From positions 32,574 through 96,573 of the forward strand of contig CAZLUT010000001.1 in the NCBI GenBank assembly GCA_964562805.1: 64,000 nucleotides of DNA, written 5' to 3'. Shown piece by piece: positions 1 to 64,000 of this stretch. The translations under genes and the position numbers were made by a program. Source of the stretch: an uncultured bacterium (GTDB taxonomy: Bacteria > Omnitrophota > Omnitrophia > Omnitrophales > CAZLUT01). Each line of letters starts with the position of its first letter. Position 1 is the first letter of the stretch. Below the pieces are notes generated by a model. That model worked only from the letters and a program-made list of their open reading frames with translations, ran no database searches and had not been told where the DNA came from.

Positions 1-312
1 TCAAGCATCCTTTCTTGCTCCCAAATGATATTAGCTAATGATTCTGATGTGCTGCATGCGGGCATTTCGAGCGGTGTCCCTACAATCGGTATCTTTGGCC
101 CTTCTGATTATAGGCTGTATGGCGCTTACGGAGATGAAGCGAATTTTAAAGCTTTTTACAGACCGATTAACTGTAGACCTTGCGTTAATCACTATTGCAG
201 CGATCCTGTTTGCCTCAAAACGATTACTCCCGAAATAATTCTAGAAGAGGCTTCTAGAATGATAGTGAAGATGGAAAGACAAGGGGTTCGGGGCGCGCAA
301 ACCCCCTCATAG
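1..312 (+). CDS. ADP-heptose:LPS heptosyltransferase (GT9 family), C-terminal fragment; the gene starts upstream of the window
   Basis: Frame-1 ORF is open from nt 1. Conserved GT9 C-terminal block NDSDVLHAGISSGVPTIGIFGPSD, followed by a Cys-rich tail CRPCVNHYCSDPVC as in WaaF/WaaC-type enzymes. Confidence 0.6.
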   Translation, partial: SSILSCSQMILANDSDVLHAGISSGVPTIGIFGPSDYRLYGAYGDEANFKAFYRPINCRPCVNHYCSDPVCLKTITPEIILEEASRMIVKMERQGVRGAQTPS

Positions 313-343
313 TTTAGGGAAAAATTGGACACGAGGTAACATC

Positions 344-1258
344 TTGGCATCTGCGATATCGATTAAAAACCTTACAAAATTTTACGGATCTTTTAAAGCG
401 GTCAATGATCTTTGTTTGGAAATTCCCGAGGGTGAATTTTTTGGTTTTTTGGGGCCGAATGGGGCCGGAAAAACCACTACAATCAACGCTATTACGGGTC
501 TCGGCAATTTTAACCAAGGTGATATCCGGGTGATGGGGCACGATGTTGTTCGTGATTATAAAAAAACTAGAAGCGCAATAGGTCTAGCACCCCAGGAAGT
601 TAATTTTGACCCCTTCTTAGATTGCAGACAAATCCTTTTCTATACGGGCGGCTATTACGGCTTGGGCAGACGGGCATCTAAAAAAAGAGCTGAAGAATTA
701 TTGCATAAGTTTAATCTTTTTGAGCATGGTCAGCTTGGATACAAAAAGCTATCCGGCGGGCTTAAACGCCGTCTTTTAATTGCCCGTTCCCTTGTCCACA
801 AACCACAGATTTTAATACTTGATGAACCGACGGCAGGAGTTGATTTGGAACTCCGTTATCAATTATGGGAAGAATTAAGACGGATGAATCGCGAAGGGGT
901 TACAATTATTTTAACGACTCACTATATCGAAGAAGCCGAAAAGCTTTGTCATAGGATCGGTATTATCCACGAGGGTAAATTAGTAGCTTGCGACACAACA
1001 AAAGATCTTATTGCTCAGATGGATCATGATATGCTTCTGATTCGCCCACGCGAGAGAATATTTTCATTACCTCAAAGCTTTGAGAAATTTCATTTATTAA
1101 TAAAAGAGGAAGGAACACTGCTTTTATTCAAAGAACACAAATCTCGTCTAAATGAAATTTTGAAAGTGCTTCACGAAGAAAATATCGAAGTCGAAAGCAT
1201 TGAAACCGAAAAAACAACCCTAGAAGATGTTTTTGCAAGCATTACGAGGCTGAAATGA
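344..1258 (+). CDS. ABC transporter ATP-binding protein (ABC-2 exporter type), TTG start
   Basis: Walker A GPNGAGKTT, ABC signature LSGGLKRRL, Walker B ILILDEP; stop overlaps the next gene (ATGA). Confidence 0.85.
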   Translation: MASAISIKNLTKFYGSFKAVNDLCLEIPEGEFFGFLGPNGAGKTTTINAITGLGNFNQGDIRVMGHDVVRDYKKTRSAIGLAPQEVNFDPFLDCRQILFYTGGYYGLGRRASKKRAEELLHKFNLFEHGQLGYKKLSGGLKRRLLIARSLVHKPQILILDEPTAGVDLELRYQLWEELRRMNREGVTIILTTHYIEEAEKLCHRIGIIHEGKLVACDTTKDLIAQMDHDMLLIRPRERIFSLPQSFEKFHLLIKEEGTLLLFKEHKSRLNEILKVLHEENIEVESIETEKTTLEDVFASITRLK

Positions 1259-2019
1259 TGCGCTGGCGGGGCTTGGGCGCCTTAATTGAGAGAGAGATCT
1301 ACCGGTTTGTTACTGTAATTAGCCAGACAGTTGTTCCGCCAATTATTTCGGCATTTCTTTTTATTTTTATTTTTGGATTTGCCTTGGGAAAAGCTATTCA
1401 AAGCATGGCTGGACTCCCTTATTTGGTATTTATTGTCCCAGGTTTAATAGCTCTTTATTTGATTGAGAGCACTTATACTAACGCTTCCTCATCGCTATTT
1501 CTTTCAAGGTGGTCTTTTTATATCCAAGAGCTTTTAGTGACACCCCTTTCTTATATTGACTTAGTAACTGCGATTATTGTTGGCTCTTTTGCCCGGGGGA
1601 TTTGTACGGCAGCCGGCGTTTATATTGTAGCTTTATTGTTTCAGCCAGTTCCTATTATTTATCCATGGCTTTTAATTTATTTCATGATCATGATCTGTAT
1701 CATTTTTTCTTCTGTGGGCATTTTGGTGGGACTTATTTCTGAGAAATGGGAACATCTTGCCGTTATTAATAATTTTGTTATTACACCGCTTACTTATTTT
1801 GGCGGCGTTTTTACTTCTTTAAAAATTTTACCCGGGTTTTTGGTTACACTCAGTTATTTTAATCCATTTTTTTATATGGTTGATGGAGTGAGATTTTCAA
1901 TGTTAGGAGTATCCGACTTTTCCATTTATGTAAGCTTTGTATTGGTCACGGTACTTGCAGCCCTTTTCTTTTCGGCAGCCGTTTATTTATTTAAGATTGG
2001 ATATAAGCTAAGGACATGA
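1255..2019 (+). CDS. ABC-2 family transporter permease
   Basis: About 6 hydrophobic TM segments; 4-nt overlap with the upstream ATPase gene (translational coupling). Confidence 0.75.
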   Translation: MMRWRGLGALIEREIYRFVTVISQTVVPPIISAFLFIFIFGFALGKAIQSMAGLPYLVFIVPGLIALYLIESTYTNASSSLFLSRWSFYIQELLVTPLSYIDLVTAIIVGSFARGICTAAGVYIVALLFQPVPIIYPWLLIYFMIMICIIFSSVGILVGLISEKWEHLAVINNFVITPLTYFGGVFTSLKILPGFLVTLSYFNPFFYMVDGVRFSMLGVSDFSIYVSFVLVTVLAALFFSAAVYLFKIGYKLRT

Positions 2020-2028
2020 TTAGTTTGT

Positions 2029-2062
2029 TGCTAACTACTAACCGCTGCCAGCTAGCCACGGC
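2029..2062. repeat. Intergenic repeat family copy A (degenerate; ctaaccgctgccagctagccac)
   Basis: Resembles the right half of copy E at 49340-49372 (gaccactagccgctatcagctaaccac). Confidence 0.35.
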
Positions 2063-2074
2063 GCGAGGCGGCAT

Positions 2075-3133
2075 ATGAAGCGTTCTATAAGAGATCTGAC
2101 ATTAAAGGAGCTGGAAGGAGAGATAGTAAAACGAGGTTTTCCGAAATATCGGGCTAAACAGCTGGTTGATTGGATTTATAAAAAGCAAGTTGTTGCGGTG
2201 AGTGAAATTAAAAACCTTCCTAAGGAATTGTTGCGGTCGCTGGAAAAAGATTTTGTTTTTTCTTCTTTGAAATTAATCAAGATTCATACAGGCGCGGATA
2301 ATTCAAAAAAGTTTTTATTCCAAACCGAAACCGGAGAGCATTTAGAATCCGTTTATATTTATCAAGGCAGCAAAAGGCACGCCCTTTGTGTTTCAACTCA
2401 AATTGGCTGTAAAATGAAGTGTAAGTTTTGTGCGAGCGGGAAGATGGGCTGGAAGAGAAATCTGAGCGCGGGTGAAATCCTGGACCAAATTGCTAATGTG
2501 ATGCATGAATTAAAAGTGCCGCTCGATAATCTTGTTTATATGGGCATGGGTGAGCCGCTTGATAATCTGAATGCTGTTTTAAAATCAATCCGGATTTTGC
2601 GAGCCGATTGGGGTTTTCAGATGGGTTGGCGGCGCATCACCATCTCAACCTCAGGACTTGTCCCTGCTATCAAAAAATTTGCTGCGTCCGCATCAGGTGA
2701 AGTGAAGCTTGCTATTTCTCTTCATGGTACTACCGATGAGGAACGAAAAAAGATTATGCCAATCTCGAAAGTTTATTCTCTTGAGTCATTGATTCAGTGC
2801 CTTAAAGACGTAAAAAATAAATTTAAACGACAATTTATGTTTGAATATATTCTAATTAAAGGCCTTAATGATTCGATGGAAGATGCTAAGAGGCTCAGAA
2901 CCATCGCAAGAAGAGTTGACGCAAAGGTTAATTTGATTCCTTACAATAAGATAGAAGGTGAAAAATTTGAAAGACCCTCGATAGAAAGAATGAAAGAAAT
3001 TCAAAAATTTCTAACCGAATCCGGCATTACCACGATGCTGCGGTATAGCGCGGGGAGTGATATTGGAGCTGCGTGTGGGCAATTGAGACTAATTGAAGAA
3101 AAACACAAAACACAGAACACAAAACACAAATAA
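2075..3133 (+). CDS. rlmN: 23S rRNA (adenine2503-C2)-methyltransferase RlmN (radical SAM)
   Basis: CxxxCxxC radical-SAM motif CKMKCKFCASG, GMGEPLDN and C-terminal Cys region AACGQL. The last about 10 codons (KHKTQNTKHK) are read from the ACACAAA inverted repeat. Confidence 0.85.
   Translation: MKRSIRDLTLKELEGEIVKRGFPKYRAKQLVDWIYKKQVVAVSEIKNLPKELLRSLEKDFVFSSLKLIKIHTGADNSKKFLFQTETGEHLESVYIYQGSKRHALCVSTQIGCKMKCKFCASGKMGWKRNLSAGEILDQIANVMHELKVPLDNLVYMGMGEPLDNLNAVLKSIRILRADWGFQMGWRRITISTSGLVPAIKKFAASASGEVKLAISLHGTTDEERKKIMPISKVYSLESLIQCLKDVKNKFKRQFMFEYILIKGLNDSMEDAKRLRTIARRVDAKVNLIPYNKIEGEKFERPSIERMKEIQKFLTESGITTMLRYSAGSDIGAACGQLRLIEEKHKTQNTKHK
3099..3130. repeat. Inverted repeat, left arm (ACACAAA-unit repeat)
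   Basis: Perfect 32-nt reverse-complement match to 3548-3579. Confidence 0.8.
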
Positions 3134-3152
3134 AACACAAAACACAAACGTT

Positions 3153-3494
3153 TCAAAGACTCGACTTATCGATAATTGCGGAAAATATTCTTCTCAATTC
3201 TTTAGATTCGATAATTAAATTATCAAAGCTTTCTTTGTAATTGCTATTTGAATTTGATAACAGTTCTAACCAATAACTAGTTTCCTTACATTCTTTTCTA
3301 GTTATTCTCATTCGATGAATGAAGTCTTTCTTACTAACCGCGTCATTTGCCTCTCGGTAGTTAGCTCCCACAGACCCAGAAGAGCGAGTTAACTGGCGAA
3401 TTAGCTCGCTATTAATAGTGCTTTTTGGTATTTGTTGACAAGTGTTTAAGGTTTCTTTTGCAAAATTTAAAGTACGTTCTTCTAAAGCTCTCAT
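3153..3494 (-). CDS. Four-helix-bundle protein (TIGR02436-type, formerly 23S rRNA intervening-sequence protein)
   Basis: Characteristic 4HB/IVS-protein sequence (SGSVGANYREA, RKECKETSYWLELL). Start placed at the internal ATG (3492-3494) instead of the ORF-track start at 3545, which would overlap the neighbouring gene. Confidence 0.65.
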   Translation of the reverse strand: MRALEERTLNFAKETLNTCQQIPKSTINSELIRQLTRSSGSVGANYREANDAVSKKDFIHRMRITRKECKETSYWLELLSNSNSNYKESFDNLIIESKELRRIFSAIIDKSSL

Positions 3495-3499
3495 TGTGT

Positions 3500-5155
3500 T
3501 TATTGAAATCTTGTATTTGTTTGTGCTTTGTGGTTTGGATCCCATTGTTTGTGTTTTGTGTTCTGTGTTTTGTGTTTTTTGAAAAAATCAGCAATCGTTT
3601 CTTGATTCTTAATATTCTCCCCAAACCACCCCCCTGTCATTCCGTCTATTTGAGAGGTGAGCTCTTCGATTCTAAGCCAAGATTCGAGAAGCTTTTTTTG
3701 TTCATGCGTTTTAACCAAAACATCTATCTGAAGGCGTCTTCTTTCATAATAAAGCCGAGTCACTTCAGAGACTAATTCATCTCTAAGCTCTACCATCAAT
3801 TTTTCACGCGAATCAATGCTGGTTTGAGAAGAGGAAAAAAGAAGGTCGCCCAAATCCCAGCTCAAATCAATATCCATATCATAATTCCAATCTTCAGGAC
3901 CAACAATATAAAGATCAGGATCTCTCGTGCCGCCGCGGTCAAGGTCAATGTTGTTACCCCGATTATTACCGACCGAATAGGAAACGGAGGGCAGAAGAGA
4001 CTTCAATCTAGAGAAGATTTGCCAGCTCTTAGTTTTTCCATTGGGTGTATTGGAATAACGAATGGCGGCTTCCTGAACCTCTCTCGCTTTTGGTTCGCTC
4101 GCAATCAGTTGATTTAACAATTTAATCAAATTTGATCCATAATGAAGCTCTTGCCTGATGGGTAAGGGATTTTCAGGTAGAGGAAGAGTGATTTTAACGA
4201 TTCCATCATCGGAACTTACCCAGAGCAGGCGTTTGAAATAAATTAAATCATGTATTTTGCCAAGGCTTTTCTCGGTTTTAAGCCTTTTCCATTCAGAATC
4301 GGCAAATCGATATACTCCCTTTTGTGTTCCGGCTATTAGGCCGGGGGGTGTGGTGAGAAGCTGAGTAATGCTGTCTGTTCGTAAACCTGAAGAGGGAAGC
4401 TTATAAAAGTGAAGTCCGCCGGTTTTACTCCCATAAACTCCGCGACTGGTTCCAACCCACACATTTTTTCCATCAGGACTCACTTCAAACGTCGAAAAAC
4501 TGCCTAAATTTTTTGACTCACTGAATTCTGTGCGATCATTTAACAATTCTGTTTCTTTTGGAATCGCACCGAGTAATTTTTCAAAACTAAGACCGCCATC
4601 TCTTGTTTTCCATAAGCTTCTATCAGTGAGAACAAAATAAATTTTTTTTGAAAGAGTCTTGATAGAAAACGGGATTTCTCCCGAAGGGAAGTGATCATTT
4701 TTTTTGAAAACCAATTGGTTTAAGTTTGCCGAAAACAATCCTTTTGTTGTCCCAAGGAAAATTATTTCCTCTTTAATTTTAAAAGTTTCAAGCCTGCCTT
4801 TTGCCGGAGTGGAATTAAAAATTTGCTTCCAGCGGACACCTAAATCTTCGCTGAGGTAGAGGTGCTTATTTGTTAAAAGAAGCAAATTATTGCCAATAAA
4901 TCCAATTCGCCTCATTTCTTGAGTAGCGGGAAGGCTAAAGACCTGCTTATGAAAATTAGTATTTTGTCGTGCAAGATATAGGTTTTTTGGGCTTAAAATT
5001 GCCAATTCCCCATCTTTGATTGGGAGAAGCTGAAGATAATAAGGCTCCTTTGTTCCCCAAGGGATGGTGGGAAGTAGAGCATTTTCTTGAGCAAAAGCGG
5101 GGAGCATTAAGAGAAAAAGAAAGATGATAAGAGGAAAAATGAAGTTTTTAAGCAT
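3500..5155 (-). CDS. Secreted BNR/Asp-box repeat (Ycf48-like beta-propeller) protein with a C-terminal coiled-coil region
   Basis: N-terminal signal peptide MLKNFIFPLIIFLFLLMLPAFAQE; several SxDxGxxW/F Asp-box repeats (SEDLGVRW, TRDGGLSF, SPDGKNVW, SKTGGLHF); C-terminal tail KHKTQNTKHK is read from the inverted repeat. Confidence 0.5.
   Translation of the reverse strand: MLKNFIFPLIIFLFLLMLPAFAQENALLPTIPWGTKEPYYLQLLPIKDGELAILSPKNLYLARQNTNFHKQVFSLPATQEMRRIGFIGNNLLLLTNKHLYLSEDLGVRWKQIFNSTPAKGRLETFKIKEEIIFLGTTKGLFSANLNQLVFKKNDHFPSGEIPFSIKTLSKKIYFVLTDRSLWKTRDGGLSFEKLLGAIPKETELLNDRTEFSESKNLGSFSTFEVSPDGKNVWVGTSRGVYGSKTGGLHFYKLPSSGLRTDSITQLLTTPPGLIAGTQKGVYRFADSEWKRLKTEKSLGKIHDLIYFKRLLWVSSDDGIVKITLPLPENPLPIRQELHYGSNLIKLLNQLIASEPKAREVQEAAIRYSNTPNGKTKSWQIFSRLKSLLPSVSYSVGNNRGNNIDLDRGGTRDPDLYIVGPEDWNYDMDIDLSWDLGDLLFSSSQTSIDSREKLMVELRDELVSEVTRLYYERRRLQIDVLVKTHEQKKLLESWLRIEELTSQIDGMTGGWFGENIKNQETIADFFKKHKTQNTKHKQWDPNHKAQTNTRFQ
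3548..3579. repeat. Inverted repeat, right arm
   Basis: Perfect 32-nt reverse-complement match to 3099-3130. Confidence 0.8.
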
Positions 5156-5169
5156 GAGAGAAGGTTATA

Positions 5170-5260
5170 ATAAATATGCATATAAATCAATAATTATTTA
5201 ATAATTATGCATATTAAAGTTAAAGTTAAAATTCTGGGTCAAAAATTTGATTTTAACTGT
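5170..5260. promoter_or_regulatory. AT-rich divergent promoter region with paired ATATGCATAT palindromes and an AGTTAAAAT/ATTTTAACT hairpin, upstream of the giant operon
   Basis: ATATGCATAT at 5174-5183 and TTATGCATAT at 5205-5214, about 31 nt apart, inside a larger imperfect palindrome. The region lies between the divergent starts at 5155 (-) and 5355/5361 (+). Confidence 0.3.
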
Positions 5261-5360
5261 TCCATCAGGTACTTTTTTACAGTTAAAACATATATATAGG
5301 AAATAGAATAATATATAAGGGAGGGAGATTCTTTTTTATAGGAAAAGAATTTTTTTGCTT

Positions 5361-8300
5361 ATGAGGTTTTTATCAAACAATAAAGCGAGCCGTGCGCTCA
5401 CTATCTATTTTCTTATTTTTTGTTTTCTAGCTACATCAAACGCTGTAGCCAACCCGGCTTTTATTCAAGAGGAAACAATTTCCCCCAAAAAACAAACAAC
5501 AAAGGAAGAATTTTTAAGTGAGCTTAAATTAGTTGAATCGGATTTAACACAAAGCAGAAAAAGAGGCGAAAAAGATATTTTAATTTCTGGATTGGTTGAA
5601 CGCTCGCGAAAAATTGTTGGTGCAAAGGCCGCTAGCCTTGGTGAGGTGACGCCTCCTGAAGAGATTCCGCTGCTACATCCCGCCAACCTAGAAGAAATAA
5701 AAGAGCGACTTGAAAAAGAGCTGGAAGGTTATTTGAAACCAACTTTTTCTATCGCGCCGGATATTCCAGAAACCATATGGCTAGGCCTGTACTCAGGACA
5801 TCTTAGAGCCGTTCTTAATGAATTGCTTAAGAATTCCCGGGAGGCAGGCGCCACGCAAGTAAATTTAAATTTTCAGATGATTGACGGCAAGCTTATCATC
5901 AAAGCCCAAGATAATGGCGAAGGAGTGTCTTATGAATCTTTAAAAAAAGCTTTGCTTAAGGCCGCCCAGGAAGAACGGGTTATTAGAAACGAAGATGGAA
6001 TTCTTGAAGTTCCTTTTCCCCGTATTGCGGATGCAAAGCAAATCTTAACCACGGAAGAAGTTTTGGAGTTTATTAAGGAAAATGAAAAGCTGCTTCCTTT
6101 TATCTCGGGCCTTTCCGTAAAAGGAAGTTTTCGTGGCATGGGCATCGCTGCGAGTTGGCAGATTATTAAGCGTCATGGCGGAACAATGGATTATACGACA
6201 GGTCCCGAAGGAACAACTTTTACCATCCAATCACCGGTTTCGGTTAAAGCCAAGAGCCTTGGGAGTGATTTTGTTATAGATTCAGGAAGATCGTATTCGT
6301 TTAAGGATGTTGAGATCGAACAAAGGCAATATCCGGTCTCTTCTCCCGCATCTGTTGTTTTTCCAACGGTCATATTAGAAATTAATAATAGAGCCTACGA
6401 AGTTGGTGGCGAGAATTTTCTAGTTATCACGCTTGCCAACGGAAAAAAGATTTATTGGGGTGGGCAGCACAACCTTTCTTATTCTTTCTTTTTTGAAAAT
6501 TTTAAAGAAAAGGCCGCTGAGCTTATTGAAGCCGGCGGTGTCCTTTGGTTTCATATTGATAATCATGTTGATCTTGGTTCGTACGAAGAGGCAAATAGAC
6601 GTAGTTTAGACACAGGTGTTTGGCAAAAAGAAATTGAGCATGGATATGCCCATCTTAGTTTTGCCAATTACATGGGTTATCTTTTACAGACTAAGGTGGT
6701 TTCTGATTTGCACCGAGCCAGTTCACTCGAAGAGATTGTTGAAGGAAAATGGGCCATCGATTCTCCTTCGGTTGTAGATTTTGATGTCGATGTAATTTTG
6801 GATAATACAGGGAAAACCCGCCTTGGTCTTTTGGAGAAGGCAAAGCTCTTATCAATTTTTAATCAAGCAGATGTTGTTTTTATGACCAATAGTTCGGAGC
6901 TGAGCGCATTTAATCTGGGTGTGCCTTTACATATTGATCCACATCTAGCCATTTCAACTAATGCGAAATTTATACAAGAACTTGCACTCCAATCTAGCTT
7001 GGTGGCAGGTAAGAGTTTGGGAAAAGAGGAAAAGAAAGAAATTTCTTTTAGTGAGATTAATTGGAATCCATTTCGAAAATATGGTGATTGGGCTGGTTTC
7101 TTCCGGGGGCGAACTATTAATCAAGAGCTAGATGATATACAAGAAAAAGCCATGGCGCACCTCACGATGATGTATGAAACGGCTCTCAAAGAAGCAAAGT
7201 CTTTCGAGATGGAGGAGTTGCTTGAAGTGGCAAAAGATTCTGCTCGAGCAAAGATTGAAGGAATGATAGCTGTCCGGCGAGAGGGGGCCCTGGAAAATCG
7301 GCTGATGGACTTTGTCTTAAGACTTAATGGTTCGGGTGTTACTTTACAAACAAGAGAATTAGTTAAAAATTATCTCAAAGATTTTTGGGATAAGGCATCA
7401 GGGGTTTTGAGTGGCCGCGAGGTTTTTGAGCTAGAGGCTCAAAATGCGATTAGGAAAGCGTCTCGTCTCAAAGTGTTTCGTCCTATCCGAACTATATTGG
7501 TTGCTGAAGATGAGGAAGTTTATTTAAAAGATTACAAGAAGGTATTTGAGCGGCTTGGGAGAGACGATATCGATGTGCTTTATTTTCCAACCAGAAAAAA
7601 AGCAATAACTCATTTAAAAACTTTTGGCAAAGAGGTGGATCTTATCTTCGCAGACCGCTCGATGGTAGATGAAGAGGAATATAAGGAAAGATTGGTAGCT
7701 GGTCTTCCTGCTGATGTGGATGATGGCGGGCTTCTTATTGAAGAAGTTAGGAATAAATTAAACCTAAAAACCCCTGTAGTTTTTGTGAGCGGGTCAAGAT
7801 ATGGCCAAAACGAACTAGATCAATTTGGAAATGCAACTCAATTTTCTAAAGCATATCTGAATCCAGAACATTTGGGACGACTCGTTCAGGAATTGATTAA
7901 AATTCTGCCCGAAATTCCTGAGCCTCCTGATGTCGAAGGACTTATGTCCGCTGATAAGATCAAAACGCATAATGATTATTTGCTAGACCTTTTATCTTTT
8001 CTTGGCTCCTTGGACCGCTCTGAAATAACTACAAAAATTAATGAAAATTTGTCACCAGCATCATGGCAGGCATGGGTAGCGCATGATTTTAAAACCCCAA
8101 TTGGCGTAATTCTGCAGAATGTGCAATTAATTGAAGATTACAAGAAAAGCGATGAAGCTGTACCAATTAAAAATATTAAAAGAATCATAGAAAATTATCA
8201 GAAAATAAAGGATGCGCTGACTGTTATAGACCGGGCGGGTGAACCTATTCGCCCTGAATATTTTGATCGGCTAACTCATACTGGTAGCAAGAAAGATCCT

Positions 8301-19500: not shown

Positions 19501-22500
19501 ATTCTCAAACCTATCCGTGCCCGGCGGCAAGAGTCTTATTAATTTGCTGAAGCAATTTGGAATTTATGAGGATGCTGATACCGGCATTCAGGTGAATGAC
19601 CTTCGCGTGAATGAAATTGTTACTAATGATGAAAAAATCAATCAAATTATCCGTAAAGAAGGCGAGTTTGCTTCCCGTGCGAAGAGCTTGGGAGAAGAAA
19701 CAAAAATTTTCGAAGATTGGCTGGAAATGTGGAGCGAGATTTATGAAAGAAAATTAACTATTAATTTTAAACCGCCTGAATTTGAAGAATCTGGATTTCT
19801 TACTTTAGAAAATAGGCTTGGTAAGATGGCCGCAGAAATTCAGTATCGTTATTCAGTTAGAGACCCGGTGGCTGGCGATCTAATAACAATAATTGATCAA
19901 AGCACAGCAACAGATTACCAGAGAAAGAGAATCATGACTTTGATGCATTTATTTTTATTAGATTATTACCCCAAAGTTCGAACTGTTGAATTTGATGGAC
20001 TTTCTGATCATGGTGAAAGTCTTGCGGAAACATTAAAGCAATTTGGAATTTATTATCCTATTGGCGATAAATTTCAAGTGGTTGGGCGTCGTTTGGATGA
20101 AATCGTTGCTTTTAACGAAAATATCAAACAAATCATCGCGAAAGAAGGTGAATTTGTTTCGCGCGGAAAAAGTTTGGGTAGAGGAATGGAGTTTGTCGAT
20201 CCTAAGTACCTCACCTTGAGCCCAGAATTAAGAAGAACAAAAGATTTTAATTTTAAACTTTTAAATGAATTATCTGAGACAGAGAGAGAAGAATTGATAC
20301 AGCTTATCATGGGATTTCTGGAGGTCAAAGGTAAGATCGGCAGAATAAAAGCCATGCGGCGATTAAGTAAATTTAAGGCCCCACGCTCCTTTGAGGTCGT
20401 GGCCTTCAAGAACAATGAAGCAGTTGGTTATACCAACGCTTATTTTACGGATCAAATTTTTATTCCTAGAGAAGTATATATTACTGATATTTATGTTAAA
20501 GAGGGCGAGGCTTATCGTAGACACCGTATTGGTACAAATCTTTTTAATATTACCAAAGAGCATGCAAGAAACATTGGAGCTCAGGAGCTTATAGTTAGCG
20601 GCATTAGACAAAAATCAGAAGCCCAAGATTTTTGGAAGAAAATAGCTGAACAAAATCCGGATACTAACATCCAATATTATGGGCCTTTAAAGAAGATTTC
20701 TCGGATCGGATTGGATTTAACAAGAAACCTCCCCTCGATACCGGATGCTGAAGGATTGCCGGCTTTTGAGAAAATCGGAGCTTATGTGAACTTTGTCATG
20801 AAATTAGTGTCTGCTATTGGGAAAATTGATCAGAAGCTAACTCTTTATTTTGAAGCGAGCCCCAAGCCGCTTCCCGAGGCATGGGTGGATTGGGCAGGAC
20901 ATACTGTAAAAGAAGATTTGAGCTCTGTAGCTACCTGGCATGATGGGTTTGATACCTTATATTCGGCCGCTGCAAGGAAGAAGGAATTTAAAGAAGATCC
21001 CCGTATTCTTAATTACGTAGACAAATATATTGATTCTTTTAAAAGTTATTTTGCCCCAATCAAGAGGCTAGCTAGGGGGCATCCTTCTGATTATACGGCT
21101 GGCCTTACAAAGAAGGGTGATGAGACAGAGCCGGTTGATCGCACGCAATTGGCACGCTATTTCGCAAGAGATCTTTTTATTAATCATCCTGATGCCGAAA
21201 GCAACTGGCAGTTTTTTCAAGCCGCGGTCAGCAGCGTTGATGAAACTCTCGTCAAATTAAAATCCGCAATCAAAGAACTTGAGGAGGAGGTAGGGGCAAG
21301 AAGCTTGGGCGAAGAGGGAGTTTTGTTTCCTTCCAAAGATTTTTCAAAATACGGGATATCCGAAACTGATTCACGTTTTAACGCTATGATGCGGCCGCAG
21401 CAGATCGCCTTTTTCATGCTAATGAAACGGATGCTTAATCTTCCACCGAGAAGCATGGGCATCTATGAAGCGTCTTTTTCTGATATTTCATCTTTGTTGC
21501 TTGCGACTAATTTAGATAATGTCATCATGGTGGACAGCACTTCTTTTCACGACCCATCAAAACGACCTGATTTTTGGAGAGATAAAAAAGATGGTTTTTT
21601 ATCAAATAAGAAAATTTTCGGCTTTCTCCCAACAGAATTTTTAAAACAATATGGTGTCTATGAGGACGTAGAGCATCCTCTTATGTGGGAACTTAGTGCT
21701 ATTGGAGCAACTAATATTCGCGTTAAAAAGTATCTTAATTATAAAAACGCGTATGTGATTAACTTTTATTGGGCATATCACAATGAGGCCCCTCGCCCTC
21801 GCAAGATAATATTTTTTGAAAATACAAATACTGCGGAAGAATCTAAAAATAGGGACCTTTTATATAAGTTTTATGGCTACTATAAGGATAAAGTGAAGGT
21901 AGCTTTTTACAGAAATTCAGAAGCAATCGCGACTTCATTTCCGTTAACAGAAGCTAAAGCGCACTTTCAAAAATTGCGAGAGATATTCCCTGGCAACACT
22001 TTATTTGTGTCTAACTTTGATTTTGCCTCTTATTACGACGGCTACAAAAACAATAATCTTTTTATGGGACCAACCCCAAGGGAAAACCTGACTTCCGTTC
22101 GAGGCTTTTTAAAAGAGTTTGATGTGCAATATGGTCTGGACCCTGAGAGGGACCCTGAAGAGCTGTATATCAGCACACCGCGTTTAATAGTTGGCCAAAG
22201 CCTTGGAGAAGAGGAGATAGTTCAGCGAGTAATGTCTAATATCGGAGAATCCGAAGAGCCTTTTTACGGCATGCTTCCCGCGTCACTTCTTGAGGAATTG
22301 GCTGAAAGCGAAGGTAAGGACGTTCTAAAACAGCAGATGGAATATTTGATCGGAAACAAGGCGAATCATATTGTTATTCTGTGGGATACAGATATTCCGC
22401 GCTTTGAAAGAAATGAGTGGCTGGATAAATTGGGACTTGGTGCGCTTGGTAGCAAAAAGAATTTTATCACAACTCCTCTAAAAGCAAAGATAGATGAAAA

Positions 22501-22813
22501 GGCGCTTCAGGATCAAATAAAAGAAACTCTAAAAATATTGCTTTCAAGAGGCGTTGAAACTCGTGCAATTGGGCTGCTAAAACCATTTGATGAGCAATTT
22601 AAAGTTGATGCCCATTCATTAAAATCCAAATCACCGCAAGCGCTTCTTCTCCTGCATTACTTAGTGCAGATTGACGGTGATCTTGCGCAAGATCTGTTAA
22701 GAATCTTTTCGATTGATCCCAAGACAGGGGATTATCTGGCAGAACTCTCGAATCATCTCGAACGCCTCTTCCAAGAAGCCCGCGCTGCAGAAGCGGTGCG
22801 TAAAGCAGCGTAG
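13583..22813 (+). CDS. Giant secreted multi-module protein 2 (3076 aa), a mosaic paralogue of protein 1. Contains a receiver-like domain, a GNAT domain, two internal tandem duplications, twelve KSLG-type linkers and a conserved C-terminal module
   Basis: - The ATG overlaps the upstream stop (TAATG at 13581-13585).
- Signal peptide ...LIFCFLTTTIAVASP.
- REC-like domain 17690-18040.
- GNAT motif YRRHRIGTNLF around 20500.
- The C-terminal approximately 200 aa align with the C-terminus of protein 1 (…LHYL[IV]QIDGDL[SA]QDLLRIF…DPKTGD[FY][IL]AEL). Confidence 0.8.
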   Translation: MLSVVSKYKTFLAFIIYPLIFCFLTTTIAVASPISQIKTDTISAEKQTQERDFLEEIRQVAEELAESKEREEEIVSIGEIVEKVRGSEDQRIKAMRKEAIDRTRKVLEVTGKSWVAPSLPAVAGTEHRELSVTGKSLGRTKRHALISQAARDMPSFMKDRAKMVQRLYESIDSEEAKRILLRPDVLPVFLGIKSAYLTYDRDPLIGPLSEKVSEASEEFHDLGLVFSERYVISIDYLFDRFEKEGDFLVKEKIISKDELESFIKSGPTQETMNSIDGLLDQYHGDVPGRTILHGFLMGYPLREIIFAARSEKTWEGFVSEYGLHVVSPGTERINRLLSGWDIGTHFGYLTLSNEPDFEEMMEPSALRVFKTIEGKSLGTDEILVKLKSARRINENAREYGEMTYQEAIEVMKSLPDGLWRVEDKGELLNIFNVILATLDKAEETIFEAGGASLFYIHCTSRLEEVLGRLPQEDREAKRLELLDLVNTYINPVGEISQKAAALIKAVEGSTDRYPSSFDEPDASYDELLPKLISLVKSIHPNEDSRLDPYNIKIKALETIDAIVHSGFISDFREIIKFLLAELKKIDDPRNIRTSLVEAIAGVLISILYKQNNLKYEYGGIDQATNVNWALRRTLGAEGGRGTISLFEAFGSFGDVNKIVKRLSQNFEKATTQKQKEKALKAAVKEIDAYGEFLQNEYEISRVLDLLEFGFDKKLSKDQKLNKALHKISNVKSFREALKDLLDSVTLPDKLSNLGTGLFKVLSSIIQDFTEKALLTDDSKELKTILRNTIQKMEEYQNFLAAKVAREEGLEEEAEGKKRAPPEEEIFRAEAKSMGAAYLMVAIKSEPALAIKENFEIVLEEIHDASPRSAREALEAIPFFIKANPKLATKEVLKNILNRLFLGYWDDEPLKPDSSVYLITPNIFILRSFYAADRKLFNNELFEIVKKSADDSNKDAVDMALPFFASNMFGIDIDFETLRPLELAISEIFALIGKEVFVSEESTKHLESILISLSEQLAVTEDEVERGKIILDTFNKMLELQEFMKLQKARARGTLRAEDEKKEVSEDEIFRETPSLSAEAGAMRPAPRVTGKSLGAAYLIDAIKSEPSLAVEANFKKVLKEIQNPEHKEARKALRAIPFFIKANPKLATKKALRNILMKLFWGYWFYGKPSAVDQPIYLVKPNLYVLRSFYEADRKLFDDELYEIVKKIAHDTQRDIEDVVAAVLPFFISSMFGIDIDFETFKHLERAISQTLEILGNEVFVSEESTRHLRSIIISFSEQLAAIEDEAEQEQIVLDTFGKVLELQDFLKAKKERAKGLELGVEGKERTPPEDEIFREAPRAEAKSLGMEDEIIKVIQEALHVKIERHIRTKLIAEDDEDIQKIYKRAFEQLARDDITVLYFPHRRAAINYLRDYGDEVDLIFADRAMDDRDEIDERIKERLPLDIDDGTLLVKQARSRLNLNIPVIFISSTIYNQDELDQFGNATQLPKQYLDATTLEHLIQKLIQILPELPEPPSVEELTPAERMQAHIQYLRELFEFLGPLKKSTIKVIKKKALQSTTWYSWLSHGFQNELLSIEISMRRARARKERGQTISSDTLRNLKESYEKMERSFVIVDRLTRPYRPEYLAMLTETGSEASPIPHPKLPLYFSKAVFEDHPNEANNRKIFQATAPIIDSTLKKLGEAVDEYVREAGGAPGVTAASLGGIADIISPEEAAPLRMELEEGLIDDKARLNYPIQQILLHQDIQQKNKEIAWLIKVRADHFPILSQHVDELIRFVNDNPDWMPSNGLELLIFRLFAGHSYSDLNRESLAAFDEALPPVVRLLRNFDIKNLVKRGVTTDREIYPLKVSSYFINDASEIRKLGKTAQDIIKRAEAKSLGEETQIFEDWLKAWGDVYGEKLAINFEPAPLGGLGFFGLKDEAGEKVAGIFYSYLNENLIKIGLQSTADNYRRKRLMTLVHLFLLNYHPKVTAVEFSNLSVPGGKSLINLLKQFGIYEDADTGIQVNDLRVNEIVTNDEKINQIIRKEGEFASRAKSLGEETKIFEDWLEMWSEIYERKLTINFKPPEFEESGFLTLENRLGKMAAEIQYRYSVRDPVAGDLITIIDQSTATDYQRKRIMTLMHLFLLDYYPKVRTVEFDGLSDHGESLAETLKQFGIYYPIGDKFQVVGRRLDEIVAFNENIKQIIAKEGEFVSRGKSLGRGMEFVDPKYLTLSPELRRTKDFNFKLLNELSETEREELIQLIMGFLEVKGKIGRIKAMRRLSKFKAPRSFEVVAFKNNEAVGYTNAYFTDQIFIPREVYITDIYVKEGEAYRRHRIGTNLFNITKEHARNIGAQELIVSGIRQKSEAQDFWKKIAEQNPDTNIQYYGPLKKISRIGLDLTRNLPSIPDAEGLPAFEKIGAYVNFVMKLVSAIGKIDQKLTLYFEASPKPLPEAWVDWAGHTVKEDLSSVATWHDGFDTLYSAAARKKEFKEDPRILNYVDKYIDSFKSYFAPIKRLARGHPSDYTAGLTKKGDETEPVDRTQLARYFARDLFINHPDAESNWQFFQAAVSSVDETLVKLKSAIKELEEEVGARSLGEEGVLFPSKDFSKYGISETDSRFNAMMRPQQIAFFMLMKRMLNLPPRSMGIYEASFSDISSLLLATNLDNVIMVDSTSFHDPSKRPDFWRDKKDGFLSNKKIFGFLPTEFLKQYGVYEDVEHPLMWELSAIGATNIRVKKYLNYKNAYVINFYWAYHNEAPRPRKIIFFENTNTAEESKNRDLLYKFYGYYKDKVKVAFYRNSEAIATSFPLTEAKAHFQKLREIFPGNTLFVSNFDFASYYDGYKNNNLFMGPTPRENLTSVRGFLKEFDVQYGLDPERDPEELYISTPRLIVGQSLGEEEIVQRVMSNIGESEEPFYGMLPASLLEELAESEGKDVLKQQMEYLIGNKANHIVILWDTDIPRFERNEWLDKLGLGALGSKKNFITTPLKAKIDEKALQDQIKETLKILLSRGVETRAIGLLKPFDEQFKVDAHSLKSKSPQALLLLHYLVQIDGDLAQDLLRIFSIDPKTGDYLAELSNHLERLFQEARAAEAVRKAA
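16064..17620 (+). repeat. Intragenic tandem duplication in giant gene 2 (two units of about 780 nt, each about 260 aa; roughly 65-70% aa identity by eye)
   Basis: Unit 1 at 16064-16843 (AEAKSMGAAYLMVAIKSEPALA...IPFFIKANPKLATK...FGIDIDFET...) parallels unit 2 at 16844-17620 (VTGKSLGAAYLIDAIKSEPSLA...IPFFIKANPKLATK...FGIDIDFET...). Confidence 0.8.
19199..20164 (+). repeat. Second intragenic tandem duplication in giant gene 2 (two units of about 160 aa)
   Basis: 19199-19678 (AEAKSLGEETQIFEDWLKAW...YRRKRLMTLVHLFLLNYHPKV...LKQFGIY...) parallels 19679-20164 (RAKSLGEETKIFEDWLEMW...YQRKRIMTLMHLFLLDYYPKV...LKQFGIY...). Confidence 0.8.
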
Positions 22814-22827
22814 GCGCTATACGATCG

Positions 22828-22990
22828 GAATACACAAATCCCAATACACAAACTACAAGCAAATTAAAATACAGAAATTAAAAATTCGAAACAGAGAGGA
22901 ATTTTTGTAAAGACTTTTACGGTTTTAAATTTCTTATTTGTTTATTTTAATTTGTTTGTAATTTGGAATTTGTATATTGGAATTTGTTTA
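22828..22990. repeat. Long imperfect inverted repeat (arms about 55 nt, AC-rich ATACACAAA units) between the giant-gene stop and ychF
   Basis: Left arm 22828-22885 (ATACACAAATCCCAATACACAAACTACAAGCAAATTAAAATACAGAAATTAAAAA) pairs approximately with the reverse complement of 22925-22990 (ACAAATTCCAATATACAAATTCCAAATTACAAACAAATTAAAATAAACAAATAAG). Confidence 0.45.
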
Positions 22991-23035
22991 TGAATTGCAT
23001 GTTGGCATTTAAGAAACATTTGATAGAATTTGCTC

Positions 23036-24130
23036 ATGGGATTCAAATGCGGAATAGTCGGCTTACCAAATGTCGGCAAATCAACTCTTTTTAACGCAAT
23101 GACTCGGGCAGGCGCCGAGATTGCGAATTATCCTTTTTGTACTATCGATAAAAATGTAGGCATCGTACCTGTTCCCGATGAAAGACTCACACGCTTAGCC
23201 GAAATATATCAGCCCAAAAAAATTACACCTACTATCATCGAAGTGGTTGATATTGCAGGTCTTGTAAAGGGTGCTTCTGAGGGTGCTGGGTTAGGAAATC
23301 AGTTTTTAGGAAACATTCGTGAAGTGGACGCAATATTTCATGTCGTAAGATGTTTTGAAGATCCGGATGTGGTTCACTCCTCAGGCAAGGTTGATCCGAT
23401 TGATGATATCGGGATTATTAATACCGAACTTTGCCTCAAAGATATGGAGACCCTTACCAAAAGAACTGACAAAACAGGAAAACTTGCAAGAAGCGGCGAT
23501 AAAGAAAGTTCGGCTCAAATGGAAGTGTTCGAAAAGGTCAAAAAAGGCTTAGAGGATGGCATCCCGGTAAGACTTCTTAATTTAACAAAAGAAGAAAAAG
23601 AAAAAATCAAAGAACTCTCGCTTTTAACATCAAAACCTGTTCTTTACTGCTGTAATGTAAGCGATACTGATCTTCCCGAAGGTGGCGAGCTAGTTAGTAA
23701 GGTTAAAGAATACGCGGCTAAAGAAAATTCAGGGGTAGCTGTTATTTCAGCCAAAATTGAAGCTGAAATCGTTGAACTAACGGAAGAAGAAAAGAAGGAA
23801 TATCTGAAATCTTTTAATTTAAAAGAATCAGGCCTCGACCATATGGCGCGCGAAGGATATAAGCTTTTGGAACTCATTACTTTTCTTACGGGCGGTCCGA
23901 CTGAAGTCCGTGCTTGGACGGTGCATAAAGGCGCCACGGCTCCGCAGGCTGCCGGAGTTATTCATTCGGATTTTGAGCGGGGATTTATCAGAGCCGAAAC
24001 CATGAAATTTGAAGATTTGGATAAACTGGGCAGCGAGCCTGCCGTTAAAGAAAAAGGCTCCTATCGAACCGAAGGCAAAGAGTACATTATTCAGGACGGA
24101 GACGTGGTGTTTTTTAGATTCAACGTTTAA
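23036..24130 (+). CDS. ychF: Ribosome-binding ATPase YchF (Obg-family GTPase with TGS domain)
   Basis: N-terminus MGFKCGIVGLPNVGKSTLFNA is near-identical to the canonical YchF G1 region; C-terminal TGS domain. ATG at 23036 preferred over the TTG at 23030. Confidence 0.9.
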   Translation: MGFKCGIVGLPNVGKSTLFNAMTRAGAEIANYPFCTIDKNVGIVPVPDERLTRLAEIYQPKKITPTIIEVVDIAGLVKGASEGAGLGNQFLGNIREVDAIFHVVRCFEDPDVVHSSGKVDPIDDIGIINTELCLKDMETLTKRTDKTGKLARSGDKESSAQMEVFEKVKKGLEDGIPVRLLNLTKEEKEKIKELSLLTSKPVLYCCNVSDTDLPEGGELVSKVKEYAAKENSGVAVISAKIEAEIVELTEEEKKEYLKSFNLKESGLDHMAREGYKLLELITFLTGGPTEVRAWTVHKGATAPQAAGVIHSDFERGFIRAETMKFEDLDKLGSEPAVKEKGSYRTEGKEYIIQDGDVVFFRFNV

Positions 24131-24153
24131 CTTAGATAACAGGTAACAATATC

Positions 24154-25026
24154 ATGATAATTTTTTGGATTATTTTCTCCCTCATTATTCTTTTCACTCT
24201 GGCTATTATTTATGGCGTTTTCATTGAACCTAAGTGGTTTTTTCTTTCCCGTTACAATATAAAAGTTGATAAACCTTTGCCGCAACCTTTAAAAATTCTT
24301 CATTTATCCGACACGCATTTTCATCCTAAAAACCGGCATATTGATAAAATGTTTGATAAGCTGGAAAAACTTAAAGATGAAATCGATATTGTTTTTTTAA
24401 CGGGAGATATCATCGATAATGATAACGGCATTGAATTAGCCAAAGCGCAATTGAGCCGGCTTAAGCCCAATTGCGGAATTTATGCTGTTTTGGGCAACCA
24501 CGATCATTTCTGGTACGGCTATCGGGAACTTTTAAGGCTATTTTTTTGGCTTCAGACACCAAAAGCTAAAAATGATATCAAACGTTTAAAAACAACTTTA
24601 GAATTAATTGGCTGTCATATTTTGGTGAACGAAGTTCGAACAGTTTCTTTTTACGGAACTAATATTCTAATCGCGGGTTTGGATGATCCGGTAACAAGAC
24701 AAGATAATCCGGAGAATATAGCGCCCTCAGAAGACCCTAAGCAGCTAAGAGTATTGCTGGTTCATTTATTGGATGCATTTCATAAAGTTATTAATCATCA
24801 TTACGACTTAGCCTTTTCAGGCCATACCCACGGTGGGCAAGTCCGAATTCCTTTCTTAGGGCCGGTTGTTACGCATTCAAAATTACATCGGAAATTTACC
24901 TCGGGCCTTAACCGAATTAATGGCACTCAGATTTTTACTTCCAGAGGAATCGGAACCAGTCCGCAGGCCCGATCTCGGCTTTTTTGTCATCCCGAAGCAA
25001 CTATTATTACTGTTCAAGGGAACTAA
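24154..25026 (+). CDS. Membrane-anchored metallophosphoesterase (calcineurin-like)
   Basis: N-terminal TM helix; phosphoesterase motifs LSDTHF, LTGDIIDN, LGNHD, GHTHGGQ. Confidence 0.8.
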   Translation: MIIFWIIFSLIILFTLAIIYGVFIEPKWFFLSRYNIKVDKPLPQPLKILHLSDTHFHPKNRHIDKMFDKLEKLKDEIDIVFLTGDIIDNDNGIELAKAQLSRLKPNCGIYAVLGNHDHFWYGYRELLRLFFWLQTPKAKNDIKRLKTTLELIGCHILVNEVRTVSFYGTNILIAGLDDPVTRQDNPENIAPSEDPKQLRVLLVHLLDAFHKVINHHYDLAFSGHTHGGQVRIPFLGPVVTHSKLHRKFTSGLNRINGTQIFTSRGIGTSPQARSRLFCHPEATIITVQGN

Positions 25027-25050
25027 CGGTTAAATAAGGAGAAGAAAAAG

Positions 25051-25428
25051 ATGAAAAGAATGCTTCCATTATTACTATTGCCGCTTTTACTATCTCTTTC
25101 CGGCTGCATACTTTTAATAGCAGGGGGAGCCGCAACAGGGGGGTATGCTTTAAGCACTGATTCAGCGGAAGGTATTATTGATTCACCCTATGATGAGGTT
25201 TGGGAAGCTGCTGTAACGGTTTTTGAAGACGATGGTATTATTGAGCTTCAAGATGAAAAGCACGGCCGTTTGGAGGCTGAGGTTGACTCAATTGATATGA
25301 AAGTTCAAATAGACGCGATTGGGAAGGAAAGCACTAAGCTCAAAGTAACAGCGCGAAAATACATGATGCCCAAGGCAAAACAGGCCGAAAAAGAGTTTGT
25401 CAGGATTTCTGAGCTCTTAAAAAAATAA
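25051..25428 (+). CDS. Lipoprotein, function unknown
   Basis: Signal peptide with lipobox LSLSGC; AGGAGAAGAAAAAG box upstream. Confidence 0.55.
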   Translation: MKRMLPLLLLPLLLSLSGCILLIAGGAATGGYALSTDSAEGIIDSPYDEVWEAAVTVFEDDGIIELQDEKHGRLEAEVDSIDMKVQIDAIGKESTKLKVTARKYMMPKAKQAEKEFVRISELLKK

Positions 25429-25529
25429 TGCTTAATATTCAATTGACTCTGGCCGATATGTTCTGTAACCTTTTCTGTAAGGTTACGGAGTAATATTTTT
25501 TGTTTAACAGAATAAAGAGGAGGAAATTC

Positions 25530-25871
25530 ATGAAGAAGGTTTTAGCACTGGTTGCGGTAGTGGCGCTAGTTTTTGCAGTCGCTCCTGCATTTGCCCAGGT
25601 TCCAGAACCTGTTGTTAACGAAGATCCGACATTAGAATCCTATGGATCTAAGTCTGCTTCTAAGCTTGCTTATGGTGCTTCTAATGCTCTTTTGGGCTGG
25701 ACTCAACCATTCCAAGATTTTCGTAACAATGACGGCGCCAAAGGCCCAATCCAAGTTTGGGTTGAAGGTATTGGAAATGGTATCGTTCGCACAGCCGCTG
25801 GTGTTGCTCAAGTTTTGACATCAGTTGTTCCTAGTGTTGAATGGGAAGGTAACGCTGAACAAACCGTATAA
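25530..25871 (+). CDS. Small secreted protein (about 113 aa), function unknown
   Basis: Strong SD AGGAGG 7 nt upstream of the ATG at 25530 (the ORF-track start at 25500 lacks one); signal peptide MKKVLALVAVVALVFAVAPAFAQ; followed by a strong intrinsic terminator. Confidence 0.5.
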   Translation: MKKVLALVAVVALVFAVAPAFAQVPEPVVNEDPTLESYGSKSASKLAYGASNALLGWTQPFQDFRNNDGAKGPIQVWVEGIGNGIVRTAAGVAQVLTSVVPSVEWEGNAEQTV

Positions 25872-25889
25872 TTTCTAGCTTTGTTTATA

Positions 25890-25925
25890 AAAACCCCTGT
25901 CCTTCGGGACAGGGGTTTTTTTTTG
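25890..25925 (+). terminator. Rho-independent terminator
   Basis: CCCCTGTCC-TTCG-GGACAGGGG stem followed by T9. Confidence 0.8.
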
Positions 25926-25940
25926 ACTTTTCTGCTTATT

Positions 25941-25970
25941 AACCACTATTCACTAACCACTAACCACTAG
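25941..25970. repeat. Intergenic repeat family copy B (AACCACTATTCACTAACCACTAACCACTAG)
   Basis: Reverse complement contains the core TAGTGGTTAGTGAATAGTGGTT shared with copies C, E and F. Confidence 0.6.
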
Positions 25971-26010
25971 TTCTTGACTCTCCCCCCACTCATCCATAAA
26001 CTTCTTATCT

Positions 26011-26427
26011 ATGAAAGTTCAAATCTATACAGATGGCGGGGCTCGCGGCAATCCGGGACCTGCGGCTTGGGGCTATCTTATTGTAGGGCCAAAAGGTGAA
26101 CTCGACCGGAGGGCGGGTTTTATTGGGGCCAACACCAATAATGTAGCCGAATATACCGGGATTATAGAAGCCTTCCAGAGAGCTAGGGAGCTTAAAGTAA
26201 ACGAGGTAGATCTTTTTACCGATAGCCAGCTTGCTTGCCGGCAGCTGTTGGGTGAATATAGGGTAAAACAGCCTCATTTAAAGCTTTTGTTTGAAAAAGT
26301 ACGTATTTTAGCGACTCATTTTAATAAAGTGACATATGCGCACGTTCCGAGGGAAAACGCTAATATACAAATCGCGGACGGACTGGTTAATGAAGCGCTA
26401 GATGAACAAACGGGGGGTATGGTCTAA
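26011..26427 (+). CDS. rnhA: Ribonuclease H (type 1) family protein
   Basis: YTDGG...TNNVAEY...LFTDSQL...ADGL spacing matches the RNase HI DEDD catalytic residues. Confidence 0.65.
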   Translation: MKVQIYTDGGARGNPGPAAWGYLIVGPKGELDRRAGFIGANTNNVAEYTGIIEAFQRARELKVNEVDLFTDSQLACRQLLGEYRVKQPHLKLLFEKVRILATHFNKVTYAHVPRENANIQIADGLVNEALDEQTGGMV

Positions 26428-26459
26428 GTTCTCAGATCTTAGATCTAAAATCTATTTTT

Positions 26460-26816
26460 ATGCATATTATTCTTTTACTAGTTTTAGGTCTTGCTGTCGG
26501 TATCTTTAGCGGTCTCTTAGGGGTCGGAGGCGGAGCTCTTATGGTGCCCATATTTGTCTATATTTTTAAGATGGATATGCATAAAGCCATCGGAACTTCA
26601 TTGGCTGTTATTATTTTTATCGCATTAGTAGGTTCTATTAAGCATTTTTTTGCCGGAAATGTTGAAGTTAAGAGCTTATGGCTCTTTATTATAGCGGCTC
26701 TTCTGGGCGGATGGCTTGGCGCTGCTTTGGCAACTGTTATGCCGGTAACCATATTAAAAAAAATATTTGCCATATTTCTATTATTTATAGCGGTATTTAT
26801 GTTTTTTAAAAAATAA
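26460..26816 (+). CDS. TauE/SafE (TSUP, DUF81) family membrane protein, 4-TM half-size unit
   Basis: LGLAVGIFSGLLGVGGGALMVP motif typical of the TSUP family; four hydrophobic helices. Confidence 0.65.
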   Translation: MHIILLLVLGLAVGIFSGLLGVGGGALMVPIFVYIFKMDMHKAIGTSLAVIIFIALVGSIKHFFAGNVEVKSLWLFIIAALLGGWLGAALATVMPVTILKKIFAIFLLFIAVFMFFKK

Positions 26817-26839
26817 GAAAATAGAATAAGGACTAAAAA

Positions 26840-27955
26840 ATGAAAGTACCCCCATTAGCAACAAATCGTGAATACGGGCAAATAGCTTCCGAACTCAATA
26901 GCGTGGTCCAGAAAGTTTTAGAGAGTGGGCAATACATACTAGGAGAAGAGGTTAAGAGTTTTGAAAAGAATTTTGCTGTCTGGGTTGGTGCGGATGAAGC
27001 TGTGGGTGTTGCCTCGGGAACGGATGCTTTAATTCTTAGTTTGCGTGCTTTGGGGATTTCAGGCGGCGATGAGGTTATTACGACGCCTTTTACTTATTTT
27101 GCTACAGCGGAGGCTATTGTAACAGTAGGGGCTAAACCGGTGTTTGTTGATATTGATCCCAAAACTTTCAACATTAATCCTGATCAAATTAAGAAAAAAA
27201 TTAATTCAAAAACTAAGGCAATTTTACCTGTTCATCTATATGGCGCGTGCGCTGATATGGATCCTATCGAGGAATTGGCGGCCAAAAATAAACTAGCTAT
27301 TATTGAAGATGCCTGCCAGGCACATGGCGCTACCTACAAAGGAAGGCGTGCCGGCAACCTTGGTACCACCGGCTGTTTTAGTTTTTTTCCAACAAAAAAT
27401 TTAGGAGCTTGCGGGGATGCCGGAATTATCACATTCAATCAACCGGAACTAAAAAATCATCTACTTTCACTTCGGATGCACGGAGCTTCCCAAGATGATA
27501 AGTATTTTCATGATGAATTTGGAATGAATTCTAGGCTGGATGAATTGCAAGCCGCTATCTTGAATGTAAAGTTAAAATATTTGGAAGATCGAATTGAAAA
27601 ACGAAGGCAGGTTGCGAGCTGCTACACCAGCGTTATTCAATCGCAAGCCGATTGGCTGCGGGCACCCGAAGCTCTGGAGAATTGCCGCCACGTCTACCAT
27701 CAGTATGTTATTCGAACGTCCTACCGGGACGCTTTTGAGGAGCATTTAAAGAAGAAGGGAATTAGTGCTACAGCCTACTATAAATACCCGCTTCATTTGC
27801 TGCCGCCTCTAAGTAAGTTAGGGTTTAAAAAAGGTGAGTTTCCTGAGGCTGAGCGCGCTTCCCAGGAAGTGCTTTCACTTCCTTGTTTTCCCCAAATGAC
27901 GGATGAAGAAATTGGTTATGTTTCGGAGGCTATTATTGATTTTAAGGCCTCATAG
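26840..27955 (+). CDS. DegT/DnrJ/EryC1/StrS family PLP-dependent sugar aminotransferase
   Basis: Family hallmarks GTDALILSL, FSFFPTKNLGACGDAG, YHQYVIR. Confidence 0.85.
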   Translation: MKVPPLATNREYGQIASELNSVVQKVLESGQYILGEEVKSFEKNFAVWVGADEAVGVASGTDALILSLRALGISGGDEVITTPFTYFATAEAIVTVGAKPVFVDIDPKTFNINPDQIKKKINSKTKAILPVHLYGACADMDPIEELAAKNKLAIIEDACQAHGATYKGRRAGNLGTTGCFSFFPTKNLGACGDAGIITFNQPELKNHLLSLRMHGASQDDKYFHDEFGMNSRLDELQAAILNVKLKYLEDRIEKRRQVASCYTSVIQSQADWLRAPEALENCRHVYHQYVIRTSYRDAFEEHLKKKGISATAYYKYPLHLLPPLSKLGFKKGEFPEAERASQEVLSLPCFPQMTDEEIGYVSEAIIDFKAS

Positions 27956-28021
27956 TATTTTTTGATAATTAAAGGCTAAGAAAGAGACATTTTAAAAAAC
28001 TTTGGTTAAAATCATTTTTGT

Positions 28022-28450
28022 ATGACAAATTCACCAAAATCAGAACCAACTTTTTTAAAAGTTCCAAGCGACCCAAGATACCTGAAACAAATAAGAGAAG
28101 AGGTTTCCCGGGTTGCCAAAGAAGCCGGTTTTGATGAGGAATGGCGCGGACGAATTGTTCTTGCTATCGATGAAGCGATTACGAATATTATCCGCCATAC
28201 TTATAATCGCGAGACTGATAAAGAAATTCATATTTCTTTACTGAATGATGAAAAGGCGCTCAGAATTACACTTCGCGATTTTGGAACAAAACCCGATCTC
28301 AATAAGATCTCTTCAAGAGATTTAAAGGATGTCCGTCCTGGTGGGCTGGGCTGTCACTTTATTAAAGAGATCATGGATGAAGTAACTTACGATATTGATT
28401 CGAACGAAATTGGTACTGAATTACGTCTGATCAAGTATAAAAAGTCCTAA
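28022..28450 (+). CDS. Anti-sigma regulatory factor (RsbW/SpoIIAB-like GHKL serine kinase)
   Basis: DEAITNIIRHTY N-box and GGLGCHFIKEIMDEV G-box; size about 140 aa. Confidence 0.7.
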   Translation: MTNSPKSEPTFLKVPSDPRYLKQIREEVSRVAKEAGFDEEWRGRIVLAIDEAITNIIRHTYNRETDKEIHISLLNDEKALRITLRDFGTKPDLNKISSRDLKDVRPGGLGCHFIKEIMDEVTYDIDSNEIGTELRLIKYKKS

Positions 28451-28496
28451 AGGGGCTCGATACAAAATTAGATTAATAAAATAGGGAGAGAGATCT

Positions 28497-28847
28497 ATGA
28501 AAGTAAATCAAAAAAACAAGGAAGGTATTGAAATCCTTGAAATACAGGGTGAAATCGATCTTTACGCGTCACCTTCTTTGAGGGAGCTTTTTAGCAAGCT
28601 GGTTGAGGGCGGGAAGCATCGCATTTTGGTTAATTTAAAAAATGTAACTTATGTTGATAGTTCCGGCTTAGCGACCTTTATTGAAGCTTACCAGAGGTTG
28701 TCAATGGTTGACGGACAGCTCGTACTTTCTAATTTGACTGATACTGTTAAAGGTGTTTTTGAAATCGCACGGCTTGAAGATGTTTTGAGTCTTGTTAAAA
28801 CCGAAGAAGAAGGCCTCGGGCTAATCAAAGAAAAAAGTGCTGACTAA
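28497..28847 (+). CDS. STAS-domain protein: anti-sigma-factor antagonist (SpoIIAA/RsbV-like), possibly MlaB-like
   Basis: YVDSSGLATFIEAYQRL with the phosphorylatable Ser in a DSSG context; the stop overlaps mlaE. Confidence 0.7.
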   Translation: MKVNQKNKEGIEILEIQGEIDLYASPSLRELFSKLVEGGKHRILVNLKNVTYVDSSGLATFIEAYQRLSMVDGQLVLSNLTDTVKGVFEIARLEDVLSLVKTEEEGLGLIKEKSAD

Positions 28848-29658
28848 TTTGAAAGACAATTTTAAAAAACTCGTAGGATTCTGGGGACGCAATACTCTTA
28901 CGTTTCTTTCAGATCTTGGGGGGATTTCCCGTCTTATTCGTGATGCGCTTTATTGGTCTGTAATTGCTCCTTTCACGGGGAAAGGCTTTAGGCGAGAAGC
29001 TTTTTTTAAAGAATGTGTAGAGGTTGGAAACCGTTCGCTTCCCATCGTAGCTCTTGTAATGTTTTCGATTGGTTTGGTGCTGGCATTACAATCAGCCTAT
29101 CAGCTTAAAAACTTCGGAGCTTTAATGTATACAGGCGCTCTTGTGAGCGTTTCAACAGCGCGGGAATTAGGACCTCTGATTGTATCAATTATAATTGCCG
29201 GCCGAATAGGCGCTGCGATCGCCGCTGAAATCGGCACGATGAGGACAGCCGAAGAAATTGATGCTTTGGACACTATGGCTATCAATCCTGTTTATTTTCT
29301 TGTGACACCAAAATTTTTAGCACTTTTTTTTATGGTGCCCTGCCTGGTGGCTCTTGGGGACTTAATCGGAATGTTTGGGGGATATTTTATTGGCGTGACT
29401 TCGCTCGGGATTGGATCTGAAATTTACATTGATAAAAATTTTGACGCTCTCGTGGTTAAAGATGTGGTGACAGGCCTTATTAAGAGTTTTTTCTTTGCTG
29501 CCACGGTTGCTTTTATTTCGTGTTTTAAAGGTTTGAGGGTAAGGGGCGGTGCCGAAGCGGTTGGTAAAGCGACGACGGACGCCGTTGTTATTTCAATTGT
29601 TATGATTGTGGTAGCAGACTGTTTGTTTACTGCTATCTTTTATTACGTATTTCCGTAG
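28837..29658 (+). CDS. mlaE: Phospholipid ABC transporter permease MlaE
   Basis: MlaE signature GPLIVSIIIAGRIGAAIAAEIGTMRTAEEIDAL. Confidence 0.8.
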   Translation: MLTNLKDNFKKLVGFWGRNTLTFLSDLGGISRLIRDALYWSVIAPFTGKGFRREAFFKECVEVGNRSLPIVALVMFSIGLVLALQSAYQLKNFGALMYTGALVSVSTARELGPLIVSIIIAGRIGAAIAAEIGTMRTAEEIDALDTMAINPVYFLVTPKFLALFFMVPCLVALGDLIGMFGGYFIGVTSLGIGSEIYIDKNFDALVVKDVVTGLIKSFFFAATVAFISCFKGLRVRGGAEAVGKATTDAVVISIVMIVVADCLFTAIFYYVFP

Positions 29659-29731
29659 AGATGAGTAACAAAGAGCATTCCACCGCACGTAGGTCACACT
29701 TAAGTGTGATCTACAAGGGGACAAAAAAGAG

Positions 29732-30532
29732 ATGAGTGACAAAAAAATTGTAATCAAAGTTCGGGATTTAGTTCAGGAATTTGATGGCCGCCGTGTTTTA
29801 GACGGTATTAATCTTGACGTTTATGAAGGTGAGACCCTGGTAGTAATGGGCGGGTCAGGATGCGGAAAATCAACATTCTTAAGAGCAGCCGTAGGTCTTT
29901 ATAAACCCACCGGCGGAACCATTGAGTATGAAGGTAAAAATATAATAGGACTTCCTGAAGAGGAATTGAAAGAAATTAAGAAAAAATTCGGCATTCTTTT
30001 TCAAAGCGGCGCTCTTTTTAATTCGATGACGGTTGGCGAAAATATAGCCGTTCCCCTCAAAGAACATACAGAGCTGGCTCAAAAAATTGTTGATATCATT
30101 ATTAAAGTAAAATTAGAACTTGTTGGTCTTACAGGCTTCGAACATCTGCTTCCTTCACAAATCTCGGGTGGAATGAAAAAACGGGTTGGCTTGGCCCGCG
30201 CTATTGCGCTTGACCCAAGAATTATATTTTATGATGAGCCGGGCGCCGGGTTAGACCCGATAACAGCCAGCGTGATTGATAAACTTATTATGGATCTCAC
30301 CAAAAAACTTGGCATTACTTCCGTAGTGGTAACCCATGAGATGAAAAGCGCTTTTCGAATCGCAAATCGCATGATCATGCTTCATCAGGGTAAAATTATT
30401 GCCGAAGGCACTCCTGATGAAATCAAGAATTCTAAGAATCCATTTGTTCAGCAATTTATTACAGGCTCTTTTGATGGGCCGATACCCTTAAAACGATCAA
30501 GTGAGGAATATCAGAAGAGCTTATTAGGTTAA
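29732..30532 (+). CDS. mlaF: Phospholipid ABC transporter ATP-binding protein MlaF
   Basis: Walker A GGSGCGKST, signature ISGGMKKRVGLARA, Walker B IIFYDEP. Confidence 0.85.
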   Translation: MSDKKIVIKVRDLVQEFDGRRVLDGINLDVYEGETLVVMGGSGCGKSTFLRAAVGLYKPTGGTIEYEGKNIIGLPEEELKEIKKKFGILFQSGALFNSMTVGENIAVPLKEHTELAQKIVDIIIKVKLELVGLTGFEHLLPSQISGGMKKRVGLARAIALDPRIIFYDEPGAGLDPITASVIDKLIMDLTKKLGITSVVVTHEMKSAFRIANRMIMLHQGKIIAEGTPDEIKNSKNPFVQQFITGSFDGPIPLKRSSEEYQKSLLG

Positions 30533-30594
30533 TTAAGTGACAGATTTAAAATGAAAAGTTATTATTCTGTTTTATAAATGAAAAAGAGGTGGAT

Positions 30595-31287
30595 ATGAGT
30601 AAGTATTCAAAAGATGAAGTCAAAACAGGCTTGTTTGTATTAGCGGCCGTTATTGTGTTTTTCTTTCTGCTTTTTATGATAGGGGCGTTTAGAACAACTC
30701 ACGGAACATATCCCGTAAAAATTTTATTTAATTTTATTTCAGGTCTAGAATCTGGAGCACCCGTCCGTTTTGGAGGGGCTGAGGTTGGTAAAGTTGAAAA
30801 AGTTGAGATTCTGCCCAGTCACGAAAAAGCCAATATTCAAGTAACTGTCTCTGTAGGTAAAAATATTGTTCTTCACGAAGATTCCGAAGTGTATATCGAT
30901 ACTCTCGGTCTCATGGGGGAGAAATATGTTGAAGTCACTCCGGGAACTATTGACTCTGGGATTTTAGAACCGGGCGCCACCTTAAAAGGACAAGATCCAC
31001 TCGCCATGCACACGCTCTACAAAAAAGGTATGGGCATTGCTAAAAAGTTGGATTCTACCTTGGTTGAGCTGGAAAGTTTGCTTGAAAATTCAAATGAGAT
31101 GATAAAGGAGAATCGTTCCGCCATTAAAGGAATCATTAATAACATTGAGCACGTTAGTGTTGATGCAAAGTCTTTGGCGGGAGACCTAAAAGCAAATCCT
31201 TGGAAACTCTTCTGGAAAACAAAGGAAAAGGATCCAAACGCGAAAACCGAAAAAAAAGAGCGGAAAAAATTTCTCGGGATTTTTTAA
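30595..31287 (+). CDS. mlaD: MCE-domain protein MlaD
   Basis: N-terminal TM helix followed by an MCE domain (YPVKILFNFISGLESGAPVRFGGAEVGKV); ATG at 30595 with an AGAGG box upstream. Confidence 0.75.
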   Translation: MSKYSKDEVKTGLFVLAAVIVFFFLLFMIGAFRTTHGTYPVKILFNFISGLESGAPVRFGGAEVGKVEKVEILPSHEKANIQVTVSVGKNIVLHEDSEVYIDTLGLMGEKYVEVTPGTIDSGILEPGATLKGQDPLAMHTLYKKGMGIAKKLDSTLVELESLLENSNEMIKENRSAIKGIINNIEHVSVDAKSLAGDLKANPWKLFWKTKEKDPNAKTEKKERKKFLGIF

Positions 31288-31311
31288 GAGCTCGAAAGGC
31301 ATTTTGAGCCA

Positions 31312-33390
31312 TTGAAAATCAAATTTTTATCTTTTCTTAAGAAAAAATCTTCTTCCAACCTAAAAGGTATTAATGCTCCCACTCTTAGTTTGGGAGCGGG
31401 TGCTGTCGTCAGCATTATCGTAGCCATTCTTTATCTTTTGGGTGTTTTTGGAGGGCTCGAGTCGCGAACTCTGGATTTTTGGATGAGGCTTCGCGGCCCC
31501 TTAAAAACAACTCCCGCTGTTCAAATTATCGGAGTTGATGATATTAGCTTGGGTGCTTTTGGCCGTTGGCCGTGGCCTCGTTCGTATCATGCCACACTTT
31601 TAGATATTCTCGCAGAACACAAACCCAAAACCGTTGTATTTGATGTTATCTTTGCCGAACCCACGGAAGATGGCTTTGAAGAAGATGAGGCTTTTACAAA
31701 ATCAATACAAAAATCGGGTAATATTGTTTTAGGCTCTTTTGTTAATCCGGTTAAGAAAAAAGGAGAGTATCGACAGGTAGCTGTAAGCAATGAATTGAAA
31801 CAATCTTTAATGAAAGACGCCATTATACCTGCCGGTAAAAGCCGTAAGTGGTTTAAAGGAACTGACCCTACTTTACCGGTAAAAGATTTTCATGAAGCAG
31901 CGCTCGGCGGTGGTTTTGTGAATGCTGTTGCTGACCTCGATGGAAAGATTCGAAGGATTCCCTTGGTGGTTGATTTTAACGGGGAGCTGTACCCCTCACT
32001 TTCGATGAGAGCATTGATGGCTTATTGGGGTATAGCCAAAGAAGATATTGAATTTGAACCGGGTAAATGGATCAGTCTAAAAAAGAGCGATGGAAGTTTT
32101 TATAGAATTCCCATTGATCAGGATGGATTTACGCGGGTTAACTATCCCGGCAGTTTTAGCGTATTTCCCGGCTATTCTTTTGCTCAATTAATGGCTGCCT
32201 ACTATGACGAAGAAAATCCGGAAGCTAAAGATATTTTTAAAACGTTTCGCGACTCAATTGTGCTGGTGGGAATTACAGCTACCGGCTCAACCGATTTAAT
32301 ATCAACACCTTTCAAGGCACTTGAACCCGGCATTGTAATGCACGCTGCCATTTTAAATAATCTTATCCAAGGTAAATTCATTCAAACTTTACCTGTCTGG
32401 ATCATCATTGTCCTTTTCCTTTTGATAGGCGTATTACTGGCTCATGTTATCCCGCGGGTATCTCCAGTATCCGCCCTTTTAATTGTATTGGCTGGATTTA
32501 TTTTTTATCCAGTTATTAATTATTTTCTTTTTGTTGGTTTAGACTGGTGGCTCCCGGTTATTTCAGTGCTGTGTATTTTAATTGCAACTTACTTATTAGT
32601 TGTCCTCATCCAGTTTCTGGCGGAAAGGCTCGAAAAACAAATCTTGCAGCAGGAACTTTCTATCGCTGAAAGAATTCAAATGAGCTTTCTTCCCAAGAAA
32701 CTCCCCTGTGCCGAGGGAGTTACCTTTGCGGCCGATACGGCTATGGCGAAACTTGTGGGAGGGGATTTGTATGATTTTATAACATTTGAAGATGAGACGA
32801 TAGGCGTTGCCATAGGGGATGTCTCAGGAAAAGGTGTGCCGGCCTCTCTTTATATGGCAAAAACCATCAGCGATTTCAGAACTATCGCCCGCACCTTAAA
32901 AGACCCGGCAAAAGTTTTGACCGAATTAAATTCAACTCTTGTCCAAGAGGGCGCCATGGGTATGTTCGTTACATTTTTTTATTTCCTTTTAGATTTAAAA
33001 AAAGGCCTCTGCCAGTATTCAAGCGCCGGGCACCATCCTCTTATGAGATGGGACCATAAGAATGGAGAGATTGTTGAATACAATACAAAAAAGGGCCGGC
33101 CCTTAGGCATTTTACCTTTTAAAGATTTGGATGAGGGAGTTATCCAAGTAGGAGACGGTGATTTGTTGGTTCTTTACACCGACGGGATTGATGAGGCAAT
33201 GAATACAGCCCGGCAAACTTTTGGGAAAGAAAGAATCAAAGAAATTGTTAAGACGCATTCCTGCAACCCTCCTAAAGAATTAATCCAAATTCTCCATTCA
33301 AAAATAAAAGATTTTATCGGTAAAGCTCCGCAGCACGATGATATGACTTTAATTGTTGCCCGCATTCATAAAAAGAGCGCTAATACTTGA
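31312..33390 (+). CDS. CHASE2 sensor domain plus TM region plus PP2C (SpoIIE/RsbU-type) serine phosphatase
   Basis: CHASE2 region (VQIIGVDDISLGAFGRWPWPRSYHA...VVFDVIFAEP); multi-TM segment 32390-32640; PP2C motifs GDVSGKGVPASLYMA and LVLYTDGIDEA; TTG start (start confidence low). Confidence 0.7.
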   Translation: MKIKFLSFLKKKSSSNLKGINAPTLSLGAGAVVSIIVAILYLLGVFGGLESRTLDFWMRLRGPLKTTPAVQIIGVDDISLGAFGRWPWPRSYHATLLDILAEHKPKTVVFDVIFAEPTEDGFEEDEAFTKSIQKSGNIVLGSFVNPVKKKGEYRQVAVSNELKQSLMKDAIIPAGKSRKWFKGTDPTLPVKDFHEAALGGGFVNAVADLDGKIRRIPLVVDFNGELYPSLSMRALMAYWGIAKEDIEFEPGKWISLKKSDGSFYRIPIDQDGFTRVNYPGSFSVFPGYSFAQLMAAYYDEENPEAKDIFKTFRDSIVLVGITATGSTDLISTPFKALEPGIVMHAAILNNLIQGKFIQTLPVWIIIVLFLLIGVLLAHVIPRVSPVSALLIVLAGFIFYPVINYFLFVGLDWWLPVISVLCILIATYLLVVLIQFLAERLEKQILQQELSIAERIQMSFLPKKLPCAEGVTFAADTAMAKLVGGDLYDFITFEDETIGVAIGDVSGKGVPASLYMAKTISDFRTIARTLKDPAKVLTELNSTLVQEGAMGMFVTFFYFLLDLKKGLCQYSSAGHHPLMRWDHKNGEIVEYNTKKGRPLGILPFKDLDEGVIQVGDGDLLVLYTDGIDEAMNTARQTFGKERIKEIVKTHSCNPPKELIQILHSKIKDFIGKAPQHDDMTLIVARIHKKSANT

Positions 33391-33454
33391 AAAGCTTATA
33401 AGATTACGTGACAATAGAACATAAGAGATATCCTTAAAAAGGAGGAAAAGCTTA

Positions 33455-34153
33455 ATGAAGCTAAAGAATGTTTTTTTAGTAAGTTTAATGATTGTTTTTT
33501 CAGGATTAATTATTTCCAATGTTTATGCGAAGCCTCAAACCGTCACTTTGGTAAAAGTCAAAGGGATTGTTGAGATTATTCCTCAAGGGATGAAAGAAGG
33601 TTCCGTAGGTGTTGCCGGAATGAAGCTCAAAGAGGGAGATACAGTTAAGACATACGATAAAAGTCAGGCTGAAATTGCTTTTGGAGACACCGGAACTCTT
33701 TACGTTAAATCCGAATCTAGTTTGACCATCAACCAAGCCGACGTAAAAGGAGAGGAGACGAAAACAGTCACTACTCTTCAGAATGGAAAGCTGAAGGCCA
33801 AGGTAAAAAAACTATCCAAGAACTCCAGATTTGAGACCCGAACACCCGTAGCGGTTGCCGCGGTGCGGGGTACGATTTATGAAATGTATGTGGGGGACGA
33901 TGGCGAAGCGATTATTCGCGTTTTGGAAGGTTCGATACGATTGACCAACAAATTCGGCGATGTGGTTACGATTGAACCGGGGCAATTTGTAAAAGTTGAC
34001 GCTAACGGGAAAATGGATGAGCCGGAAGCTGATACCAAAATGGATGTAAAAGACCTTGAAAAAGTTGAAGAAAAAGAGCTGAAAGAGGAAGTTGATTCGA
34101 GGAATTTGCAGGTCGAAGAGATTGAAGCGAGCCCCTCAGGCTCAACCAGCTAA
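33455..34153 (+). CDS. Secreted FecR-domain protein
   Basis: Strong SD AAGGAGG; signal peptide; FecR-like block TRTPVAVAAVRGTIYEM. Confidence 0.55.
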   Translation: MKLKNVFLVSLMIVFSGLIISNVYAKPQTVTLVKVKGIVEIIPQGMKEGSVGVAGMKLKEGDTVKTYDKSQAEIAFGDTGTLYVKSESSLTINQADVKGEETKTVTTLQNGKLKAKVKKLSKNSRFETRTPVAVAAVRGTIYEMYVGDDGEAIIRVLEGSIRLTNKFGDVVTIEPGQFVKVDANGKMDEPEADTKMDVKDLEKVEEKELKEEVDSRNLQVEEIEASPSGSTS

Positions 34154-34160
34154 AAGCCAG

Positions 34161-34210
34161 TAAATAGTAAATAGTGGTTAGTGAATAGTTTTGCTAACCA
34201 CTAACCACTT
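34161..34210. repeat. Intergenic repeat family copy C (palindromic pair forming a hairpin between convergent genes)
   Basis: AATAGTGGTTAGTGAATAG ... CTAACCACTAACCACTT forms an inverted pair; it supplies the last codons and stop of the minus-strand suhB gene. Confidence 0.65.
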
Positions 34211-34976
34211 GTCTAACAATCTTTAATACTTTCCCAAAAACATAAGGATTGGCGGCGATTGTGTCTTTCCTATAAATCGAGTGTTTTTCACCTTCAAAAT
34301 TACTTAGGCGACCGCCAGCCTCTTTAACAATAAGAGCGCCTGCTGCGATATCCCAAGGGTTTAACTGAGGTTCAAAATAAATATCAAACCGACCGCAGGC
34401 CACATAACAAAGATCTAGAGCGGCTGAACCAAAGCGCCTGATACCTTGGGTTTTTTTGAGAAAAACTTTTAAGAATTTTAAATAATAATCAGGTCTTTCA
34501 GTCCTATCATAAGGAAAGCCCGTCGCGACCAAAGAATGCTTGATAGTTTTTGTTTTTGATACATGAATTCGTTTTTTATTGCACCAAGCGCCTTTATTTT
34601 TCTCAGCAAAAAACAGTTCTTCGCGAAAGGGATCATAAATTCCGCCTATTTTAACGTCACCCTCATATTCATACGCGATTGAAACACAGGCTTGAGGCAG
34701 GTTGTGGGCAAAATTAGTGGTTCCATCTAAAGGGTCAATAATCCATTTGTGAGAACCCGCTTTTTTTTCCAGACCCGATTCTTCAGCGAGTATCGAGTGT
34801 GCCGGAAACTTCTTTTTAATAATTTTTAGAACAGCCCGCTCAGCTTTCATGTCTGTTTGAGTTACAAGACTGATGGGTGTTTTGAAAGAAATTTTCTTTT
34901 TTTGAAGAGACCCTTTTTTGAGTTCTTTGCCGGCAGCTAAAAGTGCCCCATGAAGCGTATTACGAATTATCGTCAT
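34194..34976 (-). CDS. suhB: Inositol monophosphatase family protein (SuhB-like)
   Basis: IMPase motifs DPLDGTTNFAHNLP and WDIAAGALIVKEAGG. Confidence 0.8.
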   Translation of the reverse strand: MTIIRNTLHGALLAAGKELKKGSLQKKKISFKTPISLVTQTDMKAERAVLKIIKKKFPAHSILAEESGLEKKAGSHKWIIDPLDGTTNFAHNLPQACVSIAYEYEGDVKIGGIYDPFREELFFAEKNKGAWCNKKRIHVSKTKTIKHSLVATGFPYDRTERPDYYLKFLKVFLKKTQGIRRFGSAALDLCYVACGRFDIYFEPQLNPWDIAAGALIVKEAGGRLSNFEGEKHSIYRKDTIAANPYVFGKVLKIVRQVVSG

Positions 34977-35107
34977 TAAAATCTTCTCATTTCCTTTAGA
35001 ATTCTTTTAAAGTCAAAAAACATCTGTTATGATTCCGACTCTATAGGACGCATTGTCTTGATTTTTGTTTAATTGTCAAATTAGGATATTTTAAAGAGGG
35101 AGAGCGC

Positions 35108-36205
35108 GTGAATCCAAAAACTTATAACGCAACTTTTATTACCGGGGATGGAACCGGTCCCGAAATCGCCGAGGTCACACAGAAGTGTCTGGATGCGACA
35201 GGAGTTCAATTTAATTGGGATATTCAAACGGCGGGCATTGATATTATGGAAGCCGAAGGCACTCCGCTTCCGGATCGGGTCCTGGAATCAATCCGAAAAA
35301 GCCATGTAGCGATTAAAGCTCCTATTACAACGCCCATTGGAAAAGGTTTTAGATCGGTGAATGTGGCTTTAAGAAAAGAGCTGGATTTATACGCTTGCCT
35401 CAGACCTTGTAAAAGTTATCCGGGAGTAAGATCTCATTATGAAGGCATCGATTTGGTAGTGGTCCGGGAAAACACCGAAGATTTGTATGCCGGGGTTGAA
35501 TTTAAAAAAGATGCCCAGGAAACCAAAGAAATTATTGCTGAAATTGATAAGCGTTCTAAAAGTAAAAAATTACGGCCCGATTCAGGTATTAGCATCAAAC
35601 CTATTTCTGTTTCCGGTACTGAGCGCATTGTTAAATTCGCGTTTGATTATGCCCAGAAAAATAACCGTAAGAAAGTAACGGCTGTTACCAAAGCTAATAT
35701 TATGAAGCATACGGACGGCCTTTTTTATGATGTGGCAAGAGAAGTCGCCAAGAAATATACCGATATCGAATATAGCGAAGTGCTCGTTGACAATATGTGC
35801 ATGCAGCTCGTTCAAAAGCCGGAACTTTATGATGTGCTTGTGCTGCCTAATCTTTACGGAGATATCATTTCAGATCTTTGTGCGGGGCTAGTCGGCGGTT
35901 TAGGAGTTGCTCCGGGAGGGAACATTGGTGATAAAGGCGCTGTTTTTGAAGCAACTCATGGTTCGGCTCCAAAATATAAAGGTCTTAACAAAGTGAATCC
36001 GACAGCCTTAATCCTTTCGGGAGTTATGATGCTGAGGTATCTCGGAGAAATGCAAGCAGCCGAGAGGCTCGAGAGTTCAGTGGCGGAAGTTATTAAAGAA
36101 GGCATCAATGTCACTTACGATTTAAGACCCGACCGCGGAGCGGATGGTAAGGCCGTGGGAACCCGAGAAATGGGTGAGGCGATTATAAAAAAGCTTAGAG
36201 CCTAG
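35108..36205 (+). CDS. icd: Isocitrate/isopropylmalate dehydrogenase family enzyme, probably NAD(P)-isocitrate dehydrogenase; GTG start
   Basis: Family signature [27 protein letters not shown]; sits next to mdh. Confidence 0.7.
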
Positions 36206-36232
36206 AGCTAAGAGCTGAGAGAGGAGAGACGG

Positions 36233-37174
36233 ATGGGTAAGGGATTTCCAAAAGTAACAGTAGTTGGAGCTGGGTTTGTGGGCGCTACGACTGCTCAGCG
36301 GATTGTTGAAAAAGATTTGGCAAATGTTGTCTTGGTTGATGTGGTCGAGGGACTTCCTCAGGGAAAAGCGCTTGATATTATGGAATCGGCTTCTATTTTA
36401 GGTTTTGATGCCGAGATTACCGGGACTAATAATTACGAAGATACCGCAAATTCTGATTTGGTGATCGTTACAGCAGGTCTTGCAAGAAAACCTGGTATGA
36501 GCCGTGACGACCTTTTGATTAAGAATGCCGAGATCATAACCGGTATCACCAAAGAAGCGGCCAGGGTTTCTCCCGATGCAATCCTTTTAATGGTTACAAA
36601 TCCATTAGATGTCATGACCTATTTGGCTTGGAAAATTTCAGGCTTTGACTCAAGGCGTGTTTTGGGGATGGCTGGAGTTCTGGATTCAGCCCGCTACAAC
36701 GCCTTTATCGGTATGGAACTAGACGTTTCACAGAAAGATATTCGAGCCATGGTTTTAGGAGGACACGGAGATTCGATGGTGCCGGTACCGAACCTTTCAA
36801 CAGTTAACGGTATCTCGATTACAGAATTGATCAGCAAAGAAAACATTGCTAGCTTGAATGATAGAACTCGTAACGGCGGAGCTGAAATTGTCAAATTACT
36901 TAAGACGGGAAGCGCTTACTACGCCCCTTCGGCAGCGTGTTTTGCTATGACTGAAGCTATTCTCCGGGACACCGGAAGACTTCTCCCGAGCTGCGTGTAT
37001 TTAGACGGACAGTATGGGATCAAGGGTATTTATGGCGGTGTGCCGGCTCGTCTTGGTGCCGAAGGTGTAAAAGAGATTATCGAAATCAAATTAAGCGGAG
37101 ATGAATCAAAGGCGCTGAAAAAATCCTGCCAGGACGTTGAGACCAATATCAAAAAAATCTTATCAGGATCTTGA
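36233..37174 (+). CDS. mdh: Malate dehydrogenase (LDH-like MDH)
   Basis: KVTVVGAGFVGATTA Rossmann motif, IVTAGLARKPGMSRDDLL, VTNPLDVMTY, MVLGGHGDSMVP. Confidence 0.9.
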   Translation: MGKGFPKVTVVGAGFVGATTAQRIVEKDLANVVLVDVVEGLPQGKALDIMESASILGFDAEITGTNNYEDTANSDLVIVTAGLARKPGMSRDDLLIKNAEIITGITKEAARVSPDAILLMVTNPLDVMTYLAWKISGFDSRRVLGMAGVLDSARYNAFIGMELDVSQKDIRAMVLGGHGDSMVPVPNLSTVNGISITELISKENIASLNDRTRNGGAEIVKLLKTGSAYYAPSAACFAMTEAILRDTGRLLPSCVYLDGQYGIKGIYGGVPARLGAEGVKEIIEIKLSGDESKALKKSCQDVETNIKKILSGS

Positions 37175-37314
37175 ATATAATCCTGGCCAAAATCGTCAAA
37201 GATATAGAGCTATAGTCAAATAGGAAGTGCAACCCAAAAGGATAAAAGTTATAATCAGAGGTTCGGTTCTAAAAATCCAGCTCTAAAAAGAGCTATTAAG
37301 GTGAAGAAACAGTT

Positions 37315-37977
37315 ATGAAACATTTCCATCAAATCATTTTATTAGTTTTAGTAAGTTTACTTCTAATTCCGCAAATTGCCGGAGCCAAAGAATCGACACC
37401 GGGTGACGCACCTGAGCTTGTTATTGCTGATTTTGATTCGGGAAAAAAACCCAATAATGTTGGCGGTGACTTTGGATCTTGGAATTACGCTCCTCGGGAT
37501 GAAACTCAAGGATGTTGGGACTGGTTTGAACCTACCAATTTCAATGACGTTGAAGGCTATAGCGTGATTATGGAGTATGACGTTAAATCTCCTAATCCCG
37601 CGTTTTGCGGTTTATGGATGAAGCTTAAAAATGTAGATGTTTCACCCTATGATGTTTTAAGCCTGTGGCTTAAAGGCGACGAAAAAACAGGATTTACAAC
37701 GCGTTTCAAGATAGAAATGAGAAATAAACGCGGGAAACGTGCCGTTTATACCGTTAGCGGAGTTGATAATACCTGGCAGAATTTCAAAATTCCTTTTAAG
37801 AAAACTCGGGCTATTAATGATTGGAGTCAGATACAAGAAATGACTGTTGTATTTGATGATATTATGGCGACTAAAAAAGTGGGGCAGATTCTTTTAGATC
37901 AAATTAGTTTCAGGAAATATACCCCCGAAGAATTAAAGGCCCAAAAAGAAGCGCTAGCCAAGAACGCTGCCGCATAA
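37315..37977 (+). CDS. Secreted protein, function unknown; paralogous module shared with the next gene
   Basis: Signal peptide; the C-terminal block WQNFKIPFK...DWSQIQEMTVVFDD...ILLDQISF recurs in 37978-39984. Confidence 0.45.
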   Translation: MKHFHQIILLVLVSLLLIPQIAGAKESTPGDAPELVIADFDSGKKPNNVGGDFGSWNYAPRDETQGCWDWFEPTNFNDVEGYSVIMEYDVKSPNPAFCGLWMKLKNVDVSPYDVLSLWLKGDEKTGFTTRFKIEMRNKRGKRAVYTVSGVDNTWQNFKIPFKKTRAINDWSQIQEMTVVFDDIMATKKVGQILLDQISFRKYTPEELKAQKEALAKNAAA

Positions 37978-39984
37978 ATGAAACTTAAGGTTCTCGCTGT
38001 CAGCCTTTTGGCTGTAGCGAATTTAGTTTTTCTCTCAAGTGATATCGAGGCCGGCCAAGCGCCTCAAAAACTTAAAGAGACGCGTTACCAGCCGAGAGTT
38101 TTAAAACAGCCGACGCATCAAAACCGGGTTCTTCTCGTCGACAATTTTAATTATCCCAATATGATGAATTTGCTCGGAGGAGAAACCCAGGGCGATGAAG
38201 AAGAGCCGGGCGGACTCATTCCTTCCTACACACCCAGTGGCCGTTTAACGATGGGGGAAGCCGGACATTCTCTAAAAATGGATTACAACGTGGCGATACC
38301 CATGGCTATTGCCTATTATTGGACACGTCTTGGCCCTGTGGATTCGGAGGTTGTGGGAGCAACTTTTCCGATTGATCTAGAAGGTTTCAACTATCTTTCT
38401 TTTTGGATAAAAACCGACCGAGAATATCCTCGTTTTGCCATCGAATTTCACCAGGATGTCAATAATGACCATATCTTCACTCTTGGAAAGGATACCAATA
38501 ATAAGATTGCTGTTTCCAGCTTTATTCTCTCGCCGGCCGAAAAAATCGCGGGAGGCGCTGCTGAAGTTATCGTTGATGTTAAGGATAAAAGAATTTTAGT
38601 TGAGAGTCGTAAAAAGAAGAAACCTAAAGTTGAAGAAGAGCTAAAACCGCAAGAGGAGGAGAAGGAAGAAGATGTTATTGAGACAGCGTCATTGAGCGAA
38701 ACGCCCGATGAGGCGGGAGAAATGATAGAGGTAATGTCTCCGCCAATTCTTCCAGGAGGAGAGGTTCTAAAAGAAGAAAAAACACAAACCACAGAGCGCA
38801 AAACACAAGAAGTAGCTGCAAAAGAACCGGAGATTCAAGAAGTTAAAGAGCTGGAGGAGAAGAAGGAAGAAACTGCGAAAGAGGCAGAGCCGGAGAAAAT
38901 GGAAGAGAAGCAAGAAAAAGCAGACGCCGAGCCAAAAAAAGAAGAAAAGCCGGAAGATATAAGCGGCAAGGTTAAAGAAGAAGAGAAAACGGTTGAAGCG
39001 ATGAAGAGACAAAAACCTAGCTCATTGTTGCGGCTGAAGAAATATAAGCGACGCTCCAGAAAAAGAGTCACTTTCTTTCACACCGAAGGTCCGGCTACTT
39101 CGCCCGAAAAGGAAGTTAGCAGAAGGGAACTTGAAGTATCCAGACGAAAAGCGCCCAAAAAGAGAGCGGTGGAGATTGAAGTAGGCAGCACGGTTGTTTC
39201 GAGGGCTGTTGTTACAACTGTTTTGGGAAAAGGAACTTCAATTCAGGCGCCTACTCAAATTAGAGCTATGCGTAAAAAAGATTTGTCCTGGCGAAAAGTA
39301 GTGGTGCCTTTAAGCCGATTTCGCGGCATTACGGATTGGTCCAAAATTTTAGAAATGATTTTTCTTTTTAGTGATCAATTAGCTTCTGATCAGGGCATTA
39401 TCTATGTTGACGATATTCTTTTTGGAACGAACTATATGCATCCGAAACCTGAAAAAGTACGTGCACCAAAAATAGAATTTTTAAAATTTGCTAAACTCAA
39501 GGAAAACATTTCTCCCGCGGTTATACGGGGCATTCAGATGGCAAGCCGTAAGGAGGAAAACCAGGCTGTCCACAAAGTATCCGAGGAAGCTCTCATGGCG
39601 CGGGATGTGAGCGGAGATCTCCTTAAAGCTCAACTTAATTCAAGAGAGAAAATAATAAACTTTTTTAAAACAGAAGACGCTGAGAATTTTATTGATGGAG
39701 CGCGTCTCCCCAACACTTTTTTGCTCTATTTTAAGACAAGTGTTACTGACCCCACCTTAGAAACAATTCGTGTTGAAACAAGCCAGGACGAGGGGGTAAC
39801 GTGGAGTATTATTTCAAACCTTTATTCTCACCAAGAGGATGGGGTCTATATCTTTCCGTGGAGGCTTCCATCAACCGGGGCGGGTGAATCAATCTTATTT
39901 CGCTTAAATGCCGCTGATATTTGGGGGAGGGCGGCTGTTATGGGAGAACCTATTAAGTTTCAAGTTGGAGGTGCCAGTGAGTAG
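37978..39984 (+). CDS. Secreted protein with two beta-sandwich-like modules flanking a highly charged E/K-rich low-complexity region
   Basis: Start overlaps the upstream stop (TAAATG); signal peptide; E/K-rich segment about 38600-39180; module DWSKILEMIFLFSDQ...IYVDDILFG. Confidence 0.45.
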   Translation: MKLKVLAVSLLAVANLVFLSSDIEAGQAPQKLKETRYQPRVLKQPTHQNRVLLVDNFNYPNMMNLLGGETQGDEEEPGGLIPSYTPSGRLTMGEAGHSLKMDYNVAIPMAIAYYWTRLGPVDSEVVGATFPIDLEGFNYLSFWIKTDREYPRFAIEFHQDVNNDHIFTLGKDTNNKIAVSSFILSPAEKIAGGAAEVIVDVKDKRILVESRKKKKPKVEEELKPQEEEKEEDVIETASLSETPDEAGEMIEVMSPPILPGGEVLKEEKTQTTERKTQEVAAKEPEIQEVKELEEKKEETAKEAEPEKMEEKQEKADAEPKKEEKPEDISGKVKEEEKTVEAMKRQKPSSLLRLKKYKRRSRKRVTFFHTEGPATSPEKEVSRRELEVSRRKAPKKRAVEIEVGSTVVSRAVVTTVLGKGTSIQAPTQIRAMRKKDLSWRKVVVPLSRFRGITDWSKILEMIFLFSDQLASDQGIIYVDDILFGTNYMHPKPEKVRAPKIEFLKFAKLKENISPAVIRGIQMASRKEENQAVHKVSEEALMARDVSGDLLKAQLNSREKIINFFKTEDAENFIDGARLPNTFLLYFKTSVTDPTLETIRVETSQDEGVTWSIISNLYSHQEDGVYIFPWRLPSTGAGESILFRLNAADIWGRAAVMGEPIKFQVGGASE

Positions 39985-41320
39985 TAATTTAGATCATGCT
40001 TACGATGAATATTTAGCCACTAATGATAAAGCGGCCGTTAAGGCGTTAGGCAATTTTGCCAAGGAACTTCACAACTCTGATATTAGATTCGGCCGTTCTA
40101 CCTTGCCCACCTATTTTAAACCGCATTTTTTGAAAGAAAAGCAGGAGCGTTTAATTAAACACGCGACCGGCGGTATGGTTAAGATCATGAATAAGGTAAT
40201 TGATCTTTATATCAATGAGCCTCATCTAAGAAAACAATTTGAAATTGATCCTGAAATTGAACAGTGGCTTTTAATGGACCCCGGCTACAAGCAATCTGTG
40301 GTATTTTCAAGAATTGACGGTTTTATTGAGGGTGAGGCTTTAAAATTCGTAGAGTTTAACACCGACTCTCCGGCGGGTGCCGCCTACGCGGATACGATTG
40401 GCGGATTGATTACTTCGCAAGAGGAAACACAGCCTTTTTTTAAAGATCACCATCTCAAATGGGATCACCGGGTGAAAAAAATCCTAGAGGGATTGCTGCA
40501 TGCCTATGAAGAGTTTGGAGGTAGTGAGAAACCGCAAATCGGAATTATTGATTGGCGGACCGTAAGAACCCACCCCGAGTTTCAAATTATTAAAACCTAT
40601 TTTGAAGAAAAAGGTTACAAAACGACCGTTGCGGACCCTAGAGAATTAAATTTTAAGCACGGGAAGCTTTATCATGAAAATTTCCGCATCGACCTTGTTT
40701 ATCGAAGAGCTATTTTTAATGAATTGATGGCCAAGATGGACGAAGTGGAAGATTTTCTAAAAGCCTACAAAGAACGTGCGGTATGTGTTGTGAATCCGTT
40801 CCGTTCTAAAATTGCGGGCACAAAGGCAATTCTTTGTTTTTTATCAAATCCTGCTTATGAACGGTTTTTTACTCCAAAAGAAAATGAGCTCAAACGGGAA
40901 TTTATTCCGTGGACACGTCAGCTGATGGATGCTGAGCGTTTTTACGGAGAGAAAAAGGTCTTTTTAATTGATTTTTTGAAGGATGAAAAAGATTTTCTTG
41001 TCTTAAAACCCGGTGATAGTTATGACGCTAAAGATGTTTTTGTCGGACGTGAAACGAGGGAAGAAGACTGGAATTACGCCTTGGATAAGGCCTTGAAAGA
41101 AAATTGGGTATTTCAAGAGTTTATTAATGTTCCTATTATGAGTGTCCCGGAAGTCGTCAATGAACGGCTTGATTTTATCTATAAAAAAGTAAGTATCGGT
41201 CTTTATACAAGCGGCGGAAAATATTCGGGCGCCATGTCGAGACTTTGCGATGATGCAATCATTAGCGTTGCTCACGGGGCCAGTCTTATTCCGTGTGTGG
41301 TAGTGGAAGAAGAGAGGTAG
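39977..41320 (+). CDS. Glutathionylspermidine-synthase-like ATP-grasp amide ligase (YgiC/YjfC family)
   Basis: Pre-ATP-grasp motif KFVEFNTDSPAG (compare EYNADTPT of GspS). GTG start at 39977 with a GGAGG box 6 nt upstream chosen over the ORF-track start at 39908, which overlaps the previous gene. Confidence 0.45.
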   Translation: MSSNLDHAYDEYLATNDKAAVKALGNFAKELHNSDIRFGRSTLPTYFKPHFLKEKQERLIKHATGGMVKIMNKVIDLYINEPHLRKQFEIDPEIEQWLLMDPGYKQSVVFSRIDGFIEGEALKFVEFNTDSPAGAAYADTIGGLITSQEETQPFFKDHHLKWDHRVKKILEGLLHAYEEFGGSEKPQIGIIDWRTVRTHPEFQIIKTYFEEKGYKTTVADPRELNFKHGKLYHENFRIDLVYRRAIFNELMAKMDEVEDFLKAYKERAVCVVNPFRSKIAGTKAILCFLSNPAYERFFTPKENELKREFIPWTRQLMDAERFYGEKKVFLIDFLKDEKDFLVLKPGDSYDAKDVFVGRETREEDWNYALDKALKENWVFQEFINVPIMSVPEVVNERLDFIYKKVSIGLYTSGGKYSGAMSRLCDDAIISVAHGASLIPCVVVEEER

Positions 41321-41329
41321 TGCGCGTCT

Positions 41330-41746
41330 GTGAATCCAAGAGTTTTCTCGCTAGACGAAGCTAATCAGCTGATCCCTAAATTAAGGGAACTTACTCTAAA
41401 AATTCAGCATAAAAAAGAATTGATGCAAAAAAAACACGATCAATTGCTGATTTTAGATCTTTTGGCAGGAGATAAAATTAACGAACACGGTTCCCAAGAT
41501 AACAAGGAATATCTTTCAAAGAGTGCTGAGCTGGAGTCGCTGATTTTGTCGTTCGAAGAAGATGTTTCGGTGATCAACAGATGCGGCTGCTACCTTAGAG
41601 ATATTGACCGGTGTTCAATTGATTTTTTTTCAATACGAAAAAACGAATTAGTTTACCTTAACTGGCAGATGGGAGAGGAAGAGATTCGTTATTATCATGA
41701 CGTTGACACGCATTACAGTGATCGGAAAACATTCGGTGAAAAGTAA
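41330..41746 (+). CDS. DUF2203 family protein
   Basis: N-terminus FSLDEANQLIPKLRELT matches the DUF2203 start pattern (FTLEEANALLP...). Confidence 0.45.
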   Translation: MNPRVFSLDEANQLIPKLRELTLKIQHKKELMQKKHDQLLILDLLAGDKINEHGSQDNKEYLSKSAELESLILSFEEDVSVINRCGCYLRDIDRCSIDFFSIRKNELVYLNWQMGEEEIRYYHDVDTHYSDRKTFGEK

Positions 41747-41834
41747 AAAAACCTAAAAAAATTGTTTCGATTTTTCAAAAATCTTTTATCATTTTACTAA
41801 TTTTTAACAACATCTAAAAAGTGAAAAAAGAACA

Positions 41835-42386
41835 ATGAATTTAGTTCCTAAAAAAATTTTTCTGACAAAAGGTGTCGGAATTGACCGGCACAAGCTTAAT
41901 AGCCTTGAGCTGGCACTTCGCCACGCGCAAATCGCCTGTTATAACATTGTGCGGGTTTCGAGCATTTTACCCCCTCATTGTAATCGGGTTACTCTTGGTA
42001 AAGGACTCAAGTATTTGAAGCCGGGGCAGATCGTTTTTGCGGTCATGGCTGAGTCATCCACAAACGAACCAAACCGTTTGGTAGCAGCCAGCGTAGGGGT
42101 CGCAATACCCGCCAACCGCAGTCAATATGGCTACCTTTCAGAACATCATTCATCCGGTCAAACGCAAGGAAAAGCTGGGGATTATGCCGAAGATATGGCA
42201 GCGGGCATGCTTGCTACGACGCTGGGCGTAAAATTTGATCCCGAGGCCAGTTATGACGAAAAAAAAGAAATTTGGAAAATTAGCGATTCAATCGTCAGAA
42301 CATCGGAAATGACCCAGTCAGCCGAAGGAAATAAAAATGGTCTTTGGACTACTGTTGTTGCCGCCGCCGTTTTTTGCGACTACTAG
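41835..42386 (+). CDS. pdaD: Pyruvoyl-dependent arginine decarboxylase
   Basis: Size about 180 aa; VSSILPP self-cleavage site (Ser-Ser) in the conserved position; overall PvlArgDC-like sequence. Confidence 0.65.
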   Translation: MNLVPKKIFLTKGVGIDRHKLNSLELALRHAQIACYNIVRVSSILPPHCNRVTLGKGLKYLKPGQIVFAVMAESSTNEPNRLVAASVGVAIPANRSQYGYLSEHHSSGQTQGKAGDYAEDMAAGMLATTLGVKFDPEASYDEKKEIWKISDSIVRTSEMTQSAEGNKNGLWTTVVAAAVFCDY

Positions 42387-42395
42387 CCCTAGCTT

Positions 42396-42425
42396 CTAAC
42401 CACTATCAACTAACCACTAGTTAGT
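42396..42425. repeat. Intergenic repeat family copy D (CTAACCACTATCAACTAACCACTAGTTAGT)
   Basis: Two ACCACTA units between convergent pdaD and the minus-strand lipoprotein gene. Confidence 0.55.
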
Positions 42426-43359
42426 TCACTGTTTCGATAATCACGCCATCCGGCATTTTATAATAAAACATTTTTTCGGGAGCGAAGGAATTAAGAGATA
42501 GCTGCTTGATCTTGATTTCGGTTGTTTGATTTTTATCAAATTGCTTAAATTTAATCTGTCTTGGAAACGAGAGGTACATCTCGTAGCGAAAATCGTTTCT
42601 TAGAAATTCTACCTTTGGAATTCCTTGTTTTGAATAATGAACTTCTTTTTCAACCATCGCGTTAGTTCGGTTGATCCAAAGCCGGCGCTTTAAGACTTTA
42701 AGCTCCTTGGATTGATCAAACACGGATAACAAATAATAAGGACTTTCAACTTCTCTCATTTCCGCAACCTCATTTTTTAAGAGAGGTTTTGACACAAAAG
42801 AGCCTTCCACTAATATAGGATCTAATTGCATTTCAAAGCCCCTTAAAAATTTTTCGTAAGAAACTTTTCCCGTATAAACTGTGTTGTAGCGAGGGACGTA
42901 AAACCAGAATTCGGGATAATTCATTGTGAGAGTGAAGAAATTAGGCACAAGCTCTTTGTAGCCCTGGACTACTAATCGCCCCGGTTTTTTGTAAGTTACG
43001 CGAGCCAGGCAATTTTGGTTCGGGCTCGCCTCGGGGCCTAAAAAAACAAGATCAGCAGTTAATTTTAAACTTCGAAATTCAGAATAATCTCTTCTGATCT
43101 TCTCCAAAATTTTTTCCTTGGATAAGACCAACAGCTTGCTTGATTTTACTGTTTTTTCAGTTCCTTCTTGAACGGAAACTGAAGAGTTTATTATGCCCAG
43201 GGGAAGGATATCTTCTTTAGATAGACAGCCAGCTTGAGACAAACAACCTACTCCTATTAGAATAATGAGTGTCAAATTAAACAAACGTTTCAACAGACCC
43301 CGCTCCTGTAGTTGATCGATTATATAACAGTTTTTACTCGTCAACATCACTTGTTGCAT
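42421..43359 (-). CDS. Putative lipoprotein, function unknown
   Basis: Hydrophobic signal region ending in a lipobox-like LSQAGC. The ORF track extends to 43437 through a GC-rich structured leader, so an internal ATG start is preferred (start uncertain). Confidence 0.4.
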   Translation of the reverse strand: MQQVMLTSKNCYIIDQLQERGLLKRLFNLTLIILIGVGCLSQAGCLSKEDILPLGIINSSVSVQEGTEKTVKSSKLLVLSKEKILEKIRRDYSEFRSLKLTADLVFLGPEASPNQNCLARVTYKKPGRLVVQGYKELVPNFFTLTMNYPEFWFYVPRYNTVYTGKVSYEKFLRGFEMQLDPILVEGSFVSKPLLKNEVAEMREVESPYYLLSVFDQSKELKVLKRRLWINRTNAMVEKEVHYSKQGIPKVEFLRNDFRYEMYLSFPRQIKFKQFDKNQTTEIKIKQLSLNSFAPEKMFYYKMPDGVIIETVN

Positions 43360-43573
43360 ATTAATAAGTATTCTCTCTCTCATTTCGGGAGAGGCTTGCC
43401 CCGCACCCTTGTGGTATGGGGGTCGGGGTGAGGGCACAATGATACCTGTCCCCTAATAGGTGATAGTCACCCTTTAAACAATTACTGTTGTGAAAATGGG
43501 GGCACTTTAATTTTCAAGGCGTCCCTATTATCTTCATTATTTTGACTTTGAGAGAAGCTTAAGCTGTGCTACG

Positions 43574-43906
43574 ATGTCCGGCTCTATGGCCACTTTGGAC
43601 GATTATAAAAAGCTAGACTTAAGAGTTGCGGAAATTATAGAGGTTTTACCTCATCCGAGCGCCGATAGGCTCTATGTACTCAAGATTCGCGTGGGCGAAA
43701 AGGAGAAGCAAATTGTGGCCGGTATTAAAGAGTACTATAAGGAAGAAGACCTTAAGGGTAAAAAAATCGCTATTATTGATAATTTGGAACCGGTTGTGTT
43801 ACGTGGCGTTGAGTCGGAAGGGATGCTTTTAGCAGCCAAGGATGATAAAACTTTAGGAGTTTTAACTTTAGATAAGGCAATTGATTCAGGATCGGCTATA
43901 AAATGA
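43574..43906 (+). CDS. csaA: tRNA-binding protein (CsaA/Trbp111/EMAP-II-like OB-fold domain)
   Basis: LDLRVAEIIEV...HPSADRLYVLKIRVG...QIVAGI...LRGVESEGMLLAA matches the tRNA-binding domain pattern. Confidence 0.75.
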   Translation: MSGSMATLDDYKKLDLRVAEIIEVLPHPSADRLYVLKIRVGEKEKQIVAGIKEYYKEEDLKGKKIAIIDNLEPVVLRGVESEGMLLAAKDDKTLGVLTLDKAIDSGSAIK

Positions 43907-44223
43907 CAAAGTCTAAGGAATCCGAAGCAAAAGAGTTAAAGAAGGCTATACAGCTTTTGCAGAGAACTCAAGACGAGCAGTATGAAAGTTTGAAAAATGA
44001 ATTTTCAAACCGCGCGGAATCTCAATGCAACTTAATGAAATACTTGTTTCAAAAGTACCAAATTATGAAAGAAGTTTTAAAGGCTTTAACCGCTGAACTC
44101 GCGGTAGAGCCAAAACGTTTGGATGAGCTTTGGAAAGAGGCAAAAGAAAAATGTGCCTCAAGCTCAATAGAAGATGAAATGGTAGAAAACTACAGTGAGG
44201 AGCTAGGAAAAGACAATGGCTGA
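43903..44223 (+). CDS. Hypothetical coiled-coil protein
   Basis: ATGA overlap with the upstream gene; overlapping stop/start with the downstream gene; no recognisable motif. Confidence 0.35.
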   Translation: MTKSKESEAKELKKAIQLLQRTQDEQYESLKNEFSNRAESQCNLMKYLFQKYQIMKEVLKALTAELAVEPKRLDELWKEAKEKCASSSIEDEMVENYSEELGKDNG

Positions 44224-45862
44224 GATAGAACCGTTTCGAGCACTACGATTTGATAATTCTAAAGTTGATATGAGTAAAGTGACTTGTCCGCCTTACGATG
44301 TTATTTCGGATACCCAGCGTGATGAGCTTTACAGAAGAGATGCGAATAATTTTGTCCGCATCGAACACCCCCGGCCTGATAGGGAAGATCTTTCGGGTGA
44401 AGAGAAGTACGGGCGTGCTTCGACTAATATGCAGGAAATGATTTCAAAAGGCGTTTTGATTCAGGACGAAGAACCTGCTTTTTATTTGTATGAGCAAATT
44501 TTTCGTCATCCGGAGGCTAGAAAAAAATATTCACGGCTTGGCTTGTTTTGCCTTCTAAAACTCGATGATTCCGAAGAAGAAGGTACGGTGATCCCTCATG
44601 AGAAAACGCATCGCGCGGCGAAAGATGATCGATTTAAGCTTTTAAAAGAAACCCAAGCAAACACTTCGCCCATCTTTGGTCTTTATGAAGATTCTGAAAG
44701 TTTGATCAGTTCTATCTTTGATGATGAAGAGGGAACTGTTTTAACTGAATTTATGGACGAAAATGGGGACCGCCACCGCTTAATTCGCATTTCGAACAAA
44801 AAGACCGTGGAAGCAATTCAAAACATGCTCCAAGATAAAAAAATTACTATTGCCGATGGACATCACCGTTATGAAACCGCTTTAAATTATAAGCGGCACG
44901 CTGAGCGCCTTGGTAATAAAAAACCGGAAGATGATTATACTTTGGTTTGTTTATCAGAGTGGGATGAGCCTGGCCTTGTGATTTTGCCGATCCACCGGGT
45001 GATTCGTTCTTTTGGTAAGATGAGCCGCGTTGAGTTTTTGGTGCGCCTCAAAAGAGATTTTATTTTAAAAGAGATTTCTTTGCAGCATGTACCCCAGGTC
45101 GTTAAAGAGCTCGAACGGGATTTTGTAATCTATCTTGGTGGCAATTATGCCTACCACGCGATGTTAAAAGACCCCGAAATTTTAAAAACAGAGCTTCCCG
45201 AAGGAAAGCCCGAGGTTTGGTATGATTTAACTGTTACCTGGTTTGATCAATTGGTCTGCAAAAAGATCTTGGACCTTGCCGAGGAAAGAGACTTTGCTAA
45301 AACCGTGGGTTATAACTCTTCCTACAAAGGAGCGATGACTGAGGTGACAGCGGGCACTGCCCGTGCTGCTTTCCTGTTTTCGGCAACTCAAAAATCCGAA
45401 ATGAGAGAAATTGTTGGCGCTGACGAGTTAATGCCTCAGAAATCAACTTTCTTTTATCCTAAACTTCTGACAGGGCTTGTTGCTTATCCTCATTTTGAAC
45501 CAGCCGCCTTTGTTCGCACCCGGAAAGAAAAAGGTCGCGATACAAGACGGGGAGGAAGAAAGATTCAAATCGTTCCTACGGTGGCAGCCCAAATGAAAGC
45601 TGAAGGAGAGCGGAAAGAGGCTGAAGCGAGTGCCGCCAAGGCTCAGGCGGAGGAAGAGGTGAAGGCGAAAGAGGAAAATGCTGAGAGCCAAGAGGGAGAA
45701 AAACCACAAAACATAGAACACAAAGCGCAAGAAGAAAAGAAAGAGGAAGTAGAAGAAAAACAGGAAAAAAAGAAAGAGCCGGGAAAGAAAGAAGAAAAAA
45801 CAGACGCCGAGCCAGGAAAAGAAATTTCAGAAACTTCTAGCAAAGAACAGAAAAAAGAATAG
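44216..45862 (+). CDS. DUF1015 family protein with a C-terminal E/K-rich low-complexity extension
   Basis: N-terminus MAEIEPFRALRFDN...VTCPPYDVIS is typical of DUF1015; about 100 aa of E/K-rich tail from about 45590. Confidence 0.6.
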   Translation: MAEIEPFRALRFDNSKVDMSKVTCPPYDVISDTQRDELYRRDANNFVRIEHPRPDREDLSGEEKYGRASTNMQEMISKGVLIQDEEPAFYLYEQIFRHPEARKKYSRLGLFCLLKLDDSEEEGTVIPHEKTHRAAKDDRFKLLKETQANTSPIFGLYEDSESLISSIFDDEEGTVLTEFMDENGDRHRLIRISNKKTVEAIQNMLQDKKITIADGHHRYETALNYKRHAERLGNKKPEDDYTLVCLSEWDEPGLVILPIHRVIRSFGKMSRVEFLVRLKRDFILKEISLQHVPQVVKELERDFVIYLGGNYAYHAMLKDPEILKTELPEGKPEVWYDLTVTWFDQLVCKKILDLAEERDFAKTVGYNSSYKGAMTEVTAGTARAAFLFSATQKSEMREIVGADELMPQKSTFFYPKLLTGLVAYPHFEPAAFVRTRKEKGRDTRRGGRKIQIVPTVAAQMKAEGERKEAEASAAKAQAEEEVKAKEENAESQEGEKPQNIEHKAQEEKKEEVEEKQEKKKEPGKKEEKTDAEPGKEISETSSKEQKKE

Positions 45863-45874
45863 AATTCTACCCCT

Positions 45875-46909
45875 ATGGAAACGAACATACCCAAAGGTCA
45901 AATGCCGGATTTTTCACGATACCAGAGATGGATCGTTCCGATCGTTGTTTTGGTCATTCTTTTAGCTTCTTTGGGCTCACTTTTTTATACGGTAGAACCC
46001 GATGAAGTTGGGGTGATCCAAAGATTTGGCAAATATGTTAAATCTACCTCGCCGGGCCTTCATATGAAATTACCTTTTGGTATTGAAACCGTCAAAAAAG
46101 TCCGCGTAACTCACGTATTTAAGGAAGAATTTGGATTTAAAACACTTAGATCAGGTGTTAGGACCAGCATGCAGCTCGATAGCCTTCAAAGACGCAGCCG
46201 CGGCGGCCGGAGCATGGGATTTACCGATGACCCTTTTTTGGCTGAGTCGCTTATGCTGACGGGTGACCTGAATAGTGCCGTGGTCGAATGGATCGTTCAA
46301 TATAAGATCAGCGATCCTGTTAAATACCTTTTTAATATGCGTAATGTCGAAAATACCATCCGCAATATGTCAGAAGCTTTTATGCGCCAAGTTGTGGGTG
46401 ATAACGATATCAACCAAGTTTTAACAGCAGGCCGTGAAGAAATTCGTCTTAAGGCTCAAGAAGAGCTGCAGACACTTTTAAACAAATTTGATATCGGCAT
46501 CAAAATTGACCGCTTACTTCTTCAAAACGTTACCCCACCGGAGGAGGTAAAACCTTCTTTTAACGCGGTTAACGAGGCTAGACAGGAAAAAGAAAAACTA
46601 ATTAACAATGCTTGGAAGATCTATAACGAAATCATTCCGAAGGCTAAAGGCCAGGCCTTACAAGTGGTTGAAGAAGCTAAGGGTTATTCGATTGAACGTG
46701 TTAATAATTCCAAGGGTGATGTCGCCAAATTTAATGCTGTTTTAAAAGAATACCAAAAAGCCAAAGATGTCACACGACGCAGACTTTATCTTGAGACAAT
46801 GACAGAAGTACTGCCCGAGTTAGATAATCGAATTTTAGTAGATGAAAAAATGGAAAGTGTTTTACCCTTTTTAAATCTTCCTACTAAAAAGGTGAAAGAA
46901 AGAAAATGA
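45875..46909 (+). CDS. hflK: Protease modulator HflK (SPFH/band-7)
   Basis: N-terminal TM helix followed by an SPFH domain (FYTVEPDEVGVIQRFGKY); overlaps hflC. Confidence 0.8.
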   Translation: METNIPKGQMPDFSRYQRWIVPIVVLVILLASLGSLFYTVEPDEVGVIQRFGKYVKSTSPGLHMKLPFGIETVKKVRVTHVFKEEFGFKTLRSGVRTSMQLDSLQRRSRGGRSMGFTDDPFLAESLMLTGDLNSAVVEWIVQYKISDPVKYLFNMRNVENTIRNMSEAFMRQVVGDNDINQVLTAGREEIRLKAQEELQTLLNKFDIGIKIDRLLLQNVTPPEEVKPSFNAVNEARQEKEKLINNAWKIYNEIIPKAKGQALQVVEEAKGYSIERVNNSKGDVAKFNAVLKEYQKAKDVTRRRLYLETMTEVLPELDNRILVDEKMESVLPFLNLPTKKVKERK

Positions 46910-47877
46910 GACCGCAAACAACTTTTATAGCGATACTTGTCGCAGCCGTGCTTTTAGTCGTAGGCAATGCTTTCTATATTATTCCTGAAGGCAAACAGGC
47001 GATTATTGTCCAGTTTGGTGAGCCCATGGGAGCGCCAAAAACAGAAGCCGGTCTTAATACAAAGATCCCTTTTATCCAACAAGTTCGTTATTTTGAAAAG
47101 CGTATCTTGCAGTGGAATGGATCTCCTAATGAGATTCCGACACGGGATAAAAAGTTTATTTGGGTCGATGCTGTTGCAAGGTGGAAAATTAAAGATTCGC
47201 TTAAATTCATGCAGGCGGTTGCCACCGAGTCATATGCCCGTTCCAGGCTCGATGATATTATTGATAACGCGGTTAGAGATACTGTCTCACGTTATCCTCT
47301 TGTGGAAGTTGTCAGAAATACCAATGATATTTTTAAAGAAAAGGGTATTTATGACACCGCGAAGGAAGGCGAGGATGATATTTCGATCGATCAGGATTTA
47401 ACTCGTATTAAAGTGGGACAAGAAAAAATCCTTGGGATGATATTTGATCAAGCCAAGGGAGCAACCGAAACGCTTGGTATTGAGCTGATTGACGTTCGCT
47501 TTCGCCGTATCAATTATATTGATTCCGTAAGACAAAAAGTTTTTGAAAGAATGATCTCTGAGCGCGAAAGAGCCGCAGCTACGCTCCGCTCACAAGGACA
47601 AGGGGCAAAAGCCGAAATCGAAGGTCAAAGAGAAAAAGATCTAAAGCAGATCCGTTCAGAAGCTTACAAAAAGGCCCAGGAGATAAAAGGTAAGGCAGAT
47701 GCAGAGGCAGCCGGTATTTATGCCGCTTCGTATAACCAGGATCCCGAATTTTATTCCTTATGGAAAAGTTTAGATTCTTATAGAGAAACTTTGCCCGGAA
47801 GCTCCACCGTTCTTCTTTCTACTGATAATGAATACTTCCAGTACCTTAAGTCGCAAAAAGAAGGTTTGGGAACCTAA
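46906..47877 (+). CDS. hflC: Protease modulator HflC (SPFH/band-7)
   Basis: FYIIPEGKQAIIVQFGEP and an SPFH domain; ATGA overlap with hflK. Confidence 0.8.
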   Translation: MRPQTTFIAILVAAVLLVVGNAFYIIPEGKQAIIVQFGEPMGAPKTEAGLNTKIPFIQQVRYFEKRILQWNGSPNEIPTRDKKFIWVDAVARWKIKDSLKFMQAVATESYARSRLDDIIDNAVRDTVSRYPLVEVVRNTNDIFKEKGIYDTAKEGEDDISIDQDLTRIKVGQEKILGMIFDQAKGATETLGIELIDVRFRRINYIDSVRQKVFERMISERERAAATLRSQGQGAKAEIEGQREKDLKQIRSEAYKKAQEIKGKADAEAAGIYAASYNQDPEFYSLWKSLDSYRETLPGSSTVLLSTDNEYFQYLKSQKEGLGT

Positions 47878-49279
47878 AGCCGGCAACACTAAAGCTTCGG
47901 GCTTTATCGCTTCTTTTCTTTCCGAGCTCCCACAAGACTTAAAAGTTACAAGTCTTGATTGGACTGATCCCTCGTATCTATTTGAAAAACTATCTTCTAA
48001 TAACCCTCTAATTTTTTTAGACGCCGCCTCCAGCCAAAAAGAGCTGCCCCGTTCTTTTATTGCCTGGGATCCTTATCTGTGGGTGCGCGGGAGACATGAC
48101 GGGCTGCTTGTTAAAAGCGAAAGTCAAAAGAGGTGGCTTTTTTTAAAATCGGATAAACCTTATGAATTATTTCGAAATATTTTTCAGAAAATAAAAGTCC
48201 GAATGCCGCGTTGCGAGGCGCTCGGCTCATACGGAGTGTTTCAATATGAAGCAGGCGAGTATTTTGAAAAATTGCCTCCTTGTCTCGAAAAGGACCAGAA
48301 TTATTTTGAATTTATTTTTCCGCGTCAGGTTCTTTGTTTTTACCACGCGGATCAAAAAATAAATTGGTATTCCTTAGGAGAAAATCAGCCTCAATTATCC
48401 GATTGGTTCTTTCGCGCCGGAAAGAGAGATAAAACGAGCAATGTGATTCAGTTAACTCCGCAATTCAGCAAAAAAAAATTTGAATCCATTGTAGAGAGGG
48501 CAAAAGAATATATCGCAAGCGGCGATATCTATCAGGCAAATTTATCTCAGGATTTCTCTTTCCGATTTAAAGGTGACCCCATTTTACTTTATGAGAAATT
48601 GCGGCGCCTTAACCCTTCGCCCTTTTCTTCATTTATGCGTCTTCATGATGCAGTTGTTATCAGCTCTTCTCCTGAATTATTAGTCAGAAAAAAAGGAGAT
48701 AGCTGTTTCACAAGACCTATTGCGGGGACAAGACCTCGGGGAAACACGCTTAAAAAAACGAAAAAGCTTTCCAGGAACCTTCTTTTGAGCCCTAAGGAGC
48801 GGGCTGAACATTTAATGCTACTGGACTTGGAGCGGAACGATTTGGGACGTGTTTGCCGTTATGGGTCCGTTAAGGTTGAAGAACAAATGGTCTTGGAGCA
48901 GTATTCTCATGTAATTCATATCGTTTCACAAGTTATCGGAAAAATGCGGGCGGGAGAGGACGTTTTTGGTCTTATTAGAGCGCTTTTTCCTGGCGGAACA
49001 ATTACTGGCTGTCCCAAGATTCGCTCAATGGAAATTATTCATGAGTTAGAATCGAAGCCCCGCGAATTTTATACGGGGTCACTGGGCTTTTTGAGTTTTT
49101 CAGGGGAGGCGGTATTCAATATTATCATTCGCACTATTGTGCTTAAAGGTAATCGGGGATCGCTTCGAGTCGGAGCCGGTATTGTAGCAGACTCGAACCC
49201 GTCGAGAGAATATTGGGAGACAATTCAAAAAGGAAAGGCGATGTTTAGCGCATTGGGCGTGGGAGCGCCCAAGCGCTAG
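47828..49279 (+). CDS. pabB: Aminodeoxychorismate synthase component I / chorismate-binding enzyme (PabB-like)
   Basis: Chorismate-binding motifs GDIYQANLSQ, PSPFSSFMRL, SSSPELLV, AGTRPRG, ERAEHLMLLDLERNDL, LFPGGTITGCPK, REFYTGSLGF. The annotated ATG overlaps hflC by 50 nt, so the start is uncertain. Confidence 0.75.
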   Translation: MNTSSTLSRKKKVWEPKAGNTKASGFIASFLSELPQDLKVTSLDWTDPSYLFEKLSSNNPLIFLDAASSQKELPRSFIAWDPYLWVRGRHDGLLVKSESQKRWLFLKSDKPYELFRNIFQKIKVRMPRCEALGSYGVFQYEAGEYFEKLPPCLEKDQNYFEFIFPRQVLCFYHADQKINWYSLGENQPQLSDWFFRAGKRDKTSNVIQLTPQFSKKKFESIVERAKEYIASGDIYQANLSQDFSFRFKGDPILLYEKLRRLNPSPFSSFMRLHDAVVISSSPELLVRKKGDSCFTRPIAGTRPRGNTLKKTKKLSRNLLLSPKERAEHLMLLDLERNDLGRVCRYGSVKVEEQMVLEQYSHVIHIVSQVIGKMRAGEDVFGLIRALFPGGTITGCPKIRSMEIIHELESKPREFYTGSLGFLSFSGEAVFNIIIRTIVLKGNRGSLRVGAGIVADSNPSREYWETIQKGKAMFSALGVGAPKR

Positions 49280-49280
49280 T

Positions 49281-49372
49281 AATTAGTGGATAGTCGTTAG
49301 TGAATAGTGATAAGAAGTTAAAGTGTCTACGGCGTTTAACTGACCACTAGCCGCTATCAGCTAACCACTGGC
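49281..49372. repeat. Intergenic repeat family copy E (inverted pair flanking a central hairpin)
   Basis: TAGTGGATAGTCGTTAGTGAATAGTG ... AGTTAAA-gtgtctacggcg-TTTAACT ... GACCACTAGCCGCTATCAGCTAACCACTGG. Confidence 0.65.
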
Positions 49373-49377
49373 AGTAT

Positions 49378-50166
49378 GTGATTATGAAAAAAGGTAATTT
49401 AACAATTCCAATACAAAGCGCGCTTGAAGAAGAGGTGTCGGTATTTGAGACAATGAGAAGTTACAGCGGTACTATTATTGGTTTTGATGAACATATCGAA
49501 CGTATTCAAGAATCCGCGAAAACAATTGGCCTACCCTTCAAACTTAAAGCTGCTGAACTCAAAAGTCAGATTAAAATGGAGCTTAAAAATTTTGGCGGAA
49601 GGAATGCTGTTATTCGGCCCACTGTTTTTAAATCGGGAATTAAATTTTTTATCTCCAAACCCCGCTTAATTGATCCGAAGTTTTACGAAAAGGGCGTTGA
49701 GGTGGCCACATCCGCCGCGAGACTTTCACCCGTGAACGCCGCACCCGTGGGCGCTAAATCTAATTTTTACGGACCGCAGGCTCTGAGCTACCTGACGCAT
49801 CTTAGAAATTATTTTGAAATAATGTATTTAGATTCAGATGGTTTTGTGGGCGAGCTTCAAATTAATAATATTTTTCTTATTAAAAATAATATTTTAAAAA
49901 CACCGCCCGCTGTTCACATCTTGAATGGAGTAACAAGACGGCTTGTGCTAAACTTGGCTGAACAAGTTCCAATAGAAGTGATGGAAACACCATTGACTCG
50001 ACATGATTTTTATAATGCCGATGAATGCTTTTTAACAAATTCAATCGTAGAAATCATGCCGGTAATTAAAATTGACGGCCGCCTTATTGGATCCGGTAAG
50101 CCCGGTCAGTTAACAAAGCGTTTAAGAAAACACTATCAGGAAGTTATTCAAAGGAGTTCCGTATGA
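49378..50166 (+). CDS. pabC: Class IV aminotransferase / aminodeoxychorismate lyase (PabC-like)
   Basis: Fold-type IV PLP enzyme N-terminal pattern (FETMRSY...G); sits immediately after pabB. Confidence 0.65.
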   Translation: MIMKKGNLTIPIQSALEEEVSVFETMRSYSGTIIGFDEHIERIQESAKTIGLPFKLKAAELKSQIKMELKNFGGRNAVIRPTVFKSGIKFFISKPRLIDPKFYEKGVEVATSAARLSPVNAAPVGAKSNFYGPQALSYLTHLRNYFEIMYLDSDGFVGELQINNIFLIKNNILKTPPAVHILNGVTRRLVLNLAEQVPIEVMETPLTRHDFYNADECFLTNSIVEIMPVIKIDGRLIGSGKPGQLTKRLRKHYQEVIQRSSV

Positions 50167-51749
50167 AAAATTTGATACCGATTAGACGAGCATTAGTAAG
50201 CGTTTCAGACAAAACAGGCTTGGTAGACTTTTCAAAAGTCTTAGCGTCATTTAAAACGCAGATTATTTCTACGGGCGGCACTTTAAAAGCCTTGAAAGAG
50301 GCGGGTTTGCCGGCGATTTCTATAACAGACGTCACCGGGTTTCCTGAGATTTTAGACGGTAGGGTCAAAACACTGCATCCTAAGATCCACGGCGGGCTTC
50401 TTTATCTGAGGGAAAATGAAAAACACAGCGATACCGTTAAGAAAGAGGGGATTGAGCCAATTGATTTGGTTTGCGTTAATCTCTATCCTTTCGAAAAAAC
50501 AGTCGAGAAAGTTGGCGTGACCTTAGAGGAAGCGATCGAAAATATTGATATCGGAGGCCCCAGTATGCTGAGAAGTGGGGCAAAGAATTATCAGTCAGTC
50601 GTTGTCATCTCAGACCCCAGTGATTACGCTGAGCTAATCGAAGAGTTGAACCGAAACGAAGGAAAGATTTCGGTTGAAACCTCTAAAAAGCTTGCGGTTA
50701 AAGTGTTTGCCAAAACTCATCAGTATGATGGGGCGATTGCACGCTTCCTGAAAGACAAGCTTGCTGGGGAAAACCCGGAAGGTGCGCTCCCTGAGAGTTT
50801 CGCGTTCGGAATGAGAAAAAAAGCCGGTCTCAGATACGGCGAAAACCCTCATCAAGCCGCGTCTCTATATGAGCCTTGCGGAGGAGTGAAAGTTAAATTT
50901 GATCAGCTTCACGGCAAAGAACTCTCTTTTAATAATTTAATGGATTTGGACGCAGCCCTTGATATTTTAGATGAGTTTCGGGATTCGCCCACAGCTTGTG
51001 TGATTAAACATAATAATCCATGCGGCATCGGAAGTTCAGATAATCTTCCGGATGCCTTATCAAAAGCGATTGATTCTGATCCGCTTTCCTCGTTTGGGGG
51101 CATTGTGGGGCTGAACGGGATTTGCGATGAGAAAACTGTGAAAGTTTTAACAAGTAAACTCGGGTTTATCGAAATTGTCTTGGCACCTGATTTTACGAGC
51201 GAGGCTTTAGCAGAACTTCAAAAGAAAAAGAATTTAAGGATTTTAAAAATTAAAGAACCTAAAACTAGCTCCGGGCAAAATTACCAGTTTCGTTTTACTC
51301 GTCTCGGTGTTTTGGTTCAAGATCAAGACGCGCCCATTAGCCTCACTGTTAAAGATATTAAATCAGAATGGAAAGTTCCTACTAAAAAACAGCTGGAAGA
51401 GAAAGATTGGGAAGAGCTGCTTTTTGCGTGGAAATGTTCTAAGCTTGTGAAGTCAAATGCGATCGTTCTTACCAAAGATAAAGGTACCGTAGGTATCGGT
51501 GCGGGGCAAATGAGCCGGGTTGACTCGGTTAGAATCTCATGCGAAAAAGCAGGTGAGAAGACCAAAGGTTCTTTTATGGGAAGTGACGCCTTTTTTCCGA
51601 TGCCGGACAACATTGAGCTTGCCGCTAAACATGGTATTAAGGCAATCGCCCAGCCAGGCGGTTCCATTAAAGACGAAGATGTTGTTAAAGCCTGCGATAA
51701 GCTTGGCATTGCGATGGTGTTTACAGGAAAAAGGCATTTTAGACATTAG
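50163..51749 (+). CDS. purH: Bifunctional AICAR formyltransferase / IMP cyclohydrolase PurH
   Basis: RALVSVSDKTGL, ISTGGT, HPKIHGGLL, VCVNLYPF, DIGGPSMLRSGAKN; ATGA overlap with pabC. Confidence 0.9.
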   Translation: MKNLIPIRRALVSVSDKTGLVDFSKVLASFKTQIISTGGTLKALKEAGLPAISITDVTGFPEILDGRVKTLHPKIHGGLLYLRENEKHSDTVKKEGIEPIDLVCVNLYPFEKTVEKVGVTLEEAIENIDIGGPSMLRSGAKNYQSVVVISDPSDYAELIEELNRNEGKISVETSKKLAVKVFAKTHQYDGAIARFLKDKLAGENPEGALPESFAFGMRKKAGLRYGENPHQAASLYEPCGGVKVKFDQLHGKELSFNNLMDLDAALDILDEFRDSPTACVIKHNNPCGIGSSDNLPDALSKAIDSDPLSSFGGIVGLNGICDEKTVKVLTSKLGFIEIVLAPDFTSEALAELQKKKNLRILKIKEPKTSSGQNYQFRFTRLGVLVQDQDAPISLTVKDIKSEWKVPTKKQLEEKDWEELLFAWKCSKLVKSNAIVLTKDKGTVGIGAGQMSRVDSVRISCEKAGEKTKGSFMGSDAFFPMPDNIELAAKHGIKAIAQPGGSIKDEDVVKACDKLGIAMVFTGKRHFRH

Positions 51750-51767
51750 TCAGTTAACCCCGCCTAA

Positions 51768-51828
51768 CCTCCCCTTAAATTAAGGGGAGGGAATCTATAG
51801 ACAATCTCCCCTCTTAGCTTAAGAGGGG
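51768..51828 (+). promoter_or_regulatory. Two tandem related GC-rich perfect palindromes upstream of folC (possible attenuator or terminator pair)
   Basis: CCTCCCCTTA-aat-TAAGGGGAGG at 51768-51790 and CCCCTCTTA-gc-TTAAGAGGGG at 51808-51828; the second ends 15 nt before the folC ATG next to GGGGGAG. Confidence 0.4.
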
Positions 51829-51842
51829 CTGGGGGAGTTATT

Positions 51843-53192
51843 ATGAATTACAAATCAGCCATTAAACTTCTAAATTCCTTCGATAATTTTGAAAAATTAA
51901 AAAATCCCTCTAAAAATCGTTTTTTAAATTTAGATCGAATTTGCTATGCCTTAAAAGTATTGGGCAGCCCCGAGAAACAATATCCTGCTATTTTGGTCGG
52001 TGGAACTAATGGAAAGGGATCAACCGCCTTTTATTTATCCGAAGTTTTAAAAGAATCCGGCTATAAAGTAGGGCTTTATACTTCACCTCACTTGGAGGAT
52101 GTGAGAGAAAGAATGAGAGTCGGAAACCGGCCGATCTCAGAAAATAATTTCACTCGCTGGAGCGCTGAGCTTTCAAAAAAAATTACTCAAAACCCATTAC
52201 CTCAGGAATTAGGCCGTCTTACCTATTTTGAATGGTTGACCCTAATAGCTTTTTCTTTTTTTAAAAGCCAAAAAGTTAATATCGCGATTCTTGAAGTTGG
52301 AATGGGGGGCCGGAGGGACGCGACTAATTGCGTGAGTCCACTGCTAACTTTATTAACACCTATTAGCTTGGATCACACCCGCGAACTTGGCGTTTCGCTT
52401 TCAAAAATTGCTAAAGAAAAATCTTACTTAATTCATCATAGGAGGCCTTTGCTTTTAGCTAAACAAGCGGTAAGTGCCAGAAAAGTTTTGCTGGCCCGGG
52501 CGCAAAAAGAGAAAGCCCCGGTTTATGAAGAGGGTAAGAGTTTTTTATGGGATTTCGAAGAATTTGAAGAAAAGGGAAAAGTTATTTTAAAATGGCTCTG
52601 GGAATCTAAAAATTTGAAAATTCAAAAAGAACTCCAAGGCAAACCAGCTTACTTGCTTCAAAATATATCTTTAGCCATAAAAGCCCTCGAACTTCTTAGG
52701 AATAAGTATAAGTTTAAAAAGATCTCTCTAAAAAAGGCAATTTCTGTTGTTGAAGAAAAAATTTGGGCAGGGAGATTTGAAATTGTCAGAAAAAAACCAG
52801 CTATTCTACTCGATGGGGTTCATAATCCGGCTAGTGCGGCGGCTTTTTCCCGTGCCGTTTTAAATCTGTATAAAAAGAAAAAAAGAATATTAATTTTCGG
52901 AGTATCTTCTGATAAAAATATGACCGATATTTTAAAGCAGCTTAAAAATATTGAGCCAAAACTTTTTATAGCGACCCGATTTAATAATCCACGAGCCGCC
53001 TCACTCGCTCAAATTTCAAAAATTGCTAAGCCAAAATTTGAAAAAATCCAACAAACCAAAATTTTGAAAGACGCGTTAAAGCTTGCCCTTAAAAGAGCTG
53101 TTAAAGACGATTTGATTATTATCTGCGGTTCTCTTTATTTGGTGGGGGAAGCCAGACGGCTTCTAAAGAAGCCGTCAGTGAATAGTGGTTAG
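51843..53192 (+). CDS. folC: Folylpolyglutamate synthase / dihydrofolate synthase FolC
   Basis: Mur-ligase P-loop VGGTNGKGST followed by YTSPHL; the last codons and stop (VNSG*) are read from the intergenic repeat. Confidence 0.8.
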   Translation: MNYKSAIKLLNSFDNFEKLKNPSKNRFLNLDRICYALKVLGSPEKQYPAILVGGTNGKGSTAFYLSEVLKESGYKVGLYTSPHLEDVRERMRVGNRPISENNFTRWSAELSKKITQNPLPQELGRLTYFEWLTLIAFSFFKSQKVNIAILEVGMGGRRDATNCVSPLLTLLTPISLDHTRELGVSLSKIAKEKSYLIHHRRPLLLAKQAVSARKVLLARAQKEKAPVYEEGKSFLWDFEEFEEKGKVILKWLWESKNLKIQKELQGKPAYLLQNISLAIKALELLRNKYKFKKISLKKAISVVEEKIWAGRFEIVRKKPAILLDGVHNPASAAAFSRAVLNLYKKKKRILIFGVSSDKNMTDILKQLKNIEPKLFIATRFNNPRAASLAQISKIAKPKFEKIQQTKILKDALKLALKRAVKDDLIIICGSLYLVGEARRLLKKPSVNSG

Positions 53193-53260
53193 TAGTTAGT
53201 GGATAGAATATGTATACTAGGGACCTATTACTAAATACTAATGACTAAATACTAACGACT
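53175..53260. repeat. Intergenic repeat family copy F
   Basis: AGTGAATAGTGGTTAGTAGTTAGTGGATAG followed by a degenerate inverted counterpart CTATTACTAAATACTAATGACTAAATACTAACGACTAA. Confidence 0.6.
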
Positions 53261-53265
53261 AATTT

Positions 53266-54651
53266 ATGCCGAAACTACATTTTGATGACACGATTACAGC
53301 TTTAGCGACTCCTCCAGGGGAAGGAGGTGTGGCAATTATTCGCCTGAGCGGTCCTGATTCTCTCTCTATTATTCAGAAGCTTTTTGTGTTTTCGGGCGGA
53401 GCCCCGGCAAGACCTTTAAACCCCCAGAGAGTGAATCATGGGTATCTCGTTTCATACAGTAAAGAAAAATTAGATGAGGTTCTTGTTACTTATTTTAAAA
53501 AACCCCACTCTTATACAGGAGAAGATGTTGTTGAAATAAGCTGTCACGGGGGAATGCGGGTTAGTAAAGCGCTTATCGAATTATTAATTCATGAAGGCGC
53601 TAGACTTGCCGAACCGGGTGAATTCACGCGGCGCGCTTTCCTAAATGGTAAGCTCGATTTGGTTCAAGCGGAGGCTGTTTTGGATGTTGTTAAGGCTAAA
53701 ACAGACGCCTCACTGGAACAAGCCGAGAAACAATTACGAGGTGAACTCTCCAAGCTTTTTGGAGAGCTTCGGAGCGGATTGATTGATCTTAAGGCCGAAA
53801 TAGAAGCGGCTATTGATTTTCCGGAAGATGATAAGGAGGTTTCCGAAAAACCAAATTATGAAAAAATTTTGGATGATTCTGCAGGAAAAATTGAATCCCT
53901 TCTTAAAACTCACGGGAAAGGAAGTTTTTTAAGAGACGGGCTTGTCATTGCCTTAACCGGAAAACCTAACACAGGTAAATCTTCACTTCTAAATAAATTG
54001 CTTCAAAAAGAAAGAGCCATTGTTACCGATATTCCCGGTACTACGAGGGATACTATCGAAGAGTGGGTTGAAATCGGCGGTTTTCCCGTCAAGCTGATTG
54101 ATACAGCCGGTATTACCAAGACACGGGACCCCGTAGAGCGTATCGGGGTTGAAAGAACAAAAGAAGCCCTCAAAGAAGCTCATCTTGTACTAATCTTATT
54201 GGACGGCTCGGGCAGTTATGATTCTAAAGATGAGGCGCTTTTCCGAGAAATCCCAAATACTAAAGAAAAGATTATTTGTATCGCAAAATCGGATTTGCCC
54301 GAAAAGATTAAGCTGCCAAAAAAACTAATGCAGGATGATTCGCTTTTAAGAATTTCTTCGATTTCTGACCAAGGGCTGGACCAGTTAGAAAACCGCCTCC
54401 TCTCTTTCTTGGATGAAGGCCATATTCCAGGGGAAAGTTTATTAATTACAAATGCAAGGCATTCAGAATGTTTAAGACGAGCCTTACAGGCTATTAGAAA
54501 AGTGAAAAAGGGCCTTAAAGGGAACCTTTCATTAGAATTTGTAGCTGATGATTTAAAGCTGGCTCTGGATGCAATTGGTGAAGTGGTGGGAGAGGTTTAT
54601 ACGGAAGATTTATTGGGCGTTATTTTTAGCAAGTTTTGTATAGGGAAGTAA
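53266..54651 (+). CDS. mnmE: tRNA modification GTPase MnmE (TrmE)
   Basis: N-terminal ITALATPPGEGGVAIIRLSG, G-domain GKPNTGKSSLLN and DTAGI, C-terminal CIGK. Confidence 0.9.
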   Translation: MPKLHFDDTITALATPPGEGGVAIIRLSGPDSLSIIQKLFVFSGGAPARPLNPQRVNHGYLVSYSKEKLDEVLVTYFKKPHSYTGEDVVEISCHGGMRVSKALIELLIHEGARLAEPGEFTRRAFLNGKLDLVQAEAVLDVVKAKTDASLEQAEKQLRGELSKLFGELRSGLIDLKAEIEAAIDFPEDDKEVSEKPNYEKILDDSAGKIESLLKTHGKGSFLRDGLVIALTGKPNTGKSSLLNKLLQKERAIVTDIPGTTRDTIEEWVEIGGFPVKLIDTAGITKTRDPVERIGVERTKEALKEAHLVLILLDGSGSYDSKDEALFREIPNTKEKIICIAKSDLPEKIKLPKKLMQDDSLLRISSISDQGLDQLENRLLSFLDEGHIPGESLLITNARHSECLRRALQAIRKVKKGLKGNLSLEFVADDLKLALDAIGEVVGEVYTEDLLGVIFSKFCIGK

Positions 54652-54738
54652 TAGGGTCTTAGATCTAAGAACTAAGATCGAAGGGATCTCTCGGTTCTTA
54701 GTTCTCAGTTTCCAGCCCTTAGCGACGAAAGGAGCATA

Positions 54739-54918
54739 TATGAGAATGAATCGTAAAAAAGCCGGCACACTTGCTTGGCTTTTAGGAATTTTTGGACTGT
54801 TGGGCATTGCGGGAATTTTATTTAATTTTCTTCCTTTCTGGTACGGCGTTTTTTTGGCTGTTTCTTGTTTCGGCTTATTAATCATTACGGTTGCCTGTAT
54901 TTATTTTTACTGGAAATA
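54739..54918 (+). CDS. Small two-TM membrane protein (59 aa); below the size cutoff of the ORF track
   Basis: GAAAGGAG SD 8 nt upstream of the ATG; MRMNRKKAGTLAWLLGIFGLLGIAGILFNFLPFWYGVFLAVSCFGLLIITVACIYFYWK forms two hydrophobic helices. Confidence 0.4.
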
Positions 54919-55029
54919 GCGGTTTTTTACTTTTTTAGCGTTTCTCCAATGACAGCTTGGAATTTTAGCTGGTACAATATAGGTAAATAATTAGCAGAAA
55001 ACCTATTTCTGCAGAAGAGGTGAACCGTG

Positions 55030-64000: not shown

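What the first reader, a model, noticed from the sequence alone, without database searches (positions are those of the whole stretch)
3099..3579. A four-helix-bundle (23S-rRNA-IVS-type) gene sits inside a cassette bounded by 32-nt perfect inverted repeats, outside any rRNA gene
aaaaacacaaaacacagaacacaaaacacaaa at 3099-3130 is the exact reverse complement of 3548-3579, and the similarity continues imperfectly for about 20 more nt on each side. The 417-nt interior holds only the 114-codon TIGR02436-type gene (3153-3494, minus strand). Genes of this family were first found inside intervening sequences of 23S rRNA. There the flanking inverted repeats form the long stem that RNase III removes. Here the same architecture sits between rlmN and a convergent secreted-protein gene. 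In the transcript the arms would make a stem of about 32-50 bp, a textbook RNase III substrate. The unit could be an IVS-like mobile cassette that inserts by its inverted termini, or a self-contained processing element. A solo arm of the same repeat at 59186-59245, and a long degenerate palindrome of the same AC-rich flavour at 22828-22990, suggest the repeat exists independently of its cargo gene. These could be footprints or empty sites.
Basis: partly seen in the sequence, partly recalled or inferred. Interest (0 to 1): 0.6.

Follow-up and report, generated by a model that had tools for sequence, protein, structure and literature searches.

The report
Repeat-flanked four-helix-bundle gene cassette
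A small gene of the kind first found inside ribosomal-RNA "intervening sequences" sits here between two ordinary genes, bracketed by perfectly mirrored 7-base repeats, and the same gene-plus-mirrored-repeat unit recurs in many bacterial phyla and is gained or lost as a block.

Summary
Arms 3099-3133 and 3545-3579 are 34/35 complementary, 32 of them perfect, with 0 matches expected by chance. Each arm is about 4.5 tandem AACACAA heptamers. They enclose one PF05635/TIGR02436 gene (3153-3494, minus strand).

The arms overlap the 3' coding ends of rlmN and of a 551-aa secreted-protein gene. Both proteins therefore end in the arm-encoded tail KHKTQNTKHK.

A syntenic relative (L089) has no element, and its two genes overlap. 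Another relative (L087) has a diverged 4HB element with different heptamers in the equivalent position, just after the 551-aa gene's homologue.

The architecture is family-wide:
- 64 of 80 homologous loci from many phyla have flanking inverted arms with 7-nt periodicity. Cyanobacterial plasmid copies do too.
- Units measure 450-670 nt.
- When the two neighbouring genes share an orientation, the gene matches it in 44 of 45 cases.
- None of the loci lies in rRNA.
- A gene-blind search for inverted heptamer pairs returned only PF05635 genes (8 of 8).
- Nostoc plasmids show presence/absence alleles whose boundaries are the outer arm ends.
- The palindrome at 22828-22990 is an ORF-less relative.

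Best reading: an intervening-sequence-like cassette living in mRNA operons. Its arms would form an RNase III-type stem in read-through transcripts. Neither the processing nor the insertion mechanism has been tested. I found no paper describing this association.

The parts
3545..3579 (-). 5' arm of the cassette on the coding (minus) strand. It reads AAAAACACAAAACACAGAACACAAAACACAAACAA, about 4.5 AACACAA-type heptamers, A/C-only apart from one G. It also encodes residues ...KKHKTQNTKHK of the 551-aa neighbour.
3516..3544 (-). Inner, imperfect continuation of the 5' arm. Positions 3519-3532 form a 14-bp second helix with 3136-3149. An alternative ATG lies at 3545-3543.
   Evidence: Fold; repeats I2/I3; ORF list.
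3153..3494 (-). Four-helix-bundle protein gene (113 aa; PF05635 / TIGR02436; related to PDB 2RLD). No Shine-Dalgarno-like motif precedes either candidate ATG.
   Evidence: The identical protein with the same arrangement is on 6 metagenome contigs.
3134..3149 (-). Inner continuation of the 3' arm (AACACAAAACACAAAC on the plus strand), which pairs with 3519-3532.
   Evidence: (I4).
3099..3133 (-). 3' arm of the cassette (U/G-rich in the sense transcript). On the plus strand it is the last 11 codons and the stop codon of rlmN (EEKHKTQNTKHK*).
2075..3133 (+). rlmN (radical SAM 23S rRNA/tRNA methyltransferase). Its native C-terminus is replaced by an arm-encoded tail. The relative L089 ends ...CGQLRLIHEKGKTS*, while the window ends ...CGQLRLIEEKHKTQNTKHK*.
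3500..5155 (-). 551-aa secreted BNR/Sortilin-like protein gene, co-oriented with the cassette gene and immediately upstream of it. Its last ~27 codons are cassette sequence. Homologues are 533-535 aa and lose similarity at that point.
22828..22990 (.). ORF-less hairpin of the same repeat class: ~65-nt CAA-type arm, ~29-nt loop, TTG-type arm. It lies between the 3076-aa gene and the ychF-like gene and is probably a gene-less derivative of a second cassette.
   Evidence: It gives 159 short matches to arms of 4HB elements in other genomes, against 18-69 for shuffles.
59170..59237 (.). Solo heptamer tract (TGTGTTT/TGTGCTT type, close to the cassette arm) next to a terminator-like hairpin between convergent genes. 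No partner arm is nearby.

Best explanation
This is an intervening-sequence-like gene cassette that lives in mRNA operons instead of rRNA. The unit is 5' arm, four-helix-bundle (4HB) ORF, 3' arm. The arms are short tandem heptamer arrays in inverted orientation, and the ORF nearly fills the loop.

Shown:
- The unit is gained and lost as a block.
- It recurs with the same anatomy and size in many phyla.
- It almost always points the same way as the flanking genes.
- It begins within a few nucleotides of the upstream gene's stop codon.

Inferred:
- It has no promoter of its own and is transcribed by read-through, here from the 551-aa gene.
- In that transcript the A/C-only 5' arm cannot fold on itself. 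It stays free until the U/G-rich 3' arm is made ~400 nt later, and the two then zip into a 32+14 bp duplex.
- A duplex of that length is a canonical RNase III substrate, as demonstrated for the homologous rRNA elements.
- Cleavage would release a ~430-nt RNA carrying the ORF with a short unstructured CA-rich leader, and would separate the flanking cistrons.

Speculative: the pentameric, Avd-like 4HB protein acts on the heptamer arms (RNA or DNA) and contributes to the unit's maintenance, spread or arm homogenisation.

In this window the cassette landed in the overlapping 3' ends of two convergent genes. That is why both now read into the arms.
For: Local anatomy:
- Perfect 32-nt inverted repeat, 0 expected by chance.
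- Fold of -130 kcal/mol, z = -6.3.
- A PF05635/TIGR02436 gene inside.
- No promoter or terminator signal above chance.

Empty and occupied relatives:
- L089 keeps the synteny (551-like gene, then convergent rlmN, ABC2, ABC) but has no element. Its two genes overlap by 81 nt.
- L087 carries a 47%-identical 4HB gene with AAAYTCT-type arms immediately downstream of the 551-aa gene's homologue.

Family-wide evidence:
- 64 of 80 GTDB loci have flanking inverted repeats (SW score at least 36; displaced controls mostly 13-25, rarely more).
- Unit length is 449-667 nt.
- The ORF starts roughly 25 nt (by eye) after the 5' arm and stops roughly 10 nt (by eye) before the 3' arm.
- The upstream neighbour is co-oriented in 54 of 62 loci.
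- When both neighbours share an orientation, the 4HB gene matches it in 44 of 45 cases.
- Lag-7 autocorrelation is 0.44 in both flanks against 0.26 in controls.
- Same-locus arm complementarity (median 45) exceeds cross-locus (median 30).
- Annotated cyanobacterial plasmid copies have perfect 30-32 nt heptamer inverted repeats with quite different units.
- Nostoc occupied and empty alleles differ exactly from outer arm end to outer arm end.
- A gene-blind scan for inverted heptamer pairs found 8 of 8 enclosing PF05635 genes, including two distant paralogues not used in the search.
- Heptamer tracts are about 9 times denser beside 4HB genes than elsewhere in the same loci.
- Arm k-mer similarity tracks protein identity.

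Precedent: ORF-bearing 23S intervening sequences are 428-444 nt with a 28-bp terminal stem cut mid-stem by RNase III, and have a poor SD (PMC4990558).
Against: - There is no RNA data, so stem formation and RNase III cleavage are inferred.
- Transition mismatches between arms show no bias towards G.U over A.C in the sense transcript (125 vs 124). The pairing constraint therefore cannot be assigned to RNA rather than DNA.
- Many arms are only 75-85% complementary.
- In this window, cleavage in the stem would remove the stop codons of both rlmN and the 551-aa gene. That looks costly, unless translating ribosomes keep the stem open.
- Co-orientation with operons is also expected from simple selection against antisense insertions.
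- Two cyanobacterial copies lie antisense between cas2 and cas1.
- The A/C-then-U/G polarity holds for this subfamily but not for the cyanobacterial copies.
- The Coxiella homologue is apparently not translated, and its RNA is short-lived.
Confidence: 0.55

Rival explanations
1. DNA-level mobile element. The arms are terminal inverted repeats recognised by a recombinase or transposase supplied in trans (MITE-like), and the 4HB gene is cargo or an accessory factor.
For: - Presence/absence alleles have boundaries at the outer arm ends.
- 55-68% identical proteins occur in Omnitrophota, Patescibacteria, DPANN archaea, Desulfobacterota and others.
- A gene-less hairpin derivative lies in the same window.
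- Arms are co-inherited with the gene over short distances.
Against: - No target-site duplication is visible at the window, L087 or Nostoc junctions.
- The Nostoc 'empty' alleles carry about 190 nt of unrelated sequence, so the difference is a replacement rather than a clean insertion.
- Arm ends are fuzzy, of variable length and low complexity, without conserved terminal bases.
- There is no second copy of the 32-mer in the window.
- There are no relatives on IMG/VR viral contigs.
- The 44:1 orientation bias is not a property of cut-and-paste elements.
Confidence: 0.2
2. The heptamer arrays are binding sites for the encoded 4HB protein itself, serving autoregulation, RNA packaging or array maintenance. 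The inverted symmetry would reflect protein binding, not RNase III processing.
For: - Strict 7-nt periodicity on both sides.
- About 4 units per arm in the best-preserved copies.
- An exclusive association between inverted heptamer pairs and PF05635 genes.
- Family members such as Avd are nucleic-acid- and RT-binding pentamers (PMC10053308; from established knowledge).
- An unidentified heptamer-binding partner has been postulated in Nostoc (bioRxiv 10.1101/2022.06.06.494920).
Against: - Heptamer sequences differ completely between elements whose proteins keep the same invariant residues.
- Arm similarity decays much faster than protein similarity.
- There is no binding data.
- This reading is not exclusive of the RNA-stem model.
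Confidence: 0.15
3. The long-range stem is simply a bidirectional terminator or insulator for the convergent genes rlmN and the 551-aa gene.
For: No conventional intrinsic terminator lies between the two genes. Both arms end in a U-run in the respective transcripts (sequence).
Against: - A 411-nt loop is not an intrinsic terminator.
- The related empty site manages without it.
- In most loci the element sits between co-directional genes, where termination would be polar.
Confidence: 0.05
4. Chance or neutral slippage: two microsatellites that happen to face each other, with no function.
For: - The host genome is rich in heptamer tracts: 7 in 64 kb, against 0 in 50 kb of E. coli and 0 in 60 simulated windows at a stricter threshold that finds 4 tracts in the real window.
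- The AACACAR motif is a common microsatellite elsewhere.
Against: - The arms are 32/32 identical, including the single G-containing unit in the same register.
- The arrangement recurs in 64 of 80 loci plus the plasmid loci.
- All 8 gene-blind inverted heptamer pairs enclose the same gene family.
Confidence: 0.03
5. The gene is the Avd accessory subunit of a diversity-generating retroelement.
For: The protein family includes Avd (PF22296 bAvd weak hits for paralogues; PMC10053308).
Against: The genes called within 6 kb either side of the cassette are an ABC transporter, rlmN, the BNR-like protein, a giant HATPase_c protein, GT9 and two without Pfam hits. None carries a reverse-transcriptase domain. 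No template/variable repeat pair appeared among the repeats found within 2800-3900.
Confidence: 0.02

Closest known systems
ORF-bearing intervening sequences (IVS) of 23S rRNA genes (Leptospira, Coxiella burnetii, Brucella, Xanthomonas), as described in PMC4990558 and the Ralph & McClelland 1993 paper cited there
   Same: - Same protein superfamily in the loop (S23p / PF05635 / TIGR02436).
- Same size class: 481 nt here, 428-444 nt in Coxiella.
- Terminal inverted repeats giving a ~30-bp stem (32+14 bp here, 28 bp there).
- Similar predicted stability (-130 vs -143 kcal/mol).
- No good Shine-Dalgarno sequence.
- Patchy, horizontally transferred distribution.
   Different: - It is not in an rRNA gene. 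It sits between, and partly inside, protein-coding genes.
- Its arms are tandem heptamers.
- The protein falls far below the cutoffs of NF008911/NF008912 (PRK12275; 29.5 and 26.1 bits against 137 and 124). My recollection, not checked here, is that these are the IVS-type subfamilies.
- RNase III excision is proven for the rRNA elements and only inferred here.
- Whether the rRNA IVS arms are also heptamer-built could not be checked.
Short tandemly repeated repetitive (STRR) sequences and other heptanucleotide simple-sequence repeats of cyanobacteria, Xanthomonas, Beggiatoaceae and Bacteroidota (PMC4692102, PMC4679880; Mazel 1990, from memory)
   Same: - 7-nt unit, intergenic location and rapid length and sequence turnover.
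- Frequent convergent pairs (70-75 inverted pairs reported in Xanthomonas).
- The Planktothrix copy (L212) is flanked by CCCCAAT-type units, which I recall as the STRR1 consensus.
   Different: Those papers treat the repeats as regulatory or structural SSRs. In the texts I searched they do not connect them with four-helix-bundle genes. Here the repeats come as matched inverted arms around one specific gene family.
MITEs / small non-autonomous transposons and REP/BIME-type palindromic elements
   Same: - Short inverted-repeat-bounded units in intergenic DNA.
- Presence/absence polymorphism.
- A gene-less hairpin version (22828-22990).
   Different: - No target-site duplication, no conserved termini and no cognate transposase.
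- Arms are low-complexity arrays that differ between copies.
- The full element carries a conserved non-transposase ORF and shows strong orientation bias.
Avd of diversity-generating retroelements
   Same: Homologous four-helix-bundle fold and family.
   Different: No reverse transcriptase and no template/variable repeats are present. Avd genes are not described as bracketed by heptamer inverted repeats.

Membership tests
23S rRNA intervening sequence (IVS) | Inserted in a 23S (or 16S) rRNA gene, at the tip of helix 9, 25 or 45 | tested here: not met
   No Rfam family, including rRNA, is found anywhere in the 64-kb window. The flanks are rlmN and a secreted-protein gene.
23S rRNA intervening sequence (IVS) | Terminal inverted repeats that form a long stem closing the element | tested here: met
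   32-bp perfect helix plus a 14-bp helix; fold z = -6.3.
23S rRNA intervening sequence (IVS) | Excision from the precursor RNA by RNase III | not testable with these tools
   No transcript data are available. The stem length satisfies the known substrate requirement of about two helical turns of dsRNA (established knowledge).
23S rRNA intervening sequence (IVS) | ORF of the S23p / four-helix-bundle family (for the long IVS class) | tested here: met
   PF05635 at 7.4e-19; TIGR02436 at 85.7 bits against a cutoff of 24; PDB 2RLD at 3.4e-15. It is below the cutoffs of PRK12275-type models NF008911/NF008912.
TIGR02436 / PF05635 four-helix-bundle protein family | Whole-protein score above the curated cutoff, ~110-125 aa, conserved helix-2/helix-3 motifs | tested here: met
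   There are 26 invariant columns among 25 cross-phylum homologues.
Transposon / MITE | Target-site duplication flanking the terminal inverted repeats | tested here: not met
   No direct repeat is visible at the window junctions or at the Nostoc occupied-versus-empty junctions.
Transposon / MITE | Multiple near-identical copies in one genome, or a cognate transposase | tested here: inconclusive
N. flagelliforme carries a 98.6% identical copy, flanks included, on a second plasmid, which looks like a segmental duplication. No transposase is encoded in the unit.
Diversity-generating retroelement (Avd) | Adjacent reverse transcriptase and a TR/VR repeat pair | tested here: not met
   The genes called within 6 kb either side of the cassette are an ABC transporter, rlmN, the BNR-like protein, the giant HATPase_c protein, GT9 and two without Pfam hits. 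None carries a reverse-transcriptase domain. No template/variable repeat pair appeared among the repeats found within 2800-3900.
Intrinsic (Rho-independent) terminator | Short GC-rich hairpin with a small loop followed by a U-tract | tested here: not met
   0 terminator-like sites in 2700-4000. The loop of the stem is 411 nt.

The most novel reading that the evidence does not exclude
Four-helix-bundle genes and inverted heptanucleotide arrays form one widespread, previously unrecognised class of selfish cassette. The classical rRNA intervening sequences would be only the subset of this class that landed in rRNA.

In this reading the 4HB protein is the missing factor that binds, homogenises or even generates heptanucleotide repeats. 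That would explain why heptamer SSRs (cyanobacterial STRR, Xanthomonas GGGAATC, Beggiatoa TAACTGA) are enriched in the same lineages that carry many TIGR02436 genes.
Probability: 0.2. Interest if true: 0.85.

Novelty: new variant of a known kind. Interest (0 to 1): 0.68.

Why it matters
Three old loose ends meet here:
- The function of the S23p/four-helix-bundle proteins, unknown since they were found in rRNA intervening sequences in 1993. The family has about 7,800 clusters at 50% identity.
- The origin of rRNA intervening sequences.
- The origin and role of bacterial heptanucleotide repeats, which have been known for decades.

If the gene-plus-inverted-heptamer unit is one element, rRNA intervening sequences become a special case of an operon-dwelling cassette.

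The idea can be tested directly in cultured cyanobacteria that carry perfect copies (Nostoc flagelliforme, N. punctiforme, Dolichospermum). It also matters for annotation. In this window the arms silently rewrite the C-termini of both neighbouring proteins.

Tried and rejected
- **Metagenome scan.** I scanned with AACACARAACACARAACACAR to find further copies of the arm in the same organism. None had a 4HB gene or an inverted partner.
- **G.U versus A.C mismatch asymmetry.** This was meant to tell RNA-level from DNA-level pairing. The counts were 125 vs 124, so it is uninformative.
- **Telomere-like polarity.** The 5' C/A-rich, 3' T/G-rich pattern holds for this subfamily. Cyanobacterial copies with TAATTCG, GTCGGAG and ATGAAGG units contradict it, so I dropped it as a general rule.
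- **Arms derived from the local target.** The rlmN tail of the empty site (GGCAAAACCAG) resembles CACAAAACACAG. However, the same heptamer types recur across phyla and arm similarity tracks protein identity, so this idea is not supported.
- **PADLOC, PHROGs and IMG/VR.** No defence-family hits, no phage-family hits and no viral-contig relatives.
- **Literature.** No paper linking 4HB/S23p genes with heptamer inverted repeats turned up. The library is open-access only, and the 1993 PNAS paper is not held.
- **Classical rRNA IVS arms.** I could not obtain a classical rRNA IVS sequence to test whether its arms are heptamer-built.


Full report
**1. The observation**

Arms 3099-3133 and 3545-3579 are 35 nt long, 34/35 complementary (32 perfect) and 411 nt apart. 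The 32-mer occurs once on each strand, against 0.00 expected in shuffles.

The arms are tandem heptamers: AACACAA AACACAG AACACAA AACACAA, followed by a degenerate continuation. Folding 3080-3600 as RNA gives a 32-bp helix, an internal loop and a second 14-bp helix (3136-3149 with 3519-3532). The energy is -130.2 kcal/mol with z = -6.3.

The only conserved ORF inside is 3153-3494 on the minus strand (113 aa). It matches PF05635 (7.4e-19), TIGR02436 (85.7 bits against a cutoff of 24) and PDB 2RLD. The window contains no rRNA, tRNA or other Rfam family.

**2. Local context**

The cassette is not simply intergenic. rlmN (2075-3133) ends with EEKHKTQNTKHK*, which the left arm encodes. The convergent 551-aa BNR/Sortilin-like gene (5155-3500) reads through the right arm, giving ...KKHKTQNTKHK..., and stops 5 nt before the cassette's ATG. 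An A/C-only strand cannot contain a stop codon, so any ORF entering an arm is extended.

The 4HB gene is co-oriented with the 551-aa gene and directly downstream of it. Neither candidate ATG has an SD-like motif. Promoter- and terminator-like sites are at chance level.

The window comes from a marine metagenome contig, Ga0115649_1001107. Six contigs from several samples carry the identical arrangement. Homologues of the 551-aa protein place the host among Omnitrophota-like bacteria.

**3. Relatives with and without the element**

- **L089.** The 551-like protein is 47-49% identical. The locus keeps the gene order (551-like, then convergent rlmN, ABC2, ABC) but has no 4HB gene and no inverted repeat. 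The two convergent genes overlap by 81 nt, and RlmN ends ...CGQLRLIHEKGKTS*. The window's C-terminal tails are therefore cassette sequence, and the insertion split two overlapping gene ends.
- **L087.** The 551-like protein is 54% identical. A 4HB gene follows it immediately, flanked by a 42-nt inverted repeat built from different heptamers (AAAYTCT).
- That 4HB protein is only 47% identical to the window's. Proteins from other phyla reach 64-68%. This argues for replacement or independent acquisition rather than plain vertical descent.

**4. The architecture is a property of the family**

The closest homologues are 55-68% identical. They come from Omnitrophota, Patescibacteria, Aenigmarchaeota, Chloroflexota, WOR-3, Desulfobacterota, Nitrospirota, Planctomycetota and Gammaproteobacteria. 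In 80 loci from GTDB species representatives I found the following.

- No locus contains conserved rRNA motifs.
- Both flanks show 7-nt periodicity. Autocorrelation at lags 7, 14 and 21 is 0.44, 0.40 and 0.36, against 0.26 in controls.
- The upstream flank is A/C-rich and the downstream flank is T/G-rich.
- 64 of 80 loci have a flanking inverted repeat with SW score at least 36. Displaced controls score mostly 13-25 and rarely more.
- Arm-to-arm length is 449-667 nt. By eye, the ORF starts about 25 nt after the 5' arm and stops about 10 nt before the 3' arm.
- The upstream gene's stop codon usually lies within about -14 to +30 nt of the arm start.
- The upstream neighbour is co-oriented in 54 of 62 loci.
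- When both neighbours share an orientation, the 4HB gene agrees in 44 of 45 cases.
- Same-locus arm complementarity (median 45) exceeds cross-locus (median 30), which in turn exceeds the displaced same-locus controls (mostly 13-25).
- Arm k-mer similarity tracks protein identity. Spearman correlation is 0.26 with 0 of 500 permutations reaching it. Cosine similarity is 0.60 for pairs above 80% identity and 0.15-0.2 below 55%.

The arms therefore travel with the gene but turn over faster than it, while staying mirrored within each unit.

**5. Specificity**

Heptamer tracts are 0.91 per kb within 160 nt of 4HB genes and 0.105 per kb elsewhere in the same loci.

I then scanned for inverted heptamer-tract pairs 250-700 nt apart without using any gene information. 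The scan found 8 distinct pairs. Six enclosed the known gene. The other two (L010 6686-7176 and L032 2093-2611) enclosed distant paralogues scoring 130 and 100 bits on PF05635.

**6. Cultured organisms**

More distant homologues (35-43% identity) on annotated cyanobacterial, Bacteroidota and Chloroflexota plasmids show the same design, often perfectly preserved.

| Locus | Host | Heptamer unit | Inverted repeat |
|---|---|---|---|
| L213 | Dolichospermum | TAATTCG | 31/31 |
| L217 | Nostoc flagelliforme | TAATTCG | 32/32 |
| L218 | Nostoc flagelliforme | AATTCAA | 30/30 |
| L210 | N. punctiforme | GTCGGAG | present |
| L212 | Planktothrix | CCCCAAT/CGTAAAT (STRR-like) | present |
| L219 | Gloeocapsa | TTTTAGA | present |
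| L220 | Chlorohelix | ATGAAGG | present |

Many of these copies sit inside helicase-methylase, DUF1156-HEPN or cas operons.

Using L217 with its flanks as a DNA query, three plasmids carry the full unit. Six or more related Nostoc plasmids match both flanks at 84-91% identity but lack the unit. In the four-way alignment, the difference begins and ends exactly at the outer ends of the heptamer arms. The unoccupied alleles hold about 190 nt of unrelated sequence, and no target-site duplication is visible.

**7. Other members in the window**

The palindrome at 22828-22990 folds into a ~65-bp imperfect hairpin without an ORF (z = -3.7). It gives 159 short matches to the loci, against 18-69 for shuffles. 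The best matches fall on the arms of 4HB elements in L007, L014, L016, L029 and L043. I read it as a gene-less derivative, analogous to the short ORF-less rRNA intervening sequences.

The tract at about 59170-59237 is a solo array of near-identical heptamers beside a terminator-like hairpin.

The window as a whole has 7 heptamer tracts. That compares with none in 50 kb of E. coli and none in 60 simulated windows at a stricter threshold that finds 4 tracts in the real window.

**8. Mechanism**

Shown: the unit is a block that is gained and lost. It is compact, points with the operon and is closed by mirrored arms.

Inferred:
- It is transcribed by read-through.
- The A/C-only 5' arm cannot self-pair and waits for the U/G-rich 3' arm.
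- The resulting duplex of 30 bp or more is an RNase III substrate, as proven for the homologous rRNA elements. The Coxiella element has a 28-bp stem cut mid-stem, measures 428-444 nt and has a poor SD.

Not resolved:
- Whether the pairing constraint acts on RNA or on DNA. The G.U versus A.C test was 125:124.
- How the unit moves.
- What the protein does.

In this window, cleavage would remove the stop codons of both neighbours. That is a cost, and the model has to absorb it.

**9. Comparison with known systems and novelty**

The closest known thing is the ORF-bearing 23S rRNA intervening sequence. Three of its features are met (stem, size, ORF family). The defining one, location in rRNA, is not met. 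So the cassette works like an IVS but is not one.

It differs from MITEs (no duplication, no conserved termini) and from DGR Avd (no RT). Heptamer SSRs and STRR are known, but in five full-text searches I found no paper connecting them with four-helix-bundle genes. The library is open-access only, so an older description cannot be excluded.

I rate it a new variant of a known kind, with interest 0.68.

Noticed in passing
window 26418-26455, 36190-36232, 53227-53263, 62397-62449: Short spacers between co-directional genes consist of 4-5 tandem heptamers (TCTAAGT-, TAGAGCY-, ACTAAAT- and GGTGATA-type). Most units carry a stop codon, so three such units put stops in all three frames. Some units also resemble Shine-Dalgarno sequences. 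The window has 7 such tracts, against 0 in 50 kb of E. coli and 0 in 60 simulations at a stricter threshold.
   Followed up: partly
window 5355-13583 and 13583-22813: Two adjacent giant ORFs (2742 and 3076 aa). At least the first (the only one whose translation I read) carries a recurring 'GKSLGE' peptide motif. There are only weak HATPase_c / methyltransferase hits. Giant genes fit an Omnitrophota-like host.
   Followed up: no
window 3099-3133 and 3500-3579: Both neighbouring proteins (RlmN and the 551-aa secreted protein) end in the same arm-encoded peptide KHKTQNTKHK, because their native stop codons were displaced by the cassette. Gene callers annotate these tails as genuine protein sequence.
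   Followed up: yes
L211 1483-1830 (Anabaena cylindrica pANACY.01) and L214 689-1045 (Nostoc sp. TCL26-01): A four-helix-bundle gene with AGTAAAA-type heptamer arrays lies antisense between cas2 and cas1. This is an exception to the co-orientation rule. Other plasmid copies sit inside helicase-methylase and DUF1156-HEPN operons.
   Followed up: partly
L008 about 3890-3976: In a Patescibacteria genome the cassette's 5' arm starts about 30 nt after what looks like the 3' end of a tRNA gene (GGTTCAAATCC T-arm motif; not checked with ARAGORN).
   Followed up: no
L010 6686-7176 and L032 2093-2611: These are second, distantly related PF05635 genes of the canonical ANIAEG type in the same loci. Each has its own, different inverted heptamer arms (AGTCAGG-type and AACAGTT-type).
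   Followed up: yes
L087 3550-4014: The syntenic relative's cassette follows the same upstream gene, but its protein is only 47% identical and its heptamers differ. Proteins from other phyla are 64-68% identical to the window's protein. This suggests repeated acquisition or replacement at one site.
   Followed up: partly
Nostoc and Tolypothrix/Calothrix/Microchaete plasmids (hits H50-H55): TAATTCG-type heptamer arrays identical to the L217 arms occur at up to 10 places per plasmid without a 4HB gene. Arm-type arrays therefore also exist independently in cyanobacteria.
   Followed up: no

Follow-up and report, generated by a model that had tools for sequence, protein, structure and literature searches.

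MARTX toxins (multifunctional autoprocessing RTX toxins) are secreted, very large in size and equipped with a cysteine protease domain (CPD) and several effector modules of unrelated kinds; they set a precedent for cutting a precursor into modules. Viral polyproteins encode heterologous units in one open reading frame, with a short, lineage-specific consensus peptide at each junction. Pre-toxin motifs of polymorphic toxins, such as VENN in CdiA, are short conserved peptides that mark the border of exchangeable modules; each protein has one such junction, the motif is part of a conserved domain, and modules are exchanged via DNA homology. In the genome-reduced bacterium Mycoplasma hyopneumoniae, the large surface proteins of the P97/P102 adhesin families are cleaved at a recurrent short motif in disordered regions, S/T-X-F↓X-D/E, by a protease that had not been identified at the time of that study (PMC3322551). 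Finally, Omnitrophota encode very long, poorly annotated proteins (‘Archaeovorins’ and others) that are exported or membrane-associated and suspected of post-translational cleavage (West-Roberts et al. 2023, bioRxiv 10.1101/2023.11.21.568195; Seymour et al. 2023, PMC10066038; Nielsen & Lui 2026), although the 2023 preprint notes a lack of data on where they are cut.

Here we describe two tandem genes, located among housekeeping genes in a 64-kb stretch of DNA (the window) that, judging by its relatives, probably derives from the same phylum as these giants. As a preliminary description had reported, the genes lie back to back, the P1 stop and P2 start overlapping as TAATG (13581-13585). The true P1 start is probably the ATG at 5361, in agreement with the JGI gene call (2740 aa).

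5355..13583, +: P1 mosaic protein, 2742 aa as an open reading frame from TTG; likelier ATG at 5361
13583..22813, +: P2 mosaic protein, 3076 aa; ATG overlaps the P1 stop
5361..5450, +: P1 signal-peptide-like N-terminus, MRFLSNNKASRALTIYFLIFCFLATSNAVA↓NP; sole hydrophobic stretch in P1
13583..13675, +: P2 signal-peptide-like N-terminus, MLSVVSKYKTFLAFIIYPLIFCFLTTTIAVA↓SP

Read from the sequence by eye, both N-termini resemble signal peptides, as had been proposed: basic residues precede a hydrophobic stretch that is followed by AVA↓NP in P1 or AVA↓SP in P2, and this arrangement is also seen in seven relatives whose N-terminus is intact (P0002, P0010, P0011, P0014, P0019, P0022 and L001). Strongly hydrophobic 19-residue windows are confined to the N-terminus, except for one short P2 stretch near aa 1216. 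These signal-peptide-like N-termini suggest that P1 and P2 are exported. At the opposite end, the shared module of about 200 aa noted earlier proves to be a domain of about 202 aa with 50% identity between the two proteins. It has the features of a Rossmannoid HAD fold, and its motif I DxDx(T/V) region reads ILWDIDI in P1 and ILWDTDI in P2, versus WDSQT in P0009 and WDDKS in P0008; this HAD-like domain is possibly non-catalytic.

Domain matches and block paralogy bear out the mosaic architecture first proposed for both proteins. Three blocks are common to P1 and P2 in different order, as had been noticed: P1 1302-1553 resembles P2 138-377 (47%), P1 692-1041 resembles P2 1348-1703 (45%), and P1 1813-2008 resembles P2 2386-2575 (42%). 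Earlier domain guesses of HATPase_c, SAM methyltransferase and GNAT are supported by Pfam, whereas the receiver (E 0.029) and HisKA (E 0.079) matches are weak. The identifiable modules are mostly enzymes and signalling domains of cytoplasmic type, namely a GHKL ATPase, an arginase-fold hydrolase, a PRMT/PrmA-like methyltransferase, GNATs, and receiver/DHp-like and HAD-like domains.

5640..6260, +: P1 module 1, GHKL/HATPase_c ATPase (Pfam PF02518, E 2e-7)
6261..7019, +: P1 module 2 (m2), arginase/ureohydrolase-fold domain
7020..8474, +: P1 module 3, composite; 135 aa with no assignment, then receiver-like, then DHp-like (HDFKTP H-box); paralog of P2 1346-1702
8475..9257, +: P1 module 4, class I SAM methyltransferase, closest among solved sequences to protein arginine methyltransferases and PrmA
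9258..10013, +: P1 module 5, no assignment (LLRPDVLPV...GYPLEEI); paralog of P2 138-377
10014..10706, +: P1 module 6, no assignment; 28% identity to P1 module 10
10707..10790, +: P1 module 7, 28-aa spacer flanked by two motifs; 76% identity to the end of the P2 N-terminal region
10791..11378, +: P1 module 8, DHp-like domain (…RYFARDLFINHPEAEDNW…)
11379..12233, +: P1 module 9, no assignment, Lys-rich centre
12234..12962, +: P1 module 10, no assignment, paralog of module 6
12963..13580, +: P1 C-terminal domain, HAD-like fold, end ...ARAA
13994..14713, +: P2 module 2, paralog of P1 module 5 (47%)
14714..16081, +: P2 module 3, 456 aa, no assignment; weak sub-threshold helical-repeat (HEAT/RPN7-type) matches
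16082..17617, +: P2 modules 4 and 5, tandem paralogs (59%), no assignment
17618..18688, +: P2 module 6, receiver-like and DHp-like, paralog of P1 module 3 (45%)
18689..19216, +: P2 module 7, no assignment
19217..20176, +: P2 modules 8 and 9, tandem paralogs (52%); weak similarity to M. tuberculosis isocitrate lyase 2 (C-terminal part)
20177..21307, +: P2 module 10, composite; GNAT acetyltransferase and DHp-like, no motif in between
21308..22204, +: P2 module 11, no assignment
22205..22810, +: P2 C-terminal domain, 50% identity to that of P1, end ...RKAA

The m2 module is rare and occurs almost only within large mosaics. We defined the m2-bearing mosaic family by conserved H92, D122, H124, D126, D195 and D199, and the window's m2 module carries these residues.

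Cytoplasm-type modules that need ATP, SAM, acetyl-CoA or NAD (HATPase, methyltransferases, GNAT, NUDIX, epimerase, HD, PGM and PLP enzymes), together with the surrounding housekeeping genes, would suit proteins that are cut at their linkers but stay with the producer cell, cytoplasmic or membrane-bound. Here the N-terminal helix would be an anchor, and ordinary enzymes of a small genome would be expressed as a polyprotein. The basic residues, hydrophobic stretch and AxA-like site, which are also present in the seven relatives, favour export instead, and we consider such retention improbable. In length (2742 and 3076 aa) and in having a single N-terminal hydrophobic segment, P1 and P2 differ from the Omnitrophota giants, which reach >10,000-30,000 aa with many transmembrane helices. 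Those proteins also combine adhesion or glycan-degrading domains with C39/S8 peptidase domains, whereas P1 and P2 have enzyme and signalling modules, and Pfam finds in them no C39 or S8 peptidase, SecA-like or carbohydrate-binding/degrading domain. Classification as an Archaeovorin/Dockerin-type giant protein was rejected on length, transmembrane helices and domains.

The [GA]-K-S-L-G-E junction peptide is real. Counting degenerate copies, 23 sites in P1 and P2 fit [VAI]-x-[GA]-K-S-L-G-E-[ED], and all 22 positions listed in the preliminary description were found again to within a few bases.

5631..5642, +: degenerate GAKA-ASLG-EV, P1 aa 93-96
6252..6263, +: VKA-KSLG-SD, P1 aa 300; in the low-confidence stretch N-terminal to the arginase-fold module
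7011..7022, +: VAG-KSLG-KE, P1 aa 553; 3 residues past the module's last helix, confident-fold edge
8466..8477, +: VTA-KSLG-EL, P1 aa 1038
9249..9260, +: TKG-KSLG-ED, P1 aa 1299
10005..10016, +: IEG-KSLG-EE, P1 aa 1551
10698..10709, +: ATG-KSLG-AE, P1 aa 1782
10782..10793, +: ITG-KSLG-EI, P1 aa 1810
11370..11381, +: VAG-KSLG-EE, P1 aa 2006; after DHp-like module, L022/L006 equivalent KPFSPDM
12225..12236, +: VAG-KSLG-ED, P1 aa 2291
12954..12965, +: VTA-KSLG-EG, P1 aa 2534; ahead of C-terminal domain, pLDDT <50
13916..13927, +: degenerate VTG-KSWV, P2 aa 112
13985..13996, +: VTG-KSLG-RT, P2 aa 135
14705..14716, +: IEG-KSLG-TD, P2 aa 375
16073..16084, +: degenerate AEA-KSMG-AA, P2 aa 831
16853..16864, +: VTG-KSLG-AA, P2 aa 1091
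17609..17620, +: AEA-KSLG-ME, P2 aa 1343
18680..18691, +: degenerate VTA-ASLG-GI, P2 aa 1700
19208..19219, +: AEA-KSLG-EE, P2 aa 1876
19682..19693, +: SRA-KSLG-EE, P2 aa 2034
20168..20179, +: SRG-KSLG-RG, P2 aa 2196
21299..21310, +: degenerate VGA-RSLG-EE, P2 aa 2573
22196..22207, +: degenerate IVG-QSLG-EE, P2 aa 2872; ahead of C-terminal domain

Exact KSLG occurs 17 times (10 in P1, 7 in P2), compared with an expectation from the composition of the two frames of 0.19, not the 0.04 first put forward, and a maximum of 3 across 2000 shuffles. SLG occurs 22 times versus 2.4 expected, and 21 of these copies are at junctions. Degenerate copies are ASLG (P1 aa 93) and, in P2, GKSW, KSMG, AASLG, ARSLG and GQSLG. 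When the 23 sites minus GKSW are aligned, S and G never vary (22/22), L is found at 21 sites and K at 18, and position -1 holds either G or A throughout. Among long open reading frames in all six frames of the window, the motif is confined to the P1 and P2 genes with one exception, EKSLGK in the frame at 3500-5155 on the minus strand, which lacks the flanking consensus. By contrast, the P97/P102 motif is looser, with one or a few copies in each protein. Synonymous codons vary freely at every motif position, pointing to purifying selection on the peptide and not to a DNA repeat; unlike pre-toxin motifs, P1 and P2 have many junctions and no DNA conservation at the motif.

Where P1 and P2 are compared uncut, the median distance between an alignment end and a motif or protein terminus is 3.5 aa; 75% of ends fall within 15 aa of one, versus 13% for random positions. 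The claim that every block boundary carries the peptide holds for nearly all of them; it is absent at the inner junction of two composite modules, inside P1 556-1040 and inside P2 2199-2575 (GNAT + DHp-like). Two AlphaFold models cover three motif copies, all of which lie at or just outside the edge of a confident fold, with no burial inside folded domains. Two are in segments with pLDDT <50, outside confident folds, and the third (P1 aa 553) begins 3 residues past the last helix, where confidence is declining. For all sites, the ±10-residue flanks have a disorder-promoting fraction of 0.61 versus 0.50, a value reached by none of 2000 random sets. The recurrent peptide is, in short, found at module boundaries, in or beside low-confidence, disorder-prone linkers.

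Relatives do not lack the motif at equivalent positions. In L001, whose C-terminal domain is 39% identical and whose modules are different (patatin among them), the junctions keep G[KQA]SLG as GKSLG[DE] (three times), GQSLGS and GASLGK, and a second tandem gene at that locus has GASLGS. P0008 and P0009 retain SLG ahead of the C-terminal domain. At the matching junctions of three module families that they share with P1 and P2, more distant mosaics, all from Omnitrophota where an organism is named, have recurrent peptides of other kinds: KPFAPDM, RSE[VM]R, [RK]RSPSG, RASP[ST]G and SSSP[VA]. The last helix of m2 is followed by KSLG in the window, KPFAPDM in P0002 and L006, RSE[VM]R in P0018, P0019 and P0022, and ASSPV in L014, at a distance of 0-4 residues (measured in the window, P0002, P0018, P0019 and P0022; read from the flanks in L006 and L014). 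A few residues further on are SSSPA (L007), RSESR (L005) and STPDA/SPAM/SPVV variants. No lineage peptide follows this helix within 0-4 residues in L004, L008, L009/L012, L011 or L013, and no recurrent motif was seen in the m2-bearing mosaics P0011, P0014, L009/L012 and L013. Ahead of the module-5-like domain, which has a relative in P0019/L021, KSLG in the window corresponds to RSEVR, and after the DHp-like module EEPVAGKSLG corresponds to AEPKPFSPDM in L022/L006. Recurrence at domain-size spacing reaches 11 for RRSP, 13 for RASP, 7 for RSEV and 6 for KPFA, compared with a shuffle maximum of 4-5 for these four; SSSP occurs 13 times in L014 as a plain count. In the window, in L001 and in L022, the neighbouring giant genes of each locus carry that locus's own motif. 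A standalone m2 protein, P0017, starts and stops near the limits of the motif-defined m2 module, which suggests that each module is an autonomous unit.

Several modules are paralogous within or between P1 and P2, and linkers could have been copied along with them. A motif without its own function, either a linker inherited via serial duplication or the scar or guide of DNA-level cassette shuffling, is nevertheless already disfavoured and, in our view, very improbable. The motif flanks non-homologous modules (HATPase, arginase-fold, methyltransferase and GNAT), and it is nearly invariant while paralogous modules have 28-59% identity and linker flanks vary. Moreover, the scrambled codons leave no DNA identity for recombination, the motif persists in L001 beside different modules, and different motifs occupy the same junctions in other lineages.

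We tentatively favour, at somewhat less than an even chance, a model in which P1 and P2 are Sec-exported multi-enzyme precursors that are cut at genome-specific linker sites by a trans-acting protease. Each precursor would be a string of 11-12 autonomous modules connected by short exposed linkers bearing [VAI]-x-[GA]-K-S-L-G-E-[ED]. A dedicated endopeptidase would recognise this peptide and release the modules, much as MARTX toxins and viral polyproteins are processed; its gene would lie elsewhere in the genome or, with lower probability, the enzyme would come from the target cell. Co-evolution of site and protease, again as in viral polyproteins, would explain why the junctions carry other peptides in other lineages. 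Unlike viral polyproteins, P1 and P2 are encoded by chromosomal bacterial genes among housekeeping genes, have signal-peptide-like N-termini and contain no protease in the chain. P97/P102 cleavage was established by mass spectrometry and yields adhesins, whereas the cutting of P1 and P2 is a proposal and would yield enzyme modules.

The preliminary description compared a Leu/Gly cut with MARTX processing. MARTX toxins are cut after a P1 Leu in disordered interdomain linkers. KSL↓G would fit the Leu-small rule, as a resemblance only, and lies in or beside low-confidence linkers. P1 and P2 have no CPD (Peptidase_C80) or other peptidase family (Pfam E<=0.1; E<=1 for modules without assignment) and none of the N- and C-terminal glycine-rich RTX-like repeats of MARTX toxins (Pfam, NCBIfam), self-comparison revealing module paralogy only, and a MARTX assignment was rejected. 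Type 1 secretion substrates such as MARTX toxins have a C-terminal signal and no N-terminal signal peptide, whereas P1 and P2 have Sec-type-like N-termini and a C-terminal domain with a HAD-like fold. In addition, 5-7 positions are conserved here, and the whole motif changes between lineages, in some of them to a motif without Leu. RSEVR, RRSPSG and KPFAPDM have in common a basic residue followed by Ser or Ala and no Leu-small pair, so the scissile bond, if any, would not be fixed by the motif.

As had been noted, no protease module is recognisable in P1 or P2, and Pfam detects no peptidase domain in five other motif-bearing giants or in 35 window open reading frames of at least 150 aa. This result would also be expected if the peptide were an uncut recognition site in a protein that works as one chain, either a sequon whose invariant Ser is O-glycosylated or phosphorylated (to shield exposed linkers, for instance) or a repeated peptide for chaperone, secretion or scaffold docking. 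Ser is invariant in P1 and P2 (22/22), and Ser or Ala is the residue common to most motif classes, in matching place in R-S-E-V-R, RR-S-P-S-G, RA-S-P-S-G, SS-S-P-V and F-[AS]-P-D-M; such a residue could equally be modified or occupy P1'. In the Ser/Pro/Ala-rich classes, the motif looks like the sites that general glycosylation systems of bacteria O-glycosylate in linkers. Several linkers, moreover, have 2-3 motif copies 11-27 aa apart (P0030, L014, P0018, the P2 N-terminus and the P1 28-aa spacer). However, a general sequon should occur in other exported proteins too, and other signal-peptide-like window frames hold a single KSLG, without flanking consensus. KPFAPDM copies mostly lack Ser, and 11-12 unrelated enzymes have no obvious reason to remain joined. 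We regard an uncut site as the main alternative, somewhat less likely than cleavage.

If P1 and P2 are cleaved precursors, their modules may be delivered to another cell, an idea suggested by the cofactor needs of the enzymes and by the host-dependent lifestyle proposed for Omnitrophota (PMC10066038). The linker had not been recognised from any described family, and the literature searched, Omnitrophota giant-protein papers included, contains no description of the motif. Conserved here and replaced in relatives by peptides of their own at matching junctions, the motif points to a lineage-specific processing or recognition code not described so far.

Two tandem genes encode the giant mosaic proteins P1 and P2, whose modules are joined by a recurrent junction peptide, [GA]-K-S-L-G-E.

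5355..13583, + strand: P1, 2742 aa from a TTG codon; starting instead at the ATG at 5361 yields the 2740 aa of the JGI call
13583..22813, + strand: P2, 3076 aa; its start overlaps the P1 stop in TAATG

Exact KSLG occurs ten times in P1 and seven times in P2, against an expectation of 0.19 from the composition of both proteins and a maximum of 3 in 2000 shuffles; SLG occurs 22 times against 2.4 expected, with 21 of the 22 at junctions. Adding degenerate copies (ASLG, GKSW, KSMG, AASLG, ARSLG and GQSLG) brings the total to 23 sites. All 22 positions listed in the preliminary description are among them, and its observation of a recurrent junction peptide is borne out. When 22 sites are aligned, leaving out the degenerate GKSW, the consensus is [VAI]-[TEKA]-[GA]-K-S-L-G-E-[ED]-E, in which Ser and Gly are invariant (22/22 each), Leu and Lys are present in 21/22 and 18/22, respectively, and position -1 is Gly or Ala in 22/22. 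In a six-frame scan of long ORFs in the window, the motif is confined to the P1 and P2 genes, the sole exception being EKSLGK in the adjacent ORF 3500-5155(-), where the flanking consensus is missing. The motif codons differ at every position (AAA/AAG; AGT/AGC/TCG/TCT; TTG/CTT/TTA/CTC; all four GGN), and thus it is the peptide that is conserved, not a DNA repeat. The scrambled codons at the 23 sites rule out a DNA repeat or recombination site; they also speak, as does the occurrence of the motif next to non-homologous modules, against passive inheritance or a DNA-level origin, which we regard as very improbable. The junction is a linear peptide under strong purifying selection.

We mapped the modules by cutting both proteins at the motif and comparing all pieces pairwise.

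Matching pieces (residues; amino-acid identity) and assigned domains
P1 556-1040, receiver/DHp-like part, with P2 1346-1702: 44%
P1 1302-1553 (module 5, m5) with P2 138-377: 47%
P1 1813-2008 with the C-terminal half of P2 2199-2575: 42%
C-terminal domains of P1 and P2: 50%
P1 28-aa spacer 1785-1812 with the end of the P2 N-terminal region: 76%
Paralogs within P1, 1554-1784 and 2294-2536: 28%
Paralogs within P2, 834-1093 and 1094-1345: 59%
Paralogs within P2, 1879-2036 and 2037-2198: 52%
P1 149-295: HATPase_c
P1 1126-1231: class I SAM methyltransferase; closest, among solved sequences, to protein arginine methyltransferases and PrmA
P2 2264-2353: GNAT

As prior cutting could bias the module borders, the P1-P2 comparison was repeated on the uncut proteins. 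Alignment ends then lie a median of 3.5 residues from a motif or terminus, and 75% of them fall within 15 residues of one, versus 13% of random positions. Two composite modules have no motif at their inner junction, P1 556-1040 and P2 2199-2575 (GNAT plus DHp-like). The receiver and HisKA matches are weak (E 0.029 and 0.079), as is the match of the P2 1879-2198 modules to the C-terminal part of M. tuberculosis isocitrate lyase 2. The 28-aa helical spacer (AEERAEAMRQEAIDRTRKVLEITGKSL; window 10707-10790) lies between two P1 motif copies, and its 76% identical P2 counterpart (window 13850-13927) stands just ahead of the first motif-like site, GKSW. In other lineages, too, a single linker can hold two or three motif copies, spaced by 11-27 aa, as in the related proteins P0030 and P0018 and the related locus L014.

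In these signal-peptide-bearing mosaics, the motif falls at or beside exposed linkers between modules. Burial in a fold had been named beforehand as an outcome that would count against a junction role; in two predicted structures, the three copies covered are instead placed at or outside the edge of the confident fold. A model of P1 281-580 built from an alignment of 17 homologues (mean pLDDT 81.9) has a core, residues about 25-270, with pLDDT above 90. Its first motif copy, KAKSLG (query residues 18-23), falls in a segment below 50, and its second (residues 273-276) starts three residues past the terminal helix (249-270), at which point confidence drops (block mean 58), to fall below 50 from residue 277. 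Similarly, in a model that spans the P1 C-terminal domain and the linker ahead of it (pLDDT 73, pTM 0.70), residues 1-30, which include TAKSLGE, have pLDDT <50. Across all sites, the ten residues on each side are poor in hydrophobic residues and have a disorder-promoting fraction of 0.61 versus 0.50, a value reached by 0 of 2000 random site sets.

P1 and P2 each contain a single strongly hydrophobic segment, at the N-terminus, with basic residues before it and AVA↓NP or AVA↓SP after it. Judged by eye, this is the layout of a putative Sec signal peptide. A cytoplasmic polyprotein cut at the same motif, the variant of cleavage that would dispense with export, seems to us improbable. The signal-peptide-like ends (window 5361-5460 and 13583-13685) share a conserved A-x-A↓[NS]-P. 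Among the N-termini of P0002, P0006, P0014 and the gene upstream of P0002 in its locus, L022, those of the lineage with the KPFAPDM motif end in VWANPD or IAWSDPD; this part of the proteins might hold information beyond an ordinary Sec signal. At the other end, nearly all complete mosaics read finish in two small residues (ARAA, RKAA, KKAA, AKAA, AIAA, LRAA, LKAA, AVAA, TIAA, KSAA, LRSA or LMSA). The C-termini read were those of P1 and P2 (window 13569-13580 and 22799-22810), L001, P0002, P0003, P0007, P0009, P0014, P0018, P0022, P0027 and the L022 upstream gene; P0011 (...ILTSL) is an exception. Among 38 window ORFs, three end in AA: P1, P2 and ORF 37315-37977 (…NAAA), which is also signal-peptide-like. 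Apolar C-terminal tags are recognised by ClpX or PDZ-type tail-specific proteases. The AA ends resemble such tags and may offer a lead to a processing enzyme. These endings, together with inspection by eye, had also suggested a C-terminal domain homologous across lineages, a proposal not adopted here (hhalign probability ~1% or less). By eye, a beta-strand-plus-DxD pattern like that of the window's HAD-like C-terminal domain (ILWDIDI) recurs in P0014 and P0027 (LVLAFDSDI), in the C-terminal domains of P0018 and P0022 (TVFVDAED) and in P0011.

A search with the C-terminal domain yields the related proteins P0007-P0009; the junction before this domain reads AKSLGE, GQSLGE, GSSLGQ or GASLGK, and SLG is invariant in the alignment. 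P0008 comes from L001, a low-coverage, frameshifted contig of 8.8 kb. The product of its first gene is a mosaic with a putative signal peptide, a patatin module, the junctions VAGKSLGD, RGKSLGE, EGKSLGE, TGQSLGS and RGASLGK, and a C-terminal domain that is 39% identical to the window's and ends in ...RKKAA; its second tandem gene has a putative signal peptide and AGASLGS. The preliminary description had named absence of the motif from equivalent junctions in relatives as an outcome against its reading; L001 retains the motif at this level of divergence and with different modules. The second L001 gene (7150-8835) also has an N-terminal module (…VIYIQDAHDSLEVQENIA…VYEEGYEGPVPTD…) common to P0019 and P0022, giants with an RSEVR junction motif, and therefore modules have been exchanged between lineages with different junction motifs. 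Contigs matching the window are present in JGI sample 3300009008, ENA and NCBI. Three strain variants (P0047, P0048 and P0033) are nearly identical to the window proteins and were set aside as uninformative on motif evolution. Scanning GTDB genomes and JGI metagenomes with the C-terminal-domain alignment gave no confirmed locus, and a homologue search with the m5 alignment gave no matches. With whole P1 as query, all of the matches listed are based on m2 (P1 303-555, an arginase-fold module), the sole P1 module with detectable distant homologues. An exhaustive m2 search of 1.84 billion representatives returned 28 proteins, most of them 1-6 kaa long, and every one that has a name belongs to a Candidatus Omnitrophota MAG; among GTDB species genomes, the m2 scan gave 14 loci, titled Omnitrophota/Omnitrophica or belonging to bins labelled 'uncultured Planctomycetia/Planctomycetales'. 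On these relatives rests the assignment of the window to Omnitrophota, which is probable.

Many of these mosaics have junction motifs of their own. Unbiased 4-mer counts, set against shuffles with a maximum of 4-5, identify such motifs at domain-sized spacing (150-530 aa) in four giants.

Recurrent 4-mers (protein, 4-mer, count, full motif)
P0002: KPFA / APDM, 6, KPFAPDMAK
P0024: RRSP, 11, [RK]R[RK]SP[SA]G
P0030: RASP, 13, RASP[ST]G
P0019: RSEV, 7, RSE[VMLI]R

Counts made without a shuffle control in GTDB and metagenome loci include 19 matches to [AS]SSP[VAL] in L014 and SSPA in L007, and further examples, likewise without that control, are KPFAPDM in L006 and RSExR in L005, L016 and L021. The different motifs occupy equivalent junctions in three module families. 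First, within 0-4 residues after the end of m2's final helix (…LIxELAxxx) stand KSLG in the window, KPFAPDM in P0002 and, in P0018, P0019 and P0022, RSE[VM]R, all by measured distance; reading of the flanks adds KPFAPDM in L006 and ASSPV in L014. SSSPA in L007 stands a few residues further on. Second, m5-type modules are preceded by KSLG in the window and by RSEVR in P0019/L021. Finally, the DHp-like module ends in …ELGEEPVAGKSLG in the window and in …ERISAEPKPFSPDM in L022/L006. A second giant gene (1902 aa) directly upstream of P0002 in L022 shares both the N-terminus type and the motif of P0002, and [AS]PDM occurs in only these two giants among the long ORFs of the 29-kb locus. Some m2-bearing mosaics have no recurrent motif (P0011, P0014, L009/L012 and L013). 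The motif is uniform within a genome and different between lineages, and the mosaics form a class whose named members are all Omnitrophota and which includes at least five other motif classes, a grouping that rests on about 20 proteins and one shared module. Other giants contain HD, CheR-like and other methyltransferase, NAD-dependent epimerase, TPR and NUDIX modules and, by precomputed annotation, LOG, PEP-utilising, PGM, PLP, alpha/beta-hydrolase and sugar-transferase domains. The RASP[ST]G-class giant P0030 also has a weak match to protein N-terminal asparagine amidohydrolase at aa 2537-2619 (E 9e-5, short of the curated cutoff), an enzyme that acts on newly exposed N-termini.

A trans-acting factor must read the junction peptide. 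We lean, at somewhat less than even confidence, towards endoproteolytic processing, in which the precursor would be cut into its modules, as in viral polyproteins and MARTX toxins. Cutting at KSL↓G would fit the MARTX rule; K↓S would be equally possible, because what the motif classes have in common is Ser or Ala after a basic residue. In the main rival reading, the invariant Ser would be modified, or the peptide would serve as a docking site, on a chain that stays intact. This is possible, if doubtful: it fits the Ser/Pro-rich motif classes equally and accommodates linkers with two or three motif copies, but the motif is absent from the window's other signal-peptide-like ORFs. Pfam reports no peptidase domain in P1, P2 and five other giants; the P1 and P2 modules without an assigned domain likewise gave none at E<=1, nor did the 35 window ORFs scanned, all 150 aa or longer. 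Two candidates within the mosaics were rejected: m2 looked like a possible hydrolase and has an arginase fold instead, and the C-terminal domain is HAD-like instead.

The neighbours of P1 and P2 are housekeeping genes (ABC transporter, RlmN, YchF, Mla, IDH, MDH, PurH and MnmE). A small gene at about 3153-3494 (-), annotated as a 23S rRNA intervening-sequence protein (PF05635) from L002 7793-8134, sits between RlmN and a BNR/Sortilin-like exported protein divergent from P1. None of three consecutive ORFs at 37315-41320 (220, 668 and 470 aa) matches Pfam; the N-termini of the first and second are signal-peptide-like, and GC in this stretch is slightly raised, at 0.43-0.44 versus about 0.40. A pyruvoyl-dependent arginine decarboxylase (PvlArgDC, E 9e-58), which self-processes at an internal Ser, is encoded at 41835-42386, and arginine-related enzymes recur in the window.

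The nearest functional analogues of P1 and P2 are MARTX toxins, viral polyproteins and M. hyopneumoniae adhesins. Membership of the MARTX family was considered and rejected: there is no CPD, there are no RTX repeats and the N-terminus looks Sec-type. The M. hyopneumoniae adhesins are cut at S/T-X-F↓X-D/E in disordered regions, by a protease unidentified as of 2012 (PMC3322551). Giant Omnitrophota proteins described to date differ from P1 and P2 in being more than ten times longer, with many transmembrane helices and C39/S8 plus adhesion domains; cutting of these proteins is suspected, though cleavage-point information is lacking (2023 preprint, bioRxiv 10.1101/2023.11.21.568195). The Omnitrophota giant-protein papers covered make no mention of a junction, linker or cleavage motif, and a wider full-text search gave nothing closer. 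Multi-module secreted precursors with inter-module recognition sites are a known kind, and there is a realistic chance of something more distinctive here.

The polyprotein interpretation, with putative cleavage and with export judged by eye, is plausible. Delivery of the modules into another cell is likewise plausible, because many modules need cytoplasmic cofactors yet appear exported; a host-dependent or predatory phylum has been proposed (PMC10066038). More speculatively, Omnitrophota may possess phylum-wide Sec-exported 'poly-enzyme' precursors, in which each lineage would have its own junction code of 4-7 residues (KSLGE, KPFAPDM, RSEVR, RRSPSG, RASP[ST]G or SSSP[VA]) co-evolving with a dedicated protease, and which would deliver batteries of protein-modifying enzymes to host or prey cells. 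As a whole, we judge this rather unlikely.

Omnitrophota are marked by very long proteins that are poorly understood. A junction peptide at module borders provides a concrete map of where to seek neo-termini in metaproteomes and a guide for splitting mosaics for structure prediction, and motif class is a trait to correlate with protease genes across complete genomes. If processing occurs, bacteria would have a new polyprotein system, from which orthogonal pairs of protease and site could be drawn; were the peptide instead to serve in modification or docking, it would nonetheless be a new class of linear motif organising multi-enzyme exported proteins. A phylum-wide code, if true, would be the cellular equivalent of how viruses use polyproteins and would supply the first map of cleavage points for large Omnitrophota proteins.

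Follow-up and report, generated by a model that had tools for sequence, protein, structure and literature searches.

A constant S-L-G peptide joins unrelated enzyme-like modules in two giant Omnitrophota proteins and may mark the processing sites of an exported polyprotein

The stretch of DNA that we analysed (the window; 64,000 nucleotides from an uncultured Omnitrophota bacterium) contains two giant open reading frames in tandem, ORFs A and B, in which about 22 enzyme-like, mutually unrelated modules are strung together with KSLG or a close variant of it at the boundaries (Table 1). We put the chances at about even that these giants are exported polyproteins, which would be cut in trans at the junctions into separate proteins. 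Both ORFs are chromosomal and lie among housekeeping genes, and the stop of ORF A overlaps the start of ORF B (TAATG). ORF A comprises 12 segments (A00-A11) with 11 junctions between them. A JGI contig and an independent ENA contig both carry a protein identical to its product (P0001), and a third giant protein with the same junctions, P0012, probably comes from the same genome as ORFs A and B.

Table 1. Coordinates of the giant ORFs, their signal-like segments, junctions (peptide and core codons) and selected modules in the window; ↓ marks the end of a signal-like helix.
Feature	Position	Strand	Description
ORF A	5355..13583	+	2742-aa modular giant; gene-caller start ATG 5361
ORF B	13583..22813	+	3076-aa modular giant; 11 junctions
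ORF A signal-like segment	5361..5450	+	MRFLSNNKASRALTIYFLIFCFLATSNAVA↓NP; sole hydrophobic helix of the protein
ORF B signal-like segment	13583..13675	+	…LIFCFLTTTIAVA↓SP; single hydrophobic helix
A00/A01	5631..5642	+	GAKA-ASLG-EV (GCT AGC CTT GGT)
A01/A02	6252..6263	+	VKA-KSLG-S (AAG AGC CTT GGG); HATPase_c match stops 5 residues upstream
A02/A03	7011..7022	+	VAG-KSLG-K (AAG AGT TTG GGA)
A03/A04	8466..8477	+	VTA-KSLG-E (AAG AGT TTG GGT)
A04/A05	9249..9260	+	TKG-KSLG-ED (AAA AGT TTA GGA)
A05/A06	10005..10016	+	IEG-KSLG-EE (AAA AGT TTG GGC)
A06/A07	10698..10709	+	ATG-KSLG-AE (AAA AGT TTG GGA); first of a junction pair spaced 28 aa
A07/A08	10782..10793	+	ITG-KSLG-E (AAA TCG CTT GGT)
A08/A09	11370..11381	+	VAG-KSLG-EEE (AAA AGC TTG GGA)
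A09/A10	12225..12236	+	VAG-KSLG-ED (AAA TCG CTT GGT)
A10/A11	12954..12965	+	VTA-KSLG-EGED (AAA AGT TTG GGT)
Decayed junction in B00	13916..13927	+	VTG-KSWV (AAA TCT TGG GTA)
B00/B01	13985..13996	+	VTG-KSLG-R (AAG TCG CTT GGC)
B01/B02	14705..14716	+	IEG-KSLG-TDE (AAA AGT CTT GGA)
B02/B03	16073..16084	+	AEA-KSMG-A (AAG AGT ATG GGT)
B03/B04	16853..16864	+	VTG-KSLG-A (AAG TCG CTT GGT)
B04/B05	17609..17620	+	AEA-KSLG-MED (AAA AGT TTG GGG)
B05/B06	18680..18691	+	VTA-ASLG-G (GCC AGC CTC GGT)
B06/B07	19208..19219	+	AEA-KSLG-EE (AAA AGC TTG GGA)
B07/B08	19682..19693	+	SRA-KSLG-EE (AAG AGC TTG GGA)
B08/B09	20168..20179	+	SRG-KSLG-R (AAA AGT TTG GGT)
B09/B10	21299..21310	+	VGA-RSLG-EE (AGA AGC TTG GGC)
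B11/B12	22196..22207	+	IVG-QSLG-EEE (CAA AGC CTT GGA)
Module A02	6264..7010	+	arginase/ureohydrolase-like fold; HxDxHxD and DxDxD motifs; highly conserved ITLANGKKIYWGGQHN
Module A11, C-terminal	12966..13580	+	alpha/beta; ends …EIARAA
Module B12, C-terminal	22208..22810	+	51% identical to A11; ends …AVRKAA

Seventeen exact KSLG peptides lie in frame (10 in ORF A and seven in ORF B), against 0.19 expected from composition in 5818 residues (Poisson P about 1e-27), and the near-variants KSMG (16073), RSLG (21299), QSLG (22196) and ASLG (5631 and 18680) make up the remaining five of 22 junctions. Elsewhere in the window, in other frames and other genes, KSLG turns up only four times, at scattered places. 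KSLG forms the middle of a longer, eight-residue motif, [V/I/A]-x-[G/A]-K-S-L-G-E, and its lysine varies more than its other three residues. The S-L-G core (S-M-G at 16073) is constant at all 22 boundaries, with G or A two residues upstream, and the flanking paralogous modules share 27–59% amino-acid identity. Chance probably accounts for an RSMG at 21449, around which the flanking pattern is missing. The A10/A11 junction, the only one with an AlphaFold model of sufficient confidence (C-terminal module at pLDDT 84), is low-confidence coil in that model (pLDDT 45–66); in the lower-confidence model of A02 (pLDDT 66) a helix carries on through the C-terminal junction.

The modules are of types that are normally separate proteins and enzymatically unrelated: a GHKL ATPase, an arginase-like fold, receiver/HisKA-like units, a PRMT/PrmA-like methyltransferase, several GNATs and helical modules. 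They are old paralogues whose unit of duplication runs from junction to junction, the alignments of paralogues beginning and ending at the motif, and Pfam searches of ORFs A and B gave no domain spanning a junction. Many Omnitrophota giants contain module A02, set there between other junction motifs, and for module A11 no significant PDB neighbour was found.

What is conserved at the junctions is the peptide rather than the DNA. The 17 exact cores are written as 14 distinct 12-mers, which excludes a recent expansion of a DNA repeat, and the junctions are far from near-identical as DNA (72–92% identity over only 24–33 nt). Across the 17 copies, pairwise nucleotide identity averages 0.70 over the core (0.40 when just its third positions are compared) and 0.28 over the flanks. 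The fraction of identical codons is about 0.40 at the junctions versus 0.54 at conserved residues of paralogous modules; since synonymous sites are no more conserved at the junctions than in those modules, selection on the amino-acid sequence, as claimed in the preliminary description, is borne out. The ten codon strings quoted there are all present, some exactly where it placed them and others one or two nucleotides away (6252 not 6253, 10782 not 10780, 12225 not 12223, 13985 not 13984, 14705 not 14704 and 11370 not 11371). It was also right that serine switches between AGY (13 of 17) and TCG (four) and leucine between TTG (10), CTT (six) and TTA (one), but the codon choice differs from what a random sample of genome usage would give: serine TCT, TCC and TCA never occur in the 17 copies, against about 55% expected, and TTG and CTT make up 16 of the 17 leucine codons, against about 50% expected, with glycine and lysine codons at background usage. 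TCG is always followed by CTT, and three of the four such junctions have homologous upstream DNA (repeat families D12 and D14), so the switch of serine codon family was probably one event spread by duplication and not several independent ones. The codon diversity within this genome is thus partly inherited, the TCG-CTT junctions sharing ancestry. At the decayed junction in B00, the 61 nt upstream match the DNA preceding the junction at 10782 with 84% identity (repeat family D13).

Relatives keep the motif: in five homologues that come from other samples (GC 0.44–0.61), [G/A]-x-S-L-G stands directly upstream of the shared C-terminal module, with serine and leucine written as TCA TTG, TCG CTG, TCT CTT, TCT CTG and AGT CTG; across the five other lineages overall, the core uses serine TCA, TCG, TCT or AGY and leucine TTG, CTG, CTT or TTA. 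Two findings had been named beforehand as contradicting a conserved recognition peptide, near-identical junction DNA and a lack of conservation in orthologues, and neither was obtained. More distant Omnitrophota giants flank the same module types with other motifs, or dialects: KPFAPDMAK at the boundaries of P0002 (eight copies), L005 (six) and L017 (two), EKP[EQ][AS]PDM in P0006, RSE[VMLI]R at the boundaries of L006 (five), L014 (five) and P0018 (14), and [AS]SSP[VAL] in L013 (21 matches to a pattern that also admits SSSL; SSSP alone occurs 13 times, against 0.13 expected). Both the arginase-like module A02 and module A05/B01 show the swap, and double junctions, 11–35 aa apart, occur in every dialect. 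Such lineage-specific motifs at the same module types argue for a co-evolving recognition element, and the earlier preference for a recognition element over a passive spacer is supported by this sequence comparison. No neighbouring gene is conserved across the related loci.

Several features suggest what the recognition may be for. The signal-like helices end in AVA↓NP (A) or AVA↓SP (B), and the A[NS]P motif occurs again in B, P0002, P0006 and the upstream giant of L017; the N-terminal segment of A would be a cleaved signal peptide. A and B have just three cysteines in 5818 residues, of which two fall in the signal helix, and P0012 has none in 1554, against 0.99% in the other genes of the window; we take such depletion as a sign of export. 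The single signal-like helix and the near-absence of cysteine make an exported polyprotein, in our judgement, the best explanation. Each giant would be translated whole, carry one Sec-type signal at its N terminus and be exported, and a sequence-specific endopeptidase acting in trans would cut it at the junctions, yielding roughly 22 proteins of about 160–480 aa, among them the GHKL ATPase, an arginase-fold hydrolase and the receiver/HisKA-like, PRMT/PrmA-like methyltransferase, GNAT and helical units. The scissile bond would most likely be L↓G, given the small-Leu-small-then-acidic form shared with sites in MARTX and large clostridial toxins; the alternative is a cut after [G/A]. Sites that differ by lineage are the pattern expected if they co-evolve with their recogniser, as in viral polyproteins. 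Export, the cutting, its exact site and a cognate protease are all inferences. Searches of A, B, P0012 and the genes around them turned up no protease domain, and with so little cysteine the chains cannot carry a C80 or C39 protease of their own. In the wider family, P0018 and P0004 carry housekeeping-type enzymes (for example CoaD, CoaE and phosphoglucomutase), and P0018 lacks a signal at its N terminus, so that export is not a general feature there.

A docking or modification site would look just the same, as a repeated linear motif in disordered linkers. If the peptide were uncleaved, serving as a docking peptide or for modification of its serine (for example phosphorylation or glycosylation), the giants would be intact multi-enzyme scaffolds with a partner at every boundary, which we regard as somewhat unlikely. 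Conservation, coil location and lineage-specific replacement fit this equally well, double junctions could increase avidity, and a 2026 survey of long proteins in Omnitrophota handles multi-enzyme giants as single polypeptides without mention of cleavage. However, most copies of KPFAPDMAK contain no Ser, Thr or Tyr, so a shared chemistry of serine modification cannot be general; normally oligomeric enzymes (GNAT, methyltransferase and arginase fold, and CoaD/CoaE in P0018) would be tethered in chains of 3–5 thousand residues; and no candidate partner was identified. It is less probable still that the junction is a structural or folding boundary, a hinge or helix cap, possibly pausing translation, that would prevent co-misfolding of modules with no recogniser in trans. 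Flexible linkers typically show small residues with an acidic stretch behind them, and the serine and leucine codon bias could hint at a codon-level effect, but that bias is gone across lineages and is explained by shared descent. Moreover, a generic hinge would not have to keep S-L-G constant in 22 copies and in five other lineages, and its wholesale swap to KPFAPDMAK, RSEMR or ASSSP in sister lineages would not be expected.

A constraint on the DNA or RNA, with the peptide as by-product, is very improbable. The junction would then be a microhomology for module shuffling or gene conversion, an internal translation start or a recoding signal. In favour are a duplication unit that runs from junction to junction, junctions that form DNA repeat families, a TCG-CTT subtype that shares upstream DNA and the TTGG found in 16 of the 17 cores, TTG being a possible start codon. 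Yet six copies have CTT and others CTC or TTA, none of which can initiate translation, glycine and lysine codons keep to background usage, and synonymous conservation is below that at conserved residues of paralogous modules. The divergent third positions, and homologues that write S-L-G with entirely different nucleotides, largely refute such a constraint. We find it scarcely credible that GKSLG is a motif of the modules themselves, whether the G-x-S-x-G nucleophile elbow of a serine hydrolase, a Walker-A-like motif or a phosphopantetheine-attachment site. G-x-S-x-G describes 12 of the 22 copies, and GHSLG occurs in P0012, but the other 10 of the 22 have alanine in the first position, the motif lies in coil between unrelated folds, and no copy has an alpha/beta-hydrolase, P-loop or carrier-protein Pfam match; the glycine that Walker A requires five residues upstream is absent, as is the aspartate before the serine of carrier proteins.

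The polyprotein reading has parallels in known systems. MARTX toxins and TcdA/TcdB are processed by an InsP6-activated cysteine protease domain (peptidase C80) at one to four mapped sites per toxin, such as EGSL↓GED in TcdB and LHAL↓GET in MARTXVc, which have a small-Leu-small form and lie in unstructured inter-effector segments (PMC2900308, Table 1 for the counts). Like these secreted toxins, the Omnitrophota giants are very large, with several unrelated modules and short inter-module sites, at which cutting is demonstrated in the toxins and proposed here, and [G/A]KSL-GE[ED] closely resembles both toxin sites, S-L-G-E-[ED] being the matching stretch. Unlike the toxins, they have no C80 domain and essentially no cysteine, an N-terminal signal-like helix instead of a type-1 C-terminal signal, 11 sites per protein and an environmental Omnitrophota host that is not an animal pathogen; the sequences are not homologous, and Pfam searches of the giants gave neither RTX repeats nor any further match to these toxins. 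The giants can also be likened to viral polyproteins (processed by picornavirus 3C, coronavirus Mpro or potyvirus NIa), in which one chain carries unrelated proteins with a repeated boundary site that varies by lineage with the protease, and short spacer peptides lie between tandem sites. Here, in contrast, the gene is chromosomal and bacterial, the chain contains no protease and processing is a proposal. Porphyromonas gingivalis gingipain/adhesin precursors and the Mesomycoplasma hyopneumoniae P97/P102 adhesins (cut at S/T-X-F↓X-D/E) are likewise exported bacterial proteins, cut at a short motif that recurs in their disordered regions, but they comprise a few adhesin or protease domains, against about a dozen enzyme modules here, with other motifs and no homology.

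A description of the junction motifs and their lineage-specific dialects was not found in the full-text literature that we searched. A 2023 paper on giant proteins states that information on cleavage points is lacking (West-Roberts et al. 2023, bioRxiv 10.1101/2023.11.21.568195), and the text of the 2026 survey contains no word that starts with cleav-, linker, junction or polyprotein (bioRxiv 10.64898/2026.06.07.730766). Both surveys treat proteins of at least 10,000 aa, against 2.7–3.1 thousand aa here. The long proteins that the 2026 survey calls a 'multi-enzyme metabolic cluster' nevertheless belong to the same phylum and share methyltransferase, HATPase_c, GNAT and receiver domains with our giants, and in both sets the repeats are old and not recent DNA expansions (bioRxiv 10.64898/2026.06.07.730766).

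The KSLG tetrapeptide occurs in frame 10 times in ORF A and 7 times in ORF B, the tandem modular giant genes of the window, where 0.19 copies would be expected from amino-acid composition (P ~1e-27), and variant forms bring the total to 22 junctions (see the table). All codon strings quoted in the preliminary description are present in the sequence, several of them 1-2 nt away from where they had been placed. Across the 22 copies the core is strict: Ser and Gly are found in all of them, Leu in 21 (Met in one) and Lys in 18 (Ala in two, Arg and Gln in one each). The surroundings are looser, with V10/A5/I4/S2/T1 at position -3 relative to K, G12/A10 at position -1, E12 at position +1 after the core and E9/D4 at position +2.

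Coordinates and composition of the features discussed (positions are those of the window unless another contig or protein is named; P and L numbers denote related proteins and the contigs or loci of relatives)
Feature	Position	Strand	Details
ORF A	5355..13583	+	2742 aa
ORF B	13583..22813	+	3076 aa
ORF A stop and ORF B start	13581-13585		TAATG overlap
Variant junction	16073		KSMG
Variant junction	21299		RSLG
Variant junction	22196		QSLG
Variant junctions	5631, 18680		ASLG
Decayed junction	13916		KSWV, AAA TCT TGG GTA
Mini-segment between two A junctions	10698-10793		28 aa
Homologue of the mini-segment in ORF B	13860-13996		B residues 89-111
HATPase_c	A residues 149-295		junction at 300
Receiver + HisKA-like unit	A03, B05
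Class-I methyltransferase	A04		nearest PRMT/PrmA
GNAT folds	B07, B08, B09
N-termini with [V/W]-A-[N/S]-P	5361-5460, 13583-13690		also P0002, P0006, upstream giant of L017
C-terminal ending of A	13563-13580		ARAA
C-terminal ending of B	22793-22810		RKAA
C-terminal endings elsewhere			LRSA, LKSA, LRAA, TIAA, AVAA, KSAA, AKAA
Gene upstream of ORF A	3500-5155	-	551 aa
Three consecutive ORFs	37315-41320	+	220, 668, 470 aa
Pyruvoyl-dependent arginine decarboxylase gene	41835-42386
Single ORF	42421-43437	-	338 aa
P0012 gene	L001 10001-14665		JGI 3300009008, contig Ga0115649_1000081; between ruvA and ruvB
Junction with in-frame stop	L021 4468-4482		G-TGA-S-L-G, stop at the K/R position
Adjacent giants	L016 1-24196		>3331 aa and 4731 aa, 7 nt apart
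Motif (D)KPF[AS]PDM[AV]K(E)	P0002 (L017 10001-19426), L005		8 and 6 copies
Motif EKP[EQ][AS]PDM	P0006		6 copies
Motif RSE[VMLIT]R	L006, L014, P0018		5, 5 and 14 copies
Motif [AS]SSP[VAL]	L013, 6550 aa		21 matches to a search pattern that also admits SSSL

At the nucleotide level the 17 exact copies represent 14 different 12-mers, and their pairwise identity drops from 0.70 over the core to 0.28 in the flanking DNA, third positions standing at 0.40. Background usage accounts for the Lys and Gly codons at the junctions but not for those of Ser and Leu, Ser being written AGY 13 times, TCG 4 times and never TCT, TCC or TCA, and Leu TTG 10 times, CTT 6 times and TTA once. TCG pairs with CTT in every case, and three of the four TCG-CTT junctions (12225, 13985 and 16853; families D12 and D14) have 30-67 nt of homologous upstream DNA in common, so the change of Ser codon family is best read as one event copied with junction-containing DNA rather than as repeated independent switches. 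The same codon is used at 0.54 of the conserved residues of paralogous modules, where synonymous sites are therefore unsaturated, and, on average, at ~0.40 of junction residues (by position, K 0.51, S 0.35, L 0.44 and G 0.28); the junction is under no additional constraint at the nucleotide level.

Double junctions, 11-35 aa apart, occur in every lineage-specific version of the motif that we compared (for example in P0018, L013 and P0014). One mini-segment between two A junctions, AEERAEAMRQEAIDRTRKVLEITG, has a homologue near the start of ORF B that is 84% identical over 61 nt, a DNA identity exceeded by only one of the repeat families listed for the region; in B this homologue is followed by the decayed junction and, 23 aa further on, by a good one.

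Cutting A and B at the motif yields segments mostly of 160-485 aa, numbered A00-A11 and B00-B12, and no recognisable domain in either protein spans a junction. Seven pairs of segments are paralogous at 27-59% identity, and in five of them (A05/B01, A06/A10, A11/B12, B03/B04 and B07/B08, as opposed to A03/B05 and A08/B09) the BLAST alignment starts at the first post-junction residue; in the closest pairs it stops only a few residues short of the following junction. For the C-terminal module the model is an alpha/beta domain (pLDDT 84, pTM 0.84) with no significant neighbour in the PDB, and the junction before it, FASGKEPVTAKSLGEGEDTE, is coil in that model, with pLDDT 45-66. For segment A02 a model built from an alignment of five homologues (pLDDT 66) gave weak, consistent Foldseek matches to agmatinase, arginase and proclavaminate amidinohydrolase (E ~1e-3, TM 0.3-0.4), which agree with its conserved HxDxHxD and DxDxD motifs and weakly suggest an arginase/ureohydrolase-like fold.

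When 1.84 billion representative proteins were searched by HMMER with the C-terminal module, 12 matched: ORFs A and B themselves and 10 others. In all six for which the junction was retrieved (P0008 and P0010 to P0014), [G/A]-x-S-L-G stands directly before the module; the forms given for the relatives, with the three shortest matches left out, are ASLG, SSLG, RSLG, ASLG and RSLG. P0015 has the C-terminal half of the module only, behind an unrelated N-terminus, and no SLG. The DNA of these relatives ranges in GC from 0.44 to 0.61, and S-L is encoded there as TCA TTG, TCG CTG, TCT CTT, TCT CTG or AGT/AGC with TTA, CTG, TTG or CTT. Judged from these sequences, it is the peptide that is conserved and not the nucleotides, and the other lineages provide the decisive evidence. 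The suggestion that the peptide is under purifying selection is supported, with the qualification that the codon diversity within this genome is partly inherited, as the TCG-CTT junctions illustrate.

P0012, a 1554-aa protein from the same sample as the window, has junctions FSLG, KSLG, HSLG and RSLG. The tetranucleotide correlation of its contig with the window (r=0.988) equals that between two parts of the window itself (0.984; 22.9-43 kb vs 43-64 kb), so that, with the common sample, we rejected it as an orthologue and regard it as a probable third paralogue from this genome. The collections hold no close orthologues for dN/dS, L004 being the only other contig with ORF A and its gene nucleotide-identical. 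Scanning genome and metagenome contigs with the C-terminal-module alignment (A1) revealed no relatives, and a word-index search with it returned only two fragments. The in-frame stop in a junction on L021 is probably a read error, since the contig has a coverage of 1.97x and its giant ORF is fragmented into numerous short gene calls.

Taking ORF A, ORF B and the widely shared A02 module as queries, and considering only complete or sufficiently long ORFs, we recovered Omnitrophota giants of ~2,300 to >6,900 aa that contain the same kinds of module and different recurrent boundary motifs, which we call dialects. SSSP alone occurs 13 times in L013, against 0.13 expected. The arginase-like module is bordered by KSLG in the window, by KPFAPDM in P0002 and L005, by ASSS[LP] in L013 and, on the upstream side that was retrieved, by RSEMR or RSEVR in L006 and L014; similarly, the A05/B01 module has KSLG borders in the window and R[SA]EMR in P0018. 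The codons of RSEMR also vary among copies (CGC/CGT/CGG for Arg and TCC/TCG/AGC/AGT for Ser). This family-level pattern of lineage-specific junction motifs is new here, and the replacement of SLG by a different motif in sister lineages supports the earlier proposal of a recognition element rather than a passive spacer.

Two observations concern individual dialects. In the KPFAPDM dialect the residues after P-D are M-A-K-E, M-A-K-D or M-V-K-E; these resemble native N-termini and would fit a D|M cut or a relic of a former start codon. On L016, modules of the Cmk, CoaD, CoaE, NUDIX and epimerase types are separated by RSE[VM]R; the upstream giant there does not finish in the usual ...AA, the downstream one has no N-terminal hydrophobic helix, and the pair may represent a single ORF of >9,000 aa that a stop codon or a sequencing error has interrupted.

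The overlap of the ORF A stop with the ORF B start suggests translational coupling, and giants commonly come in tandem pairs, as they do in the window, L016 and L017. A JGI contig and the independently assembled ENA contig L004 both carry ORF A without a single nucleotide difference, so that it is no assembly artefact. The genes around A and B are ordinary chromosomal ones, including an ABC transporter, rlmN, ychF, mlaEFD, icd, mdh, purH and mnmE, and the nearest database relatives of the giants are giant proteins of Candidatus Omnitrophota MAGs. Across 13 loci compared no neighbouring gene is kept, and the annotated ORFs of the window (through 58626) include no type-1 secretion genes. The protein encoded immediately upstream of ORF A matches Sortilin/BNR repeats faintly and contains a single KSLG by chance (EKSLGK); in L004, otherwise identical, its gene call is 471 aa long, and the sequence preceding ORF A does not line up with the window at any fixed offset, so an indel between the two seems likely. 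Elsewhere in the window, the three consecutive ORFs and the single 338-aa ORF listed in the table have no Pfam match at E<=1e-5 and adjoin the arginine decarboxylase gene.

Both giants have one clear hydrophobic helix, which is N-terminal and ends in a signal-peptidase-like AVA|NP or AVA|SP; B has one further, marginal hydrophobic stretch (1216-1238) that contains charged residues and does not lie beside a junction. The sequence [V/W]-A-[N/S]-(D)-P, in the forms AVANP, AVASP, VWANPD and AWSDPD, comes after a hydrophobic helix in several relatives as well and may be a family-specific sorting or cleavage signal. Cysteine is nearly absent, with 1 in 2742 residues of A and 2 in 3076 of B (3/5818), two of the three inside the N-terminal helix (...LIFCFL...). 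P0012 has none in 1554 residues and most related giants have little (0.16-0.5%; P0005 is an exception at 1.7%), compared with 0.99% in the other ORFs of the window. Proteins that pass through the envelope in an unfolded state typically show such depletion. At the other end, many members across dialects (P0002, P0003, P0010-P0015, P0018, L005, L007, L010 and L014) finish in [R/K/x]-[S/A]-A-COOH, an ending that could act as a recognition signal at the C-terminus, for instance in secretion or for a protease of the PDZ type. Homology of the C-terminal modules between dialects was not significant by hhalign (E 0.09 and 0.23), and only the ending is visibly common.

A motif that is invariant at boundaries between unrelated folds, lies in coil, is conserved as a peptide and is replaced between lineages has the hallmarks of a site recognised by a macromolecule that co-evolves with it; where such sites separate modules, the reader is most commonly an endopeptidase. 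Our putative model, to which we give an even chance, is that each giant would be made as an exported precursor with one N-terminal signal-like helix, and that its junctions would be cut by a putative endopeptidase to release modules of kinds that usually function as individual, often oligomeric, proteins; any such protease would act in trans. A processed exported precursor is the best-supported reading because the modules are of enzyme types that usually act on their own, the N-terminal helix is single and Cys is nearly absent. The cut would most likely fall at L|G, by analogy, since S-L-G-E-[E/D] matches the mapped sites of InsP6-activated cysteine protease domains (CPD; TcdB EGSL|GED, MARTXVc LHAL|GET), whose consensus is 'small-Leu-small' in unstructured segments between effectors (PMC2900308). 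With so few Cys, the chain itself cannot contain a C80 or C39 protease, and no protease domain of any class was found in cis or nearby by Pfam on every module (E<=1), NCBIfam, PDB sequence search or two AlphaFold models; several modules are of uncertain fold, and a novel protease in the chain could still be among them. A TIKI/ChaN-like identity for the first module of P0012 found no support. P0018, with CoaD, CoaE and an epimerase and no N-terminal helix, weakens the 'secreted effector' part of the model and not the 'processing site' part, because enzymes of this type are normally oligomeric and release from the chain would be more necessary, not less.

The chief competitor to cleavage is an uncleaved docking or modification motif, which we consider unlikely, if a serious contender. 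A structural or folding boundary is rather improbable when the same kinds of module are bordered by different motifs in other lineages. A signal in DNA or RNA, of which the homologous DNA upstream of the TCG-CTT junctions might be reminiscent, is very improbable given that relatives encode S-L-G in quite different nucleotides; internal translation starts at the junctions were rejected on the ground that CTT, CTC and TTA codons cannot initiate, and 2A-like skipping on the ground that there is no 2A-like sequence.

Least credible of all is an intrinsic catalytic motif. The copies with Gly at position -1 recall the G-x-S-x-G nucleophile elbow of alpha/beta-hydrolases, but the motif lies in coil between unrelated modules, no copy has a hydrolase-fold Pfam match and 10 of the 22 start with Ala; autoproteolysis by a Ser N-O shift is likewise contradicted by the KPFAPDMAK dialect, which has no nucleophile. 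Among known proteases, the junctions conform to the AXA rule of signal peptidase I in 22/22 copies at both -3 (V/A/I/S/T) and -1 (G/A), but no hydrophobic h-region lies upstream and the invariant S-L-G downstream would be left unexplained. A C39 double-glycine leader fails in that the residue before [G/A] is T/E/K/A/R and not Gly, with neither a C39 domain nor Cys.

Giant proteins characterise the Omnitrophota, and it is an acknowledged question whether they act whole or in pieces. West-Roberts et al. 2023 (bioRxiv 10.1101/2023.11.21.568195) note a lack of information on cleavage points, and the text of a 2026 survey of long proteins (bioRxiv 10.64898/2026.06.07.730766) has no words beginning cleav-, no linker, junction or polyprotein, and leaves cleavage unaddressed. 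We found no relevant paper on Omnitrophota or Omnitrophica polyproteins in an incomplete library, and a description elsewhere is possible. The junction pattern turns the question of whether and where giants are cut into concrete testable predictions: a boundary motif predicts fragments, their sizes and their termini, it lets giants be split into units for structure prediction, and the dialect is a phylogenetic signal whose correlation with protease families, followed over complete genomes, could lead to the processing enzyme. More broadly, and with somewhat less than even confidence, we suggest that Omnitrophota may use true polyproteins as a chromosomal gene-expression strategy, in which dozens of unrelated enzymes would be made as a single chain and freed by putative dedicated proteases, and the sites would diverge with the protease between lineages. 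If so, the junction motifs would mark the hitherto missing cleavage points of multi-enzyme giants, and, should cleavage be confirmed, no more extensive polyprotein system would be known to us from a cellular organism. If the motif is a docking site instead, it would still define the organisation of multi-enzyme chains.

By analogy, the system would work most like MARTX and large clostridial toxins together with viral polyproteins, and it is a member of neither, because the defining protease domain is absent and there are no RTX repeats and no homology. With the toxins it has in common small-Leu-small sites in unstructured inter-module segments (S-L-G in 21/22 and S-M-G in 1/22); however, unlike CPD-processed toxins it has no Peptidase_C80 Pfam match at E<=1, and unlike MARTX it has no RTX or HemolysinCabind matches and carries an N-terminal signal-like helix instead. 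As in viral polyproteins, one recurrent site stands at 22/22 boundaries, with lineage-specific equivalents in relatives, whereas a cognate protease in the chain was not found. The closest kin are the Omnitrophota multi-enzyme long proteins (bioRxiv 10.64898/2026.06.07.730766), which A and B resemble in phylum and in methyltransferase, HATPase_c, GNAT and receiver content; at only 2742 and 3076 aa, against a cut-off of at least 10,000 aa in that survey, they are small members or relatives of this class.
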